A DNA stretch of 61,442 nucleotides, filler included. It is 4 parts of 4 records of this genome, joined end to end, with 100 filler letters (N's around TTAATTAATTAA, not from the genome) between each part and the next. Parts side by side here need not be neighbours in the genome. Positions count along the whole stretch, not along the records: positions 1 to 18,899 come from DRR723986_20771; 3 more parts are not named here. One strand, written 5' to 3'. Each line of letters opens with the position of its first letter. Positions within the stretch are counted from its first letter, which is position 1. Made by a program: the position numbers and the translations under genes. Under the pieces are notes generated by a model that was given only the letters and a program-made list of their open reading frames with translations, was not told where the DNA came from and searched no databases. Below are positions 1-61,442 of this stretch, in pieces.

Positions 1-477
1 AATCCGGTCAAGTTCAAGATCCAGACCACCCGCGGCTTCAAGCCCAAGGATTACGAGATCATTCAGGCCATCGTCGGCTTGTGGCGCAAGATCGGCATCG
101 AGGCGGAAATCGAAGTCTACGAAATCGCGAAGCATTACGAATTGCGCGCGGCCGATACGCTGGCCCCGGCAGCCTTCTACAATTGGGGCAATGCCATTGG
201 CGACCCGACCACCTCGACCGGCTTCGCCATGTTCGGCCCCTCACCTCACTCCGTCTGGGATGGCGAAGAGCTGATGCAGAAGATCCTGCCGCTTTGGGGC
301 GAGGCTGACGAGGACAAGCGTATCGAAGGCTGGAAGGAAGTCGATCGCCACATTGCAGAAAATGCTCTGGTCATTCCGCTCCTGCAGTATGTCCAGCCGA
401 TCCTGCACAGCGACAAGGTCAAGGTCACGCCGCACGCTTCCGGCGCGCTGCTGCCTGCGTTGATGACGCGTTCCTAA
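1..477 (+). CDS. Peptide/nickel ABC transporter substrate-binding protein, C-terminal part (5'-truncated)
   Basis: Frame open from base 1 to the stop at 477. Family-5 SBP-like C-terminus (WRKIGIEAEI ... ALVIPLLQY), directly upstream of two permeases and two ATPases. Confidence 0.8.
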   Translation, partial: NPVKFKIQTTRGFKPKDYEIIQAIVGLWRKIGIEAEIEVYEIAKHYELRAADTLAPAAFYNWGNAIGDPTTSTGFAMFGPSPHSVWDGEELMQKILPLWGEADEDKRIEGWKEVDRHIAENALVIPLLQYVQPILHSDKVKVTPHASGALLPALMTRS

Positions 478-502
478 AAATCCGGAATTTTCGAACCCGC
501 CT

Positions 503-547
503 TCGCCGCAACACCCTCTAAAGCTTGCTCCCGGGGTGTTGCGGCGA
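503..547 (+). terminator. Stem-loop between the SBP and permease genes (attenuator or mRNA-stabilising hairpin)
   Basis: TCGCCGCAACACCC (503-516) pairs with GGGTGTTGCGGCGA (534-547), followed by a T run. Confidence 0.6.
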
Positions 548-577
548 CTTTTTCCGATTTTTGGGCCAAATACCGTC

Positions 578-1588
578 ATGCAAATCGTGCGCGCGCTGCT
601 GACGCGCCTCATCACAACGCTTGTCACCCTGTTTGGGGCCGCGATCATCGTGTTCGTGGTCATCCGGGTCGTTCCTGGCAACCCCATCGCCATGATGCTG
701 CCGCCCGGGGCGACAGATGCCGACATTGACCGGCTGAAAGCGCTTTACGGGCTCGACAAGAGCATCTTCGAACAGTTCGTGATCTGGATCTCCAACGTGA
801 TCCAGGGTGATTTCGGCACGTCCATCACCCTGCGCCAGCCGGTCTACGACCTGGTTATAGGCCGTTTGCCGGCCACGCTGGAACTCTCGGTCATGGCCTT
901 GCTGATCGCCGTCATCATCGGAGGTGCTGCCGCTCTCACTGCAACGCTCTACCGCGGTTCCAAGGTGGAAGGCGGGATCGACGTTGCCGGCGGCATTGCG
1001 CTGTCCCTGCCGGATTTCCTTTGGGGGCTGGCGCTGATCCTGCTCTTCGGCGTGCTGTGGCCGCTGTTTCACATTTCCGGCCGGATATCGCCTTCGCTCG
1101 GGTTCGAGTTCAGCTCCAACTTCTATCTCTTCGAAGCGCTCGCCCGGTTCCGGTTCGATGTGGTTCTGGATCTCATGGGGCACATGCTCATGCCGGCGCT
1201 CGCACTGGCAATCCCGCTGGCGGCCATTATCCTGCAGCTCCTCAAGCAATCCCTGAAGGAATGCATGCACGACGACTACATCACCCTGGCTCGCACAAAG
1301 GGCTATTCGGAAAGCTCGATCATCCTGCGTGATGCCTTGCCGAACGCGATCCTGCCCACGCTGACGCTGATCGGCGTGCAGTTCACCTTCCTCATCGGCG
1401 GTACGGTTATCATCGAACGCCTGTTTTCCTATGAAGGTCTCGGCAACATGGCGATCGACGCGGTGATCAACCGAGACCTGCCATTGATCCAGGGCATCGT
1501 CCTGATTTTCGCCCTGCTCTTCACGATGGTCAATCTGGTGGTGGACATGGCCTATGCCGCCCTGAACCCGAGGCTCCGCCATGCGTGA
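578..1588 (+). CDS. Peptide ABC transporter permease (DppB/OppB type)
   Basis: GLDKSIFEQF, GDFGTS, DYITLARTKG, EAA-loop region and C-terminal LNPRLR. Start placed at ATG 578. Confidence 0.9.
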   Translation: MQIVRALLTRLITTLVTLFGAAIIVFVVIRVVPGNPIAMMLPPGATDADIDRLKALYGLDKSIFEQFVIWISNVIQGDFGTSITLRQPVYDLVIGRLPATLELSVMALLIAVIIGGAAALTATLYRGSKVEGGIDVAGGIALSLPDFLWGLALILLFGVLWPLFHISGRISPSLGFEFSSNFYLFEALARFRFDVVLDLMGHMLMPALALAIPLAAIILQLLKQSLKECMHDDYITLARTKGYSESSIILRDALPNAILPTLTLIGVQFTFLIGGTVIIERLFSYEGLGNMAIDAVINRDLPLIQGIVLIFALLFTMVNLVVDMAYAALNPRLRHA

Positions 1589-2432
1589 CGCCCGAGGACA
1601 TATCCGTCGCCTGCCCGGCCTTCGGCTGTGGCTCAGTGGCGGCTGGCTCACCTTCCTGGTGCTGGCAGCCATCTTCGCCCCCCTGATCAGCCCACATGAC
1701 CCGCTGACACAGGATCTTTTCGCCGGACGCCTGCCGCCCTTCTTCGAACAAGGTGCCGACCCGGCCTATTTGCTGGGAACCGACAGCCTCGGCCGCGACG
1801 TGCTGAGCCGCATGCTCTATGGCGCAAGACTTGCGCTGATCGTGGCGCTGGTCGCCGGAACGCTTACCTGCCTTATCGGGGCAACGCTTGGCCTGATAGC
1901 AGGGTACTACCGGGGCTGGGCGGATCTGGTGATCTCGCGCTTCATCGACATCTGGATGGCCTTCCCTCCGGTTCTTTTTGCAATCCTGCTGATTGCGGTT
2001 CTGGGAACCGGACTGATGTCCGTCATCATCGCCATTGTCGTCATTGACTGGACCCGCTTTGCGCGCGTCGTCCGGGCTGAAGCGATGAGCCAGGGAGCGA
2101 TGGACTATGTGGCTTCGGCGCAGGTTGCCGGCCGCACCCGTTTCGGCACCGCCCTGACCGAGATCCTGCCGAACGTCCTGCCGACCATCGTCGCCCTCTT
2201 GACGCTGGAAATGGGTATTGCGGTTATCGTCGAGGCGATCCTGTCCTTCGTGAACCTGTCCATTTCCACGGACCAACCGACATGGGGCGGCATGATTGCC
2301 GAAGGCCGTACCTCCATCTATCAGGCCTGGTGGGTTCTCGTGTTTCCCTTGTTCGCGCTTTTCCTGACGGTGCTGAGCTTTTCCCAGCTCGGCGAAGGCC
2401 TGAAGGACCATTTCGATCCGGTGCTGCGATGA
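1581..2432 (+). CDS. Peptide ABC transporter permease (DppC/OppC type)
   Basis: LLGTDSLGRDVLSRMLYGAR, WTRFARVVRAE, PTWGGMI. Confidence 0.9.
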   Translation: MRDARGHIRRLPGLRLWLSGGWLTFLVLAAIFAPLISPHDPLTQDLFAGRLPPFFEQGADPAYLLGTDSLGRDVLSRMLYGARLALIVALVAGTLTCLIGATLGLIAGYYRGWADLVISRFIDIWMAFPPVLFAILLIAVLGTGLMSVIIAIVVIDWTRFARVVRAEAMSQGAMDYVASAQVAGRTRFGTALTEILPNVLPTIVALLTLEMGIAVIVEAILSFVNLSISTDQPTWGGMIAEGRTSIYQAWWVLVFPLFALFLTVLSFSQLGEGLKDHFDPVLR

Positions 2433-3307
2433 GCTTTCTGTCCATTCAGGACCTGACGGTCCAGTTGAAGAACGGCATGCCGCTGCTCCGGCATGTCTCG
2501 CTTGATGTGGAGCCTGGTGAGGTGCGTGCACTTGTCGGGGAAAGTGGCGCGGGCAAGAGCATGATCGGCAAAGCTGTTCTTGGCATTCTGCCGAAAGCCG
2601 CAAGGTTGACCGGGGGCAAGATCCTGCTCGACGGGGAAAACCTGCAGACGCTCTCCCAAAAGGCAAGACGCCAGCGGATTGGCGCCCGCGCGGCCCTGAT
2701 ACCACAGGACCCGCTCACCGCGCTCAATCCATCCCGCCGTGTCGGGCCGCAGATCACGGACAGGCTGGTGGATATTCTCGGCTGGAAACGCCCGGATGCC
2801 GAGAAACGGGCGTTGGAGCTGTTGGAAGAGGTCCACATCCAGTCACCGGAACGGGTGATGAAGGCCTATCCGCACGAACTGTCCGGCGGCATGCGCCAGC
2901 GTATCCTGATTGCGTCCGCCTTTGCCGCCGAACCGAAGCTGATCATCGCCGACGAGCCGACGACAGCGCTCGACGTGACCGTTCAAAAGCAGATCCTCAA
3001 GCTGATCCGCGAAATGCAGCAGCGCCACGGCACTGCTCTGCTGTTCGTCACCCACGATCTGGGTGTCGTCTCGAAGATAGCCCAGTCACTGACAGTGCTC
3101 TATGCGGGCAAGGTGATTGAAGAAACCTCCGTCGAGAACTTCTTTGCCGCGCCTTCGCACGCCTATTCGAAGGCCCTGCTCGCGGCAACGCCGAAATACA
3201 CAGACCCGCAAGGCTCACTGACACCTGTACCGGAAGGCGTGACGAAAGCGGTGGAAGCTGAAGTGGCTGCCTTCGACGCACAATTGAAGGCTGGAGCCCG
3301 GCCATGA
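2429..3307 (+). CDS. Peptide ABC transporter ATP-binding protein (DppD type)
   Basis: Walker [36 protein letters not shown] overlap with the upstream stop. Confidence 0.92.
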
Positions 3308-4107
3308 GCGATATCATCTACGAGCTGAAAGACCTGCACGTCTCCTTTCCGGACATGTCCCGCAAACCGCTTTTGGGCGCGGCACCGCGGATCGATGTAC
3401 TGAAAGGGCTATCCTTCGATATTCCCAAGGGCGAAGTCCTCGGCATTGTCGGAGGGTCCGGATCAGGCAAATCCACGCTCGGCAGGGCACTGATCCGCCT
3501 GATCGAACCGGACAGTGGCGCGATCCGGTTTGAAGGCACTGACATCACCCATCTTCATGAGGACAGCCTGCGGCCCTTGCGCCGGCGCTTCCAGATGATC
3601 TTTCAGGACCCGATGTCTTCACTCAATCCTCGCCGGCGTGTCGGCGGTATCATTGCCGGGCCACTGCGCCTTCAGGGACTCGACAACATCAAGGGCCGGG
3701 TCGACGAAGCACTCGACATGGTTGGCCTGCCCCGGCATTTCGCGACCCGCTATCCACACGAGTTGTCCGGCGGTCAACGCCAGCGCGTCGGGATAGCAAG
3801 GGCAATCGCCCTGAAACCCGACTTCATCCTGGCCGACGAGATCGTATCCGGGCTCGATGTGTCCTCCCAGGCCCAGGTGCTCAACCTGCTGGAGAGCCTC
3901 GTCAAGGACCTCGGTCTCACCCTGGCCTTCATCAGTCATGATCTCTCGGTGATCCGGCGGCTGTGTACCCGCATCCTGGTGCTCTACAAGGGCGAGATTG
4001 TCGAAAACTCCGAAACGGCGGAACTCTTCGCCAATCCGAAAGCGGACTACACACGCACTCTGCTCGATGCAATTCCGCTGCCTGATCCAAAACAAGTCTG
4101 GCTCTGA
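3304..4107 (+). CDS. Peptide ABC transporter ATP-binding protein (DppF type)
   Basis: [31 protein letters not shown]. Confidence 0.92.
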   Translation: MSDIIYELKDLHVSFPDMSRKPLLGAAPRIDVLKGLSFDIPKGEVLGIVGGSGSGKSTLGRALIRLIEPDSGAIRFEGTDITHLHEDSLRPLRRRFQMIFQDPMSSLNPRRRVGGIIAGPLRLQGLDNIKGRVDEALDMVGLPRHFATRYPHELSGGQRQRVGIARAIALKPDFILADEIVSGLDVSSQAQVLNLLESLVKDLGLTLAFISHDLSVIRRLCTRILVLYKGEIVENSETAELFANPKADYTRTLLDAIPLPDPKQVWL

Positions 4108-4366
4108 AACAACAATCTGGCACCGGTCCGGATTGCCGGGCCGATGCCACAAGTCCGGTCGGTCCGTGGAATGCGCCTTCGTTTGCCTGGGGTCGAGCCA
4201 GTGCGCTTTGCCAGTCGTTGATTATTTCATTCAGCACTTGCCGGATGCTGGCGCTCCGACCATTCGCTGTTGGCGATTTTCCTCCATCCGGTCACTTCAT
4301 TTCTTCCATGGGGTGACCTACTCTATCCTTTTGACAAAGCGCATCATTCCAAGGGGAGACGACACG

Positions 4367-4921
4367 ATGGCCGCCATTCCGCCTGTTTGCGATTTTGGCT
4401 GGGAAGCACCCGATTTCGAATTGCCCGCGACCGACGGCAAGACCTACAAGCTGTCAGACATTGCCGGCCCCAAGGGCACGCTGATCATGTTCATCTGCAA
4501 CCATTGTCCCTATGTGGTTGCCGTCCGTGACAGGATCCTGCGCGATGCCCGTGACCTGCAGGCAATTGGCATCGGCGTTGCTGCAATCAGTGCCAATGAC
4601 GTCGAGAGCTATCCCGAAGACAGTTTTGAGAAAATGACAGAACTTGCACAGCGGGAAAACTTCCCTTTCCCTTACCTCTTTGACGAAGACCAGTCTGTCG
4701 CCCGTGCCTATGACGCGGTCTGCACACCGGATTTCTTCGGCTTCAATTCAGCGCTGGAACTTCAGTACCGTGGGCGACTTGATGCCTCCCGCAGGGAGAC
4801 GGGACCAGCAGACCTTCGGCGTGATCTGTTCGAAGCCATGCGACAGATTGCAGAAACGGGCAAGGGACCGGAAGACCAGATCCCGTCCATGGGATGCTCC
4901 ATCAAATGGAAGGCTGCATGA
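4367..4921 (+). CDS. Thioredoxin-fold / AhpC-TSA redoxin family protein
   Basis: FICNHCPYV, AVCTPDFF, QYRGRLD, PSMGCSIKWK. GGGGAG RBS before ATG 4367. Confidence 0.88.
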   Translation: MAAIPPVCDFGWEAPDFELPATDGKTYKLSDIAGPKGTLIMFICNHCPYVVAVRDRILRDARDLQAIGIGVAAISANDVESYPEDSFEKMTELAQRENFPFPYLFDEDQSVARAYDAVCTPDFFGFNSALELQYRGRLDASRRETGPADLRRDLFEAMRQIAETGKGPEDQIPSMGCSIKWKAA

Positions 4922-5580
4922 ATCCGATTCTGATTTTCGACCTCGATGGCACGCTGATCGACAGCGCCCGGGATCTTCATGCAGCGGCATGCCGCCTTCT
5001 GGAAGGCGAAGGCCTGCCGGCGCTGCCGCTTGAAACCATCCGCTCCTTCATCGGCAACGGTATTCCGACGCTGGTTGACCGTATCATCGATGCCACCGGC
5101 CTGCAGACGAGAGACCGCACACGTCTCATTTCAAGCTTCCTGGAGGATTACCAGGCACATGCGACCGATCTGACAGCCCCCTACCCTAACGTCGAAGCCA
5201 CGCTCAACCACTTGCTGCAGTCTGGACACACGTTGGCGATCTGCACCAACAAACCGCAGCGGCCCGCTGAGAAGATTATCGAGGACCTGGGTTTGTCCCG
5301 TTACTTCCAGGGCCTGGTTGGCGGGGACAGCCTGACGGAGCGCAAACCGGACCCGGCCGGGCTGCATTACCTGCAATCTTCCCTCGGTGGCGGTCCGGTC
5401 GTTTATGTCGGCGACAGCGAGGTCGATGCCGAAACGGCTGTCAATGCAAGCATGCCATTTGCCCTGTTCACCGAAGGCTACCGCAAACGTCCCATTTCCG
5501 AAATTCCGCATGCTGTGTCCTTTTCGAGCTTCAAGGACCTTCCGGCACTTGCGCAGAACCTGTTGTCAGCCCCTGCCTGA
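4918..5580 (+). CDS. gph: HAD hydrolase, phosphoglycolate phosphatase-like
   Basis: FDLDGTLIDS, CTNKP, KPDP and YVGDSEVD HAD motifs. ATGA overlap. Confidence 0.8.
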   Translation: MNPILIFDLDGTLIDSARDLHAAACRLLEGEGLPALPLETIRSFIGNGIPTLVDRIIDATGLQTRDRTRLISSFLEDYQAHATDLTAPYPNVEATLNHLLQSGHTLAICTNKPQRPAEKIIEDLGLSRYFQGLVGGDSLTERKPDPAGLHYLQSSLGGGPVVYVGDSEVDAETAVNASMPFALFTEGYRKRPISEIPHAVSFSSFKDLPALAQNLLSAPA

Positions 5581-5647
5581 CACAGGTTTTCGACAAGTTT
5601 GCAGCCTTCAGTGCAGACATTGAGCTGGCCTGCCGGGGAAGCTATGA

Positions 5648-7027
5648 TTGCCGCCGCACATGACGTGCGCCTTTCACCCGATTGACGGACCTGCGTTGAC
5701 CAAGGCACTTCGACAGTTTCTCCTCCTTGCGATTGCCGGCACAGCATGCCTTTCCGGTTTCGGGTCTTCCTACGCAGCGGAGCCTGAGGAAGCGGTCATC
5801 ATGGCACCTGTTCTTGCCGCCCGGGCGGCAGCCGAGACAGTGCGCAAGGAACATGGACCTTTTTACACGGTCCGGGACGAGGCTGCCTTCCTGCAGCAGA
5901 TGTGCAGCGCCATCGAGACGGCTGCGAATAAACAGGGCCTGCCACCGGGTTTCTTCGCCAAGTTGATCTGGAAGGAAAGCCGTTTCGACCCCAACGCGAT
6001 CAGCCCGGCCGGTGCGGAAGGCATTGCCCAATTCATGCCTTACACCGCCGCCAACTGGGGCCTTGAAAACTCATTCGAGCCAGTGGAAGCCATTGAAGCT
6101 TCATCCCGCTTGCTGGGATATCTTTTGAAAGGTTACGGCAACCTTGGGCTGGCGGCCGCGGCCTATAATGCGGGGGAAGACCGTGTCGACAACTGGCGCC
6201 GTGGGCGCGGGCGCCTTCCTGATGAAACCCGCAATTACGTTTATTCAATCACCGGGCACAAGGCATCGGACTGGAAACGGGGCAAAGGGCCGGACGTCGA
6301 CTTTACCCTGGACCAGACGCAGGATTTTCAGACGGCTTGTCAGGACTTCCGCCTGATCGAAGCGCCATTGCAACGCCGACTTGCCAATACCTACTACAAC
6401 CGGGGACTGGCACTGGCGAAGTCGAAAGATTATTCAGCCGCGCTGCTTCGCTACACTGTTGCCATCCGGCTTCGCCCCGAGTTTCCGGAAGCCTACAACA
6501 ACAGAGGGCTGGTCTACCGCATGATGGGTGATTATGGCGCTGCCATCGCCAACTATGATGTCGCTCTTAAGATGCGGCCCGGATATGCCGCAGCCTACAA
6601 CAACCGGGGATACGCCAAGCGCAAGCTTGACCAATACCGGGAAGCGATAGCCGACTACGACAAAGCCCTGGCGATCAATACCAATTACGCCGCTGCACGT
6701 TTCAACCGTGGTTTCGCCCAGGCTCAACTTGAAAATTATACCGCGGCGATTGCCGATTACGACGTGGTCCTGAAGCTTGTCGCCAACCACCCCCTTGCCC
6801 TTTACAATCGCGGCAAGGCTCATCTTGCCGCCGGTCATCTGAACAAGGCGGAAGACGACTTCAACTCTGCGATCGCCCACAGCGACGGATTTGCCAAGGC
6901 CTATTACAGCCGTGCGAACCTGAGGCTGCGACTGGGCCAACGCGACCAGGCCAAAGAAGACTACCTGAAGTCCGTCTCACTCGACGCCGGCCTGGGGCGC
7001 GGCAAATACGCCATCGCTTTCGACTGA
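5648..7027 (+). CDS. Lytic transglycosylase (SLT domain) fused to about 6 TPR repeats
   Basis: IWKESRFDPNAISPAGAEGIAQFMP and AAAAYNAG SLT motifs; six AYxNRG-type TPRs; signal-peptide-like N-terminus. Confidence 0.85.
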   Translation: MPPHMTCAFHPIDGPALTKALRQFLLLAIAGTACLSGFGSSYAAEPEEAVIMAPVLAARAAAETVRKEHGPFYTVRDEAAFLQQMCSAIETAANKQGLPPGFFAKLIWKESRFDPNAISPAGAEGIAQFMPYTAANWGLENSFEPVEAIEASSRLLGYLLKGYGNLGLAAAAYNAGEDRVDNWRRGRGRLPDETRNYVYSITGHKASDWKRGKGPDVDFTLDQTQDFQTACQDFRLIEAPLQRRLANTYYNRGLALAKSKDYSAALLRYTVAIRLRPEFPEAYNNRGLVYRMMGDYGAAIANYDVALKMRPGYAAAYNNRGYAKRKLDQYREAIADYDKALAINTNYAAARFNRGFAQAQLENYTAAIADYDVVLKLVANHPLALYNRGKAHLAAGHLNKAEDDFNSAIAHSDGFAKAYYSRANLRLRLGQRDQAKEDYLKSVSLDAGLGRGKYAIAFD

Positions 7028-7071
7028 CACCTGCGACTTGACGATTGCCTGCGGGGCAGCCTTGCGAACTG

Positions 7072-9714
7072 CTATTCCTTAGGCACCTCGGTTCTCACCA
7101 GCGGCAGGCTGAACCCGCCCGTGTGATACTGGTGGCAAAGCGTGCATTCTTCTCCAGCCGCACGTTCCGTGTGGCAGGTCGCGCAAGTGGCCTTGTCGAT
7201 AGGGGTGAAGTTCGGTGCGTGGATGGCAGGGTCACCTTGCTCGTAGCTCTTCAGATAGGTGTCCGCCCCCGTGGTGAGCGCGTGGCACGTCACGCATCCT
7301 TCCGTTCCGACCGCGCTGATGTGCGGGTCGTGAGAAAAACGCGTGAAACGTGTCGTCACCTGTGCGGGATTGAAGGGGTGCCAGCGCACGGCCTTTTCAA
7401 CGCCAGCCGTGTCGACGCTGTGGCACTTGGTACAGCGTCCCACCGCGCCCGGGTCACTGAGCGAGGCAAATACGGGATCCCGCAGGGCCTTTTCCTGATC
7501 CGTTGCCGCATGGCTCGAATAATCGAGCCATGTTTTCAGGAAGGGGTCTTCATGTCCCGTCGGGCGATACCGGATCGTATGGTCCTGCCGGTACCAGCCA
7601 CCATAAAGAGCCCAGTTTTCCGGATCGAATGGTTCCTCCCGGGTTTGCGCAGAGGGGTCGTCAGTTGAAATCGATGTGTCTACAGGTTCGGCCGCATCGC
7701 TCAACAGGCTCGTTCCGCCTTCGTCTGCCGCAAGGATGTCCTCACCGGCAAGAATGTCGTCACCGGCAAGTATTTCCTCTCCGCCCGCAGGCTGGCCGAG
7801 GAGAGCGTCCCCATCGGAACTGCTCGAAGCGTCGTCCTCCGCCAGGATGTCCAAGCCGTCTGACTCGTCGGCGCCTGCGTCATCCGCTATGGCAAGACCG
7901 TCTTCAACCAACGAGCCTTCGTCTGCAAGAATGTCATCTTCGGTATCTGTCTTGCCGGCCAATGCGTCATCGGCTCCTGCAGGCGCCAGCAACAGGTCCT
8001 CGGAAGCCAGCTCTGCGCCATCATCCGTTCCGCCGCCAAGGATGAGGCTATCCGTACCATGGCCTTCGCTGGCGGCATCGTCTGTCCCGGCCAGAATATC
8101 GCTGTCGTCCACCCCGGAAAGGGTGTCCGGCGCGGCCTCTTCGGTTTGTACCGCTTCGTTCTCTTCAACCTCCTGCCGGGCTTCCTCGAACGCGCGGGTT
8201 GGCGTTCCGTCGGCGTGGCGGACTAGGTCCTCAGCGAGATCCGGCAACCATTCCCGGTTGGCGGCGGCGATCACGTCGTGTGGCATCACTCCGACCATCA
8301 GCGCCATTTGCCTGTGGTCCGTCATGGTTTCGCTGTCCGCTGCCCCGGCGCCCATGGCGGCAGGAAGGCCATCACGCTCGATATTCGCGAGCAACTGCTT
8401 CACCGCCCAGGCCAGCGTTTGGACCCTTGCCAGAGCGTCCTCATCAGCCTCCCGCAGATCCAGAAGATCCAGGTCCGACACTTCACCCACGATATCCCGG
8501 CCGTCCAGCACCAGCGCCAGAAGCGCTCGCATGAAGGGCGTAATTCCTGCCTCGGACCTTTCCGGCCAGGACCCGACGTCGATACCCCGCTCCGCAAGCG
8601 TTTCGACGTCCAGGCCCGGAACAGAGAGGAAATTCGTGCCCTTCGGTCCGCTCACGATGGTCTGGCCGAGAATATCGCCACTGTGACAGGTCGCGCACAT
8701 GCCTTCGAAATCTCGAACTGCCATGTAGCGGCCGTCGTTCCCCGCCTCATGGCAGGTCTCGCACATGGCCGGAACCTTGCCGGCACCATCGGGCTTCTCG
8801 GTGGTATCCGGGAAGTGCTTTCCGAAATGCGACTTGTGATCAAAGATGATGCTGGTGCGCTGGTAAAAGGGATAGCCTGCGAATTGCGGATGACTGTCCT
8901 CGAAACGCCCGAACTTCTCGACATGGCAGGTCTGGCACCTGTCATTGGAAACTTCGGTCAGTTTGCCCAGGCTTCCCTGGTGCTCCTGGTGACAGGTGGC
9001 ACAATAGATGTTCTGCGACCCGGCAACTGCGCTACCTTGCGTCTGCCCTGCCATCGGCAATGAGAACTTGATCCGGTTTGTCCAGCTCTGATCACGCCCG
9101 GTGCCGACTTCCGCCGTGCGGGCAAGTGTCATCTGCCGGAGCTGTTCAACCGGCGTTGTATGTGCCGTGAACGGCTGCGAACCAACGTCGTGACAGGTGG
9201 TGCAGAGCGCTGCTGTCTGTTTCGGTCCTGCAGCTGTCGCGGCAAGGCCATGAAGCCAGCCAAGGCCTTGCGGACGTGCGTCGGCGTGGCACGACTGGCA
9301 ATCTGTCAGGTTGGCGTGCTGGGCTGCAAGCCGGCCCGGCATCAGATAGTTCTTTGCCACTCCGCCGGAAAGAATGATCGCCACGAGCCCGGCAGTCAGC
9401 GCCGTGAGCCAGACAGCTGCCCGCCGCCTGCGCTTGCGCAGGCTCGGCTTCGGCACGCAGGGTTCCTGGTTCAGACAGCAGCTTCCGTCCGGCAGCGGAC
9501 CATCTTCGCAAGGTCCGCCTTCCTGGCTCGAGCGCCGGCAAATCCATCGGTCGCCGTCCTGTACAGGCTGGCAGGCAGGCCCCGCCCTGCAGTTTCCTTT
9601 CCGGTCCGGTCCCAGACGACACGGACACCCGTCGGCAAGATGTCCGCAGACCCAGTCGTCCTGCGGCCGTTCATAGCGGCGTTCCTGAACACCAATTCTG
9701 CGTAACAGGCTCAT
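7072..9714 (-). CDS. Membrane-anchored decaheme cytochrome c with N-terminal Cys-rich domain and acidic linker
   Basis: 10 CxxCH motifs (CQSCH, CTTCH, CATCH, CQTCH, CETCH, CATCH, CTKCH, CVTCH, CATCH, CTLCH). RKRRRR followed by a hydrophobic helix. Confidence 0.88.
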   Translation of the reverse strand: MSLLRRIGVQERRYERPQDDWVCGHLADGCPCRLGPDRKGNCRAGPACQPVQDGDRWICRRSSQEGGPCEDGPLPDGSCCLNQEPCVPKPSLRKRRRRAAVWLTALTAGLVAIILSGGVAKNYLMPGRLAAQHANLTDCQSCHADARPQGLGWLHGLAATAAGPKQTAALCTTCHDVGSQPFTAHTTPVEQLRQMTLARTAEVGTGRDQSWTNRIKFSLPMAGQTQGSAVAGSQNIYCATCHQEHQGSLGKLTEVSNDRCQTCHVEKFGRFEDSHPQFAGYPFYQRTSIIFDHKSHFGKHFPDTTEKPDGAGKVPAMCETCHEAGNDGRYMAVRDFEGMCATCHSGDILGQTIVSGPKGTNFLSVPGLDVETLAERGIDVGSWPERSEAGITPFMRALLALVLDGRDIVGEVSDLDLLDLREADEDALARVQTLAWAVKQLLANIERDGLPAAMGAGAADSETMTDHRQMALMVGVMPHDVIAAANREWLPDLAEDLVRHADGTPTRAFEEARQEVEENEAVQTEEAAPDTLSGVDDSDILAGTDDAASEGHGTDSLILGGGTDDGAELASEDLLLAPAGADDALAGKTDTEDDILADEGSLVEDGLAIADDAGADESDGLDILAEDDASSSSDGDALLGQPAGGEEILAGDDILAGEDILAADEGGTSLLSDAAEPVDTSISTDDPSAQTREEPFDPENWALYGGWYRQDHTIRYRPTGHEDPFLKTWLDYSSHAATDQEKALRDPVFASLSDPGAVGRCTKCHSVDTAGVEKAVRWHPFNPAQVTTRFTRFSHDPHISAVGTEGCVTCHALTTGADTYLKSYEQGDPAIHAPNFTPIDKATCATCHTERAAGEECTLCHQYHTGGFSLPLVRTEVPKE

Positions 9715-9716
9715 GG

Positions 9717-10544
9717 TCAGGCAATTCCGCTCGAAAAGGCATAGGCAACAACGACATGCGCCAGGATTGCCAGGATCAGGGCATAAGTTGGCGGTACATG
9801 CACAAACAGCCAGAGTTTCAGCAATCCGCCGTTGGCATACTGGAAATCAAGGTCGTTCTTGGCGCGCACCAGCTGGCGCATCCGTTCCAGACGCTCCTTG
9901 CCCTTGCCGTCCAGATACCGCTCGATCGACTGCAGCTCGCCCATGATCCGCGAAATCGGCAGGCTCGACTGACGCAGATGCGCGAACACATACCGCGGCC
10001 GCGCAAAGAACCGGCCGAGCTCCCGCTGGTAGACATTGGCAAGGCTGACGGAACTGCCGTCTTCCAACGACGCCAGCGCCAGAGTTTCCGCCTCGTCCGC
10101 TATTTGCGCGCGCAACACGGGAATGCGCTCGAACAGGACCCGGTCACCTCTGCCTTCCAGGCGCACGGGAACGACCCGGGCCAGAAAACCGCCGACACAG
10201 CCGCTTGCCGAAACCAACACGAACAGGATCCACAAGAGCCATTCCAGCGGCGCATTCGGAAACCGCAGATGCGTATGCACCAGAAAGACGCCGATGGTCA
10301 GGAACCCGAGGTAATAATGCACCTGCAACCAGTGGCGCACGCGCCCGAGCGGCAACGTGCTCAACTGCTTGCGAAACGTCAGCAGCAGCATGCCGGCCAT
10401 GACCGCCACCAGAACCCAACCGTTGAGGAACTGGCTGTCGCGCAACGAGATCCGGTAAGCCTGGTTTACGGTCATGAAAACCGCGAGCAAAACTGCGGCC
10501 GCGCCAAGCTTCAACAGGATGTTGCGATTGAGGAGCCAGCTCAT
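9717..10544 (-). CDS. Integral membrane protein, probable diheme-b (ferric-reductase-like) subunit
   Basis: Several TM helices and two H-x13-H pairs (HYYLGFLTIGVFLVH, HVPPTYALILAILAH). ATGA overlap with the upstream gene. Confidence 0.75.
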   Translation of the reverse strand: MSWLLNRNILLKLGAAAVLLAVFMTVNQAYRISLRDSQFLNGWVLVAVMAGMLLLTFRKQLSTLPLGRVRHWLQVHYYLGFLTIGVFLVHTHLRFPNAPLEWLLWILFVLVSASGCVGGFLARVVPVRLEGRGDRVLFERIPVLRAQIADEAETLALASLEDGSSVSLANVYQRELGRFFARPRYVFAHLRQSSLPISRIMGELQSIERYLDGKGKERLERMRQLVRAKNDLDFQYANGGLLKLWLFVHVPPTYALILAILAHVVVAYAFSSGIA

Positions 10545-12250
10545 TTCAGCCACTCCAGCAGTCTTTCGGTGTCGCGCATGTTGACGCGCGCAAGCGCGTC
10601 ATGCGGACAAGACTGGACACAGGCTGGGCCCGTCAACTGATCGGCGCACAGATCGCATTTGGTTGCCCGGCTGATGGGCTGCCCTTCGCGATCCGTCACG
10701 AACTGCCCGTTCTCGTCACGGATCTCGACCATCCGGATATTGCTGTACGGACAGGAATTGGCGCAGGTCGCACAGCCGATGCAGGTGTTGTCGTCAATGA
10801 CGACAGTCCCGCTGTCCTCGGCCCTGTGAATGGCGCCGGTTGGACAGCCGATCAGGCAAACCGGATCGGTGCAATGCATGCAGGCGCTCGCGATCATCGC
10901 GTTCTCGAACCGGCTCCCCTGCCGAACGAAGCGGGGGTTGTTGTCGTGGGCGGTCGCGCAGGCGCGCACGCAATCGTCACAGCCGACACAGCGCTCCAGG
11001 TTGATCAGCATGGCTTCTTCACCATTGATGAAACGGTGATCGACGAGGAAGTCCATCATGCCCTGGCGTAGTTCCCCGCGCGTGCCGTCACGATCATCCG
11101 GCCTGCCCTGCCGCAGGAAGGAAGGATCTAGCCCCGGCAATACATGTTTCTGGACCAGATGCGTCGGAATGCGGATGACGTCGACATAGCCGATGGCGCG
11201 CAGGCTCGTATCCAGAACCGGCGAAACCTTGTCCCGCGCAAACGCCGCAATCGCATCCAGTCCGAAAACGTCGTTTTTCGACAGATGGCCAATGGTCCTG
11301 TCGCCGTGATCGATCCGTTCGCTGACCCGGGCAAAGCCACTGTTGATCAGCAACAAACCGTCGACGTGACTGCCCTGTTCACAAATCACCGGCTCCTGCT
11401 GGATGATGTGCTGCGCCCCATCTTCCTTGGAAATTTCAGTCTTGAACCGATGGGTCCAGTTGAAATTGCCATAGGTTTCGAACAGGGCCTCTTCTGCGAT
11501 TTCCGCCAGCGCTGTGCTATCGACATGGGCAAAGACCGGGCATTCCTGCAAACGGGTCAGCAAACCGCGTTCATGGTAAAGCTGGTCGATCTGCTTGCGG
11601 AAGCCATCCGACCAGTCTCGAATTTCGCGCAGCCCCTGCCAGCGCAGCTCGAACAGGACAGTGTCGTCCTCAAGGGCATAGATGGTCGCGCGCCTTGGGC
11701 TTCGGGTCAGGGCGGCCAGCTCGCCGAACATCTGCGGGGCTTCCAGCAGGAAAGTCTCGTGCTTCGCAATCAGCTCGTCCGCGTCGACACGCAAGGCAGC
11801 TTCCACCGCATTTGCTCGTGTGCCTTCATTGACTGAAGCGGCCGCGGACGAAGGTCTGCGAGACCGCCGCCGCGCAGGGCGGTACTCTGGCGGACGCTTG
11901 CGCGCAAACAGTTGCGCAAGCGACCTGCGCCAGGATTTCTGTTGCTTGCGGCCCGAGCCGGCGGTCGGCGCAGACGCAGTCAGGCCGAACACGGATCCGG
12001 ACAGAATGATGAACAGCGAACTTCCATAGTCACCCTTGCGCAGGACAGTTTCGCCCTTTTGAAAGGTCCTGATCCGGCCATCATTCGCAATGACGCTTGC
12101 AACCGGCAGCCACGAGGGAAAGTCGGCCGGATTGACGTCGGCAAACGCCGGCAGGGCCAGGACACGGTCCACCGTCTCCCGGTCCAGCGGTTCCTTGCCG
12201 AATGGCTCGTCCCAGCGCCGGTTTCGCTCGTCGCGAAGCTCCTGATCCAA
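10541..12250 (-). CDS. Cyclic-nucleotide-binding domain(s) fused to a 4x[4Fe-4S] DmsB/NrfC-type ferredoxin
   Basis: FGELAALTRSPRRAT cNMP cassette. Cys groups CVGCDDCVRAC, CMHCTDPVCLIGCP, CIGCATCANSCP, CDLC...CVQSCP. TTG start with GGAG RBS. Confidence 0.85.
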   Translation of the reverse strand: MDQELRDERNRRWDEPFGKEPLDRETVDRVLALPAFADVNPADFPSWLPVASVIANDGRIRTFQKGETVLRKGDYGSSLFIILSGSVFGLTASAPTAGSGRKQQKSWRRSLAQLFARKRPPEYRPARRRSRRPSSAAASVNEGTRANAVEAALRVDADELIAKHETFLLEAPQMFGELAALTRSPRRATIYALEDDTVLFELRWQGLREIRDWSDGFRKQIDQLYHERGLLTRLQECPVFAHVDSTALAEIAEEALFETYGNFNWTHRFKTEISKEDGAQHIIQQEPVICEQGSHVDGLLLINSGFARVSERIDHGDRTIGHLSKNDVFGLDAIAAFARDKVSPVLDTSLRAIGYVDVIRIPTHLVQKHVLPGLDPSFLRQGRPDDRDGTRGELRQGMMDFLVDHRFINGEEAMLINLERCVGCDDCVRACATAHDNNPRFVRQGSRFENAMIASACMHCTDPVCLIGCPTGAIHRAEDSGTVVIDDNTCIGCATCANSCPYSNIRMVEIRDENGQFVTDREGQPISRATKCDLCADQLTGPACVQSCPHDALARVNMRDTERLLEWLK

Positions 12251-12262
12251 CAGTCCGGCTCC

Positions 12263-13282
12263 CTACTGCGTCACGGGTCCCTTGAACTTGTCGGCTCCCG
12301 GAATGTACTTGTCGACCGCGGCGAACGTCGTCCCGTCGTAGGTGTCGGCAAACTTGAGGCCGAGCACGGAGATCTTTGCCGCGGCATCGGTCAGCTCATC
12401 CTGGTTGTTCAGCTTGAGCTTGGCACCACTTGCGATTTCCTGGATCTCACCCAGTTCGGGCGCTTCGGGCAACAGCTTGGCAAGACTTGCCATGACCTTC
12501 GTGGCATTGCTTGCCCGTTTGGCCATCTTCACGGCGTAGTCCTTCTTCTCGGTCGCCTTGCTGACGCCGATCAGTGCCGTTTCCAGCTCGACGATACGCC
12601 CGACGAGGAACAGCATCCGCTTGCGTTCGATGGACGCTTCCGGGTTGGACTTGCCCTTGTTGTACCAGGTGTTGTGACGCACCTCGCCCTGGCTCCAGCT
12701 AACCAGTTCAAACGCACTGCCGGGCGTGTGACCGCCGACATTCACCAGTTCCTCGTTCGGCACCAGGTGACAGCTGAAACAGTTTTTCGCCAGTGCGTAG
12801 GTCATCTTGGGCCGGATCATGCCGGCTGCTTCGGCCTTTTCCCAGCGTGCCGCTATTTCCGCCTCGGTTTCCTGACCTTCCTTCTTGCCGCTGAAATCCG
12901 AGTGCACCTTGTACCATTCCTTGGCAGGACCATGGCAGGACTCGCAGGAATTGCCGGCAATCGCCTTTTCCTTGCCGTCCACCGTCTGCATGGTGAAATG
13001 ACAGTTGGTGCAGAGACTTTCCGCCTTAAGTCGCTTCACGCCCATGTTGGCGGCGATCTTTTCGGCATCCTCGCTCTTGGGCAGATCCCTGAAGGTGCTG
13101 AAGTGATGCGTGTTCTGCCAGATCGAGGTTTCCTTCTTGTGGCATTCCGCACATTCGTTCGGTCCGACAATCATGCTCGGGTCGGCCTGAGCCGGGGCAA
13201 GTCCGGCCAGCACGAGATATCCGACAGCGCACACGGCAAGGCAGGACGCCGCCTGGCGCAAGCCCTTCAGTAATCCAGCCAT
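12263..13282 (-). CDS. Periplasmic tetraheme cytochrome c (c554-like)
   Basis: Signal peptide ending AQA-D; CAECH, CTNCH, CESCH, CFSCH; GAGGGA RBS before ATG 13282. Confidence 0.85.
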   Translation of the reverse strand: MAGLLKGLRQAASCLAVCAVGYLVLAGLAPAQADPSMIVGPNECAECHKKETSIWQNTHHFSTFRDLPKSEDAEKIAANMGVKRLKAESLCTNCHFTMQTVDGKEKAIAGNSCESCHGPAKEWYKVHSDFSGKKEGQETEAEIAARWEKAEAAGMIRPKMTYALAKNCFSCHLVPNEELVNVGGHTPGSAFELVSWSQGEVRHNTWYNKGKSNPEASIERKRMLFLVGRIVELETALIGVSKATEKKDYAVKMAKRASNATKVMASLAKLLPEAPELGEIQEIASGAKLKLNNQDELTDAAAKISVLGLKFADTYDGTTFAAVDKYIPGADKFKGPVTQ

Positions 13283-13334
13283 ATCCAATCCCTCAATCCT
13301 TTGATCCAAAAATGATGGACACCCTCTCGCGTCG

Positions 13335-14609
13335 TCAGGCATCCAGAATGACATTGCCTCCCGGGCAAGCGATACACATGAGCACGGACCCTTGCGCCGG
13401 GCTGCTGGCGGGCCGCGTGACATAGGTCACGTCGCCTTCCTTGAGCGCTGTCGCGCAGGTTCCGCAGTTGCCCGCCCGGCAGCCGGAAGCGACCCGGATG
13501 CCGTTGCGTTCGGCCAGATCCAGCAGCGTTCCGTCCTGCTCGTGCCAGGAAACCTTCTTGCCGGAGCGCGAAAATTCCACCTGCACGCTTTCAGCCGCCT
13601 CCCGTGAACCTGCCGGCGATTTGACGGTTTTGACGGACGCAGGCCCGAATGCCTCGAAGTGGATATCGCTGTCCGGTACGCCCCAATCCCGCAGCTGCTC
13701 CGTCAACGAAGACATCATCTGCGGAGGGCCGCAAACATAGAACTCGTAGTTGGAAGACGTCAGATACCGCTTCAGGACATCAACTGTCAGGAAGCCCGGG
13801 CAATCGTAATCCCGTCCCTCAACGCAAGCATCAGTTGGTGCGCTGTAGAGCACGCGGTAATGGACGTTGTTCCGCCGTTCGGCGATCTCCCGGATTTCGT
13901 CGCACAGCACAATGTCATCGCCGCTACGCGCGGCGTGGAAGAAATGCACTTCGCGGTGGCTGCCGGCATCGTCAAGCGCCTTCAGCATGGACAGCACCGG
14001 CGTCAGGCCGACACCACCACCAATCAGGACAACCGGCCGTTCCGATTGCAGGTCCAATACGAAACCTCCCTTGGGAGCTTGCACATCGACGACATCGCCT
14101 TCCTTGAGGCTGGCATGGAAATAGGTCGAGGATAGCCCGCCGGGTACGGTTTCACCGGCATCCGGCGGTGGTGACAGTCTCTTGATCGTGACCCGGTACC
14201 GGTCCAGACGGGAGGGACTGTCGGACAGGGAATAGCACCGGATAACTGGTGCGGGCTGATCTGAAATCGGCAGTTCGAACGTCAGGAACTGGCCCGGCAG
14301 AAACGGTGGAAGCTCGCCTCCGTCATGCGGCTGAAGATAGAACGAGCAGATATCGCCGCATTTGTTTTCGACACGCTTTTCGACAATCCGGAACTTGCGT
14401 TTGCCGGCCCAGGTCGTTCCGGACTTGAGCCTGTCGACTTCCGCATTGCGCAGGGCTGCCTGTGCCAGATCGTTGAAATGCTGCAGGTGCCTGGCATCCA
14501 GGCGTCTTTCGCGAAAGACGGTGGCCACAGACGAATAAACACCGAGGCAGAGCTGAAACAGGGCGAGCGCAACAATCGTACCACCGCCGATTTGCAGTGC
14601 CAGGATCAT
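13335..14609 (-). CDS. FAD/NAD(P)-binding oxidoreductase with C-terminal [2Fe-2S] domain and N-terminal membrane anchor
   Basis: RCYSLS, GGLSS, GGGVGLTP, YVCGP, HFEAF; GCRAGNCGTC...C ferredoxin motif; hydrophobic first ~30 residues. Confidence 0.9.
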   Translation of the reverse strand: MILALQIGGGTIVALALFQLCLGVYSSVATVFRERRLDARHLQHFNDLAQAALRNAEVDRLKSGTTWAGKRKFRIVEKRVENKCGDICSFYLQPHDGGELPPFLPGQFLTFELPISDQPAPVIRCYSLSDSPSRLDRYRVTIKRLSPPPDAGETVPGGLSSTYFHASLKEGDVVDVQAPKGGFVLDLQSERPVVLIGGGVGLTPVLSMLKALDDAGSHREVHFFHAARSGDDIVLCDEIREIAERRNNVHYRVLYSAPTDACVEGRDYDCPGFLTVDVLKRYLTSSNYEFYVCGPPQMMSSLTEQLRDWGVPDSDIHFEAFGPASVKTVKSPAGSREAAESVQVEFSRSGKKVSWHEQDGTLLDLAERNGIRVASGCRAGNCGTCATALKEGDVTYVTRPASSPAQGSVLMCIACPGGNVILDA

Positions 14610-14652
14610 GGGCAGGCCGCCTTTCCGACCAGAAATGAGCCGATGTTTCTCA

Positions 14653-16170
14653 TCAGAACCTCGTTCTCAGTTCCATTCGCAGTCCCGTTCCCGCCTTCCG
14701 GTCCTGTCCGGCGGAAACAAACCCGTCGACCTGAATGCTGCTCCTGTTGTTGAGGGCATGCAAGAGTTGGCCGCCGAATGCGACCACACCGGCGTCGCTG
14801 CCGTCGGTATCCTTGCGTCCACCGAGTTCCATAACAAGCTGTGTCTTGTCCTCGTTGAAGAACATCTGGTGGCCGATAGATCCACCAAAGACGCTGTCTG
14901 CCCGGTTGGAAAGTGCAGACCCGCCCAGACCAACAGCCGGAGCGGCAAACAGGATGCCAACCTGCCCCAGAGGACCACCCGTGAGGCTGTCGCGGGCAGC
15001 GGAGGTGTAGTTGCCGATAGCCCAGAAGGCGTTGGCATAGACGACGTTTTCAGACGCCGTCACGGTGCGCGAAACTTCCGAAAACATCAGCACGCCGTTG
15101 TCGACAGCAGGGCCGCGCTTTTCGATCGCGGTCGAGGTGTTGATCCGAAACGCCGTATTGTAAAGCCCGAACCGCTGTACGGCAGACGCCCCGAAATAGA
15201 AGCCGTCTCCCCCCTCGTCCTCATCGCTGATGACATAGGCGAGATCCAGATTGGCCGTGCTCTTGCGGAAATCAGCCTCGGTGAACAGGCCGAGAAGGAA
15301 GGCACTGTCGTCGAGTTCATTGTCGCCGCGGCGGATATTGTTCCATCCGAAAACACCGGTTGCCCTCAGATCCGGCGTCAGGCCGGGAATGACGATCGTG
15401 TCGCGCGTGATGCCGAGCGCGTCGACACTGTCGTTGATCATCATGCCTTCCTGAAAGAACAGGGGCTGACGGCCGATGGAAAATCCGAAGTCGAAATTGC
15501 GGTTGTCGTCCGGATCGAGGTTCGGGAAAATCTCGCCGAACTCCCCCTCGAAGAAAAGCGTCGTCACATAGGGATTGAGCCCGTTGACATATTCAACGCC
15601 GCCTTCATCCGTATAGAGAATGCCCGTGTTCCGGCGTTTTTCCGTCAAGGGCGAAAACCCGATGAGGATCCGCTCGGTGGGTGTCAGTTTCAGATTGGCA
15701 AAGATGTCGATACGGCTCGCCCAGAACTGGCGCGGATCGTCAACGCCGTTGGCATAGTGGCCAATTGCGGTGCGCGCGTCGCCGAAAACCCAAAGCGCCG
15801 GTTGCCAGATCGCCCCGGTCGGCAATTCGATGCCGGGCGCAAGATTTCCGCTGGCGAGGAATTTCTCGCCGCGCTGGAAGATCGGCGGCGTCGGTTCGGG
15901 CTCCTCATCTTCCGCTATGATCGGAACTGCATCGGTGCTCAATTCGCTTGAATGGTGGTCACCGGCAATCAGGGGTGCAGGCCCGCTGTTTTCTTCCTGA
16001 TGCTTGCGGACTTCCGCTTCCGTGACCATGGGAATGGGGTCGTCGCTCAAGGCACTGCCCGCTGCCAAGACCTGCCCGCCGGCCTGCAGAAGAAGCGTAG
16101 CCGAAGCCACCGTCGTGATTGCCCACGCACTGCACCGCCGTCCCCGAGTTCTGCTTGCCTGATACCTCAT
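14653..16170 (-). CDS. Probable outer-membrane beta-barrel (porin-like) protein
   Basis: Signal peptide, alternating-hydrophobic beta-strand patterns and C-terminal ...GLRMELRTRF with terminal Phe. ATGA overlap with the upstream cytochrome. Confidence 0.7.
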   Translation of the reverse strand: MRYQASRTRGRRCSAWAITTVASATLLLQAGGQVLAAGSALSDDPIPMVTEAEVRKHQEENSGPAPLIAGDHHSSELSTDAVPIIAEDEEPEPTPPIFQRGEKFLASGNLAPGIELPTGAIWQPALWVFGDARTAIGHYANGVDDPRQFWASRIDIFANLKLTPTERILIGFSPLTEKRRNTGILYTDEGGVEYVNGLNPYVTTLFFEGEFGEIFPNLDPDDNRNFDFGFSIGRQPLFFQEGMMINDSVDALGITRDTIVIPGLTPDLRATGVFGWNNIRRGDNELDDSAFLLGLFTEADFRKSTANLDLAYVISDEDEGGDGFYFGASAVQRFGLYNTAFRINTSTAIEKRGPAVDNGVLMFSEVSRTVTASENVVYANAFWAIGNYTSAARDSLTGGPLGQVGILFAAPAVGLGGSALSNRADSVFGGSIGHQMFFNEDKTQLVMELGGRKDTDGSDAGVVAFGGQLLHALNNRSSIQVDGFVSAGQDRKAGTGLRMELRTRF

Positions 16171-18482
16171 TTGAGCACGACACTCGCCTTGCGCGTCCAA
16201 AGCACGGAGCTGCCCTGCACCACCTTGCGCGCGATGCCGGCCGGGCTCATGCCGTAGTCGAAGCCCGCTCCCTGAATGGCCGCGATCAGGTTGACCGGCA
16301 CCATCTGTGAAATCAGCTTCACCGAGATGGAATAGCGTTCACCCGGCTTCAGGTTTTCGGCGGGCACGGCATAGGTCGCGGTGCGGCTCGCCCCCGGTTC
16401 CAGGTTCTGCTTGTGCTTTCTGGCCCCGCGCGGCCGTCCGTAGATGGTGGTTGCCCGGCGTTCCGGCCGAACGAGCGGCAGAACGTCCGTCGAAGTGTTC
16501 ACCGCCAGCACCTGTTCGCGTTCACCGCCACGCAGCAGCCGGACCACGAACTTGGATTGCAGGCTGAACAGGTCCTTGTCGAGCTTCAGCTCGCCATTGT
16601 GAACGTAAAGCGAGTGGGCATCGCGAACGTCGCCATTGGGGTCCCTGTCACCGGACACATAAACCGTGTTGCCCTTGCTGTCCTTGACCGTCACCTGAAG
16701 GAATATCAGACGTTCAGCGTCAAACCCGGTCGGCACACCGTGACCGTCCGTGCCGCTGCTGACATCGACGGAGAATTTGAGAGCCCGGCTAGTGTTGTCG
16801 ACAATGGTGATGTCGCTCAGCTTGAAGCCGTTGCGCAGCACCTGAAGCCGTGCCTGACGCGCCTTTTCCAGCCGCTCGAACTGGGTATCCAGGATCTCGC
16901 GGCCATCATAACGATCATCGATGGACGACCAGGCTTCGGGAAACTTGTAGCCGTCCTTGACGTTGTCCTCGAACTTGTCCGTTCCCCAACCGGCGCCGAC
17001 ATTGAACTGCAGCCATTCAGCCAGCGTCTTGAACTCCGCCGCCTCGACGTTGTGCGGGAAAATGCCCGGATGAATGATCGAGTAATCAGGGCCTGCAAAC
17101 ATGTGGTTGGTCAGTTTGCGGTTACGGGTCGGGACATCACCAACGATTGCTGCGGGGCCGTAGTCATAGCCGGAGGCAACGCCCTGAACCTTGCCCATAT
17201 GGCAGTCCTGGCAGGTCTCGCCTCTCTTGGCGGCCGGCGAGCGCTTGTATTCGGCAAAAGCCTCTTCCAGCTTGAAGCCGTTGAACAGCGTCACATCATG
17301 GCAGGTGCCGCAAAAGCCTGGCTTGGTGAGCGCGAAGAAAGGCTTCGCCTCGGTATGGATGCTGCGTCCCGGATCATCCTTGCTTTGGGAAACCCGGTAT
17401 TCCTCGGGCGTGTTCAGAACGCGCTTCAGCTCCTCGCCGCCCTTCGGGCCATAGACCGGCGAGAATACATCCCCCTCTTCCAGCGCGAACCGGCCACTGA
17501 TCTTGCCGTAGTTCCGGCTGACGCGGTGGCAGGCAACGCAGGTGATGCCCTCCCGTGAGGTCGGATTGCGCTTCAGGTTTGAGACATAGAGCGACTCGCC
17601 AATGTTCATGCCGACCGGGTTGTGACAGCGAATGCAGAAGTCGCCATTGGTCGCGCTGGTCTTCATGTTGATGGTGGTCTGCATCGCCATGTAGATCGGG
17701 CTCAGCTGCGCGTAAGCATGCTGAGACACGGACCATTGCTCATACTGGCCAGGGTGGCAGGTCGCGCAGGTGTTTGCGGAGGGATATTTGCTTTCCAGGA
17801 AGAGCTTTTCATGCTCCGCATTGGCTGTTCGCCGGATCGTTTCTTCTTTTTTCTTGCCTTCGACGGTTTCGGTCAGCCCGGTTCCGCCGCCACTCAGCAG
17901 GTCGTCATCATCGCCAACTGTCAGAAGGTCATCATCGGAAAGAAGATCGTCATCTCCTGCCAGAAGGTCGTCGCCGGAAACATCGGCCCCGTCGCCCGCA
18001 AGCAGATCATCACCTTCAAGCAAATCATCCCCGGCAAGCAGGTCATCGCCAGCCAGAAGATCATCTCCATCAGCCTTGGGATCATCACCTGCCAGCAGAT
18101 CGTCACCATCGGAAACAGAGGCGGCACCGGGTTCCTCTGCGGTCAGCAGATCATCGCTTCCGTCATCGGAAGGCAGCAGGTCGTCACTGCTGTCCGTCAG
18201 AATCGCCTCATCCGAAACCGCGTCTTCGGCGGGCGTCAGCAAGTCATCATTCTGTTCGGCTTGCGCCAGGATCAGGCGATCGCCGGCGCTCCTGCCGTTT
18301 TCGAGTTGGGATACGAAATCGACCAGCGCCCGCACATCGCCAGATTGGATAAGTTGCTGGTGATACTGCCGAAATTCGTCTGAAAAAGCGGCTGCGCGAT
18401 CAACACTGCCGGCGCCGGAAAGGATGAGTATTCCGAAAAGAGGCTTCAAAAACGGTCGAAAAAATTCCGATAAACGCGACAT
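16167..18482 (-). CDS. Exported pentaheme cytochrome c with N-terminal acidic DDLL repeats
   Basis: CATCH, CIRCH, CVACH, CGTCH, CQDCH; signal-peptide-like N-terminus. Start is ATG 18482 or TTG 18497. Confidence 0.85.
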   Translation of the reverse strand: MSRLSEFFRPFLKPLFGILILSGAGSVDRAAAFSDEFRQYHQQLIQSGDVRALVDFVSQLENGRSAGDRLILAQAEQNDDLLTPAEDAVSDEAILTDSSDDLLPSDDGSDDLLTAEEPGAASVSDGDDLLAGDDPKADGDDLLAGDDLLAGDDLLEGDDLLAGDGADVSGDDLLAGDDDLLSDDDLLTVGDDDDLLSGGGTGLTETVEGKKKEETIRRTANAEHEKLFLESKYPSANTCATCHPGQYEQWSVSQHAYAQLSPIYMAMQTTINMKTSATNGDFCIRCHNPVGMNIGESLYVSNLKRNPTSREGITCVACHRVSRNYGKISGRFALEEGDVFSPVYGPKGGEELKRVLNTPEEYRVSQSKDDPGRSIHTEAKPFFALTKPGFCGTCHDVTLFNGFKLEEAFAEYKRSPAAKRGETCQDCHMGKVQGVASGYDYGPAAIVGDVPTRNRKLTNHMFAGPDYSIIHPGIFPHNVEAAEFKTLAEWLQFNVGAGWGTDKFEDNVKDGYKFPEAWSSIDDRYDGREILDTQFERLEKARQARLQVLRNGFKLSDITIVDNTSRALKFSVDVSSGTDGHGVPTGFDAERLIFLQVTVKDSKGNTVYVSGDRDPNGDVRDAHSLYVHNGELKLDKDLFSLQSKFVVRLLRGGEREQVLAVNTSTDVLPLVRPERRATTIYGRPRGARKHKQNLEPGASRTATYAVPAENLKPGERYSISVKLISQMVPVNLIAAIQGAGFDYGMSPAGIARKVVQGSSVLWTRKASVVLK
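17895..18248 (-). repeat. Coding repeat: 12 copies of DDLL, including tandem GDDLL(A/E) hexapeptides
   Basis: Counted in the translation (e.g. GDDLLAGDDLLAGDDLLEGDDLLAG). Confidence 0.9.
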
Positions 18483-18869
18483 TCCAGATCCACACAAAAC
18501 ATGTTCTCAGGCCATCGCTTACACCGATCCCCCAACTCAAATTCACACTACGGAAACCTCAGGACAACATCAAAAGAAAACTGTTCACAAATTAGCCGCA
18601 TTTTCGCCTTGGTAAACTCGCGGCTAACCGCAGGAACAAACAGAGCAACGCACTGTCGCGTCGCTAACCGGTGCCTTCACATTCCGGGTAATGGCGTGAA
18701 TCAATTGCATTGCCGGCAGCATTCGCCCGGAAGGTCACAAAGTTGCTGCAACTGTGTTTCCGCTCGCAACAACACATTCTCGCAAAACAATGTTTGCGTC
18801 ACACCAGCACACAGACTGGATTACCTGCAGCGCAGCGAAATAGGACTATGAAGGTGGGAAGAAGGAAAG

Positions 18870-18899
18870 TGGCGGAGAGGAAGGGATTCGAACCCTCGA
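18870..18899 (-). tRNA. 3' end of tRNA-Ser (cut by contig end)
   Basis: Reverse complement TCGAGGGTTCGAATCCCTTCCTCTCCGCCA: T-arm, CTCTCC acceptor strand, G discriminator and CCA. Anticodon not visible. Confidence 0.8.
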
Positions 18900-18999
18900 N
18901 NNNNNNNNNNNNNNNNNNNNNNNNNNNNNNNNNNNNNNNNNNNTTAATTAATTAANNNNNNNNNNNNNNNNNNNNNNNNNNNNNNNNNNNNNNNNNNNN
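18900..18999. other. Artificial contig linker
   Basis: N run + TTAATTAATTAA (stops in all six frames) + N run. Confidence 0.98.
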
Positions 19000-19000
19000 C

Positions 19001-19603
19001 TACCTGTCGACCAAGAACACCATCCTCAAAGCCTATGATGGCCGCTTCAAGGACATCTTCCAGGAAGTGTTCGACACCGAATTCGCTGACAAGTTCGCAG
19101 AATTCGGCGGCACCTATGAGCACCGCCTGATCGACGACATGGTCGCAGCGGCCATGAAATGGTCAGGCGGCTATGTCTGGGCCTGTAAGAACTATGACGG
19201 CGACGTCCAGTCCGACACCGTCGCCCAGGGCTACGGTTCGCTTGGCCTGATGACTTCCGTGCTGATGAGCCCGGATGGCAACACAGTTGAAGCTGAAGCC
19301 GCCCACGGCACAGTCACCCGCCACTACCGCAACCACCAGAAAGGCGAAGCGACCTCGACCAACTCGATCGCCTCGATCTACGCCTGGACCCAAGGCCTCG
19401 ACCATCGCGGCCGGATGGACGGTACGCCGGAAGTGCGCAAGTTCGCCCAGACGCTGGAAGCGACCATCGTGAAGACCGTCGAAGCCGGCTTCATGACGAA
19501 AGACCTCGCCCTGCTCGTCGGCCCGGACCAGGGCTACCTGACGACCGAAGGCTTCATCGAGAAAGTCGCCCAGAACTTCGAAGAGGCGATGTCGAAGGCC
19601 TGA
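19001..19603 (+). CDS. icd: NADP-dependent isocitrate dehydrogenase, C-terminal part
   Basis: [37 protein letters not shown]. Confidence 0.95.
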
Positions 19604-19627
19604 TCCTTCTGACAATCCGAACAAAGG

Positions 19628-19658
19628 AAAACCCCGCAGCGCCTGCTGCGGGGTTTTT
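19628..19658. terminator. Bidirectional intrinsic terminator
   Basis: AAAACCCCGCAGC-loop-GCTGCGGGGTTTT between convergent genes. Confidence 0.85.
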
Positions 19659-19846
19659 CATTGGGTGTCGGTTGCTTCTGAAGTCACCGCCGCTTCTCCT
19701 GCCGCGGCTTCCGGCGACCTGTCGCCTCTCAACACAAACCAGACAATTCCAACAAGCGCTGCCATCGGGATCAGCCAGAACAGCCATACAGGCCGCGCCG
19801 GGGCGCGTTCTGGCAGGTCTGGCTTCGGATCTCCGGGGTCAGTCAT
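19658..19846 (-). CDS. Small single-TM hypothetical protein
   Basis: 62 aa with one hydrophobic helix (VWLFWLIPMAALVGIVWFVL); ends at the terminator. Confidence 0.5.
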   Translation of the reverse strand: MTDPGDPKPDLPERAPARPVWLFWLIPMAALVGIVWFVLRGDRSPEAAAGEAAVTSEATDTQ

Positions 19847-19929
19847 TCAGGGGCCCTGTGGGATTGTGGAAACGCCGCTCTACCTTCGAGCGTCGTCAAT
19901 GGCGCGCGCAAGTCAAGCTCTGTTCTGGT

Positions 19930-20583
19930 TCAGGCCTCACCCAACAAGCGACGGACGTGATTTTCGAGGTCCAGCTGGCGCAGGCGCTTCAGACGCTCGA
20001 CCAGCAGGATCCGGCGCAGCCGCTGATAGGCGACTTCGAGGTCTTCATTGACGATGACATAGTCATAACGCCGCCAATGCATGATCTCCCGCTTGGCGTC
20101 TTCCATACGCCGGGTGACGATCTCGGGTGTTGAGCCCGGCCGGGCGGCCAGGCGCTGCTCCAGCGCGCTGATACTGGGCGGCAGGATAAACACGGAGACC
20201 ACATCATTCGGCATCTGGTCATGCAGCGCATCGGCGCCCTGCCAGTCGACATCGAAGAGAACATCTTCTCCGGCCTCCAGCCGCGCGACCGTGTCGGCCT
20301 TCGGGGTGCCATAATACTTGTCGAACACATGCGCCCATTCGAGGAATTCACGCCGCTCGATCATGTCGTGAAACTCTTCGATGCTGCGGAAGAAATAATC
20401 CTTTCCGTCCTCCTCGCCCGGACGCGGCGTGCGGGTCGTGGCCGAGACGGAAAGCTTCACATCGTGGAACTCGTCGATCAGCTTGCGGGCAAGCGTCGTC
20501 TTGCCGGCACCCGAAGGGCTGGACAGGACCAGCATGAGGCCGCGGCGTTTGCCGCTGTCTTTGGGGTGTCCGCTATTCGACAT
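19930..20583 (-). CDS. gmk: Guanylate kinase
   Basis: SSPSGAGKTT, SATTRTPRPGE, YYGTP, FILPPS. Confidence 0.96.
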   Translation of the reverse strand: MSNSGHPKDSGKRRGLMLVLSSPSGAGKTTLARKLIDEFHDVKLSVSATTRTPRPGEEDGKDYFFRSIEEFHDMIERREFLEWAHVFDKYYGTPKADTVARLEAGEDVLFDVDWQGADALHDQMPNDVVSVFILPPSISALEQRLAARPGSTPEIVTRRMEDAKREIMHWRRYDYVIVNEDLEVAYQRLRRILLVERLKRLRQLDLENHVRRLLGEA

Positions 20584-21460
20584 TGGCGGCCTGCTCCTTG
20601 AACTGGTCGATTAGTCCTTTGAGACCGAGTCCCGCATTCGTCAAATCGAGGCTGATGGATTTCGAGCAGAGCGTGTTGGCTTCGCGGTTCAGTTCCTGAG
20701 CCAGGAAGTCCAGTTTCCGGCCAACAGGCGAGCCGCCTGCCAGCAGTTCCCGTGCAGAGGCGAAATGCGCGCTCAGCCGGTCGAGTTCCTCGCGCACGTC
20801 CGCCTTGGCGGCGCTCAGCGCGATCTCGGCAGCCATCCGGTCCTTGTCGACCCGGCCACCCGGATCCAGCTCGTCCAGCTGCTTCGTCAGGCGCTCCTTG
20901 AGCAAGGCGGGCTGGGACGCTGCAAGCTCCCCCGCTTCGCGCCAGTGCGCTTCCATGCCTGCGACAAGGCCTTCCAACAATTCCGCCAGCACACCGCCCT
21001 CGCGCTGCCGCTCAACTTGCAGCGCCTGCAACGCTTCCTCGCCGGCAATGGCCAACAGCCTGGTGACCGCGTCATCCCCCCCAAGATCACGCAGGCTCGA
21101 AGCCCCTGGCTCAACGACCCCTTTCACATTCATCAGGCTGGCGAACACATCGCCTGACAAAGCGGTGCCAGTTCGTTTCTCAACGGCGGCGGCCAGCGCA
21201 TCCAGAAGCGCGTTATTGATCGTCGCCATGTCAGCGCCGCTTGCCAGTTCAATTCGCAGCGCGACCTGAAGGGATCCCCGCTTGAAGAATTTCGTTGCGG
21301 CCGATTTGACCACGCGCTCCAGCACTTCCATTCCCGGCGGATAATTCACGCGCACGTCCAGCCCGCGGCCATTAACGCTTTTCGCTTCCCAGGCCCAGCT
21401 TCCCCACTCGGCTTCACCCGCCACACGGGCAAAGCCAGTCATCCCCGAAAGTACACTCAT
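20573..21460 (-). CDS. yicC: YicC/YloC family endoribonuclease
   Basis: MTGFAR, KSVNGRGLD, DVREELDRL, GRKLDFLAQELNREANTLCSKS. Confidence 0.93.
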   Translation of the reverse strand: MSVLSGMTGFARVAGEAEWGSWAWEAKSVNGRGLDVRVNYPPGMEVLERVVKSAATKFFKRGSLQVALRIELASGADMATINNALLDALAAAVEKRTGTALSGDVFASLMNVKGVVEPGASSLRDLGGDDAVTRLLAIAGEEALQALQVERQREGGVLAELLEGLVAGMEAHWREAGELAASQPALLKERLTKQLDELDPGGRVDKDRMAAEIALSAAKADVREELDRLSAHFASARELLAGGSPVGRKLDFLAQELNREANTLCSKSISLDLTNAGLGLKGLIDQFKEQAANVE

Positions 21461-22485
21461 TCCGCTGCCCGCTCCCGTGCGATTTCTTTTCGCTCATAGG
21501 CGCGATAGGCGGCCACGTTGCGATTGTGCTCCGCCAGCGTCTTGGCGAAGAGGTGCCCGCCCTTGCCGTCTGCAACGAAGAAAATGTATTCCGTATGCGG
21601 TAGGTTCAGGACCGCCTCGATCGCCCCGCGCCCCGGATTGCAGATCGGCGTCTTCGGCAATCCGTCAATCTGGTAAGTGTTCCAGTCGGTCTTTGTGTCA
21701 ATCTCGGAGCGGCGGAGCGTGCGGCGTTGACCTTTGGCATTATAAAGCGGCTCACCGCGCGAAACGCCGTAAATGATCGTGGGATCGCTCTCCAGCCGCA
21801 TGCCGCGTTTCAGGCGGGTCGTAAACAGAGCGGCAATTTCAGGCTGCTCTTCTACAAGACCGGTTTCCTTTTCCACGACGGACGCAAGAATGACGGCTTC
21901 ATACGGGGTTTTTACCGGAATATCGGGATCGCGCTTCGGCCACAGATCTTCCAGTAGTTCCGTCTGCTTGTCCTGCATCAGCTTGATCATCTCGGCGCGT
22001 GTCATGCCGCGATCGAACAAATATGTATCCGGAAGGAGCGAGCCTTCCGGGACGTCCTGCTCCGGCATGTCGCCAACCAGAACCGGATCTGCCTCAATCA
22101 CTTTCAGGAGCTGCGCCGTGGTACGGCCTTCGGGCAAGGTGATCTTGTAGAGGACACCTTTGCCCTCGATCAGCGTGTGCAGAACTTCCACCATGCTGGC
22201 GCCACGCTCGATCTTGAACTCGCCGGTTTTGATATCTGTTTCGGAATTCTCGAGCTTCGCCTTGAGGCGGATCAGCTTCGCATCGCGAATAATGCCTTCC
22301 TGTTCCAGTCGTACCGCGACGCTGGCAAGGCCTTCGCCCGGTTCAACATGGAACACGACATCTTCAGCCAGCGGTCCATCGCGGTTCAGCGCATCCTGCA
22401 TCCAGACCCAGCCGGCACCGGAAGCGGCCCCGCCGATGACGAGGGCAAGGACTATGAGCGACAGCAGGCCCTTCAGGAATTTCAT
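21457..22485 (-). CDS. mltG: Endolytic transglycosylase MltG
   Basis: ITLPEG, EGSLLPDTY, ILASVVEKE, LESDPTIIY, GLPKTPICNPG. Confidence 0.93.
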   Translation of the reverse strand: MKFLKGLLSLIVLALVIGGAASGAGWVWMQDALNRDGPLAEDVVFHVEPGEGLASVAVRLEQEGIIRDAKLIRLKAKLENSETDIKTGEFKIERGASMVEVLHTLIEGKGVLYKITLPEGRTTAQLLKVIEADPVLVGDMPEQDVPEGSLLPDTYLFDRGMTRAEMIKLMQDKQTELLEDLWPKRDPDIPVKTPYEAVILASVVEKETGLVEEQPEIAALFTTRLKRGMRLESDPTIIYGVSRGEPLYNAKGQRRTLRRSEIDTKTDWNTYQIDGLPKTPICNPGRGAIEAVLNLPHTEYIFFVADGKGGHLFAKTLAEHNRNVAAYRAYERKEIARERAAE

Positions 22486-22552
22486 GCGCAGCCTCAATCA
22501 GCGGGTTTCCTGCACCGTAGCCTAAGCGGGGTGCAGGACTCCGGAAAGGGAC

Positions 22553-23839
22553 TTACTTCACCTCGCGCAGAACGAGGCTGGCGTTTGTTCCACCAAAGCC
22601 GAAGCTGTTCGACATAGCGGCACGCACCCGGCCCTTCTTGGCCTTGTGCGGGATGAGGTCGATCACCGTCTCAAAGCTCGGATTGTCGAGGTTCAGCGTC
22701 GGCGGCATGACCTGGTCACGAATAGCCAGCGCACAGAATGCGCTTTCGATTGCACCAGCGGCGCCGAGCAGGTGCCCCACCGCTGATTTGGTCGATGACA
22801 TGGACATGTTTTTCGCATGATCGCCAAACGCACGTTCAACAGCGCCCGCTTCGCCTTCGTCACCTTTCGGCGTCGAGGTGCCGTGTGCGTTGACGTAGTC
22901 GATTTCGGTCGGGTCGATGCCGGAATTCTTGAGCGCCATTTTCATGGCGCGATAGCCACCTTCAGCACCCTCGGCCGGGGCCGTGATGTGGTAAGCGTCG
23001 CCGGTCAGGCCGTAGCCGGACACTTCTGCGTAGATCTTCGCACCGCGGGCCTTGGCGTGCTCATATTCTTCAAGCACCAGGACAGCTGCGCCTTCACCCA
23101 TGACGAAGCCGTCACGGTCCTTGTCATAGGGACGCGAAGCCTTTTCGGGCGTGTCGTTGAAATTGGTCGACATGGCCTTGGCGGCGCAGAAACCGGCAAT
23201 GCCAATACGGCCGATCACGGCTTCGGAGCCACCTGCAATCATCACATCGGCGTCGCCATACTTGATGAGGCGGGACGAGTCCCCGATGGCGTGTGCACCC
23301 GTGGCGCAGGCCGTCACGACCGAATGATTCGGTCCCTTGAACCCGTATTTGATCGAGACCTGGCCGGAGGCGAGGTTGATCAGGGCCGAAGGAATGAAGA
23401 ACGGGCTCACCTTACGCGGACCATGCTCGTGCAAGGTGATCGCCGTATCGTAGATGGATTCAAGACCACCGATGCCCGATCCGATCAGGACGCCAGTGCG
23501 TTCCTTCTCTTCTTCATCTTCGGGCCGCCAATTGGCGTCTTCGACAGCCTCCTCTGCCGCCGCGAGGGCATAGAGGATGAACTCGTCGATCCGGCGCATC
23601 TCTTTCTTGGAGACGAATTTTTCCGAATCGAACGCTTCGGGGTCCCCCTCTCCGCCACCACGGCCAGTCACCCATGGCACCTGGAAAGCGATCTTGCAGG
23701 GCATATCCTCGGGATCGAACGTATCGATACGTCCGGCCCCGGACTTCCCGGCAAGCAACCGTTCCCAAGTGGCCTCGCGTGTTGCCGCGAGCGGCGACAC
23801 GATACCAATGCCAGTAATGACGACGCGGCGGTCAGACAT
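22553..23839 (-). CDS. fabF: 3-oxoacyl-ACP synthase II
   Basis: VVTACATG, NAHGTST, KSAVGHLLGAAG, SNSFGFGG. Confidence 0.96.
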   Translation of the reverse strand: MSDRRVVITGIGIVSPLAATREATWERLLAGKSGAGRIDTFDPEDMPCKIAFQVPWVTGRGGGEGDPEAFDSEKFVSKKEMRRIDEFILYALAAAEEAVEDANWRPEDEEEKERTGVLIGSGIGGLESIYDTAITLHEHGPRKVSPFFIPSALINLASGQVSIKYGFKGPNHSVVTACATGAHAIGDSSRLIKYGDADVMIAGGSEAVIGRIGIAGFCAAKAMSTNFNDTPEKASRPYDKDRDGFVMGEGAAVLVLEEYEHAKARGAKIYAEVSGYGLTGDAYHITAPAEGAEGGYRAMKMALKNSGIDPTEIDYVNAHGTSTPKGDEGEAGAVERAFGDHAKNMSMSSTKSAVGHLLGAAGAIESAFCALAIRDQVMPPTLNLDNPSFETVIDLIPHKAKKGRVRAAMSNSFGFGGTNASLVLREVK

Positions 23840-23864
23840 GGAGACCCCTCCTGTCCAGGATGTC

Positions 23865-24098
23865 TTAGATGTGAGCCTTGATATGGGTCACGGCGTCGCC
23901 GACAGTGCGGATGGATTCCTGCACATCGTCCGGAATTTCAATATTGAACTCTTCCTCAAAAGCCATGACCAGCTCGACGAGGTCCAGCGAGTCTGCGCCC
24001 AGATCATCGATGAAGCTCGCGCTTTCGACGACCTTGTCACCTTCCACGTCGAGATTGTCGACAACGATTTTCTTAACACGTTCAAGAACGTCAGACAT
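23865..24098 (-). CDS. acpP: Acyl carrier protein
   Basis: [21 protein letters not shown]. Confidence 0.97.
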
Positions 24099-24210
24099 GC
24101 TTACCTCTCTTAAATGCCTGAGGAATGGCCCGAAATCCGAACCATTGTGTTGCGCCTAGCACACAGTTATCCGAGCCGCCAAGCCCTTGTATAGCTGTGA
24201 ACTGTGCCTA

Positions 24211-24948
24211 TCAGATCATAGCCATACCGCCATTTACGTGCAGCGTCTGCCCCGTAACGTAAGCGGCTTCGTCCGAAGCCAGATACACCGCAGCTGCAGC
24301 AATATCGCCACCCTGCCCCAGCCGGCCGGCCGGAATTCTCCCGAGAAGCGAGCTCTTCTGCGCTTCGGGCAACACATCCGTCATCGGCGATTCGATGAAA
24401 CCGGGTGCAATCGCGTTGGCCGTAATGCCTCGGCTCGCGACTTCCTGAGCCAGCGATTTGGTGAAGCCGATCATGCCCGCCTTGGACGCGCAATAGTTCG
24501 TCTGCCCCGGATTACCGGTCACGCCGACAACAGACGTGATGCCGATGATGCGGCCGTGGCGGCGCTTCATCATGCCCCGTACGACACTCTTGGTCAGGCG
24601 GTAGTAGGAGCCGAGATTGATGTTGATGACATCGTTCCAGTCATCATCCTTCATCTGCATCAGCAACTTGTCGCGCGTGATACCGGCATTCGCGACGAGG
24701 ATGTCGAGCGGCCCGATCACCTCTTCTGCTTTTGCAGCGAGGCCATCGACGGCCTCCGGGTCAGACAGGTTGCAGGTCACCACAGCGCTTTCGCCGGGCA
24801 GCGTCGCCGCCACCTCGTTCAGCACGCCTTCGCGCGTACCGGACAGGACGACTTTCGCGCCGGCTTCAGACAGGGCTTTCGCAATCGCGCTGCCGATGCC
24901 GCCGGAAGCGCCCGTGACGAGGGCCGTACGGCCGGTGAGTTTGAACAT
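24211..24948 (-). CDS. fabG: 3-oxoacyl-ACP reductase
   Basis: TGASGGIG, NAGITRD, GNPGQTNYCASK; fab cluster context. Confidence 0.95.
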   Translation of the reverse strand: MFKLTGRTALVTGASGGIGSAIAKALSEAGAKVVLSGTREGVLNEVAATLPGESAVVTCNLSDPEAVDGLAAKAEEVIGPLDILVANAGITRDKLLMQMKDDDWNDVININLGSYYRLTKSVVRGMMKRRHGRIIGITSVVGVTGNPGQTNYCASKAGMIGFTKSLAQEVASRGITANAIAPGFIESPMTDVLPEAQKSSLLGRIPAGRLGQGGDIAAAAVYLASDEAAYVTGQTLHVNGGMAMI

Positions 24949-24952
24949 GGGA

Positions 24953-25903
24953 TTATCCCTTCAAGGCTTGTGCGAAGGCTTCCAGATCCTCAGGCGAACC
25001 GAGGGTGAAGCCGTTCAGTGATTTTTCGATGCGGCGCTGCATGACCGTCAACACTTTACCGTTGCCAACTTCGCCCGTCGTGTCGACGCCTTCGGCCACC
25101 ATGAACTGCACACTCTCGGTCCAGCGCACGCGGCCGGTGACCTGCGCGACGAGGTTCTGACGGATGGTTTCCGGGTCGGTGACAGGCGCTGCAGAAACGT
25201 TGGCGACGACCGGAACGACCGGCGCCTTGATGTCCGTTCCAGCCAGCGCTTCGGCCATTGCATCGGCAGCAGGCTGCATCAGCGAGCAGTGGAACGGTGC
25301 GGAGACGTTCAGCGGCATCGCCTTCTTCACGCCATTGGACCTCGCCCACTCGCAAGCCGCGTCAATTGCGGCTTTGGAGCCGGAAAGCACCAGCTGGCCC
25401 GGTGCGTTGTCGTTCGCCAGTTCGCACGCCCCACCTGCCTCGCGGCCAGCGGCACAAGCGGCCTCAGCCTGCGCTACATCCGCGCCGAGCAGAGCCGCCA
25501 TGGCGCCTTCCCCCGGCTGGACAGCGGACTGCATGGCATTACCGCGGATCCGCAGCAGGCGCGCCGTATCGGCAATCGTCAGCGATCCTGCCGCAGCCAG
25601 CGCGGAATATTCGCCCAGCGAATGGCCAGCCACAAAGGCAGCATCCTTTGCGGAAATGCCGAACTCGGCTTCCAGCGCCTTCATGGCAGCCAGCGAATGG
25701 GCCATCAGGGCTGGCTGGGTGTTTGCCGTCAGCGTCAGCTCTTCAATCGTGCCATTCCACATCAGGTCCGACAACTTCTGGCCGAGCGCCTCATCGACGG
25801 TCTGGAACACCTCACGGGCGGCCGGATAGGCGTCGGCCAGGGCCTTGCCCATGCCGATTTCCTGGCTGCCCTGGCCAGGAAAAATGAAAGCGAGTTTGGT
25901 CAT
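24953..25903 (-). CDS. fabD: Malonyl-CoA:ACP transacylase
   Basis: FPGQGSQ, GHSLGEY, SAPFHC. Start at MTKLAF. Confidence 0.96.
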   Translation of the reverse strand: MTKLAFIFPGQGSQEIGMGKALADAYPAAREVFQTVDEALGQKLSDLMWNGTIEELTLTANTQPALMAHSLAAMKALEAEFGISAKDAAFVAGHSLGEYSALAAAGSLTIADTARLLRIRGNAMQSAVQPGEGAMAALLGADVAQAEAACAAGREAGGACELANDNAPGQLVLSGSKAAIDAACEWARSNGVKKAMPLNVSAPFHCSLMQPAADAMAEALAGTDIKAPVVPVVANVSAAPVTDPETIRQNLVAQVTGRVRWTESVQFMVAEGVDTTGEVGNGKVLTVMQRRIEKSLNGFTLGSPEDLEAFAQALKG

Positions 25904-26113
25904 CGGCGATTCTCCCGAAATTTTCGCCGTGCCTAAAGGTGACACCGCGTGTGCGCAAGCTATTGAAATTCCTTGCCAGATAGGCTTTACAGCCGCCTTC
26001 ATGGACAGGGATGCGGTCCTTGGTACTCCGGAATGAGCCGGGGGAAGAGGGGCCATCGTCCGGCAGTTTCCCGCTGTCAGGCGCCGCACCCCTTTGATTT
26101 TGGGAATGAAAAC

Positions 26114-26452
26114 ATGGCTTTTTACGAGCATGTCGTGATCACACGACCTGACATCTCGCCGGCCCAGGTCGACTCTTTTGTCGAAGAACTGTCCGGCTTC
26201 CTCAAGGAAAAAGGCGCCACCATCGGCAAAACCGAATACTGGGGCCTCCGCAACCTTGCCTACCCGATCAAGAAGCAGCGTAAAGGTCACTACTCGCTGA
26301 TCAACATCGACGGTCCGGCTGAAGCGATCCACGAACTGGAACGCCGCCAGCGCCTGTCCGAAGACGTGATGCGCTACATGACCATCCGCGTGGAAGAGCT
26401 TACCGACGAACCGTCGCCGGTCCTCTCCCGTAAAGAACGCCGCCGCGACTAG
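26114..26452 (+). CDS. rpsF: 30S ribosomal protein S6
   Basis: [21 protein letters not shown]. Confidence 0.96.
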
Positions 26453-26466
26453 GAAAGGGACAGGAC

Positions 26467-26724
26467 ATGGCTCAGAAACTGAACATTACGAATATCCCGG
26501 CCCGCCGTCCGTTCGGCCGCCGCCGCAAGGTCGATCCGTTTTCGGGCGATAACGCCCAAGCGATCGACTACAAGGACGTGAAGCTGCTCCAGCGCTACAT
26601 CTCTGAAAAAGGGAAAATCGTGCCGAGCCGTATCACGGCTGTGAACCTGAAGAACCAGCGCAAGCTTGCCCAGGCCATCAAACGTGCCCGCATGCTCGCC
26701 CTGCTGCCCTTCGAAGTGAAGTAA
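26467..26724 (+). CDS. rpsR: 30S ribosomal protein S18
   Basis: [25 protein letters not shown] ... AIKRAR. Confidence 0.97.
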
Positions 26725-26736
26725 GGAGAGACTGAC

Positions 26737-27324
26737 ATGCAAGTAATCCTCCTTGAGCGCGTCGAAAACCTCGGCGGTATCGGCGAAGAAGTGAAAGTGA
26801 AGAACGGCTTCGCCCGTAACTTCCTTCTCCCGCAAGGCAAGGCCCTGATGGCCAACGACCGCAACCGTGCCCGTTTCGAGCGTGAACGCGACGCCATCGA
26901 AGCCCGCAACGCGGAAGCCCGCGCAGCTGCTGAGAACGAATCCCAGAAGCTGGACGGCGCCATCTTCGTCCTGATCCGTCAGGCTGGCGACACTGGCCAC
27001 CTTTATGGCTCCGTCACCGCCCGTGACATCGCAGACGCTGCTGAAGCCGCAGGCTACAGCGTGCCGCGTTCCGGCGTGCGCCTCGACAAGCCGATCAAAG
27101 AGATCGGCATGTACGACGTGTCCATCCGCCTCCACGCGGAAGTGACCGTCACTGTGCAGGCAAACGTAGCCCGCTCGCAGGACGAAGCTGACCGTCAGGC
27201 CAAAGGCGAAGACATCGTTGCGGCGCTGCAAGCTGCAAACCAGGCGATGGCTGACGAACAAGCCGGCGAACTGGCCGAAGCGGCTGCAGACCGTGCTGCT
27301 GAAGGCCCGGCCGAAGAAGAATAA
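26737..27324 (+). CDS. rplI: 50S ribosomal protein L9
   Basis: MQVILLE, VKNGFARNFLLPQGKA, LYGSV. Confidence 0.97.
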   Translation: MQVILLERVENLGGIGEEVKVKNGFARNFLLPQGKALMANDRNRARFERERDAIEARNAEARAAAENESQKLDGAIFVLIRQAGDTGHLYGSVTARDIADAAEAAGYSVPRSGVRLDKPIKEIGMYDVSIRLHAEVTVTVQANVARSQDEADRQAKGEDIVAALQAANQAMADEQAGELAEAAADRAAEGPAEEE

Positions 27325-27346
27325 GCTTCCCGGCATCCAAGATCAG

Positions 27347-27380
27347 AAAGGCCGCACTTCCGGGTGCGGCCTTTTTCTTT
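27347..27380 (+). terminator. Intrinsic terminator after rplI
   Basis: AAAGGCCGCAC/GTGCGGCCTTT stem followed by a T tract. Confidence 0.85.
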
Positions 27381-27423
27381 GGCATTTCCCGGGCTTGGCG
27401 GGTCATCCACCGATGAGGGGTAT

Positions 27424-27432
27424 TTATCCACA
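27424..27432 (+). promoter_or_regulatory. Consensus DnaA box upstream of dnaB
   Basis: TTATCCACA, 56 bp before the dnaB ATG. Confidence 0.6.
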
Positions 27433-27488
27433 GGTCTGGCCGCTCTATCACCGTGCACTCTCACCTGAGGTAAGGTAGGGTTAACATC

Positions 27489-28988
27489 ATGCCTCTCGAC
27501 GACACAGCTTCCCCCAAAGACACCATCGCGCCGCCGCACAATCTGTCAGCCGAAGCCGCTGTGCTGGGCGCGATCCTGTTCGACAACAACTCCTATCAGC
27601 GCGTCGCGGATATCCTGCGTGCGTCGGATTTTTACGCTCCGGCCCACCAAGAACTCTATGAGGTCGCGTCCGTGATGATTCAGCAGGGCCGCATCGCCGA
27701 CGGCGTGACCCTGCGCGAGCATTTCGAAAAGGCCGAAAAGCTCTCCGAAATCGGTGGCGCCCGCTACCTTGAACAATTGCTCGATTCTGCAGCCTTCGGT
27801 GCGGAGGTGAGCGACTACGCACACATGATCCGCGACCTCGCCATGCGCCGTTCTCTGGTCGGCATCGGCAGCGACCTGCAGGGCCGCGCCCTCCACCCCT
27901 CCCCGGATGAAAGCGGCGAGCGGCAGATTGAACTCGCCGAACGCCAGCTGTTCGACCTTGCCGAACGCGGCGCATCAGGGCGCGGCTTTACCAGTTTCGC
28001 CGAGGCGCTGACGGAATCGCTGAAAACTGCCGAGGCGGCCTACAAGCGCGAAGGCAAGATTGCCGGCATCCCGACCGGCCTGCGCGACCTCGATGAAAAG
28101 CTCGGCGGCATGCACCGGTCCGACCTCATCATCCTTGCTGGGCGCCCATCGATGGGTAAGACCTCGCTCGCAACCAACATCGCCTACAACGCCGCCTCGG
28201 CCTATCGCGCCGAGATGCAGGAGGACGGCTCCAAGAAAACAGTAGACGGAGCGATCGTTGGCTTCTTCTCACTGGAGATGTCGAACGAACAGCTCGCCAC
28301 GCGTATCATCGCGGAACGCACTGGCATCACCACGCACCGCATCCGCCAGGGCGATCTCGACAAGGGCGATTTCGAACGCCTGCGTGAAGCCACGGAAGAG
28401 CTTCAAAACCTTCCGCTCTACATCGATGACACCGGTGGCATCTCGATCAGCCAGCTGGCCGCCCGTGCCCGCCGGTTGCAGCGGTCTGTCGGCCTCGACA
28501 TGATCGTGATCGACTACCTGCAGCTGATCACGGTCAGCACATCCGGCGCCAATTCCAGCCGCGTGCAGGAGATCACACAGATCACCACCTCTCTGAAGGC
28601 GTTAGCAAAAGACCTGAACGTCCCCATCATCGCCCTCTCCCAGCTGTCCCGTGCGGTGGAGCAGCGCGACGACAAGCGCCCGCAGCTCTCCGACCTTCGA
28701 GAATCCGGCTCCATCGAGCAGGATGCCGACGTCGTCATGTTCGTCTATCGCGAAGAATACTACCTCGCCCGGACCGAACCCGGCGCCGATCCGAGCGATC
28801 CGGCCTCAAACGAGAAATGGGCCAAGTGGCGCCAGCGCATGGACGAAGTCTACGGCAAGGCCGAATGTATCATCGGCAAGCAGCGCCATGGTCCAATCGG
28901 CCGTGTCGAACTCGCCTTCGATTCCAACATCACTCGCTTCGGCGACCTGACCAAGGATCAGCAAGGCTACGGCGCCGACTTCGAGTAA
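27489..28988 (+). CDS. dnaB: Replicative DNA helicase
   Basis: PPHNLSAEAAVLG, GRPSMGKT, IDYLQL, LSDLRESGSIEQDAD, KQRHGP. Confidence 0.97.
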   Translation: MPLDDTASPKDTIAPPHNLSAEAAVLGAILFDNNSYQRVADILRASDFYAPAHQELYEVASVMIQQGRIADGVTLREHFEKAEKLSEIGGARYLEQLLDSAAFGAEVSDYAHMIRDLAMRRSLVGIGSDLQGRALHPSPDESGERQIELAERQLFDLAERGASGRGFTSFAEALTESLKTAEAAYKREGKIAGIPTGLRDLDEKLGGMHRSDLIILAGRPSMGKTSLATNIAYNAASAYRAEMQEDGSKKTVDGAIVGFFSLEMSNEQLATRIIAERTGITTHRIRQGDLDKGDFERLREATEELQNLPLYIDDTGGISISQLAARARRLQRSVGLDMIVIDYLQLITVSTSGANSSRVQEITQITTSLKALAKDLNVPIIALSQLSRAVEQRDDKRPQLSDLRESGSIEQDADVVMFVYREEYYLARTEPGADPSDPASNEKWAKWRQRMDEVYGKAECIIGKQRHGPIGRVELAFDSNITRFGDLTKDQQGYGADFE

Positions 28989-28991
28989 AGC

Positions 28992-29486
28992 TCAGGTCAG
29001 CGCAGCGTGCAGCAGGTCCAGCGCCTCTGTGGCGAAGCGGCGCATATTGTCTTCCCGGTCGTTGAGGCCCGTTTCCAGGGTTCGGGAAACCTCGAACCTG
29101 TCGGGCCCACAGACCGCGACGCAGGTGTGTCCCGCCGCATCGCCATAGCCATTGCCAGTCGGGCCGGAAGCGCCCGTCTCACAAAGCCCCCAATCCGCCC
29201 GCAGCGTCCCGCGGATCGTCCGCGAGAGCAGCCGGGCATAGGGTTCCGTCGAGGAGCGCATATCGCCAAGGTCTTCTTTAGTGAGGCCTAACAGGCCGCG
29301 AAACGCCTGAGGTGTATAAATCACCCCTCCGCCCCGGTAGAAGGCCGACGCCCCCGGCTGGGCCAGTAGGGCTGCCGAGATCAGTCCTCCAGCCGAGGAT
29401 TCCGAAATCGCGACGGTTTCGCCGCGCTGTCTGAGGCGCTCACCGATGTCGGCAGCGATGGGGAGAAGGTTTTGCATGCCCTCCAT
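28992..29486 (-). CDS. CinA C-terminal / PncC (NMN deamidase) family protein
   Basis: AISESSAGGLISA, PGASAFYRGG, ETGASGPTG. Confidence 0.85.
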   Translation of the reverse strand: MEGMQNLLPIAADIGERLRQRGETVAISESSAGGLISAALLAQPGASAFYRGGGVIYTPQAFRGLLGLTKEDLGDMRSSTEPYARLLSRTIRGTLRADWGLCETGASGPTGNGYGDAAGHTCVAVCGPDRFEVSRTLETGLNDREDNMRRFATEALDLLHAALT

Positions 29487-29589
29487 GAACCAATGGCGGA
29501 CCAGGCTGGCAAGTCTCTACGTTACGACAGGTGTTGGATTTACCCGTCTTTACCGTCACACTCGCGGGAAACCGCAGGAGGAAACCGAA

Positions 29590-30360
29590 GTGGATCTGCA
29601 TCTTAAAGGAAAGAACGCCGTCATTCTTGGTGGCACACGCGGCATCGGCCGCGCCATCGCCGAAACGCTCGCAGGTGAAGGCGCGAATGTCGCTGTCTGC
29701 GCCCGGAATGAAAACCAGGTCGCCGAGACCGTCGAAGCGCTTCAGTCTAAAGGCGTGAAAGCAACCGGCGCTTCGGTGGACATCACGGATGAAGACGCTC
29801 TCAAATCGTGGATCCGAAAGGCCGGCGTCGAACTCGGCGGCATCGACATTCTGGTCTCCAATGCGGGTGCCATGGCGCAGGGCAATACGCCGGAAGCCTG
29901 GACGCAGAACTTCCAGCTCGACGTGCTGGGTGCCGTCAATGCGTTCAACGCGGCCGAGCCCTTCCTGGACAAGGCCGCCAAAGCACACGGCGACGCTGCC
30001 TTTGTTATCATCGCTTCTGTCTCTGCCGCGCAGGCAGACCGGGCAGACTCCTACGGCCCGATCAAGGCGTCACTCATTCACTTCGCCAAAGGCCTCGCCC
30101 GCGAGAACGCCGGTAAGCGCCTTCGCGTGAATGTCGTCTCGCCGGGCATGGTCTATTTCGAGGGCGGCATCTGGCACATGATCGAGACGAACCAGCCGGA
30201 ATTTTTCAAACAGGCCAATTCCCGCAACCCGACCGGTCGCTGCGCCACGCCGCAGGAGATCGCCAATGCAGCCGTATTCCTGGCCAGCCCCGCGTCTTCC
30301 TACACAACGGGTGTGAACCTCGTCGTGGATGGCGCAGTCTCAAATCGCGTGAATTTCTGA
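29590..30360 (+). CDS. Short-chain dehydrogenase/reductase
   Basis: GGTRGIG, SNAG, YGPIK, VNVVSPG. AGGAGG RBS and GTG start. Confidence 0.9.
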   Translation: MDLHLKGKNAVILGGTRGIGRAIAETLAGEGANVAVCARNENQVAETVEALQSKGVKATGASVDITDEDALKSWIRKAGVELGGIDILVSNAGAMAQGNTPEAWTQNFQLDVLGAVNAFNAAEPFLDKAAKAHGDAAFVIIASVSAAQADRADSYGPIKASLIHFAKGLARENAGKRLRVNVVSPGMVYFEGGIWHMIETNQPEFFKQANSRNPTGRCATPQEIANAAVFLASPASSYTTGVNLVVDGAVSNRVNF

Positions 30361-30379
30361 GCGTGCCGGCAGGCGGGCC

Positions 30380-31351
30380 TTACAGCCCGCCCAGCCAGTC
30401 TATCAGGTGACGGTTCACCTCTTCCGGACGCTCCTGCTGGGTCCAGTGGCCACAGCCCTCCAGCAGGTGGCATCCACGAAGGTCTGCCAGGTTCGGCTTC
30501 ATCGCCGCGACGACATCCCCTCGGAACATCTTCAGCACAAGGTCTTTCGTGCCGCCGATGAACAGCGACGGCTGCTGGATCACCGGATTGGCCGGGTGGT
30601 TCTTCAGGAACGCATAGTCGCGCGCATGATTGCGATACCGGTTCAGCGGCCCTCGGAAACCGGACTTGCGGAACTGGCTGTCATAATAGGCGACATCCTC
30701 CTCGCTCAGCCACGGAAGCGGCATCGGCGGTTCCGGCAGTCGGTGCAGCAGCGTGTCGCCATGCTTCTTGTCTGTTGGCCAGGTGCCATCCGGCGCATCG
30801 CCGGAAATCGCATAGTAGAACTGGCGGATGGTTGCCGCAGGATCGGCTTCCAGTTCTGCTTCCGGCGGGCCGACATCCTGGAAATAGACCTGGTAGAAGA
30901 ACAGGCCCCGCTCAGTGAACACCTTGTGCACCATGTCCAGGAACATGACGTCGCCCATCGGTGTGTAAGGCACGGATAACCCGGCAACCGCGCGGAACCT
31001 GTCTGTATGCAGACGGGCCGTGTTCCACGCAATCGGCGCGCCCCAGTCATGCCCTACGACGACAGCTTTCTCACCCGGTGACAAAGCCTCTGCCAGTCCG
31101 GCGATATCGCCCGTCAGGCTTTCAAGGTCATATGCCTCGATCGGCTCGGGACGTTCGGATTCGCCGTAGCCACGCACATCCGGCGCAGCGACCCGGTAGC
31201 CGGCCTCGCTGAGCGCCTTGATCTGGTGGCGCCAGGAATACCAGCTCTCCGGGAATCCGTGGACGAGCACGACAAGCGGCCCGTCCCCGGCGGTCGCCAC
31301 GCGCAGCGTGACGCCATTCGTCTTTACAAACTCGAAGTGCTGCTCACTCAC
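30380..31351 (-). CDS. Alpha/beta hydrolase, epoxide hydrolase family
   Basis: HGFPESWYSWRHQ, GHDWGA, FFYQVYFQ, GHWTQQE. Confidence 0.92.
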   Translation of the reverse strand: MSEQHFEFVKTNGVTLRVATAGDGPLVVLVHGFPESWYSWRHQIKALSEAGYRVAAPDVRGYGESERPEPIEAYDLESLTGDIAGLAEALSPGEKAVVVGHDWGAPIAWNTARLHTDRFRAVAGLSVPYTPMGDVMFLDMVHKVFTERGLFFYQVYFQDVGPPEAELEADPAATIRQFYYAISGDAPDGTWPTDKKHGDTLLHRLPEPPMPLPWLSEEDVAYYDSQFRKSGFRGPLNRYRNHARDYAFLKNHPANPVIQQPSLFIGGTKDLVLKMFRGDVVAAMKPNLADLRGCHLLEGCGHWTQQERPEEVNRHLIDWLGGL

Positions 31352-32268
31352 GAGCCGTCACCGCCAATCCATTTGAATTCCGGCTCATCCCACCACGGGA
31401 AGAAGCTCGGCATGCCGTCGGATACTTTCACCGGATAGGTCGGCTTGCGCTTCTCAAGGAAGCTCATCACGCCTTCACGAGCGTCTTCCGTCTTGCCGCG
31501 CGAGTAGATTGCAGCGGAATCCACGATGTGAGCCTCCATCGGGTGGCTTGCCCCCAGCATGCGCCACATCATGTGACGGGTCAGCGTCGTGGAGACTGCG
31601 GCCGTGTTGTCCGCGATCTCACGAGCCAGCTCTTTTGCTTTGTCCAGAAGCTCTGCCTGCGGATAGACAGCTTTCACGAAACCGGCGTCAAGGGCCTCCT
31701 GCGCAGGGAAGATCCGGCCGGTAAAGCACCAGTCGAGTGCCTGCTGAATACCAACGAGGCGCGGCAGGAACCAGGAAGACGCAGCCTCCGGGTTGATCCC
31801 CCGGCGATTGAACACGAAGCCGAAGCGGGCATTGTCGGATGCGAGGCGGATATCCATCGGCAACTGCATGGTCACGCCGATACCAACCGCCGCACCATTA
31901 ATGGCGCCGATCACAGGCTTCAGGCTGTTGAAGATGCGCAGCGTCACACGTCCGCCGCCATCACGCTGGATATCTTCGCTGGCGGTGCGGCCTGCCTCAC
32001 CGTCGCTGGATCGTTTGTCATAGTCGAACGTCTTGGCGCCGGAGGACAGGTCGGCCCCTGCGCAGAAGGCGCGGTCGCCATGCCCCGTCACGATGACGAC
32101 ACGGATGTCGTCGTCGGCGTCGGTGATGTCGAAGGCTTCGATCATCTCCTGCATCATCTTGCCAGTGAAGGCGTTCATCTTGTCCGGCCGGTGGAGGGTC
32201 AGGATGGCGATGCCATCTTCCTTCTCCAGCTTTATTTCCGTGAATTCCTTTAGCGCCGTTGCTGCCAT
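31348..32268 (-). CDS. Crotonase / enoyl-CoA hydratase family protein
   Basis: AFCAGADL, KPVIGAING, EGVMSFLEKR. Confidence 0.9.
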   Translation of the reverse strand: MAATALKEFTEIKLEKEDGIAILTLHRPDKMNAFTGKMMQEMIEAFDITDADDDIRVVIVTGHGDRAFCAGADLSSGAKTFDYDKRSSDGEAGRTASEDIQRDGGGRVTLRIFNSLKPVIGAINGAAVGIGVTMQLPMDIRLASDNARFGFVFNRRGINPEAASSWFLPRLVGIQQALDWCFTGRIFPAQEALDAGFVKAVYPQAELLDKAKELAREIADNTAAVSTTLTRHMMWRMLGASHPMEAHIVDSAAIYSRGKTEDAREGVMSFLEKRKPTYPVKVSDGMPSFFPWWDEPEFKWIGGDGS

Positions 32269-32474
32269 TGGCTTGCCTCCCTATTGCTTCGACGGCCAGT
32301 GAGGCGGGGTTCCGCAAGGTTCGTCAAGCGCCGAGAAAGGACAATCGACTCCCTCGCCTCGACCCGCGCCCGGCGATTGAGATCAATACCCGCCGCTACG
32401 CGTGCTTGACGCGCGGGGCCAACGGGCCGGATAGTTCATCAAAACCCCGACAGCCAGTACAGGACAGCCCCATA

Positions 32475-33782
32475 ATGCGACTCCTACCCGCCCTTACCGC
32501 GATTGCATTTGCTTCGGCCCTCACAGCACCCGCCATTGCCGAAACCACTTACCTGACGGCGGACCGCTTCGTAGATCCGGCGGCGGGAAAAACTATCCGG
32601 AATGCCGCCTTCATTATCACTGACGGCAAAGTGACGGCGAGAGGCACCAAATCCTCCCTGCGAGCACCTGAAGGGGCGGATGTCATCGAATTTGGTAGCG
32701 GCTCCACCCTCATGCCGGGCTTCATCGACATGCACGTTCACCTGACGGGCGATGCGGAAGACCCGCCCTATTACTCCCTCAGCTTCTCGGACGAACGCAT
32801 GGCCATAACCGGCGTGAAGAATGCGAAGCTCACGCTGCTCGCGGGTTTCACAACAGTGCGCAATGTCGGCGCAGAAAGTTATGGTGACGTGGCCCTGCGT
32901 GATGCGATCAATGAAGGCGACGTGCCCGGCCCGCGAATGTTTGTCTCCGGCCCGCCGGTCGGCATCGTCGGGGGGCACTGTTCGGACAACAACCTTCTGC
33001 CATCCGAATACGCCCTGTCCGGCGAGGGGGTCGCGACCGGCCCATGGGAATTCCGTGCGCAGGTTCGGGAAAACATCAAATACGGCGTCGACCTCATCAA
33101 GACCTGCTCTACCGGCGGCGTTTTCTCCAAGGGGACAGCCCTGGGCGCCGCGCAAGGCACGCTGGAAGAACTCACCGCCGCCGCAGAAGAGGCCCATGCA
33201 CGCGGCCTTAAAATTGCCAGCCACGCGCATGGCACGATCGGCATCAAGAATGCCATCCTTGCGGGCATCGACACGATCGAGCACGCCTCCATCCTCGACG
33301 ACGAAACGATCCAGCTCGCCAAGGACCGCGGCGTCTGGCTGTCCATGGACATCTACAATACCGAATACACACTCTCCGAAGGCGAGAAGAACGGCATCCT
33401 CCAGGAGTCACTCGACAAGGAGCGCGCCATCTCGAAAATCCAGCGCGACAGCTTCACCCGCGCCGTGAAGGCCGGCGTGAAAATGGTGTTCGGGTCGGAT
33501 GCCGGTATCTATCCGCACGGCCTCAACGGCAATCAGTTCTCGCGCATGGTCCAGTTCGGCATGACGCCGATGCAGGCCCTGCAGGCCGCAACCGTCAATG
33601 CTGCGGACGCGCTCGGCAAGACGGGGATTGTCGGATGTGTGGAAGCCGGCTGCTCAGGTGATTTCGTCGCCGTGATGGGCAATCCCCTTCAGGATATGTC
33701 GCTGTTGGCGGACGTCGACTTCGTCATGAAGGAAGGCGTCGTTTACAAATCAGACGGTAAACCGCAGGCGTCCGCTTTCTGA
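32475..33782 (+). CDS. Exported amidohydrolase (Xaa-Pro dipeptidase-like)
   Basis: Signal peptide; PGFIDMHVH, ASHAHG, TIEHA, FGSDAG. Confidence 0.9.
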   Translation: MRLLPALTAIAFASALTAPAIAETTYLTADRFVDPAAGKTIRNAAFIITDGKVTARGTKSSLRAPEGADVIEFGSGSTLMPGFIDMHVHLTGDAEDPPYYSLSFSDERMAITGVKNAKLTLLAGFTTVRNVGAESYGDVALRDAINEGDVPGPRMFVSGPPVGIVGGHCSDNNLLPSEYALSGEGVATGPWEFRAQVRENIKYGVDLIKTCSTGGVFSKGTALGAAQGTLEELTAAAEEAHARGLKIASHAHGTIGIKNAILAGIDTIEHASILDDETIQLAKDRGVWLSMDIYNTEYTLSEGEKNGILQESLDKERAISKIQRDSFTRAVKAGVKMVFGSDAGIYPHGLNGNQFSRMVQFGMTPMQALQAATVNAADALGKTGIVGCVEAGCSGDFVAVMGNPLQDMSLLADVDFVMKEGVVYKSDGKPQASAF

Positions 33783-33793
33783 GGCGACCACAC

Positions 33794-34723
33794 ATGGAGT
33801 TTCACGATTTCCCACCCGTCACGACCTATGCGGCACCCTTCTTCGTGCTGTCCGTCGCGCTGGAATGGTGGGGCGTAAAGACCGGGCGCTTCCACGGTCG
33901 GTATGAGACGAAGGACGCGTTCACCTCGCTCGCGATGGGCATCGGCAATGTCGTCGTGAATACGCTGACGGCGACAATCTTTTTCTGGCTGCTGATCGTT
34001 GCCTGGCCCTACCGGCTGTTAACCCTGCCCTATACCTGGTGGAGCTTTGCTGCCTGTTTCGTGCTCTACGACTTTATCTATTACTGGAAGCACCGTTTCG
34101 CCCACCGGGCGCGCTGGTGGTGGATGGAGCATGTCACCCACCATTCCTCGGAGCACTACAATCTGACGACCGCGTTGCGCCAGCCCTGGTTCGGCCCGTT
34201 TACCGGCCTCTACATCCTTGGCCTGCCCATGGTGATCCTCGGCTTCCACCCATACCTGATCGGCTTCGCCGCGGGCTGGAACCTGCTTTACCAATTCTGG
34301 ATCCATACAGAGGCCATCAGCAGAATGCCGAAATGGTTCGAGGCGGTGATGAACACACCGTCGCACCACCGGGTGCACCACGCGACGAACCCGCGCTATC
34401 TCGATACCAATTATGCCGGGGTCTTCATCATCTGGGACAAGATGTTCGGGACCTTTGTGCCGGAACTCGACGAAGACAAACCGGTCTATGGCATTGTGAA
34501 ACCGGTCGGCTCCTACAATCCCTTCACCGTTGCCTTCCACGAATTTTTCGCCCTGATACGCGACTGCTCCAGTGATGGCCTCCGCCCGGACAAATGGTTC
34601 GGCCGGTTCATCAATGCGCCGGGCTGGAACCCGGATGGCCACCACAACCGCTCCGTCGAGCTGAAACGCGACTTTGTCGCCGAACACCCCGACCAGGCCG
34701 GCAAGCAGGGACTGCCCAGATGA
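33794..34723 (+). CDS. Sterol desaturase / fatty-acid hydroxylase family (alkylglycerol monooxygenase-like)
   Basis: His boxes HRFAH, HVTHH, WIH and HHRVHH; TM segments. Confidence 0.9.
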   Translation: MEFHDFPPVTTYAAPFFVLSVALEWWGVKTGRFHGRYETKDAFTSLAMGIGNVVVNTLTATIFFWLLIVAWPYRLLTLPYTWWSFAACFVLYDFIYYWKHRFAHRARWWWMEHVTHHSSEHYNLTTALRQPWFGPFTGLYILGLPMVILGFHPYLIGFAAGWNLLYQFWIHTEAISRMPKWFEAVMNTPSHHRVHHATNPRYLDTNYAGVFIIWDKMFGTFVPELDEDKPVYGIVKPVGSYNPFTVAFHEFFALIRDCSSDGLRPDKWFGRFINAPGWNPDGHHNRSVELKRDFVAEHPDQAGKQGLPR

Positions 34724-35121
34724 ACGACACCGAAGCGCTGATCCATCGCTACTATGAAGCCTTCAACGCCAAGGACTGGGAAGGCATGCTCGCCTGCCTC
34801 ACTGAAGATGTTCGCCATGACGTGAATGAAGGCAGTGCCCGTGGCGGTCGGGACAAGTTCCGCGCCTTCCTCGCGCATATGGACACCTGCTACGACGAGA
34901 CGCTGACCGACATGGCAATCATGGTGTCCCGGAACGAACGGCGCGCGGCGGCCGAGTTCATCGTCAACGGCACCTACAAGACGACGGACGGCGACCTGCC
35001 GGCCGCTCGCGGCCAGACCTACCGCCTGCCGGCCGGGGCGTTCTTTGAAGTGGAGGATGGCTTCATCCGCCGCGTCACGACCTACTACAATCTCAATGAA
35101 TGGATCCGGCAGGTTTCGTGA
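34720..35121 (+). CDS. SnoaL/NTF2-like ketosteroid-isomerase-related protein
   Basis: RYYEAFNAKDWEGMLACL, IRRVTTYYN. ATGA overlap. Confidence 0.85.
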   Translation: MNDTEALIHRYYEAFNAKDWEGMLACLTEDVRHDVNEGSARGGRDKFRAFLAHMDTCYDETLTDMAIMVSRNERRAAAEFIVNGTYKTTDGDLPAARGQTYRLPAGAFFEVEDGFIRRVTTYYNLNEWIRQVS

Positions 35122-35702
35122 AGATCCGCCCGCTTTCCGGCGCGGATCTGGATGCGGCGCTGCCAGCGCTCGCCCGCCTGCGGATCGAGGTCTTTCGCGC
35201 GTATCCCTACCTCTATGAGGGCTCGCTCGCCTATGAGGAGAGCTATCTGCAGAAACTCGCACGTGCCAGGGAGACCTTCATCGTCGCGGCAGAAACCGGC
35301 GATGGCGAAATCGTCGGCTGCGCCACCGGGTCCGGCATGGACGACCAGCATGCCGAGTTCTCCCAGCCTTTGCTGGTGGCGGCCTATGACCTGCCGACAA
35401 CCTTCTATTTCGGCGAATCCGTCCTGTTGCCGGAATATCGTGGCAAGGGCATCGGCCACGCCTTCTTCGATGCCCGGGAAGCGCACGCCATCGCCCATGG
35501 CTACAAGCGCGCCTGCTTCTGCGCCGTAGAGCGCCCGGACGATCATCCGAAGCGCCCTGCCGGCTACACACCGCTGGATGCCTTCTGGCAGGCCCGTGGC
35601 TACCGGAAACTGCCCGGCGTGACCGCCCATTTCACCTGGCCCGAGATAGACGGCGGACCGGAGATCAATCACCCGATGGCCTACTGGCTGCGGCAGTTCT
35701 GA
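35118..35702 (+). CDS. GNAT family N-acetyltransferase
   Basis: LRIEVFRAYPYLY, ESVLLPEYRGKGIG. GTGA overlap. Confidence 0.88.
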   Translation: MKIRPLSGADLDAALPALARLRIEVFRAYPYLYEGSLAYEESYLQKLARARETFIVAAETGDGEIVGCATGSGMDDQHAEFSQPLLVAAYDLPTTFYFGESVLLPEYRGKGIGHAFFDAREAHAIAHGYKRACFCAVERPDDHPKRPAGYTPLDAFWQARGYRKLPGVTAHFTWPEIDGGPEINHPMAYWLRQF

Positions 35703-35815
35703 CGCTTTCCGCAACGTCTCCGGTGGACGCCACCGCCAGTGTGAGTATGGTCACTTCTGACTATTTCGAAGGGGCCGGGCACAGGCGCCCCCGGAATTCG
35801 TGAGGAGACCCAGGA

Positions 35816-37363
35816 ATGCATCCCCATCACCACGCAAAGACCAACCCCGACAAGCCCGCCTATATTATGGCCGGATCGGGTGAGGTCGTCACCTATGGCC
35901 AGCTCGAAGCGCGTTCCAACCAGATCGCGCATGCCCTGCGCGGCGCAGGCTGCAAGCCGGGCGACACGATCGCGCTCTTTGCTGAAAACTCGCCGCGGTT
36001 TTTCGAGGTCTGCTGGGCTGCCCAGCGGGCTGGGCTGTACTACGTCGCCATCTCGTCCCGCCTGACGGCGCCGGAAGTGGAATACATCCTGTCGGACTCC
36101 GGCGCGAAACTCTTCATCGCAGGCGCCTCCAAGCGCGCCGTGGCCGAAGAGGTGAAAGCCCTCACCGATCTTGGACACTACTGGTCCATCGATGGGCCGA
36201 TGCCGGGCTTCATGCCGCTGGAGCAGATCCGGGGCGAGTTCCCGGAAACGCCAATTGCCGACCAGACGGCAGGCACGGACATGCTTTACTCCTCCGGCAC
36301 CACCGGCCGCCCGAAGGGCATTCGTCCGGCGCTTGAGCCTGACACGCCGATCGACGACACGAACGTGCTTATCCAGATCCTGCAAGCCTTCTCCGGCGCG
36401 GGTCCGGACAGCGTCTACCTGTCGCCGGCTCCGCTCTACCATGCCGCCCCGCTGCGCTATTGCATGACCTTCATGAAGCTCGGCGCCACGCTGATCATCA
36501 TGGAAAAATTCGATGCGGAATCGCTGCTCGCCAATATCGAGAAGCACAAGGTCACCCATATCCAGATGGTGCCGACCATGTTCGTGAAGCTGCTCAAGCT
36601 GCCTGAAGAGGTCCGCAAGGAATACGACGTGTCCAGCCTGAAATGGGTGGTCCACGCGGCCGCGCCGTGCCCGGTTCCGGTGAAGGAACAGATGATCGAA
36701 TGGTGGGGCCCCATCATTGACGAATACTATGCCGGCTCCGAAGGCAACGGCATGACCTGGGCCAAGAGCCCGGAATGGATGACCCACAAGGGAACGGTCG
36801 GCAAGGCCGTCTATGGCAAGGTCCACATCTGCGACGAGGAAGGCAACGAAGTCCCGGTCGGCGAAGAAGGCCAAGTCTATTTCTCCGGCACCACACCGCC
36901 TAACTATCACAACTCTCCGGACAAGAACGAAGCCGCCCTCAACCCGAAGCACAAGGACTGGTCGTCCCTCGGCGATGTCGGCAAGCTGGATGAGGAAGGC
37001 TATCTCTACCTGACCGACCGCAAGGCGTTCATGATCATCTCGGGCGGCGTGAACATCTATCCGCAGGAAACCGAGAACGTCCTGATCACCCACCCGAAAG
37101 TGGCCGACGTTGCCGTGATCGGCGTGCCGGATGACGAATTCGGCGAGTCCGTGAAAGCCGTCGTCCAGCCCATGCCAGGCATTGCGCCCTCCGATGAACT
37201 TGTCGCTGAACTGATGGAATTCGCGCAGGCCAATCTGTCGAAACTCAAATGCCCGAAAAGCATCGACTTCGATCCGGAACTGCCCCGCCACCCGACCGGC
37301 AAGCTCTACAAACGCCTCATCCGCGACCGCTACTGGGGCAAGAAAGACAGCCGCATCGTCTGA
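35816..37363 (+). CDS. Acyl-CoA synthetase (AMP-binding)
   Basis: LYSSGTTGRPKG, EYYAGSE, GDVG, IISGGVNIYP, TGKLYK. Confidence 0.93.
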   Translation: MHPHHHAKTNPDKPAYIMAGSGEVVTYGQLEARSNQIAHALRGAGCKPGDTIALFAENSPRFFEVCWAAQRAGLYYVAISSRLTAPEVEYILSDSGAKLFIAGASKRAVAEEVKALTDLGHYWSIDGPMPGFMPLEQIRGEFPETPIADQTAGTDMLYSSGTTGRPKGIRPALEPDTPIDDTNVLIQILQAFSGAGPDSVYLSPAPLYHAAPLRYCMTFMKLGATLIIMEKFDAESLLANIEKHKVTHIQMVPTMFVKLLKLPEEVRKEYDVSSLKWVVHAAAPCPVPVKEQMIEWWGPIIDEYYAGSEGNGMTWAKSPEWMTHKGTVGKAVYGKVHICDEEGNEVPVGEEGQVYFSGTTPPNYHNSPDKNEAALNPKHKDWSSLGDVGKLDEEGYLYLTDRKAFMIISGGVNIYPQETENVLITHPKVADVAVIGVPDDEFGESVKAVVQPMPGIAPSDELVAELMEFAQANLSKLKCPKSIDFDPELPRHPTGKLYKRLIRDRYWGKKDSRIV

Positions 37364-37546
37364 TATGGAAACGGCCCGGGCGGGAATACACCCGGGCCGC
37401 CCATGACTCCATCCTGACCTCACTCGGCGCCCCATATGAATCATTATTGAGCGGCGTTCGCTTCGATACGTTTCACCCGGTAGCGACAAGCGTCAAATAC
37501 TGATCGGCCCACTGGCACGGGCACTCGACACACGTTACCAGATGCT

Positions 37547-38692
37547 ATGACCCAGATCCCGAACCAGCGCCACCTGTTCGACATCCCCGACGATGTCGCT
37601 TATTTCAACACCGCCACGATGGGGCCGATGACGAAGGCCGCGGTCGAGGCCGGGCAGAAAGGCCTCGCGCGAAAGCTCCATCCGTGGACCATTCCGGATA
37701 CGGAGTTCTTTGCCGATACCGAGCGCTTGCGCCCGCTGCTCGCGGAGCTGATCGGCGCGGACACAGACGGTATCGCCTTCTCACCCTCCGTCAGCTATTC
37801 GCTGGCTACGGCGGCGCGGAACCTGCCCCTGTCGAAGGGTCAGGAAATCCTGCTGCTGGAGGATCAGTTCCCGTCCAACGTCTACACCTGGCGCCAGCTG
37901 GCGAAGGAAACCGGCGCCACGATCCGCACCATCGGCGCACGCGGCAACGAAATCCTGTCGGATGCCCTGCTCGGCGCCATCGGGCCGCAGACTGGGCTCG
38001 TCGCTTGCGCGAATGTCCGCTGGACGGACGGGGCGGTCATGAACCTACCTGCCATTGGCAAGCGCTGCCGCGAGGTGGGCGCGGCCCTCGTGCTGGACCT
38101 GACGCAGAGCTGCGGCGCACTGGCCTTCGACGTGAAGGACGCGCAACCGGACTTCGTCGCCGTTGCCGCCTATAAGTGGCTGCTCGCGCCCTACGCCACC
38201 GGCTTTCTTTATGTCGCCCCGCAGCACCGGAACGGGACGCCGCTGGAGCAGAACTGGATTGCGCGAGAAGGCTCATCGAACTTCGCGCGCCTTATCGACT
38301 ACACTGACAATTACGGCCTCGGCGCCCAGCGCTTCGACATGGGCGAACGGTCCAACTTCGCGCTACTGCCGGCCTTCGAGTCGGCGATCCGGACGGTCCT
38401 CGACTGGGGGGTCGCCAACATCCAGGAAACGCTCGGCGCCCGGAATGCGGCGCTGGCCGGAAAACTGGAGGCGATCGGGCTCGACTGTCCGCCAGCAAGT
38501 GTCCGCGGCGCGCATTATCTCTGCCCGCACCTCCCGGACAGCGTGCCGGCCGACCTGACGGCCCGGCTGAAAGAGGACGGCATCCATGTCTCGCGACGGG
38601 GCGACCGGCTGCGCATCACCCAGCACCTCTTCACCAGCGACGGCGATGTGGAGCATTTTATCGCAAGGCTTGCGCATCATCTGAACGCCTGA
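37547..38692 (+). CDS. Class V PLP-dependent aminotransferase (cysteine desulfurase / isopenicillin N epimerase-like)
   Basis: YFNTATMGP, QFPSN, LDLTQS, AYKWLL. Confidence 0.88.
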   Translation: MTQIPNQRHLFDIPDDVAYFNTATMGPMTKAAVEAGQKGLARKLHPWTIPDTEFFADTERLRPLLAELIGADTDGIAFSPSVSYSLATAARNLPLSKGQEILLLEDQFPSNVYTWRQLAKETGATIRTIGARGNEILSDALLGAIGPQTGLVACANVRWTDGAVMNLPAIGKRCREVGAALVLDLTQSCGALAFDVKDAQPDFVAVAAYKWLLAPYATGFLYVAPQHRNGTPLEQNWIAREGSSNFARLIDYTDNYGLGAQRFDMGERSNFALLPAFESAIRTVLDWGVANIQETLGARNAALAGKLEAIGLDCPPASVRGAHYLCPHLPDSVPADLTARLKEDGIHVSRRGDRLRITQHLFTSDGDVEHFIARLAHHLNA

Positions 38693-38831
38693 GGTCACGC
38701 GATGATCCGGCATAGTCCGGTATGATCATGGCGTAATCGCCGGGCTCACGGGCGCAATTACCCTACCGTCAGGCTTGCCCCGGCCCGGCCGACGCGCCAA
38801 AACAGGCCAGCACAATTATTAGGAGGACTCC

Positions 38832-39287
38832 ATGGCTAACCCACGCGTCGTCGCCTTCGATGACCTTGAATCCATTGCAGGTCAGGAAGTCGGCGTGTCC
38901 GACTGGCACCTGATCGACCAGGACCGCGTCAACCTGTTCGCCGACGCGACCGGCGACCATCAGTGGATCCACGTCGACGTCGAGAAAGCCACCAAGGCCA
39001 TAGGCGGCCCCATCGCTCACGGCTTCCTCACCCTGTCCCTGCTGCCGATGCTGGGCGCCGAAGTGATGCGCGTGACCGGCACGACCCGCGGCATCAATTA
39101 CGGCTCCGATAAGGTGCGCTTCACGAACATGGTGCCGGTCGGCTCCAAGGTTCGCCTGCGCCAGAAATGCCTGTCGGTTGAGCCGAAGGCCGGCGGCAAG
39201 CAGATGAAAATGGAAGCCACCGTCGAGATCGAAGGCCAGGAACGCCCGGCCCTCGTCGCAGAGTCCATCACTGTCCTCTACGCGTAA
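38832..39287 (+). CDS. MaoC family dehydratase
   Basis: FADATGDHQWIH, PIAHGFLTLS, NYGSDKVRF. Confidence 0.92.
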   Translation: MANPRVVAFDDLESIAGQEVGVSDWHLIDQDRVNLFADATGDHQWIHVDVEKATKAIGGPIAHGFLTLSLLPMLGAEVMRVTGTTRGINYGSDKVRFTNMVPVGSKVRLRQKCLSVEPKAGGKQMKMEATVEIEGQERPALVAESITVLYA

Positions 39288-39311
39288 GACACTGAAGACG
39301 TGACACTTTTT

Positions 39312-39348
39312 CGGCCGCTCCGTCTTTCGGGGCGGCCGTTCTGCTTTT
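39312..39348 (+). terminator. Probable intrinsic terminator
   Basis: CGGCCGCTCCG/CGGGGCGGCCG stem with a T-rich tail. Confidence 0.55.
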
Positions 39349-39410
39349 GGCGCTGGTGAAAAACGCCGCAGCCTCGACTATATGACCCTACCCGGCTAAG
39401 GAGACCCCAC

Positions 39411-39812
39411 ATGACCCAGCGCATCGACCGTTCGGACCGCGAGTGGCGTGAACTACTGACCGAAGAGGAATATCGCGTCGGCGTGAAAGAAGGCACCGAA
39501 CGCGCCTTCACGCCCGGCAACTATAATGACGAAAAGCGCGCCGGCACGTATCACTGCAAAGGCTGTGACACCCCCCTCTGGTCGTCCGCGCATAAGTTCG
39601 ACTCCGGTACCGGCTGGCCAAGCTACTGGCAGCCGATCACGCCCGGCGCGGTGGCCACCAAGACCGACTTCAAGATGATCATCCCCCGCACCGAGTGCCA
39701 TTGCGCCACCTGCGGCCTGCACATGGGCCACGTCTTCAAGGACGGCCCGCCGCCGACCGGAGAACGCTGGTGCATCAATGGCGTCGTTCTGGACTTCCGT
39801 CCGGACGAATAG
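39411..39812 (+). CDS. msrB: Methionine-R-sulfoxide reductase
   Basis: GTERAF, KFDSGTGWPS, HMGHVFKDGP, RWCING; two CxxC Zn motifs. Confidence 0.95.
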   Translation: MTQRIDRSDREWRELLTEEEYRVGVKEGTERAFTPGNYNDEKRAGTYHCKGCDTPLWSSAHKFDSGTGWPSYWQPITPGAVATKTDFKMIIPRTECHCATCGLHMGHVFKDGPPPTGERWCINGVVLDFRPDE

Positions 39813-39881
39813 GTCTGGATAGGCCCATCCTCCGCTGCTCCATTCGCAACCAAGGCAGAACACTCTGGTTGGAGCAAGAAA

Positions 39882-41786
39882 ATGCGAAACTTTTCCCTGC
39901 TTGCTGGCGTTGCCGCAGCAGCCCTTCTCTCAGGATGTACAATGAACGAGAAAACTGACCTCGCCGCTGCACCGGCCGCCGAAGCGCCGGATTCCGCGCC
40001 GGCAGCCCCAGTGGCAAAGCGCGTGGATTTCGAAATCACCCAGGTCGGCCGCACACGTGTAGATCCATATCACTGGATGAAGGATGACGCCTGGCAGGAA
40101 GTCATGCGCGACCCGTCCGTCCTGCGCGCAGACATCCGCGAATACCTTGAAGCTGAAAACGCCTACACAAAGACAAACTTCGAAGAACCGACCGCGGAAC
40201 TGCGGGAAACCCTGTTCCAGGAGATGAAAGGCCGGATCAAGGAAGACGACTCCACCGTTCCGGAGATTGACGGCCCTTACGCCTATTATTCCCGTTACCG
40301 CGAAGGCGGCGAATATCCGATCATCGCCCGGAAGAACGCCGCCGATGCCTTCACCCCGGATGCCGAAGAGACCATCCTGCTCGACGGCGACAAGATGGCG
40401 GAAGGCACCGACTATTTCTCGTTCGGCAGCATCGATACCTCACCGGATCATAGCGTGATCGCCTATGCGCTCGATACACAGGGCAGCGAATTCTACACGG
40501 TCACGATCACCAATATCGAATCTGGCGAAGCAGCGGCAGAACCGATTTCGGACAGCTATGGCTCGTTCGAGTGGAGCGAAGACGGCAAGTCCATCTTCTG
40601 GGTGCACCGCGACGAGAACGCCCGGCCAGATGCGGTCTACGAGCGCGATCTGGAAACCGGTGAAGACACGCTGATCTATGAGGAAAAGGACCCCGGCTTC
40701 TTTGTCGGCGTGTCCAAATCCGCCAATCGCGAGAAGATCTTCGTAACGTCCTCGAACCACACGACATCTGAGTGGCACTGGTTCGATGCGAGCGAGCACG
40801 CCCCAACACTGCACACAATTGCCCCTCGCGAAAGCGGCGTGGAGTATTCGGTCGTCGTCTGGGATGACCAATTCTACATCACCACGAATTCAGGCGGGGC
40901 CGTTGACTTCAAGGTCATGCGCGCGCCATTCGAAGCCACTTCGCGTGATGATTGGGAACAAGTGATTGCCCACCGTCCCGGCACGTTGATTCTCGGTCTG
41001 CAGTCTCAGCAGGATTACCTCTCCCGCATGGAGCGCGAGAATGGCCTGCCCCGGATCGTCGTACGGGCCCGCGGCGACAGCGCCGAGCATGAGATCAGCT
41101 TCGATGAAGCCGCCTACGATCTCGGGCTCGATTCCGGCTACGACTATGACGTGCCGATGCTACGGTTTGAGTACGCCTCGCCCACCACCCCGGACCAGGT
41201 CTACGACTACGACCTGAACACGCACGAGCGTATCCTTCGCAAGACGAGGGAAGTGCCATCGGGCCACAATCCCGACGATTATGTCGCCGAACGCGTCATG
41301 GCTCCGAGCTGGGACGGCGAGGAAGTGCCCGTCACCCTGCTGCACCGGAAGGATACGCCGATCGACGGGACCGCGCCGATGCTGCTGTATGGATATGGCT
41401 CCTACGGCATCACCATCCCGGCAGACTTCCGGACCAGCCGCCTGAGCCTTGTCGATCGCGGTTTCGTCTACGCCATCGTGCATCCGCGCGGCAGCATGGC
41501 GAAGGGCTATCAGTGGTACCTGGACGGGAAGCTCGAGAAGAAGACCAACACGTTCAAGGACTTCATCGCAGCCGGACACTTCCTGGTCGACAATGGATAT
41601 TCGGCGCCGGACAAGGTCGTGGCGATGGGCGGCTCCGCTGGCGGCCTGCTTATGGGCGCTGTCGCCAACATGGACCCGGAACTGTTCGCCGGCATGATCG
41701 CAGCAGTGCCGTTCGTGGACGTGATCAACACCATGTCTGACGAGAGCTTGCCGCTGACGCCGCCGGAATGGCCGGAATGGGGCAAC
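39882..41786 (+). CDS. ptrB: Oligopeptidase B (S9A), 3'-truncated, with lipoprotein signal
   Basis: DPYHWM, LLYGYGSYG, GGSAGGLL, VPFVD; LLSG-C lipobox. Confidence 0.9.
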
Positions 41787-41886
41787 NNNNNNNNNNNNNN
41801 NNNNNNNNNNNNNNNNNNNNNNNNNNNNNNTTAATTAATTAANNNNNNNNNNNNNNNNNNNNNNNNNNNNNNNNNNNNNNNNNNNN
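41787..41886. other. Artificial contig linker
   Basis: N run with TTAATTAATTAA. Confidence 0.98.
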
Positions 41887-41916
41887 ACTTGAACCCCCGA
41901 CACGCGGATTATGATT
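41887..41916 (-). mobile_element. tRNA-Met(CAT) 3'-half fragment; probable att site of an integrated element
   Basis: Reverse complement AATCATAATCCGCGTGTCGGGGGTTCAAGT gives the anticodon loop, 3' stem strand and T-arm. The 5' stem strand (GCGG) and D-arm are replaced by AT-rich DNA. Confidence 0.75.
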
Positions 41917-42019
41917 GCAGGCGATATAAATAAAATGTTTATTTACAGTTACTTAATGACTTAATTTTGCAGTGCGCTACAGAGTGCGTAAATATTTGCA
42001 CTTTTTACGAAGCACAAAC

Positions 42020-42100
42020 ACTCTGTTGAACAGAGTAAACCAAAACACAGTGTTTAGCCACAGTGTTCGGAAACAGTTGCGAGACACAGCGCGAGCGAAC
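42020..42100. repeat. Palindrome cluster 1 (ACAC-W-GTGT family)
   Basis: ACTCTGTT-G-AACAGAGT 42020-42036, AAACAC-A-GTGTTT 42043-42055, CCACAGTGTTCG 42058-42069, GACACAGCG. Confidence 0.6.
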
Positions 42101-42303
42101 TGTAGCGATAATGCTCATCTGCCATGAAAGATGCCCCGGCCAGTTGCCCCAACAGCCACGACCTGTTTTGATCCATCGGACAGATCACACCCGCGAAGTT
42201 GATGAGGCATTTTGTGTAAATCCAAACGAGCGCAAAAAGTAGCCCACAATTGAGCACATCACTTTGCCGCAAACTCGGATCGACACACTGATCCACAGCT
42301 CAG

Positions 42304-42855
42304 TTAGGCAAACAATTCTTCTGCCAGTGAGGAAGGAAAGCATTCTTTCACCTGGTACATGAACATGTCCACATCCAGTGCCAGCCCGGCTTGGAACTGA
42401 TTAAGAGCCTCTTCGTCCCATTTCTCGTTCTCCAGTTGATCTAGAAGCTGGCCTCGCCTTTGGTCATCTTCAGCATCGCGAACGAAGTTATGTGCTGCTC
42501 GTAAAAAATCGATACGTTTATGGACTTCGCGCATTGCCGCAAAAGCTTCTATCATAGGGGCAATAAGACGTGGGTCTTGTTGCCACGATCGTCCGGAAAA
42601 AACCTCTTGCACAACACGATTGCCCGCTCCCAGACAATCATAGGCGACGCAGCCTGAGAAACCTTCGTCGGTGAGTTTACTGTGAATAGAGCATTGGTGC
42701 CCTGAGAGGTTTCGGCAAAGTTCTCCTGGGTTCTTGCTGAACGCAAACTCGTGGCTCTGATCAAATGCCAAAGCCACACAGCAAAGGGCTGCGCATTTGG
42801 AGCAGTCAGTTTTAAGCGGGTCGGCTTGGGTTATCGGCAAAATCAACTTTTTCAA
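42304..42855 (-). CDS. Cys-rich hypothetical protein (similar to the N-terminal domain of some pentapeptide-repeat proteins)
   Basis: DCSKCAALCC...C...CSIH...GFSGCVAYDCLGAG. Start uncertain (TTG options). Confidence 0.7.
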   Translation of the reverse strand: MKKLILPITQADPLKTDCSKCAALCCVALAFDQSHEFAFSKNPGELCRNLSGHQCSIHSKLTDEGFSGCVAYDCLGAGNRVVQEVFSGRSWQQDPRLIAPMIEAFAAMREVHKRIDFLRAAHNFVRDAEDDQRRGQLLDQLENEKWDEEALNQFQAGLALDVDMFMYQVKECFPSSLAEELFA

Positions 42856-42935
42856 TGCACGAGTGGTAGGTGGGTGGGATGCGCATACACCTTGTTCAGC
42901 ACTCAAACCAAGTGATTTGTCGTTCAAACTATTCG

Positions 42936-43049
42936 CACTGTGTCCTGTTCGCCCACCATGTTCCCACAAAATTGTTCAGACACGGTGTTCGAACAAAAAA
43001 CCGAAGACACTGTGTCGCAAACATAGCTGGTGACACAGCGCAGCTGTGT
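42936..43049. repeat. Palindrome cluster 2 (ACAC-W-GTGT family)
   Basis: GACACGGTGTTCG 42979-42991, GACAC-T-GTGTC 43006-43016, ACACAGC-GCA-GCTGTGT 43033-43049. Confidence 0.6.
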
Positions 43050-43212
43050 ATTCGCGAACTACGCCTTGCAGCAACGCTACGGAGTGGTCAAGCTTCAAAC
43101 TGACCGTGCCTTAAGCTTTACAGGCGAAGCCATTTAAGTGGTTACCGCTTCAATGATTGAAACCGTATCAGAATGGTGCGACGCTGATCAGATCACATGC
43201 AAGAGGTTTGAA

Positions 43213-44376
43213 ATGTCCAAAGTCATGCAAGGCTTTCCGCCTGCGGAAACAGACCGCGCGTCTCTCGCCAATTGGCGCAAAGCGCCTTTTTCAAGCTGGG
43301 CTTTTCACCATGTGCGGGAAATTATTCCTTCTGCTGAAATACAAAATGACCCAACAGATGTGTGGGAACTAGGACGCGGATATATAGATGTGTCCAGCTT
43401 GGGGCTTGCAGACGCTATGGCTGAGACAGACTGTGACGCTGTGGTCATTCTGCACAAAGACGCACTGGTTCACGAAGCCTATCGCAATGGGATGACCCCG
43501 CGTGATCCTCATATTTTGATGTCCGTATCGAAGTCATTGCTGGGACTGGTTGCTGGGACATTGGTGGAGCGCGGCGAATTGGCCGAAAGTGATCTGGTCA
43601 CAAAGCACGTGCCAGAGGTGGCGCAGACTGCATATGCTGGCGCGACCATACGTGACTTGCTGGATATGCGTGCTGGTGTTTTGTTTGACGAAGATTACCT
43701 AGCGACTGAGGGTCCGATCGTTGATTACCGCTTTGCGGCGAATTGGAACCCCGTTCCTAAAGACCGAGAAGCTGGTGATCTAAGGTCTTTCATGTCGGTT
43801 CTAACCGAAGGTGATGGGGTGCACGGCGGTCGCTTCCATTACGTTTCGCCCAACACTGATTTGTTGGCTTGGGCTTTTGAGCGTGCCAGTGGCATGCGTT
43901 ACGCCGATCTTGTGACCGAAAGGTTGTGGAAGCCGCTTGGGGCGGAAGCACCGGGTTACATAACCGTGGATCGTATTGGTGGTGCGCGGGCAGCAGGAGG
44001 CAAATGCTTCGCTGCGAGGGATTTAGCCCGCGTAGGTATGATGATGGCTAACGGCGGGAAGCGCGATGGAAAGCAAATTGTGCCAGCGAGCTGGATAGAA
44101 GACATTATCAGTAACGGGGATCCGCAAGCCTGGAGGGATGGCGATTTTTACGAGACTCTGGGCAGACGGGACATGCATTATCGCACGAAGTGGTACATTC
44201 AGCGCGATGCAAACCCGTTAGTCTATGGGATTGGAATTCATGGGCAGTTTTTGTTTGTGGACCCTGCAAGAAAACTGTCTGTCGCTTGGTTTGCGAGCCA
44301 GAGCAGTCCTCTAGACAGCGGGCTCTTTGAAAAAGCGCTTGCAGCCATTGAGCGTATTCGAGCCTCAGTTTCGTAG
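43213..44376 (+). CDS. Serine hydrolase, beta-lactamase fold (6-aminohexanoate-dimer hydrolase NylB-like)
   Basis: HILMSVSKS (SxxK), FHYVSPNTD, GIGIHGQ; GAGG RBS. Confidence 0.88.
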   Translation: MSKVMQGFPPAETDRASLANWRKAPFSSWAFHHVREIIPSAEIQNDPTDVWELGRGYIDVSSLGLADAMAETDCDAVVILHKDALVHEAYRNGMTPRDPHILMSVSKSLLGLVAGTLVERGELAESDLVTKHVPEVAQTAYAGATIRDLLDMRAGVLFDEDYLATEGPIVDYRFAANWNPVPKDREAGDLRSFMSVLTEGDGVHGGRFHYVSPNTDLLAWAFERASGMRYADLVTERLWKPLGAEAPGYITVDRIGGARAAGGKCFAARDLARVGMMMANGGKRDGKQIVPASWIEDIISNGDPQAWRDGDFYETLGRRDMHYRTKWYIQRDANPLVYGIGIHGQFLFVDPARKLSVAWFASQSSPLDSGLFEKALAAIERIRASVS

Positions 44377-44499
44377 AGGCACTATCGGACGGGGACTGAC
44401 TTTGAGCAGGGGCGGTTTGCAATTGTTGATGCGTAAACATTACAGTCCACTCGCCCCTGGCTGGTCTGCATTGTACTCAAGTGGCCATGGAGCAGATCT

Positions 44500-45093
44500 T
44501 TGAACACTAGGATGGTTGGTCAACATACCTTGTTTCGACTGTTGATATTGCATGCCTTGATTTTACCAATGTCAATTAGTTCGCTCGCGAGCACAGCCGT
44601 TGCCGAGGCATCTAATAAAGCTGCTCTAGTAAAGCTACTTCAAGGATATCAGCAGCAATGCTCGGATATGCAGGAGCTTGATATCGACGCGGAGGACCTG
44701 AGTAAGCCGCCTGTGGCTAAACTTACTCTCGATCCCAGCAACATATATGAATTGCAAATCCATACTTCTGGTACGACAGCAACTGTTCTGTACCCGGCCT
44801 TCCACTGCGAAAATTATGGGTATCCTTACTGTGGAACAGGAGGTTGTGGTTTTTACCTCATCGTGGATGGTAAAGTCTTTAAGCGTTCTGGAGGCTTCAA
44901 GCCCCAAGTTGTGACGCTTACAAATGACTACGGATCAACAAACGTTGTTGTTTTTGGTATTCATGGCGGGGGGTGTGATACCGCAGAGGGCTCTTCGGGA
45001 TCTGGGGCTGATCCGTGCTATAGAACGGCTACATGGAGTGAAGGGCGGCAAACCTTTTTTTCTGATCAGGATGTGCAGTTGTACCAGCAGTAA
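44500..45093 (+). CDS. Exported Cys-containing hypothetical protein
   Basis: Signal-like N-terminus, YCGTGGC and HGGGC motifs. Start uncertain. Confidence 0.65.
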   Translation: MNTRMVGQHTLFRLLILHALILPMSISSLASTAVAEASNKAALVKLLQGYQQQCSDMQELDIDAEDLSKPPVAKLTLDPSNIYELQIHTSGTTATVLYPAFHCENYGYPYCGTGGCGFYLIVDGKVFKRSGGFKPQVVTLTNDYGSTNVVVFGIHGGGCDTAEGSSGSGADPCYRTATWSEGRQTFFSDQDVQLYQQ

Positions 45094-45136
45094 GTGTTAT
45101 TTGTTCAGCCAAACTTAAAGCTATCTGCGAACTCGA

Positions 45137-45345
45137 TGATGAACACTGATGAAAATCTACAAGTACATGGTAGCAGCAGGACCCGCTCCGTCTTGAGGAA
45201 CGCTGTGGAGATTGTGCTGATAGGGACAGCTGCGTTGTTGATTTCTATGTTGCTGTTATGGGCCTTTATTGCCATGGCCCCAAATCCCTGTGGCAGTGAC
45301 GACGCCATAGACATGTATGGCTGCCAGCCTGACGGAACGATGTGA
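45137..45345 (+). CDS. Small single-TM hypothetical protein
   Basis: Hydrophobic helix followed by a C-x9-C tail. Start uncertain. Confidence 0.4.
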
Positions 45346-45580
45346 CTCGGCCTTGCTTCCACTTCTGGTGTAGCTTTCCCGTTCTTCCGTATCCGTCGCC
45401 TGACATCGCCTCACGTGTCCAATGGGTCAGGGAGGAGGGGCAACTCAGGTACAGCAATTACTGTGGCTTAACACTACGCAACCTTTCTACCCTGCAAAAC
45501 GCCGGTCGTCTGATCACAAAGTAAAGCAGCTATGGATCGATCTGAAATTGATTCTAGCTCTATCATCCAGTTTTGCTAAT

Positions 45581-46054
45581 TCACTCGAAAGCTAAAGCCA
45601 TAACCGCATGCGGCAAGGCTGCCGCCAATGCAACAGCTCCAAACAGGGTATGCAAAAGAACCTGCCTGATCACGGCGCCGCGACTATTCGGTTTAACCAT
45701 TACACGAGCAAAATAGGCCGTGACGGCAGCCAATATGAAAAAGACTAACAAAAAGGAATACCAAGTTGCCACTGCGGCCGATAGGTGCGTCAGGATTAAG
45801 AAAATACTCAAATAAGACGCAATCCGGTGCCTTTCTTGGTCCACCCTGTTAATCGAGATACCTGCAAGTTTTTTACAGAGCAGCAGAGATTGGTAGATCA
45901 TTGTTCCTAAGAGTGCCGCGCCTGTCCACACCTTCACTTCAGGACGCGCCAAGAATGACCAATTTTGCCCCAAACCGAGTATTACAACACAGCCACTCAC
46001 ACAAAGAATAATTGCCCACTGCAAAGGGTGCTTTGGAGTTAACACATGTTTCAT
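45581..46054 (-). CDS. Small membrane protein, probable diheme-b binding
   Basis: H-x13-H twice (HRIASYLSIFLILTH, HTLFGAVALAAALPH); GGAGG RBS; ATGA overlap. Confidence 0.7.
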   Translation of the reverse strand: MKHVLTPKHPLQWAIILCVSGCVVILGLGQNWSFLARPEVKVWTGAALLGTMIYQSLLLCKKLAGISINRVDQERHRIASYLSIFLILTHLSAAVATWYSFLLVFFILAAVTAYFARVMVKPNSRGAVIRQVLLHTLFGAVALAAALPHAVMALAFE

Positions 46055-46863
46055 TTTGCCTCCAGAAAGGCCAAGAGAGCCTCTGGCCCAGAAGCCTTTA
46101 AAACTTCGCTCAAATACACATCGCGTGACGGCAAAACATATTGGCCTGTGCGTGGCCATTGTTCGCCAATTACAGGCGGGTTGGCAAACCTTGCGACCTT
46201 ATCCAAGTAGTTTTGGTAGGCGTCGCCCAGCGCTTCAATCTCTACACGCACAAGCTGGCGCATTTCCTCAGCCGTTGTGTAAGATTTTGGCCATGTCCAC
46301 GTCGTTGCTCCCATTACGTCGTTAAGCTTCCAATCCGTTTTGGGGCTATCGACATGTTCATTATGGCAGCTGACACAAGCAGGAGCCGATGCGAAATCTG
46401 GGAACATAGCAATGCTGCCATACCCGGCCAGTTCGGCAAATACTGGCGCTCGGTTGGCAACCACCGTTTGATAATCGCGCGCAGTATCTCCTTTGAAAAG
46501 GTTTGAAGGATTAATAGGTTCATCAGAACCAAGGTAGAGCCCCAAAGGTTCTGGGCGTTTCTCCAACTCCAGCGATAATTCACGTAAAAAAAGCGCTGGC
46601 AGCGGCCCCTTCTCTACACCTTCTTCCTTCCAATCCTCACCAAACTTCAAGCCAACCTTTTTGCCGGCTCCCACAATCTCCGATGTGTAAATCTGACGCG
46701 CATGAGCATTTACGGAGTTCACGGCCTGAAAAAGGGCTTCAATGCTGACTGTTTGAGCCGCAGAAGAGGACTGATCCTGTTTAGGCAGTTCCGCCGGAGC
46801 TGAAACGAAAAAGTAGACCGTAAGACATATTAAGGCCAACGATGCTAAGATTGCCCTGTTCAT
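46051..46863 (-). CDS. Tll0287/DUF3365-like monoheme c protein
   Basis: PLPALFL, SDEPINPSN, ACVSCHNEHVDSPKTDWKLNDVMGA; N-terminal anchor. Confidence 0.8.
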   Translation of the reverse strand: MNRAILASLALICLTVYFFVSAPAELPKQDQSSSAAQTVSIEALFQAVNSVNAHARQIYTSEIVGAGKKVGLKFGEDWKEEGVEKGPLPALFLRELSLELEKRPEPLGLYLGSDEPINPSNLFKGDTARDYQTVVANRAPVFAELAGYGSIAMFPDFASAPACVSCHNEHVDSPKTDWKLNDVMGATTWTWPKSYTTAEEMRQLVRVEIEALGDAYQNYLDKVARFANPPVIGEQWPRTGQYVLPSRDVYLSEVLKASGPEALLAFLEAK

Positions 46864-47588
46864 TCTCTCATCCCCAGATGTTTTTTATCCACACCATACG
46901 GGGAGAGCCCCCCCGCAAAATAGGCTTCAATATCACCGATGCTCTTGGCCTCCTGATAAAGCTTTGGCGCTTTATGCTTATGATTTCCATGAAAGTCGTG
47001 ACAACCAAGACAGCTGCCCCAATCTTCTGATTTCACTAAATGTGAGTGGCCAATATCGATTGGATCATTCTTGATCTCTAGATCTGCATGGCAGGCCTTA
47101 CAAAAACCAATTTGCTCCAAGTTCACAGTCCTGCCGTTGTGTTCAGAGTGGCATCCGAGGCATTGATTTGCAGGCAAATCTTTCACAACCTCTATAAACC
47201 TAGGTTCGTTGAACCTGTGTATGGGATGTCGATCGTTGTCACGGTTGTGACACGCCAAGCACTCTTGAGACGACACTTTCTTAAAACCAAAATCTACAAC
47301 GTATCCAGCATCAAAAAGTGCGTTTTTGGCAATTGCTTGCAGTTGCTGGCGCATGCTGCCAGCGCTTGCTTGGTGGCAATCTGTACAGACCAATTCGTCA
47401 TGGCCATTAACAAAGTCGCCACGTGCATGGATCTGACTAACTAACACAGCTACACGAGAGCCTGACCCATCCTGAGTGCCGCTCGGCTGTGGCGCGGTCG
47501 TCATCGCTGTGTATGCAGCGATGCTGCCAGCGAAAAACACCACGATAGCCGCTACAATGCTTGTAAAATTTATTCTTTTGAAATTCAT
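46860..47588 (-). CDS. Membrane-anchored pentaheme cytochrome c (c3-like)
   Basis: CTDCH, CLACH, CLGCH, CKACH, CLGCH; N-terminal TM helix. Confidence 0.87.
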   Translation of the reverse strand: MNFKRINFTSIVAAIVVFFAGSIAAYTAMTTAPQPSGTQDGSGSRVAVLVSQIHARGDFVNGHDELVCTDCHQASAGSMRQQLQAIAKNALFDAGYVVDFGFKKVSSQECLACHNRDNDRHPIHRFNEPRFIEVVKDLPANQCLGCHSEHNGRTVNLEQIGFCKACHADLEIKNDPIDIGHSHLVKSEDWGSCLGCHDFHGNHKHKAPKLYQEAKSIGDIEAYFAGGLSPYGVDKKHLGMRE

Positions 47589-48050
47589 GCTGTGAATTCA
47601 CTCAGTTGCATGCCACGGGTATCCAGTAAACTGTCAGCGCAATGTTTGTGTGACAACGAGTCCCTCTGGTGCTTCAGTGTCATTTTAAATCTCTCAGCCC
47701 AATGAATTGCAGTTAGCACTCTTAGAGATCATGGCAAAAAAAACCGTAAAATCTGACAGAACTGGGCGAGCGTGAACCTATGCACCTAAAAGCACTCTGG
47801 GCGGTGCAACTATTCGTCTTATGTTTCAGCGTTAGTCAGGCATCGTTCAAAAAAGGGGGTTTACTGCTTTGCAAATCCGCAACTTTGAGCCTTAGCAGAA
47901 CCCAACTTAACCCTATCAGCCCAATGGGACCGTCATTGTTCGAAATACTTTAAACTTTTGATGTCTGATCAATGACGCAGCCGCGGCAAAGCGTTGAACA
48001 CCTGCACGTGGCCCATGACGAATTCGCTCTGTGATGGCACTAGAGATTGA

Positions 48051-49115
48051 TCATCGCAGCCCAAAGTAACACGCGGAATGGACCCCCATATTGCGTCCAT
48101 AGTAAGGTATATTCTGCGCTCTTTTAACCTGTGAATGCAGTTGCCTCACCTCCGCTGCAGCATGGCTGTTGGGGAAGTGGGCGAGATACAAAGGAATCCA
48201 GGCTTGGTGTGTGCCCCAGCCATCGCTTTTCAAAATGGACCGCGCGACTGTATCAGATATTGCCTCCGTTTTGACCTTCTGTGCCCCGGTCTGGCTCACC
48301 CAATCTGCATGGTGGGCAATAACATCATGCAGATTGTGCTTTCCGAAACGCTTAGAAAAATAATCGGTCCCGTTCAAACGCAGGATATGGGCTGCCGTAA
48401 GAACTATTGGAATGGTCTCATTATTCACTCTGACCTTAGAGGAGAATCTCGGAGTGCTGCGTATGCTTTGCATCACTCGGTCGAGGGAAGAGATCCCCCG
48501 ATTATACAAGCGTGTGTCGCCAACAGCGGCTCCCCAAGCAATTTTGGCAGCTGCGATACTTGCCTTGTGGTCCAGTGAACCAGCACGTGCCTCAGAATTC
48601 TTCAGTAAGGTTCTTACCCAAGCATCAATGTGTTTAAGGTTCTCAGGCGAAACCGCATTCTTTTCCCGAAGATATGAAACGGCGTGTGCCACGGAACGAA
48701 CCATTACAGATGTGACGAACGAAGGGCTTGAGCCGCCACGAGAACCAAAGTCCAGTCTAGTAAATGCGTTCGTATTCGCGGCTAAAAGCAAGCGTTCCAA
48801 AAGTATTTGATTTTTCGCGTTGCCAGCTGCTGCAGCATTGAGGTGAAGCACTGTTCGGTCAATGAACTCCGCGCCACTTCCTTTTGGCATCGGCCAACTG
48901 AAGCCGGTCACATTTCGGTCAAATTGCTCGGCGCCCGTGGCTCTAGCATATCGGCTGCAATTCACAGCAGACGAGAAAACGGTAGTCCAGAGCTTCGTAT
49001 CTGCAGCTTGGGCCTGCAAAGACGTGACCGCAGTGAGAAACATGCAGACTGCACTAGATAGGATGACACGAGTTGTAGCTAACACTGCTTTCCCCTCTCG
49101 CGGCAATAGTCTCAC
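48051..49115 (-). CDS. Exported hypothetical protein, possibly a divergent alginate-lyase-like (alpha/alpha) fold
   Basis: Signal peptide (AQA-A). Helical segments IDAWVR...LDHKAS...GDTRLY...AHILRLNGTDYF...LHDVI recall PL5-type lyases. Confidence 0.55.
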   Translation of the reverse strand: MRLLPREGKAVLATTRVILSSAVCMFLTAVTSLQAQAADTKLWTTVFSSAVNCSRYARATGAEQFDRNVTGFSWPMPKGSGAEFIDRTVLHLNAAAAGNAKNQILLERLLLAANTNAFTRLDFGSRGGSSPSFVTSVMVRSVAHAVSYLREKNAVSPENLKHIDAWVRTLLKNSEARAGSLDHKASIAAAKIAWGAAVGDTRLYNRGISSLDRVMQSIRSTPRFSSKVRVNNETIPIVLTAAHILRLNGTDYFSKRFGKHNLHDVIAHHADWVSQTGAQKVKTEAISDTVARSILKSDGWGTHQAWIPLYLAHFPNSHAAAEVRQLHSQVKRAQNIPYYGRNMGVHSACYFGLR

Positions 49116-49125
49116 AATGGGCCTT

Positions 49126-49407
49126 TTATAGCAAGGCTATCCAACGGAGATAGGCATCCAATGTGTCCGTATCAAAGCAAACAAATTTTGCGGTGCACGA
49201 TTTCGACAAACCGCTCTTTAACGTTCGTGTTGCAATTTCTGCCGCTAAATCAAGTGGAAACCGATAGATGCCTGTGCCCAATGAGGGAATAGTGACCGCG
49301 TCTATTGCATGGCTTTTGATCAGTGTGCACACCGCAGCGTAGGTTTGAGCCAGTGTTTCAGCTTCCCCTCTGCTCCCATCCAAATAGCGAGGTGCAACAG
49401 CGTTAAT
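49126..49407 (-). pseudogene. Macrodomain (YmdB-like) C-terminal remnant
   Basis: INAVAPRY...PSLGTGIYRFP present. The N-terminal half (GDIT/NAAN/GGG) is absent and the upstream gene stops about 20 bp away. Confidence 0.7.
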
Positions 49408-49426
49408 TGAAAAATAGGCCCAAAAT

Positions 49427-49843
49427 TTAAGATAGTTTCATCTTTGCCGCTTCGACAGCGCGAATGAATGGAAGCACACCATAGCGCCAATCCTCTTCAA
49501 ACAATCGAAGCTCGCTGTTTTGGGGCTCGCTATCTGCTTTTGGCTTTTCGGCACCATCAAAGCCAAAATACACACATTCCTCTGGCGTCAGCTTGGTTCG
49601 CGCAAAAACCGCAAGGTTTTTGGGTTGCCAAGTGAGTGTGGCGAATATCTGTTCTCGCTGCCTATCTGCGTCGTCACCGCAGACAGCCCACAGCCTCATG
49701 TCTGCAATGTTTGTATGGGTAAATCGAACATCTACATCGTTTCGCTGCCGAAAATGCTCGTCCACGCTCTCAAAGAAGCCTCGAGCAGCCAGTGGAGCGG
49801 CTTCTATGCGTCCGTAGAACTTTTCCCGTGCTAATTGATCCAT
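49427..49843 (-). CDS. Hypothetical protein
   Basis: 138-aa ORF with GGAGA RBS; no recognised motif. Confidence 0.65.
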   Translation of the reverse strand: MDQLAREKFYGRIEAAPLAARGFFESVDEHFRQRNDVDVRFTHTNIADMRLWAVCGDDADRQREQIFATLTWQPKNLAVFARTKLTPEECVYFGFDGAEKPKADSEPQNSELRLFEEDWRYGVLPFIRAVEAAKMKLS

Positions 49844-50339
49844 GTGCGTTCTCCATATTTTAAAAGTAGGCTAGGTTATTTCGACTATGCCTGCCAGTCC
49901 TTCGGTCAAGCTATCTTCAACACGCTGCATCTCAACATGAAACGTGAGCAATGACATCAAAATGCTGCGTACAACGTCAACCCACGTCTGCCGCTACACG
50001 TGCCTGCAAACAGCGAAAACCGACATACACAGGGCCCGTACAGCGTGTCTGTGACGCCATCAGCTCAAGTCGTCAGGCTTGGGTTCGTTAAACGGACGGG
50101 GCTTTCGGCGCTTATCACGCTTAGCTGGCATTTTTGGCTTTGTGGGCTTAGGGATAGGCAACTGCTTAGGCTGAGGGTTCTGCTTGCAACACACCTCACC
50201 CACCACTTCACTCACCAGCATCTTGCCCGCCTACAGATATAGGGTGATGCAAAATCACCAACCTGAAACGATAAGTACTTCACCGCAATTTTTCGCAGCG
50301 CAGAAATTTCGACCTGCAGAACCCATTTGGGACAGAACA

Positions 50340-50666
50340 TCACGCGGTCATCCTTGCAGGATCACGCCACACAGCTTCTGCATGACGTGCGATGGCTTGC
50401 TCGCACAGGCGCTGCAAACTTTCGAACTTCTCAGCCAACACGCGATGTTCGGCCACGCGGCTGTGTCTGAAACGGGTCGCGTAATGACCAAGCTTATGCG
50501 AGCAGATCGCCAGCGTTTCAACACTTGGCCCAGTACCGTGGTTACGCAGCGTCCGCATGTAGCCCTCGCTTCGCCCCAGCCAGGCGCGGCAAAACTCAGG
50601 CGTGTTTTGCACTGCACCACAGCCAATCAGCTCATCTCTCATGTGTTCCAACAGTTTTGTACTCAT
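50340..50666 (-). CDS. Small island-associated protein (DUF6626-like)
   Basis: GGAGA RBS; EFCRAWLGRSEGYMRTLR motif. Family recalled from memory. Confidence 0.65.
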   Translation of the reverse strand: MSTKLLEHMRDELIGCGAVQNTPEFCRAWLGRSEGYMRTLRNHGTGPSVETLAICSHKLGHYATRFRHSRVAEHRVLAEKFESLQRLCEQAIARHAEAVWRDPARMTA

Positions 50667-51012
50667 ATGATCTCCCTAAATATCAATTATTCACAGATAT
50701 TTAGCCGATCTTCGGTTGCAAAGCACATAGGTCCGAGCATAGCGTTGTGCTTAAGGAGGCGGGCGATGCTAACGTACTCGCAAAAGATGAAACTTTGTTC
50801 CACCTTTGTGCGATGGTCTGGCCTGCGCAGCACAGACCCGATCAAAGCCTTTGTGAGCACACAATCGCCCACGACCCGCAGCGAATTTACGAATGGAGGA
50901 TATAACCATGGCCAAATGCCGGCGACATCCACCTGTCACTACTACGAGAAATTATCCGTGCTGCGCTGACCCGCAGTTTTGGTTGCTCACCAGTGACGTA
51001 AGTTTTCTGTTA

Positions 51013-51115
51013 CCACAGCGTTGGCTGAACTGTGTTGTACCCAAAAACGTCGAACCACAGTGGGGCACACTATGTTCGCCCAAAACTCTCAGGACACTGT
51101 GTCCGCAACACAGTA
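51013..51115. repeat. Palindrome cluster 3 (ACAC-W-GTGT family)
   Basis: CCACAGCGTT, AACTGTGTT, CCACAGTGG, ACACTATGTTCG, GGACAC-T-GTGTCC 51092-51104, AACACAGT. Confidence 0.6.
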
Positions 51116-51125
51116 GAACTGAGAT

Positions 51126-52076
51126 CTAGCGAACGGCATCCAGGTCAAGCCCATGTTCGTGAGCCTGTTGTCTCAACTCATTCTCCGTTTCTTTGCCGCG
51201 CTCAATAGCAGTTTGCACCTGGCGCCAACGCCGTCCAGTCAGAGCATGGATTATAACACATTCAAATTCGCGTGCTTTTTTTACTTGAGCGGAGGCCGTC
51301 ACTGGAAAAACGCCCTTGCCCGCCCATTCAATTATCAATGTAGACTGCTTCATAGCTCTACTTGCTAATGATGCATTGGCCGAACGAGTTGCTGTGTCTT
51401 TATTGTCCGTTCTCGCCGATAGTCCCGCCAGTACTGCAATTTCAGCAAGTGGCAGGTCTGCGTTCTCTCGTCGTATGGACCAAACTCGATATGCTTTCTC
51501 TAAAGCGGTCAGTACTGGCTTGGTGAATACAGGAAACAAGGCTGTTACGTCGTACTTGCGCCGAGGACTATTATGCTGAGCTGATTTTGCCTGCCTGAGG
51601 AAATTGCGAACCTCCTCAATGCTTTTTTCGAAATCCTGATGAACAGGTATTTGAAGGTATATGCTTGGATCAGAAAGCACTGAGTAGGGCTTCGCACTTC
51701 GTGTATCTATTCCGTTTTCTATTTCATGAAATTCCAAGGCCCTTACGCCTTGATATGGGGGCTCACAAAACAAATGGCGGCCTCGCAAGACCCACCACTC
51801 CAAAAAACCGATCCCAGTTACGTCGCCAAACGCACGCCTTACAAGTAGCTCGACTGCTTCTGAATGCTCCATCATTTCCCAGTCATGATCCGTAGTATTG
51901 AGCTGGAACTCACGCATGAACAAAAACCAATAGTAGTAAACAGAGCATTGCCAAGGTTCAGCCCCCGCAAACGGTGGGTTGGGCAGCTTTTCCAATCCGC
52001 GTTGATTATGAAACGCCTGAGGTGGCGCATAGCGAAAATAGACATCGCCTGTATTGCGTAGTCGCTTTTGGTACAT
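51126..52076 (-). CDS. Hypothetical protein with possible C-terminal helix-turn-helix
   Basis: GGGGAG RBS; SVYYYWFLFM, FLEWW...HLFCEP; LPLAEIAVLAGL HTH-like segment. Confidence 0.7.
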   Translation of the reverse strand: MYQKRLRNTGDVYFRYAPPQAFHNQRGLEKLPNPPFAGAEPWQCSVYYYWFLFMREFQLNTTDHDWEMMEHSEAVELLVRRAFGDVTGIGFLEWWVLRGRHLFCEPPYQGVRALEFHEIENGIDTRSAKPYSVLSDPSIYLQIPVHQDFEKSIEEVRNFLRQAKSAQHNSPRRKYDVTALFPVFTKPVLTALEKAYRVWSIRRENADLPLAEIAVLAGLSARTDNKDTATRSANASLASRAMKQSTLIIEWAGKGVFPVTASAQVKKAREFECVIIHALTGRRWRQVQTAIERGKETENELRQQAHEHGLDLDAVR

Positions 52077-52217
52077 TCTTGGTCTCCCCAAAAACTTGCC
52101 TGATTGGCAACACTGACCCTGGGTAGATGTTGCCAAACGTTCTATCCAGCTAACCGTGAGATGTCTCCTGCATCGACGCAACACCGCGTCGGTGGTCAGA
52201 CAAAAGGAGATATTCAC

Positions 52218-52391
52218 ATGACCAACACTAAATCCAAAAACACCAAGTTCATACTCAGCAACATCGTCGATGAGCTGATCGCTCAGCGTTGCAAATGGGA
52301 AAACGGAACATACGCAGCCAGTAACGCTGAGCTCTACGCTCTGCTGGGCAACACGCTGGACCTGTTCCTCAAAGTTCGCAATGACGTATGA
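52218..52391 (+). pseudogene. Hypothetical gene truncated by an IS insertion
   Basis: Strong AAGGAG RBS; the stop TGA is the first triplet of the IS3-like end. Confidence 0.6.
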
Positions 52392-52417
52392 TGTGCCCCT
52401 AGTTTCCTAGACACCTG
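52389..52417. mobile_element. IS3-family terminal inverted repeat at contig end
   Basis: TGATGTGCCCCTAGTTTCCTAGACAC: 5'-TG terminus with IS3-like composition, and the assembly breaks here. Confidence 0.6.
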
Positions 52418-52517
52418 NNNNNNNNNNNNNNNNNNNNNNNNNNNNNNNNNNNNNNNNNNNNTTAATTAATTAANNNNNNNNNNNNNNNNNNNNNNNNNNN
52501 NNNNNNNNNNNNNNNNN
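52418..52517. other. Artificial contig linker
   Basis: N run with TTAATTAATTAA. Confidence 0.98.
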
Positions 52518-53329
52518 GTCAGAACAATGCGAACAAGTCTCAGGTTTCGCCTAAATCCGAGGCCTCGCCTGCAAGCAGCTGCCGCCACTCAGCCAGAGCA
52601 GCGGTTCGGTTCAGCTTGAAATTGGTCCGTGAGTAAAGGTGGCGCTCCTGATTGAAATGGTTGTGTATTGACGAATGAACGGCGACAAATTTTTGCAAAC
52701 TTCGCATCCGGCGGAACCGTTGCATCGCGCGCTCCCGTCGTCGAAACAGCAGATGAGAGTTCTCAGCCCTGTTGTTCTGCCAGCGGCCTGTTTCCTGCCG
52801 AGATGCATTGCCGATGACCTTCATCGCGGCACCATAAGATCGCAGTTTGTCGGTCACGATGAACTCTGGGTTTCCGTATCGTTTCATTGATTTCCTTAGG
52901 AATTTCAATGCTGCTTTCCGATTGCGGCGTTTGGTCACATAGCTTTCCAGCACTTCGCCTTCGTAGTCGACGGCCTGCCACAGATAATGCGTCTCGCCGT
53001 TGATCTTCACGAAAACCTCGTCCAGGTGCCATCGCCAGTTCGAGTGCGCCCGCATCCGGCTTGCTCGGTTGCGACGGATTTCAGCTGCAAACATCGGGCC
53101 AAATCTGTTCCACCAGAACCGCACAGTCTCGTGGCTGACGTCGATCCCCCGCTCATGCAGAAGATCCTCGACATTGCGCAACGAAAGCGGGAACCGCACG
53201 TACAGCATCACAGCCAGACGGATAATTTCGGGAGAGGTCTTGAAGTACCGGAAGGGGCTAGGTTTTGTCATCGATGAAGGCTAGCCACTCGCCCTGCCCG
53301 TCTCAAGCTGGTTTCTTCTGACAAGACCC
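52518..53329 (-). mobile_element. IS6-family insertion sequence
   Basis: One end reads GGGTCTTGTCAGAAG (reverse complement of 53315-53329). The contig starts with matching GTCAGAA (truncated opposite IR). Confidence 0.85.
52540..53271 (-). CDS. IS6-family DDE transposase
   Basis: RFPLSLRNVEDLL, WHLDEVFVKING, IVTDKLRSY, NNRAENSH. Confidence 0.93.
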   Translation of the reverse strand: MTKPSPFRYFKTSPEIIRLAVMLYVRFPLSLRNVEDLLHERGIDVSHETVRFWWNRFGPMFAAEIRRNRASRMRAHSNWRWHLDEVFVKINGETHYLWQAVDYEGEVLESYVTKRRNRKAALKFLRKSMKRYGNPEFIVTDKLRSYGAAMKVIGNASRQETGRWQNNRAENSHLLFRRRERAMQRFRRMRSLQKFVAVHSSIHNHFNQERHLYSRTNFKLNRTAALAEWRQLLAGEASDLGET

Positions 53330-53593
53330 GCTGGGGAGACATGACTGGAGCAAGTGGAGTGCGTGTTCGATTGGCGGCTGGCGTTCGGCCTCAAACGGGG
53401 CAGGCACGGTGCCTGTTTCGGATAGAGCGGACGTTCGTGCATTTTGCAGCAAATGCCTGGTGAGAGCCCTTAGCTACGGATGCTGCTGAACGCTCAGACG
53501 GCGGTACAAGGCGCATAGCGGTCATTCTCCTACGTTTCGGTCGAGACAGAGACTCCACAAAAAAAAGTAGCTGGAGCCCAAAAGAAGCGAAAG

Positions 53594-54853
53594 CTATTGA
53601 AGCAGCGCCAGGCTTAGCCATGGGAAGAAACTCACCGCGACCAGCACCAAGAGCATTATCCCGACAAAAGGCACAGCTGCGGCGGTGACATCAGAGAACT
53701 TCTCTTTGAAGGCCGTCATGGCCACCACCAAATTGAAGCCTACGGGTGGCGTCAAAAGGCCGATCTCCAGATTGATCACCATGATGATGCCGAAATGCAC
53801 AGGATCGATGTCATAGCTGCTGGCGATGGGCATCAAGATGGGTGCCATGATCAGAATTGCCGCGTTGATATCCATCAGGCAGCCGACAACCAGTAGCAGT
53901 AGGTTCACGCCCAGAATGAACAGGATTTTACTCTCGATATTTGTTGTCAGCCATTGCGCAAGGGACTGTGGCACCATTTCGGTGGTCAACAGAATGTTCA
54001 GGCTCATCGCAATGGCGATGATAGGGACAAGCGTGCCCAGCAGTTGCGACGTCTCAACCACCGTCGCGGCAAGTTTACGCAGCGTCATTTCACGGTAAAT
54101 GACAAATTCTACGAACATCGCATAGGCTAGTGCAACAGCTGCGGATTCAGTTGCTGTAAAATAGCCGGAATAGATGCCACCCAGCAAAATGACGGGCATC
54201 AGCAAAGACCATATGCCGTCCCGTATCGCCGCAAAAAAGGCGCGCGCATCGAATTTTGTTTTTGGCAGATGGCGATTTCTGATCAGCGAGTATGTCAACA
54301 GCACAGCTGTCAGCACGAGCCCTGGGATGAGGCCTGCGAGGAACAGGTCTGTGATCGACGTATCGGTAATGATCCCGTAGACGATCAGCGGAATGGACGG
54401 CGGGATGATTACGCCCAATGTGCCAGCGCTGGTAATGGCCCCGAGCGCATACTTCTTGTCGTACCCCTCGTTCAGCAAGGCAGGATAGAGGATAGAGCCA
54501 ACGGCCAGCAGCGTCACCATGCTCGACCCGGAGATCGCGGCAAAGAAGGCACAAGACAGGATAGAGGCCGCACCAAGTCCGCCGGGGAGTGCGCAGGTGG
54601 CGCGGCGCATCACATCCACCAGCCTGATCGCGATGGAACCTTTGGTCATCACAGAGCCGACAAGCATGAAGAGCGGAATGGAGAGGAACACCTCTTTGTT
54701 GACGGCGTTCCACATGTCTTCCAGCAGGTATTGGATCTGGCCGTCGCCATAGACCATGTGAATGTAGGCCGCGCTGAAAAACAAAATAGCGATCAGGTTC
54801 TGCCGCAACGCCAGCAGAAGAACGATCAACGCAAAGAGAAGGAGAGACATCAT
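53594..54853 (-). CDS. dctM: TRAP transporter large permease
   Basis: SIPLFML, FAAISGSS, GTLGVIIPPS, FTATESA, GLLTPPVG. Confidence 0.93.
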   Translation of the reverse strand: MMSLLLFALIVLLLALRQNLIAILFFSAAYIHMVYGDGQIQYLLEDMWNAVNKEVFLSIPLFMLVGSVMTKGSIAIRLVDVMRRATCALPGGLGAASILSCAFFAAISGSSMVTLLAVGSILYPALLNEGYDKKYALGAITSAGTLGVIIPPSIPLIVYGIITDTSITDLFLAGLIPGLVLTAVLLTYSLIRNRHLPKTKFDARAFFAAIRDGIWSLLMPVILLGGIYSGYFTATESAAVALAYAMFVEFVIYREMTLRKLAATVVETSQLLGTLVPIIAIAMSLNILLTTEMVPQSLAQWLTTNIESKILFILGVNLLLLVVGCLMDINAAILIMAPILMPIASSYDIDPVHFGIIMVINLEIGLLTPPVGFNLVVAMTAFKEKFSDVTAAAVPFVGIMLLVLVAVSFFPWLSLALLQ

Positions 54854-55341
54854 TGTTCGGCCACCTGTTCGGAAGGTTTAAGGTCTGGCCGCGCAAAGAA
54901 GACCACAAAGCGGATTGCTGCCGAGAAAAATCCGTAGGGCATGATCCATTGAACAGTCCAAAGCGGGATCAGAATAACCGGAACGGTTTCCTCCCATTCA
55001 TAATTTGCTTTCACCATCATGAAGGAAAAATAACCCATCGTTGCAAAGGCAATTGCGGACAGAAGATCCCCAATGCGCGCCACGACCGGTTGATATCTTT
55101 GCGGTGTCCATCCATCGGCAAATCGCGGCCGCAAATGCTGGTTCTGTGCCGTGGCTAACCCCAGCCCAAAATAGGCAGTGGCAATCACAAACAAAACAGC
55201 GGCGCGTTGAACGCCGTAGATTGAATAGTTGAAAAATTCACGTGCGAAGACATCGGAGATCATGGCAATCGCGACGACTGCGTAGCAAAGACCCGCAAGG
55301 CTGGCTTCTACCAAAAAGAACATGCGCATGAAGCGGGCCAT
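54850..55341 (-). CDS. dctQ: TRAP transporter small permease
   Basis: 163 aa, 4 TM helices, located between dctP and dctM. Confidence 0.85.
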   Translation of the reverse strand: MARFMRMFFLVEASLAGLCYAVVAIAMISDVFAREFFNYSIYGVQRAAVLFVIATAYFGLGLATAQNQHLRPRFADGWTPQRYQPVVARIGDLLSAIAFATMGYFSFMMVKANYEWEETVPVILIPLWTVQWIMPYGFFSAAIRFVVFFARPDLKPSEQVAEQ

Positions 55342-55396
55342 GATGTCTCCTGTAAAAGGTGGGCGGCAGGTTTACCGCCGCCCACAGAGAAGTGAT

Positions 55397-56401
55397 TTAC
55401 TTGCGACACTCCGCGACTGCTTTGGTCAGATCGGCCCAGAACGCTTCTGCGCCACCACCGATCTCGGACACCAGTTCAGCGTGCTTGGAACCACCAAGAT
55501 CACGCCAGACGGTCTTTTCTTCTTCCGTCAGTTCATAGACCTGACCGCCTGCTTTTTTGAATTCACCAACCAGATAAGCATCCATGCCCCGAACACCAGT
55601 GCGCAACCCGTTTTGATCCGGCAATGCCGCCATCAGCTTGGCCTGATCCTCAGCGCTCATCTTTTTCCAAGCGTCCAGGTTCATGACAATCATGCCGCTG
55701 TCATGGCTGTGGTTGGTCAATGTCAGATGCGGTGCAGCTTTGCCAAAACCCATCGCGACATACAGGATATTCTGCATGCTCCCCGCTTCAATCAGGCCCG
55801 TCTGCAATGCGGACGTCATCTCGGAAAACGGAATGTAAATACCGTTGATCCCCAAGGCATCGTAAAAATTCTTGGCGGCGGGGGAGACATTTACACGCAC
55901 CTTCATATCGCCAAGCTGATCAGGGCTTGTGATTTTTTCGGGTCCGAACATGTTGGCGAAGCCCAACTCGTTCCATTGTAGAAGCTTCAGGTTGCGGGCC
56001 TCAAAAAGCGGGTTCAGCGCATCGGTCAGGTGATTGTCATAGACGCAATCGACCTCTTCAATCGAGTTGAACAGATACGGCGCGGACAAAAGCGACACTT
56101 CGGGAACTTGCGTAGCCATGCCGGGGGTAGACACCGCGCCGATCGCGATCCGGCCACGGGTAACCTGCTTGAGCACGTCTACTTCGGTGCCCAGTTGCGA
56201 GCCATTGAAAAGGGCAACGTTGTATTCGCCGCCCGTGGCTTCTTTGAACGCTTCTGCAAAAGCTTCAGAATGCTTGACCCAAGGGGTGCCTGCAGGCGCA
56301 GAACTGGCCCAACGGAGCTCTGTTTCTGCCTGTGCAGCGACTGCCGTCACCGCAAGAACTGCACCTGCAATCCCGTTCATCAGTTTTGTCTTCAATTTCA
56401 T
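55397..56401 (-). CDS. dctP: TRAP transporter substrate-binding protein
   Basis: Signal peptide, SQLGTEVD, PYLF, DMKVRV, ALQTGLIE; GGAGG RBS. Confidence 0.9.
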   Translation of the reverse strand: MKLKTKLMNGIAGAVLAVTAVAAQAETELRWASSAPAGTPWVKHSEAFAEAFKEATGGEYNVALFNGSQLGTEVDVLKQVTRGRIAIGAVSTPGMATQVPEVSLLSAPYLFNSIEEVDCVYDNHLTDALNPLFEARNLKLLQWNELGFANMFGPEKITSPDQLGDMKVRVNVSPAAKNFYDALGINGIYIPFSEMTSALQTGLIEAGSMQNILYVAMGFGKAAPHLTLTNHSHDSGMIVMNLDAWKKMSAEDQAKLMAALPDQNGLRTGVRGMDAYLVGEFKKAGGQVYELTEEEKTVWRDLGGSKHAELVSEIGGGAEAFWADLTKAVAECRK

Positions 56402-56429
56402 TGTTATTTTCCTCCCTGGAATTTTTCGT

Positions 56430-58016
56430 TTAAGTGGCAGTGGTTGATTTTGGTGCCCAAGCGTGTTGATCCCATGCCGTTTTTCCCTGAACGGGCGGCA
56501 ACTCAGCAAGCTGGTGTTTGGCGACCTTGCGGGTGGCCGTTCTTGGAAAATCTGGCGTAAATTCGATGTATCTTGGCCGTTTGAAGGCGGCGAGGTGATC
56601 GCCACAATGGGCGGCGATGGACTTGGCAAGGTCTTCGGTACCGATGGCGCCTTCATTCAATATGATGAACGCCTTCACTTCTTCTTTGCGCAGAGGATCA
56701 GGGACGCCCACGACAGCGGCTTCCTGAACGGCCGGATGCTGCAAAATCGCGGCTTCCACTTCGCGCGCGGCAATGTTTTCGCCCGACCGCTTGATCATCT
56801 CTTTGAGGCGGCCTTTGATGTATAGAAAACCGTCCTCATCCATGCTGGCCAGATCACCAGTCCGAAACCATGTTCCCGCGTAGCTCTCTTTGGTCACGAC
56901 GGGGTTGTTGTAATACCCCAGCAGCATCTTCGGGGTCATGACCAACAGCTCCCCCGACTGTCCCGCTGGCACCTCGTTTCCATCGGCATCCACAATCCTG
57001 ATCTGGCATCCTTCCAACGGCCTGCCACAGCTCCCTGCGCGTTTGCTTACATCAAGATCGGTTGGTGATGCGGTCACGCCACCCACCTCGGTCATGCCAA
57101 AGGCATCGCGTCCGATCGGGCCAAATATGCGGCGCAGTTTTTCGATGTTGTGAGGACGCCAGGCAAAGGTGTTCACGAATTTCAGCGGCCAATCGTAGGT
57201 CTCGGTCTCCGACAAGGACTGAATGAATGGCTCTGGAAACGAGAAGTAGTTGACCTGAAACTGATCGAGCCACTCGGGAAGCTTTGACAAGCTCATTTTT
57301 TCGACGATATGGGCTGTCGCTCCTGCGTGCATCGACAAGAGCAGTTGCCACTGTGCATCCATGTAAAAGAACGGCGACCAGATGAGCGTGGAGCGTATCT
57401 CATGCGCGCCAAACTCGGCGCGCGCGCCCTCTCGGAAATGATCCCAATAGGCCTGTGTGAGCATGCAACCTTTCGGGCGGCCTGTTGTGCCGGATGTGTA
57501 TTGGATAGAGAATAGACCGCTGTCTTGCATCGGCTGCGGCGCTGCGTCTTCGCCATGCGTCAGTAGGTCTTGCCAGTTGGTATGGGACGCGGTTTTCTCA
57601 CCATGAGTGATGATCAAAGGCAGGTTTAATGCGCGGACATCATCGCTTTGCAAATGGTAGGCCAAGGACGCATCGAGGATCAGCGCCTCGGCGTCGGCAT
57701 TACTCAACGCAAACGCTAATTCCGACGAGACATACGCCGGGTTCAAGGGGGTCAGGACCGCCCCAAGCCGCGCCAACGCAAACCATGTGACCGTGCCTGC
57801 GAGGCAGCTTGGGAGCATCACAGCAACATGCGTGCCAGTCCCAACCCCAAGGCGCGCCAGACCTGTGGCGCAGGCACGGACTTTTTGTGCCAACGCGTCA
57901 TATGTCAGTCTTTCACCCGACAGCACCCAATGGGCGACTTCACGCGGTCCAAAACGTTCCACAGCGTCGTGCAGGAACAGATCAAGCGGGTTTGTGGGTT
58001 TGTGCATATTGATCAC
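56430..58016 (-). CDS. AMP-dependent CoA ligase (CaiC-like)
   Basis: QYTSGTTGRPKG, FGMTE, WFRTGD, IKRSGENI. Confidence 0.9.
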   Translation of the reverse strand: MINMHKPTNPLDLFLHDAVERFGPREVAHWVLSGERLTYDALAQKVRACATGLARLGVGTGTHVAVMLPSCLAGTVTWFALARLGAVLTPLNPAYVSSELAFALSNADAEALILDASLAYHLQSDDVRALNLPLIITHGEKTASHTNWQDLLTHGEDAAPQPMQDSGLFSIQYTSGTTGRPKGCMLTQAYWDHFREGARAEFGAHEIRSTLIWSPFFYMDAQWQLLLSMHAGATAHIVEKMSLSKLPEWLDQFQVNYFSFPEPFIQSLSETETYDWPLKFVNTFAWRPHNIEKLRRIFGPIGRDAFGMTEVGGVTASPTDLDVSKRAGSCGRPLEGCQIRIVDADGNEVPAGQSGELLVMTPKMLLGYYNNPVVTKESYAGTWFRTGDLASMDEDGFLYIKGRLKEMIKRSGENIAAREVEAAILQHPAVQEAAVVGVPDPLRKEEVKAFIILNEGAIGTEDLAKSIAAHCGDHLAAFKRPRYIEFTPDFPRTATRKVAKHQLAELPPVQGKTAWDQHAWAPKSTTAT

Positions 58017-58780
58017 TCGGACAGGGGTGGTTTTGCGTCAAAGCCAAGCCGCTGTAGGCGGTACATGTCCTCAACTACATCCAGCGCCATGTCGCGGTTT
58101 AAATGCCGTGTACGCTCATAGGCTTGCAGCTCAACTTGAAGCGCCAGCGCAGGGAAGCCCGCGATCCGCTCGGCAAGTTCGACTGCACGCGGCAGCAATT
58201 CTTCGGAGGCGACAACCTCATTCACAAGGCTGTTGCGAAGGGCGAACTCTGCGTCCATCAACTCGCCTGTCAGAACCATCTGCATAGCAGCGGTATAGGG
58301 GATTTGCTGCGCCATCTGGGATGCCCCTGCGGCCCCGCCCATGCCGTGGGTAATCTCTGGAAACCCGAATTTTGCCGCAGGCGTCGCGATGCGCAATTGC
58401 GTCATCATCAGCATATAAAGAAGCCCTTGGCCCACGCAAGCACCATGGACGGCAGCAATCAGCGGCTTGGTCTGTACCAGACGCAATGTTTCGCGTTCCC
58501 ATCCGGGATAAGTCTCAACGCTTTGATCTGCTGTTGCCCCGAAGTGGCGATTGATCATCTCGCTTTGAGAAAGGTCCGGACGAGGTGACTTGATATCGTC
58601 GCCCGCACAAAAGGCCCTGTCACCCGTGCTGCGCCAAATCCCGACCTTCAAAGACGGATCGCTGTAAAACGCCCGCAAGGTATCGTGAAATTGCTTGTGG
58701 ATGCTCGCGTCGAACACATTGACGGGGGGATTGTCCAAAACGATGTGTGCCACGGCACCTGTACGCTCAAGCCTGATCAA
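58013..58780 (-). CDS. Crotonase-superfamily (enoyl-CoA hydratase/isomerase) protein
   Basis: AFCAGDD, KPLIAAVHG, FGFPE; GGAGG RBS before TTG 58780. Confidence 0.88.
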   Translation of the reverse strand: MIRLERTGAVAHIVLDNPPVNVFDASIHKQFHDTLRAFYSDPSLKVGIWRSTGDRAFCAGDDIKSPRPDLSQSEMINRHFGATADQSVETYPGWERETLRLVQTKPLIAAVHGACVGQGLLYMLMMTQLRIATPAAKFGFPEITHGMGGAAGASQMAQQIPYTAAMQMVLTGELMDAEFALRNSLVNEVVASEELLPRAVELAERIAGFPALALQVELQAYERTRHLNRDMALDVVEDMYRLQRLGFDAKPPLSE

Positions 58781-58813
58781 AGTCTGTCCTCCCCCGTTCC
58801 TCAAGCCGTAGCA

Positions 58814-58841
58814 AATCAGAATTAGAATTTCAATCCTGTTT
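58814..58841. promoter_or_regulatory. Imperfect palindrome, candidate TetR operator in a divergent promoter
   Basis: AATCAGAATTAGAATTTCAATCCTGTTT matches its reverse complement at 20 of 28 positions. Confidence 0.45.
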
Positions 58842-58909
58842 TTATCACAAGTAATCTGGCATCCATAAATTTCAGCCGCTACAGTGAGGACAAGGCAAGG
58901 AGCGTTCGA

Positions 58910-59551
58910 ATGCAGGTTTCTACGAAATCACAAAAGCCACTTCAGAAACGAAGCCAGCAGAGTCGGCTGAAAATACTGAATGCTGCGGAGAAGCTGTTTG
59001 CCGAGAGCGGTTATAGAGCAACGAAGATTTCAGACATCATTTCAGCGTCAGGATGTTCTGCCGGATCGTTCTATCATCAGTTCAAGGACAAGCGTGAAGT
59101 CGCTGAGATCCTTTACAACCGCTATATCGCATTTATGGAGCAGACGATCGATCATTTGGTCGAAGATATTCAAGAGGATGAAGACATCCGTTCCATGTTC
59201 ACTCGTGTCCTGAACCTTGCTTTGGTCGCGCTGTCCAGCCATGTTGGCGCGCGCGCGGCAGTTGTCGATTTGTCCCACGAGGCACCGGAAATTGCTGAGC
59301 GCGGGTATCAGCTTACAAACCGCTTCCTGTCCCAGATGCGCGACAAGTTCGATGTATTTCACGGGCAGATCGGACATCCGGACCCGACAGTCGCGATTGA
59401 GAATGCACTACAGTTGAATCTCATCGTCTTGACCCAGCATACCTTGCGCCCGCGCAGGTATCTGCCAAAGGACAATGAAGCATTGATCGGCGTTCTTGTG
59501 GATGCGGCTTGCGGGATACTGAAGCTCTCCGAGCCCGGGGCGAACGCATGA
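58910..59551 (+). CDS. TetR/AcrR family regulator
   Basis: QKRSQQS, ILNAAEKLFAESGY, SAGSFYHQFKDK. Confidence 0.92.
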   Translation: MQVSTKSQKPLQKRSQQSRLKILNAAEKLFAESGYRATKISDIISASGCSAGSFYHQFKDKREVAEILYNRYIAFMEQTIDHLVEDIQEDEDIRSMFTRVLNLALVALSSHVGARAAVVDLSHEAPEIAERGYQLTNRFLSQMRDKFDVFHGQIGHPDPTVAIENALQLNLIVLTQHTLRPRRYLPKDNEALIGVLVDAACGILKLSEPGANA

Positions 59552-60975
59552 TCATCGCGGATCATTTCGCAGGATTGGACACCATTGATTTGGCGAACCT
59601 GATAACAAGCCGGAAAGTCACTGCGTTGGAAATCACCGATGCGGTCATCGCACGGATCGAGACGCTCAATCCCGTTTTGAATTTCATGACAACCTGTGAT
59701 TTTGACCGCGCCAGAGATCGCGCAAGGAACGCAAGCGCTGACGCTCCATTTGCGGGCGTTCCGTTCTTGATGAAAGACATGATCGACGTCGGCGGCATAC
59801 CCAGAACCGATGGTTCAAAGCTGATGCTGCAAAACGTGCCGCAACAGAATGTGGCTTACGTCGATGCGATCCAAGACGCTGGGTTGAACATTCTGGGCCT
59901 CACGAATGTCCCCGAATTTGCGGCAGGTATCACAACCGATAATGCCGTTTTTGGCGCAACCATAAACCCGCTGAACCCGGAATATTCAGTCTTTTCATCT
60001 TCTGGTGGGTCGGCCGCCGCCGTTGCATCGGGCGTTATCTCGATGGCGCACGGCACAGATGGTGGCGGCTCTAACCGCCTTCCTGCATCTGCAACGGGCA
60101 TCTTCGGAATGAAGCCAAGCCGCGGGCGGATGCGCTCGGGCGAGGCTGGCGGAGAGCATGACATCGCCAAGACCAATCATGTTTTGTCCCGATCTGTGCG
60201 TGAAAGTGCGCTACTTTTTTCGCTTATCGAAGACAGCACGGGGCCAATGCAACCCGTCGGCTATGTTGCGGGACCCTGCGCAGATCGCATCCGAATCGGG
60301 TATATTTCACCAATTGGGCCTGTCGATGCAGACGTGGCCACTGCCTTGACCATGACGCGCGACCTGCTCTCGAGCATGGGGCACGCGCTGGTCGAAGTGA
60401 GGTTTCCTGTTAACATCGACGAATTCACTAACGCTTACACGGCATTCTTTTCAACGCGGCTCACCCTCTTGCGGCAAATGGTAGAGGCCAGCACAGGCAA
60501 ACCTATCGGTGACAGCGGCCTTGTAACGCCGTTTGTCGCCAGTGGAGCCGAAGCGCTGCGTGATCTTTCCGCAGGTCAGATCGAGCGAGCAATGCTTTAC
60601 CTTCAATCTCTGCAAGACGTGTTTGAACAGCTTTTCCAAAAGGTGGACATCTTATTGACCCCCGTATCCCCTGTGGTCTGTCCCAAGCTTGATCAAGGTG
60701 CCTGGAACAGAACATGGAATGAGGATCTGGCAGCGGAAATGGTCACGCACCTTCAATATACGGCACCCATCAACTTTGCCGGATGCCCTGCAATGTCTGT
60801 GCCTTGTGCAATCGGATCAAACACAGGAATGCCTGTGGGCAGTCATCTCATTGCGCCAGTTGGGGAAGAAAAGCGATTGTTCAATCTCGCCTATGAACTT
60901 GAGGCCGAGTTGAAACCGATGGCTGACCTTGAGAACATGCTAAAGCGGAGATGGGCAACGGATCAGAAACGTTAA
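59548..60975 (+). CDS. Amidase-signature family enzyme
   Basis: GVPFLMKD, SSSGGSAAA, GTDGGGSNRLPAS; ATGA overlap with tetR. Confidence 0.9.
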   Translation: MIIADHFAGLDTIDLANLITSRKVTALEITDAVIARIETLNPVLNFMTTCDFDRARDRARNASADAPFAGVPFLMKDMIDVGGIPRTDGSKLMLQNVPQQNVAYVDAIQDAGLNILGLTNVPEFAAGITTDNAVFGATINPLNPEYSVFSSSGGSAAAVASGVISMAHGTDGGGSNRLPASATGIFGMKPSRGRMRSGEAGGEHDIAKTNHVLSRSVRESALLFSLIEDSTGPMQPVGYVAGPCADRIRIGYISPIGPVDADVATALTMTRDLLSSMGHALVEVRFPVNIDEFTNAYTAFFSTRLTLLRQMVEASTGKPIGDSGLVTPFVASGAEALRDLSAGQIERAMLYLQSLQDVFEQLFQKVDILLTPVSPVVCPKLDQGAWNRTWNEDLAAEMVTHLQYTAPINFAGCPAMSVPCAIGSNTGMPVGSHLIAPVGEEKRLFNLAYELEAELKPMADLENMLKRRWATDQKR

Positions 60976-61442
60976 ACACACACTGTCAGAATATGACTAT
61001 GCTATAGCCAGCCACTTTATTGGGCGCGACTTGTCGCCAGACATATCTCCGGAAAAATTTTGGGACTATACCGAAACAAACCACCTGCCGCGGCAGTCAA
61101 AAAGGTCAGCTACGTGTCGTAAGCAGCCTTAAGGACTCGTTACATCAGTGTCAGGTTTGTCCGCATCTCGGTCCTTACTGCAAGCTGCAGCGAATGACTG
61201 GTCTGGGATCCGTCAACCACTGTCGCGGGAGCAGTGTTGCACGACTTGGTTGTGGCCCAACCTACCAAGGTTTTCTCACCACCTCGCACTACCACGCCGC
61301 CTCCGGGTGTCTCTGGTTGCATCGATAGCGGTTGAAGTTGCCTCAACTGCGGCGCAACCCATTTCTGACAAGCACCGGAAAATACGTAAGTTTTTGAATC
61401 CGTCTCGATTTACATGAAGGGCGGATGGAAAGAGACGCGGGG

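Follow-up and report, generated by a model that had tools for sequence, protein, structure and literature searches.

A seven-gene cytochrome and porin locus is a copy of the described ptdABCDEFG (PCC4 subgroup II) cluster and may encode an electron chain fed by NAD(P)H and ending in the periplasm

Gene clusters of PCC4 subgroup II were described by He, Barco, Emerson and Roden (2017, Front Microbiol; PMC5566968), who reported them from Zeta-, Gamma- and Alphaproteobacteria and Planctomycetes, as well as from Hyphomicrobium of a pyrite-oxidising culture and from water-filter genomes. In the available text of that paper, all three cytochromes are predicted to be periplasmic, and a quinone-active membrane protein with inward electron flow is proposed. 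The cluster was later named ptdABCDEFG in a preprint (bioRxiv 10.1101/2023.11.21.568154), the available text of which states that the function is completely unknown, ties PtdA to the T. tepidum cytochrome c552 and reports high transcription of ptdAB in anoxic-zone MAGs. The preprint calls the operon previously undescribed, although PCC4 predates it. Both papers favour extracellular electron transfer (PMC5566968; bioRxiv 10.1101/2023.11.21.568154), and no experiment on any Ptd protein was found in the literature on the cluster.

A characterised analogue is the extHIJKLMNOPQS cluster of Geobacter sulfurreducens. As far as the available text of the sources goes, its product ExtKL/MccSep is a periplasmic polysulfide reductase that is inactive with nitrite or nitrate (PMC13510729). 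The neighbouring gene codes for a solute porin, ExtI, and further members of the cluster are cytochromes of ten and four hemes, a cytochrome b and an Fe-S protein (PMC13510729; PMC5877670). T. tepidum c552 and Geobacter ExtKL belong to one structural family (PMC11976967).

The window analysed here, a stretch of 61,442 nucleotides, is made up of several contigs linked by spacers of N and TTAATTAATTAA, and the cluster closes the first of them, with only about 400 nt of genuine DNA upstream of it. On the minus strand, positions 7072-18497 hold seven tightly packed genes in the same orientation (Table 1). The start codons of ptdB and ptdF overlap the stop codons of ptdA and ptdE, respectively, as ATGA, and 2 nt separate the ptdF stop from the ptdG start. 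PtdA, PtdD and PtdG contain five, four and ten CxxCH motifs, respectively, and a motif count found no CxxCK in these three cytochromes. A preliminary description of the locus had listed seven co-oriented genes with overlaps or short gaps, encoding 5+4+10 CxxCH, a β-barrel with terminal Phe, an FNR-[2Fe-2S] reductase, a cNMP and 4×[4Fe-4S] protein and a membrane protein with two H-x13-H pairs. All of these features were recovered, in the order of the list for the last four in PtdB, PtdC, PtdE and PtdF, and its end coordinate, 18482, is the likely ptdA ATG.

Table 1. Positions of the ptd genes, of selected protein segments and of the adjoining spacer in the window
Feature	Positions	Strand	Remarks
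ptdA	16167..18482	-	ORF 16167-18497, 776 aa; likely ATG 18482; open back to TTG at 18497
ptdB	14653..16170	-	ORF 14653-16200; ATG 16170
ptdC	13335..14609	-	
ptdD	12263..13282	-	ORF open back to 13423; likely start Met-48, about 13282
ptdE	10541..12250	-	
PtdE phosphate-binding cassette, first cNMP domain (residues 175-192)	11675..11728	-	FGE...PR-x-AT
PtdE Fe-S region (residues 421-548)	10607..10990	-	four Cys motifs read from sequence
ptdF	9717..10544	-	ORF 9717-10553; ATG 10544
PtdF first W-x3-H-x13-H (TM3)	10275..10331	-	
PtdF second W-x3-H-x13-H (TM5)	9756..9812	-	
ptdG	7072..9714	-	
PtdG 8-Cys domain (residues ~14-96)	9427..9675	-	C23, C32, C42, C48, C59, C69, C79, C86
PtdG TM anchor	9358..9420	-	RKRRRR just before (positive-inside), read from sequence
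Contig-join spacer	18899..18999	.	N run, TTAATTAATTAA, N run; bounds the ptdA upstream region

The locus is, with near certainty, an intact copy of the published ptdABCDEFG/PCC4 subgroup II cluster. Its gene order is identical to that given in the preprint (penta-heme, porin, FAD/NAD(P) oxidoreductase, tetra-heme, cNMP/4Fe-4S, ferric-reductase-like TM protein, deca-heme). It also shares with PCC4 subgroup II, as far as the latter is set out in the available text, a porin gene beside a multiheme cytochrome gene (the PtdB barrel, whose gene overlaps the ptdA stop), three cytochromes with 4, 5 and 10 CxxCH (PtdD, PtdA and PtdG), a redox gene preceding that of the tetraheme cytochrome, a PF13247 Fe-S gene (PtdE, Fer4_11, E 2.8e-12) directly upstream of and here overlapping a 5-TM gene, and, in that 5-TM protein (PtdF), SGxxG on TM4 and W-x3-H-x13-H on TM3 and TM5; no compositional difference between the two was found. 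He et al. treat the barrel as a PCC porin, and the available text of their paper mentions neither the cNMP nor the 8-Cys domain. The preprint, in its available text, differs from our reading on three points: it gives PtdE two [4Fe-4S] clusters, whereas the 16 Cys found here argue for four; it places PtdG in the periplasm, whereas we predict that an 8-Cys domain in the cytoplasm precedes a TM anchor; and it names saline habitats only, whereas the record titles of our loci include soil-type Verrucomicrobiota and Acidobacteriota MAGs. The preliminary description was aware of no characterised system composed in this way. That is correct only in a strict sense: the cluster is not new, having been described twice before, as PCC4 and as ptdABCDEFG, and a characterised analogue (Geobacter ext, with ExtKL/MccSep) exists.

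The co-conservation of all seven genes, which the preliminary description had suggested checking by an HMM and synteny survey, is strong: the complete set was present at 55 of 80 loci, and at 45 of the 52 whose flanks were long enough, in no fewer than eight phyla. Genes E-F-G were contiguous at every complete locus. At 11 of the 55 complete loci, ptdC stands with ptdA-B rather than with ptdE, an arrangement that counts against a chain fed by NAD(P)H. The survey of flanking genes revealed no conserved neighbour (no flanking family was common to more than six loci) and no conserved regulator gene. All five searched genomes whose core lacks an adjacent A-B pair carry PtdA elsewhere, and PtdB adjoins such a separate PtdA in five of six places. 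These patterns speak for selection on the cluster as a unit. The full number of CxxCH motifs is kept in 55/57 PtdA, 66/76 PtdD and 64/69 PtdG homologous frames, which were taken from the 80 loci with contig-end fragments included.

PtdC consists of an N-terminal TM anchor, an FAD/NAD(P)H ferredoxin-reductase module and a C-terminal plant-type [2Fe-2S] domain (Pfam FAD_binding_6, NAD_binding_1 and Fer2), and it resembles the Hmp reductase domain (240.8 bits). The motifs RxYS, GGxGxTP and CGP, as well as four Cys, show at least 90% conservation across 58 sequences, and the hydrophobic N-terminus or TM helix is found in 51 of 56 homologues. PtdE, for which no signal peptide was found and which is predicted to be cytoplasmic, combines cNMP-binding domains (PF00027, 71.9 bits against a cut-off of 27.5) with a four-cluster [4Fe-4S] ferredoxin domain (Fer4_11); its best NCBIfam matches are the AegA N-terminus, DmsB and HydN, and FHA domains, likewise cytoplasmic, are fused to it in two lineages. 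Its 16 Cys lie in four motifs of the type shared by the four-cluster ferredoxins DmsB, NrfC and HydN; all are invariant in 33 sequences, and two are only nearly invariant in a 14-sequence set. These Cys are enough for four [4Fe-4S] clusters, a point that is new here. Also new is the cassette of the first cNMP domain, in which F175, G176, E177, R183 and R186 are conserved (E177 invariant and R186 in at least 90% of 33 sequences). The cassette sits in the canonical phosphate-binding register, and the binding of a cNMP is predicted.

PtdF is predicted to be a 5-TM inner-membrane protein with a cytoplasmic helical insert of about 120 aa (AF2 pLDDT 90.0) and is a putative diheme b protein. The W, H and G residues of its motifs W75-x3-H79-x13-H93, S117-G-x-x-G121 and W248-x3-H252-x13-H266 are invariant in 37/37 aligned sequences. 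The PtdF of the window matches no Pfam family; among the 37 members, 24 match DUF4405, 18 Ni_hydr_CYTB and seven Ferric_reduct (PF01794; best E 0.0015), all weakly; these three families belong to one Pfam clan. Its structural neighbours include a designed two-heme bundle (Z 11.2), HyaC (4gd3_A, 9.6), STEAP1 (8.6), FdnI (1kqg_C, 8.5), cytochrome b561 (7.9) and STEAP4 (7.7), with Z values that helical bundles can also attain by chance. PtdF has the two pairs of His, spaced by 13 residues and each on its own TM helix, that are a feature of the ferric reductase superfamily. As in NOX, FRE and STEAP proteins, where H-x13-H pairs lie on two helices of the same orientation, the Ptd route would lead from NAD(P)H through FAD to two bis-His b hemes that span the membrane; in Ptd, however, flavin and hemes belong to different proteins, with five Fe-S clusters in between, and the electrons would go to a chain of c-type hemes instead of straight to O2 or Fe(III). 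FdnGHI and HyaABC pair a four-cluster Fe-S subunit with a diheme cytochrome b. Ptd likewise pairs a DmsB/HydN-type four-cluster protein with a small diheme b protein, but the topology appears inverted, with the Fe-S protein in the cytoplasm, and a molybdo- or NiFe catalytic subunit is lacking.

PtdG comprises an 8-Cys domain, a TM anchor, six hemes, a non-heme region with a variable acidic stretch and four further hemes. It matches Pfam Cytochrome_C7 and Paired_CXXCH_1, with no sequence match in the PDB. The eight Cys are kept in at least 98% of 65 sequences. The domain has no Pfam, PDB or Atlas match; 584 representative proteins match it, and among the 150 listed the matching stretch invariably begins at residues 3-44. 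The predicted placement of this domain in the cytoplasm, followed by the TM anchor, is a further new point. PtdD is predicted to be a periplasmic c554-like tetraheme cytochrome, with a signal-peptide-like stretch after Met-48; it matches Cytochrome_C554 (Pfam, E 9.5e-15) and the c554 structure 1bvb (E 1.2e-6). Conserved non-motif His number ten in PtdG, four in PtdD and six in PtdA (the last at ≥90% of 56 sequences), and hence suffice for bis-His ligation of all 19 hemes.

PtdA is composed of a signal peptide, a variable acidic N-terminal region, a pentaheme domain and a predicted C-terminal Ig-like domain. Like PtdD it matches Cytochrome_C554, and it matches T. tepidum c552 (5ze8) with E 3.4e-6 as a single sequence and 1.1e-14 with a profile, the profile match spanning the five heme motifs and a second stretch in part of the C-terminal domain. 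The match to the ExtKL family NF040886 (E 9e-10) reaches 37.7 bits, under the NCBIfam cut-off of 250. By these matches PtdA belongs to the ExtKL/MccSep fold family. It lacks the Sec/Cys residues of ExtKL/MccSep, and both points are new here. MccSep/ExtKL also has five CxxCH and a C-terminal Ig-like domain, and the resemblance extends to the gene sets, both of which combine, in one cluster, a solute porin next to a periplasmic pentaheme Ig-like protein with a decaheme and a tetraheme cytochrome, a membrane cytochrome b and an Fe-S protein; by description, PtdB, PtdD and PtdG can be set beside ExtI, ExtS and ExtN. The membrane modules differ, ext using a quinol-linked, bc-type Rieske/cytochrome b and Ptd an FNR protein, a polyferredoxin and the W-x3-H-x13-H protein. 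In MccSep, going by the available text, the Sec/Cys lies in an H-x-x-P-x-G-[U/C] loop, whereas PtdA reads H586-G-V-P-T-G-F592, with Phe592 present in ≥90% of 27 sequences (a register set by the motif against the printed MccSep peptide, not by full alignment). MccSep heme 2 also has a distal Cys ligand; PtdA has no equivalent, as no non-motif Cys is conserved at ≥90% of 56 sequences. The statement in the preliminary description that no catalytic subunit is encoded is therefore not safe, given that the fold family of PtdA has a catalytic member, although PtdA is without the Sec/Cys residues of that member. Because both MccSep catalytic residues are absent and bis-His ligands are available for every heme, PtdA may be a carrier only, in which case the end point of the chain would be undefined.

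AlphaFold2 models PtdB as a barrel of 18 long strands (mean pLDDT 83.9, barrel >90), and the protein ends in ...RTRF with Phe last. No Pfam or NCBIfam family was matched. The top Foldseek matches were MOMP, AlgE and Occ, and in a wide comparison with structures the model gave Z 27.0 with OpdQ, 26.7 with MOMP and 24.5 with AlgE, against 11.3 (rmsd 8.5) with MtrB (6r2q_B). The MtrB barrel has 26 strands. PtdB thus models as an OprD/AlgE-like 18-strand channel and not as an MtrB-like sheath, which is likewise new here. This bears on the view, held by the preliminary description and both papers, that the cluster is a true outer-membrane porin–cytochrome conduit, in which PtdA, or a portion of PtdA/PtdG, would extend through PtdB as far as the cell surface and there reduce Fe(III), Mn(IV) or an electrode outside the cell. 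A barrel gene translationally coupled to, and always adjoining, a multiheme cytochrome gene fits such a conduit, as do the 19 bis-His-capable hemes and the transcription of ptdAB noted above; MtrCAB, PioAB and MtoAB, too, have a barrel gene adjoining multiheme cytochrome genes, one of them decaheme. However, the Ptd cluster has no surface lipoprotein cytochrome and a different inner-membrane module, and PtdB is not the large 26-strand barrel able to hold a cytochrome that is typical of MtrAB. PtdG and PtdA score 19.9 and 26.8 bits with the MtrA/DmsE decaheme family (TIGR03508; cut-off 192.2). The periplasmic location predicted by He et al. for all three cytochromes (PMC5566968) and that of the characterised relative ExtKL/MccSep also speak against a conduit. 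Since no lipobox was found in PtdA, PtdD or PtdG and the barrel is 18-stranded and OpdQ/AlgE-like, the surface cytochromes and the wire through the outer membrane claimed in the preliminary description are unsupported, and we regard a conduit as unlikely. An extended peptide or a small shuttle could still pass an 18-strand barrel.

Less probable still is electron uptake as in the PCC4 model of He et al. (PMC5566968), in which periplasmic cytochromes oxidise Fe(II)/Mn(II) entering via PtdB and pass electrons inward via PtdF to the quinone pool. Metal oxidation would fit the occurrence of the cluster in Zetaproteobacteria, in the Hyphomicrobium of the pyrite-oxidising culture and in water-filter genomes; our loci include a Zetaproteobacteria MAG (L076) and "Bacterium MnTg02" (L080), and quinone activity is known from 5-TM proteins having two H-x13-H pairs (HyaC, FdnI). 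The quinone-active protein and inward flow in He et al. also count against the explanation that we prefer below, and a quinone site in the cluster's membrane protein is conceivable. Uptake, however, leaves PtdE without a role, and likewise the co-conserved, cytoplasmic PtdC, whose NAD(P)H and FAD motifs are intact. Record titles place many of the 80 loci in taxa regarded as heterotrophs (Roseibium, Nisaea, Tistlia, Verrucomicrobiota and Planctomycetota). Outward flow is preferred on standard bioenergetics: electrons leaving from about −320 mV would run downhill, with the membrane potential helping, and the reverse, an inward push to Fe-S clusters and NAD(P)+, would be uphill on both counts.

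It is very doubtful that the cluster is a nitrogen-oxide enzyme system, as raised in the discussion of the preprint (bioRxiv 10.1101/2023.11.21.568154), with PtdA or the c554-like PtdD reducing or oxidising periplasmic NO, nitrite or hydroxylamine. The c554 matches of both proteins, the likeness of the PtdC module to the reductase of the NO-inducible flavohaemoglobin and the presence of the cluster in Nitrospinota (L032, L073) are consistent with such a role, but CxxCK is absent from the three cytochromes, the conserved His suffice for both sides of every heme so that none is obviously open, matches to the NrfA and octaheme families reach only 16-18 bits, far under the cut-offs, and MccSep is inactive with nitrite and nitrate. 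A mainly sensory function with little net flux, the Fe-S clusters and the cNMP (and FHA) domains serving to signal the redox or second-messenger state, accords with the canonical PtdE cassette, the FHA fusions and the conserved 8-Cys domain of PtdG but is the least credible of all, as Pfam and NCBIfam revealed no kinase, cyclase or DNA-binding output domain anywhere among the seven products, the flanks lack a conserved regulator gene, and 19 c hemes, two b hemes, five Fe-S clusters and a dedicated barrel would be costly for sensing alone.

The best explanation, to which we give a probability of about 0.5, is a chain of non-respiratory type in which NAD(P)H supplies electrons for export and which ends at a periplasmic cytochrome beside a small solute pore. 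The preliminary description had proposed a wire from NAD(P)H to the cell surface; its path from cytoplasm to periplasm fits the predicted topology (the PtdC TM helix in 51/56, PtdE without a signal peptide, the four PtdF His invariant), whereas its surface end is not supported. In the proposed chain, PtdC, anchored in the membrane on the cytoplasmic side, would oxidise NAD(P)H and release single electrons via its [2Fe-2S] cluster to the cytoplasmic four-[4Fe-4S] wire of PtdE, whose cNMP-binding domains probably gate the flow. Electrons would then cross the inner membrane on the two bis-His b hemes of PtdF, and membrane-anchored PtdG and soluble PtdD would serve as a periplasmic relay of 14 bis-His c hemes leading to PtdA, the periplasmic pentaheme Ig-like protein at which the electrons would arrive. 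The contacts PtdC-PtdE, PtdE-PtdF and PtdA-PtdB that form part of this chain are putative. The 18-strand channel of PtdB would act not as a cytochrome sheath but as a solute pore that lets a soluble acceptor in to PtdA or its product out, and candidates for the acceptor may be chelated Fe(III) or Mn(III), O2, or a sulfur, selenium or other oxyanion.

The ptd cluster (ptdA to ptdG) is almost certainly a system that has already been published under two names. A preprint (bioRxiv 10.1101/2023.11.21.568154) names the operon ptdABCDEFG for its penta-, tetra- and decaheme cytochromes, with a gene list identical to that found here; it reports high transcription in ocean oxygen-deficient zones and states that the function "remains completely unknown". 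An earlier study describes, as PCC4, a porin with cytochromes of 4, 5 and 10 hemes and a conserved five-TM protein carrying SGxxG and two W-x3-H-x13-H motifs, with a PF13247 Fe-S gene upstream of this membrane protein in subgroup II (He et al., 2017; PMC5566968). PtdF bears exactly this signature (W75/H79/H93, S117-G-x-x-G121 and W248/H252/H266). PCC4 (2017) predates the first-description claim of the ptd preprint, and the linking of the two names is new here. Our literature search on ptd and PCC4 found no experimental follow-up; a 2026 metagenome paper merely cites PCC4. The preliminary description had taken the seven genes for a candidate trans-envelope electron conduit with no characterised counterpart. 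The feature is real and well conserved, and its composition had been read correctly (ORFs, 5+4+10 CxxCH motifs and domains); the statement that no characterised system of this kind was known holds only strictly, since the gene set was already in print. What our analysis adds is a predicted 18-strand solute-channel fold for PtdB, the analogy with Ext/MccSep and its limits, an argument that PtdE holds four clusters and not two, a predicted cytoplasmic 8-Cys domain in PtdG, the division of the cluster into modules (A-B / C / D / E-F-G) and a wider phyletic range.

ORF listing and translation gave seven tightly packed genes. The three cytochromes (PtdA, PtdD and PtdG) contain 5, 4 and 10 CxxCH motifs, no CxxCK in a motif scan, and match c554-type and other multiheme families in Pfam and NCBIfam. 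In the same databases PtdC has FAD_binding_6, NAD_binding_1 and Fer2 domains and PtdE a cNMP_binding and a DmsB/HydN-type Fe-S domain, and no family match was found for PtdB or PtdF. Downstream lie unrelated housekeeping genes (SLT-TPR transglycosylase, HAD hydrolase and ABC ATPase), as they do past the contig join upstream (guanylate kinase, YicC and YceG). A twelve-letter spacer set between N runs occurs at three sites, the first just upstream of ptdA, indicating that the window consists of several joined contigs with the cluster at the end of the first, and that genes flanking the spacers are not true neighbours. Three side observations concern these joins. A truncated dehydrogenase frame begins right past the first, and upstream of ptdA the contig end cuts a tRNA, for whose remaining 3′ end ARAGORN made no call. 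The G+C content falls from about 0.60 to 0.48-0.56 in a region largely in other joined pieces; another replicon, an island or the mis-binning of contigs may be the reason.

Coordinates of the ptd cluster and of other features in the window, in homologous loci (L) and in searched genomes (G, with contig C)
Feature	Position	Strand	Details
ptdA-ptdG	7072-18497	minus	seven genes
ptdA/ptdB junction	16170	minus	ATGA overlap of ptdA stop with ptdB ATG
ptdB-ptdC gap		minus	43 nt
ptdD-ptdE gap		minus	12 nt
ptdE/ptdF junction	10544	minus	ptdE stop overlapping ptdF ATG
ptdF/ptdG junction		minus	ptdG start 2 nt past ptdF stop
ptdB	14653-16170	minus	beta-barrel product
Region of ptdA for the conserved C-terminal-domain stretch	16170-16900	minus	residues about 612-630
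First spacer	18899-18999		N run, TTAATTAATTAA, N run
Second spacer	about 41831-41842		TTAATTAATTAA with N runs
Third spacer	about 52462-52473		TTAATTAATTAA with N runs
Isocitrate/isopropylmalate dehydrogenase frame	19067-19603		truncated
tRNA 3′ end	about 18870-18898	minus	T-arm to CCA
Lower G+C	40000-58000		0.48-0.56
Contig of RNA-labelled run X1	6072-18522		exact span
Contig of RNA-labelled run X13	18524		contig end
PtdE with FHA	L043:9698-11728		Pfam E 9.8e-12
PtdE with FHA	L079:9680-11692		Pfam E 4.5e-11
PtdE with similar N-terminal sequence	L072:9671-11683		Verrucomicrobia MAG; sequence likeness
ExtKL-like frame (L087)	G006:C1:1629876-1631084		1236 aa; ExtKL model E 4.1e-12
Two ptdA-ptdB pairs (L081, L086)	G001:C25:44496-48919	divergent	head to head

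PtdE relatives made up 3964 of 8000 scored candidates at E <= 0.001, the nearest named one being from Roseibium sp. Sym1 (85% identity). A pattern was also run against prokaryotic genomes, each species being represented once; at least 572 of the first 600 matching stretches encoded a PtdE relative, and the best 80 of these loci were kept. By record title these 80 cover Alphaproteobacteria (many orders), Beta- and Zetaproteobacteria, SAR324, Nitrospinota, Verrucomicrobiota, Kiritimatiellae, Planctomycetota, Acidobacteriota and Candidatus Uabimicrobium. The cluster is spread over more than 570 species and at least eight phyla. Searching with the seven window proteins (tblastn) recovered the complete set in 55 of the 80 loci, and in 45 of the 52 that were roomy, with ptdE flanked by 7 kb or more on its upstream side and by 5 kb or more downstream. 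Carriers of the full cluster include Roseibium aggregatum (L003), Nisaea denitrificans (L066) and Tistlia consotensis (L031). The expected co-conservation and synteny of the seven genes were borne out. Order and orientation were exactly as in the window in 38 of the best 80 loci. Among these 80, E-F-G was contiguous in every complete locus and A-B always adjacent, and A-B-C formed an inverted or displaced block in 11. In seven roomy loci A-B was absent nearby; five such genomes, searched whole, all had a PtdA homologue elsewhere (E <= 7e-114), adjoined by a PtdB homologue in five of six places. In the flanks no further gene family recurred in more than six loci, and those six were close relatives. 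This co-occurrence with unshared flanks indicates that the seven genes are a self-contained, selected unit, made up of the core E-F-G, the pair A-B and the single genes C and D. As a separate observation, one Rhodospirillales MAG carries two divergent ptdA-ptdB pairs, and its core cluster (L018) has no adjacent ptdA-B.

That the ptdB product folds as a beta-barrel, as had been proposed, agrees with its model, which has 18 long strands and a pLDDT of 83.9 (over 90 within the barrel). Among its structural neighbours were OpdQ (Z 27.0, rmsd 2.9 over 319 residues), Campylobacter jejuni MOMP (Z 26.7), OccAB3 (Z 26.4), AlgE (Z 24.5) and chitoporin (Z 23.4), followed by maltoporin (Z 20.2) and OprP (Z 15.5), with MtrB only at rank 48 (Z 11.3, rmsd 8.5); Foldseek agreed. 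The predicted fold is therefore of the substrate-specific solute channel type and, judging from known structures, would leave too little room to enclose a folded cytochrome.

A signal peptide, but no lipobox, is present in PtdA. Its profile matched Thermochromatium tepidum cytochrome c552 (5ze8) at E 1.1e-14, the alignment taking in the five heme motifs and a portion of the C-terminal domain, and its best NCBIfam match, far below cut-off, was the ExtKL model; c552 has been grouped with Geobacter ExtKL in one structural family (PMC11976967, 2025). ExtKL is MccSep, shown to be a periplasmic homotetrameric polysulfide (and selenite) reductase, with an active site of a His/Cys-ligated heme 2 and a selenocysteine from an Ig-like domain loop (PMC13510729, 2026). 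According to another report, extKL adjoins extI, a porin gene reported for selenite uptake, and further genes of the cluster specify cytochromes with 12, 10 and 4 hemes, a Rieske protein and a cytochrome b (PMC5877670). The parallel is close, as ptd and ext share a porin, a pentaheme, a decaheme and a tetraheme cytochrome, an Fe-S protein and a membrane b cytochrome. However, the inner-membrane module of ext is quinol-linked and bc-type, whereas that of ptd consists of the FNR, a polyferredoxin and the W-x3-H-x13-H protein. PtdA retains the loop His (H586-G-V-P-T-G) but has Phe592 in place of the Sec of MccSep and no conserved non-motif Cys, which argues that PtdA does not use MccSep chemistry. 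Its C-terminal domain contains a conserved S-G-D-x-D-P-N-G-D-x-x-D, which we take to resemble a calcium-binding loop. A second ExtKL-like frame (L087) lies away from the ptd cluster in the Roseibium MAG of locus L001. Acidic DDLL/DDIL repeats were considered as a core feature and dropped as lineage-specific; 35% D+E in a 60-aa window was reached by 16 of 56 PtdA and 17 of 65 PtdG sequences.

On the cytoplasmic side, 51 of 56 PtdC homologues begin with a hydrophobic helix and then basic residues. Of 58 PtdC sequences, 90% or more keep the motifs RxYS, GGxGxTP and CGP together with the four Cys of the cluster. The protein is predicted to be an NAD(P)H:FAD:[2Fe-2S] reductase with the Hcr/PaaE/GbcB layout, tethered to the membrane and facing the cytoplasm. 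No signal peptide was found in PtdE. The first cNMP domain of PtdE retains a phosphate-binding cassette with E177 and R186 in the canonical register. The 16 Cys of its four DmsB/HydN-type motifs were invariant in 33 sequences, arguing for four clusters, whereas the preprint (bioRxiv 10.1101/2023.11.21.568154) states two. An FHA domain is added at the N-terminus of PtdE in Planctomycetota and Ca. Uabimicrobium, and the additional domain in the three loci tabulated is about 100 aa; this gain again points to a cytoplasmic, signal-controlled protein.

The confident PtdF model (pLDDT 90.0, pTM 0.82) has five TM helices and, on the cytoplasmic side, a helical insert some 120 residues long. Foldseek returned no match to it at E <= 0.001, and exhaustive structural alignment placed a designed two-heme bundle first (Z 11.2), followed by HyaC, STEAP1, FdnI, cytochrome b561 and STEAP4 (Z 7.7-9.6), values in the range that helical bundles reach by chance according to the aligner's own warning. 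Weak family matches were to DUF4405 (24 of 37 members), Ni_hydr_CYTB (18 of 37) and Ferric_reduct (7 of 37), and the Atlas automatically names PtdF's own cluster "ferric reductase like". The strongest support for two putative b hemes in PtdF comes from four His that are invariant and are carried by two helices pointing the same way. PtdG runs from an 8-Cys domain (residues about 14-96; each of its eight Cys kept in 98% or more of 65 sequences) through an Arg/Lys-rich stretch and one TM helix to ten hemes, an order suggesting that the protein is not simply periplasmic and that the 8-Cys domain is probably cytoplasmic. The domain matched 584 representative proteins and, among the 150 matches listed, was always N-terminal, mostly in proteins of 600-1100 residues. 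It had no match in Pfam, PDB or the Atlas, and PDB profile and sequence searches gave nothing meaningful for either this domain or PtdF. Conserved non-motif His number 10 in PtdG, 4 in PtdD and 6 in PtdA (H229, H260, H381, H465, H476 and H586), so that all 19 hemes can be bis-His.

Fourteen listed RNA-labelled runs contain the stretch, all as assembled contigs. In four of these the contigs were compared; they represent a relative with about 2% differences and span opposite-strand neighbours, so they are not evidence of ptd transcription and may be DNA-derived. The X1 and X13 contigs, from different studies, stop some 40 nt before the ATG of ptdA, which hints at best weakly at a transcript 5′ end near 18523. 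Scanning with consensus sequences found no FNR/Dnr, Irr ICE, Fur or RirA IRO box upstream of ptdA in the window; among 58 upstream regions these boxes matched 12, 11, 4 and 7 times, against 5, 6, 1 and 7 in shuffled controls. Known regulator boxes upstream of ptdA are judged to be about at background level.

From the domains, the motifs and their conservation, the predicted folds and the modular synteny, we infer an order of electron transfer and of protein contacts in which electrons would pass outward from cytoplasm to periplasm, with cNMP in a probable controlling role. Outward flow is favoured because PtdC and PtdE, co-conserved and predicted to be cytoplasmic, begin at the NAD(P)H level, and because redox and membrane potential would both favour inside-to-outside transfer over two stacked b hemes, the reverse being uphill twice. 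The end point would most likely be PtdA, placed in the periplasm, with PtdB as the entry for its acceptor. We give this mechanism as a whole (outward NAD(P)H chain, periplasmic end point and PtdB entry) a probability of roughly 0.5. Such a route would dissipate rather than conserve energy, which would suit an assimilatory, detoxifying or redox-valve function. Many carriers among the best 80 loci are, judging from record titles, presumably aerobic or facultative heterotrophs, which fits a dissipating role.

A more specific reading, which we regard as tentative, is that Ptd corresponds in bacteria to NOX/FRE, but split into separate proteins and fitted with an Fe-S relay; it would be a machine gated by cNMP (and in some phyla by FHA), that spends NAD(P)H to reduce a soluble periplasmic oxidant entering through an OprD-like channel, at a pentaheme of MccSep fold without Sec/Cys chemistry. 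Spending NAD(P)H on such an oxidant would make the system non-respiratory, serving to assimilate, to detoxify or to produce reactive oxygen; examples would be the acquisition of iron by reducing Fe(III) chelates and a regulated formation of superoxide. The 8-Cys domain of PtdG would then be a new metal-binding or docking module.

In summary, the analysis yields a narrower hypothesis, a periplasmic end point served by a solute channel with Ext/MccSep as its analogue, and pinpoints features that can be mutated (in PtdF the four His, in PtdE the cNMP cassette, in PtdG the 8-Cys domain and in PtdA the loop with H586). If the ptd system does deliver electrons of NAD(P)H to an acceptor in the periplasm, it would represent a new bacterial way of exporting reducing power, with a bearing on the marine chemistry of iron, manganese, sulfur or reactive oxygen.
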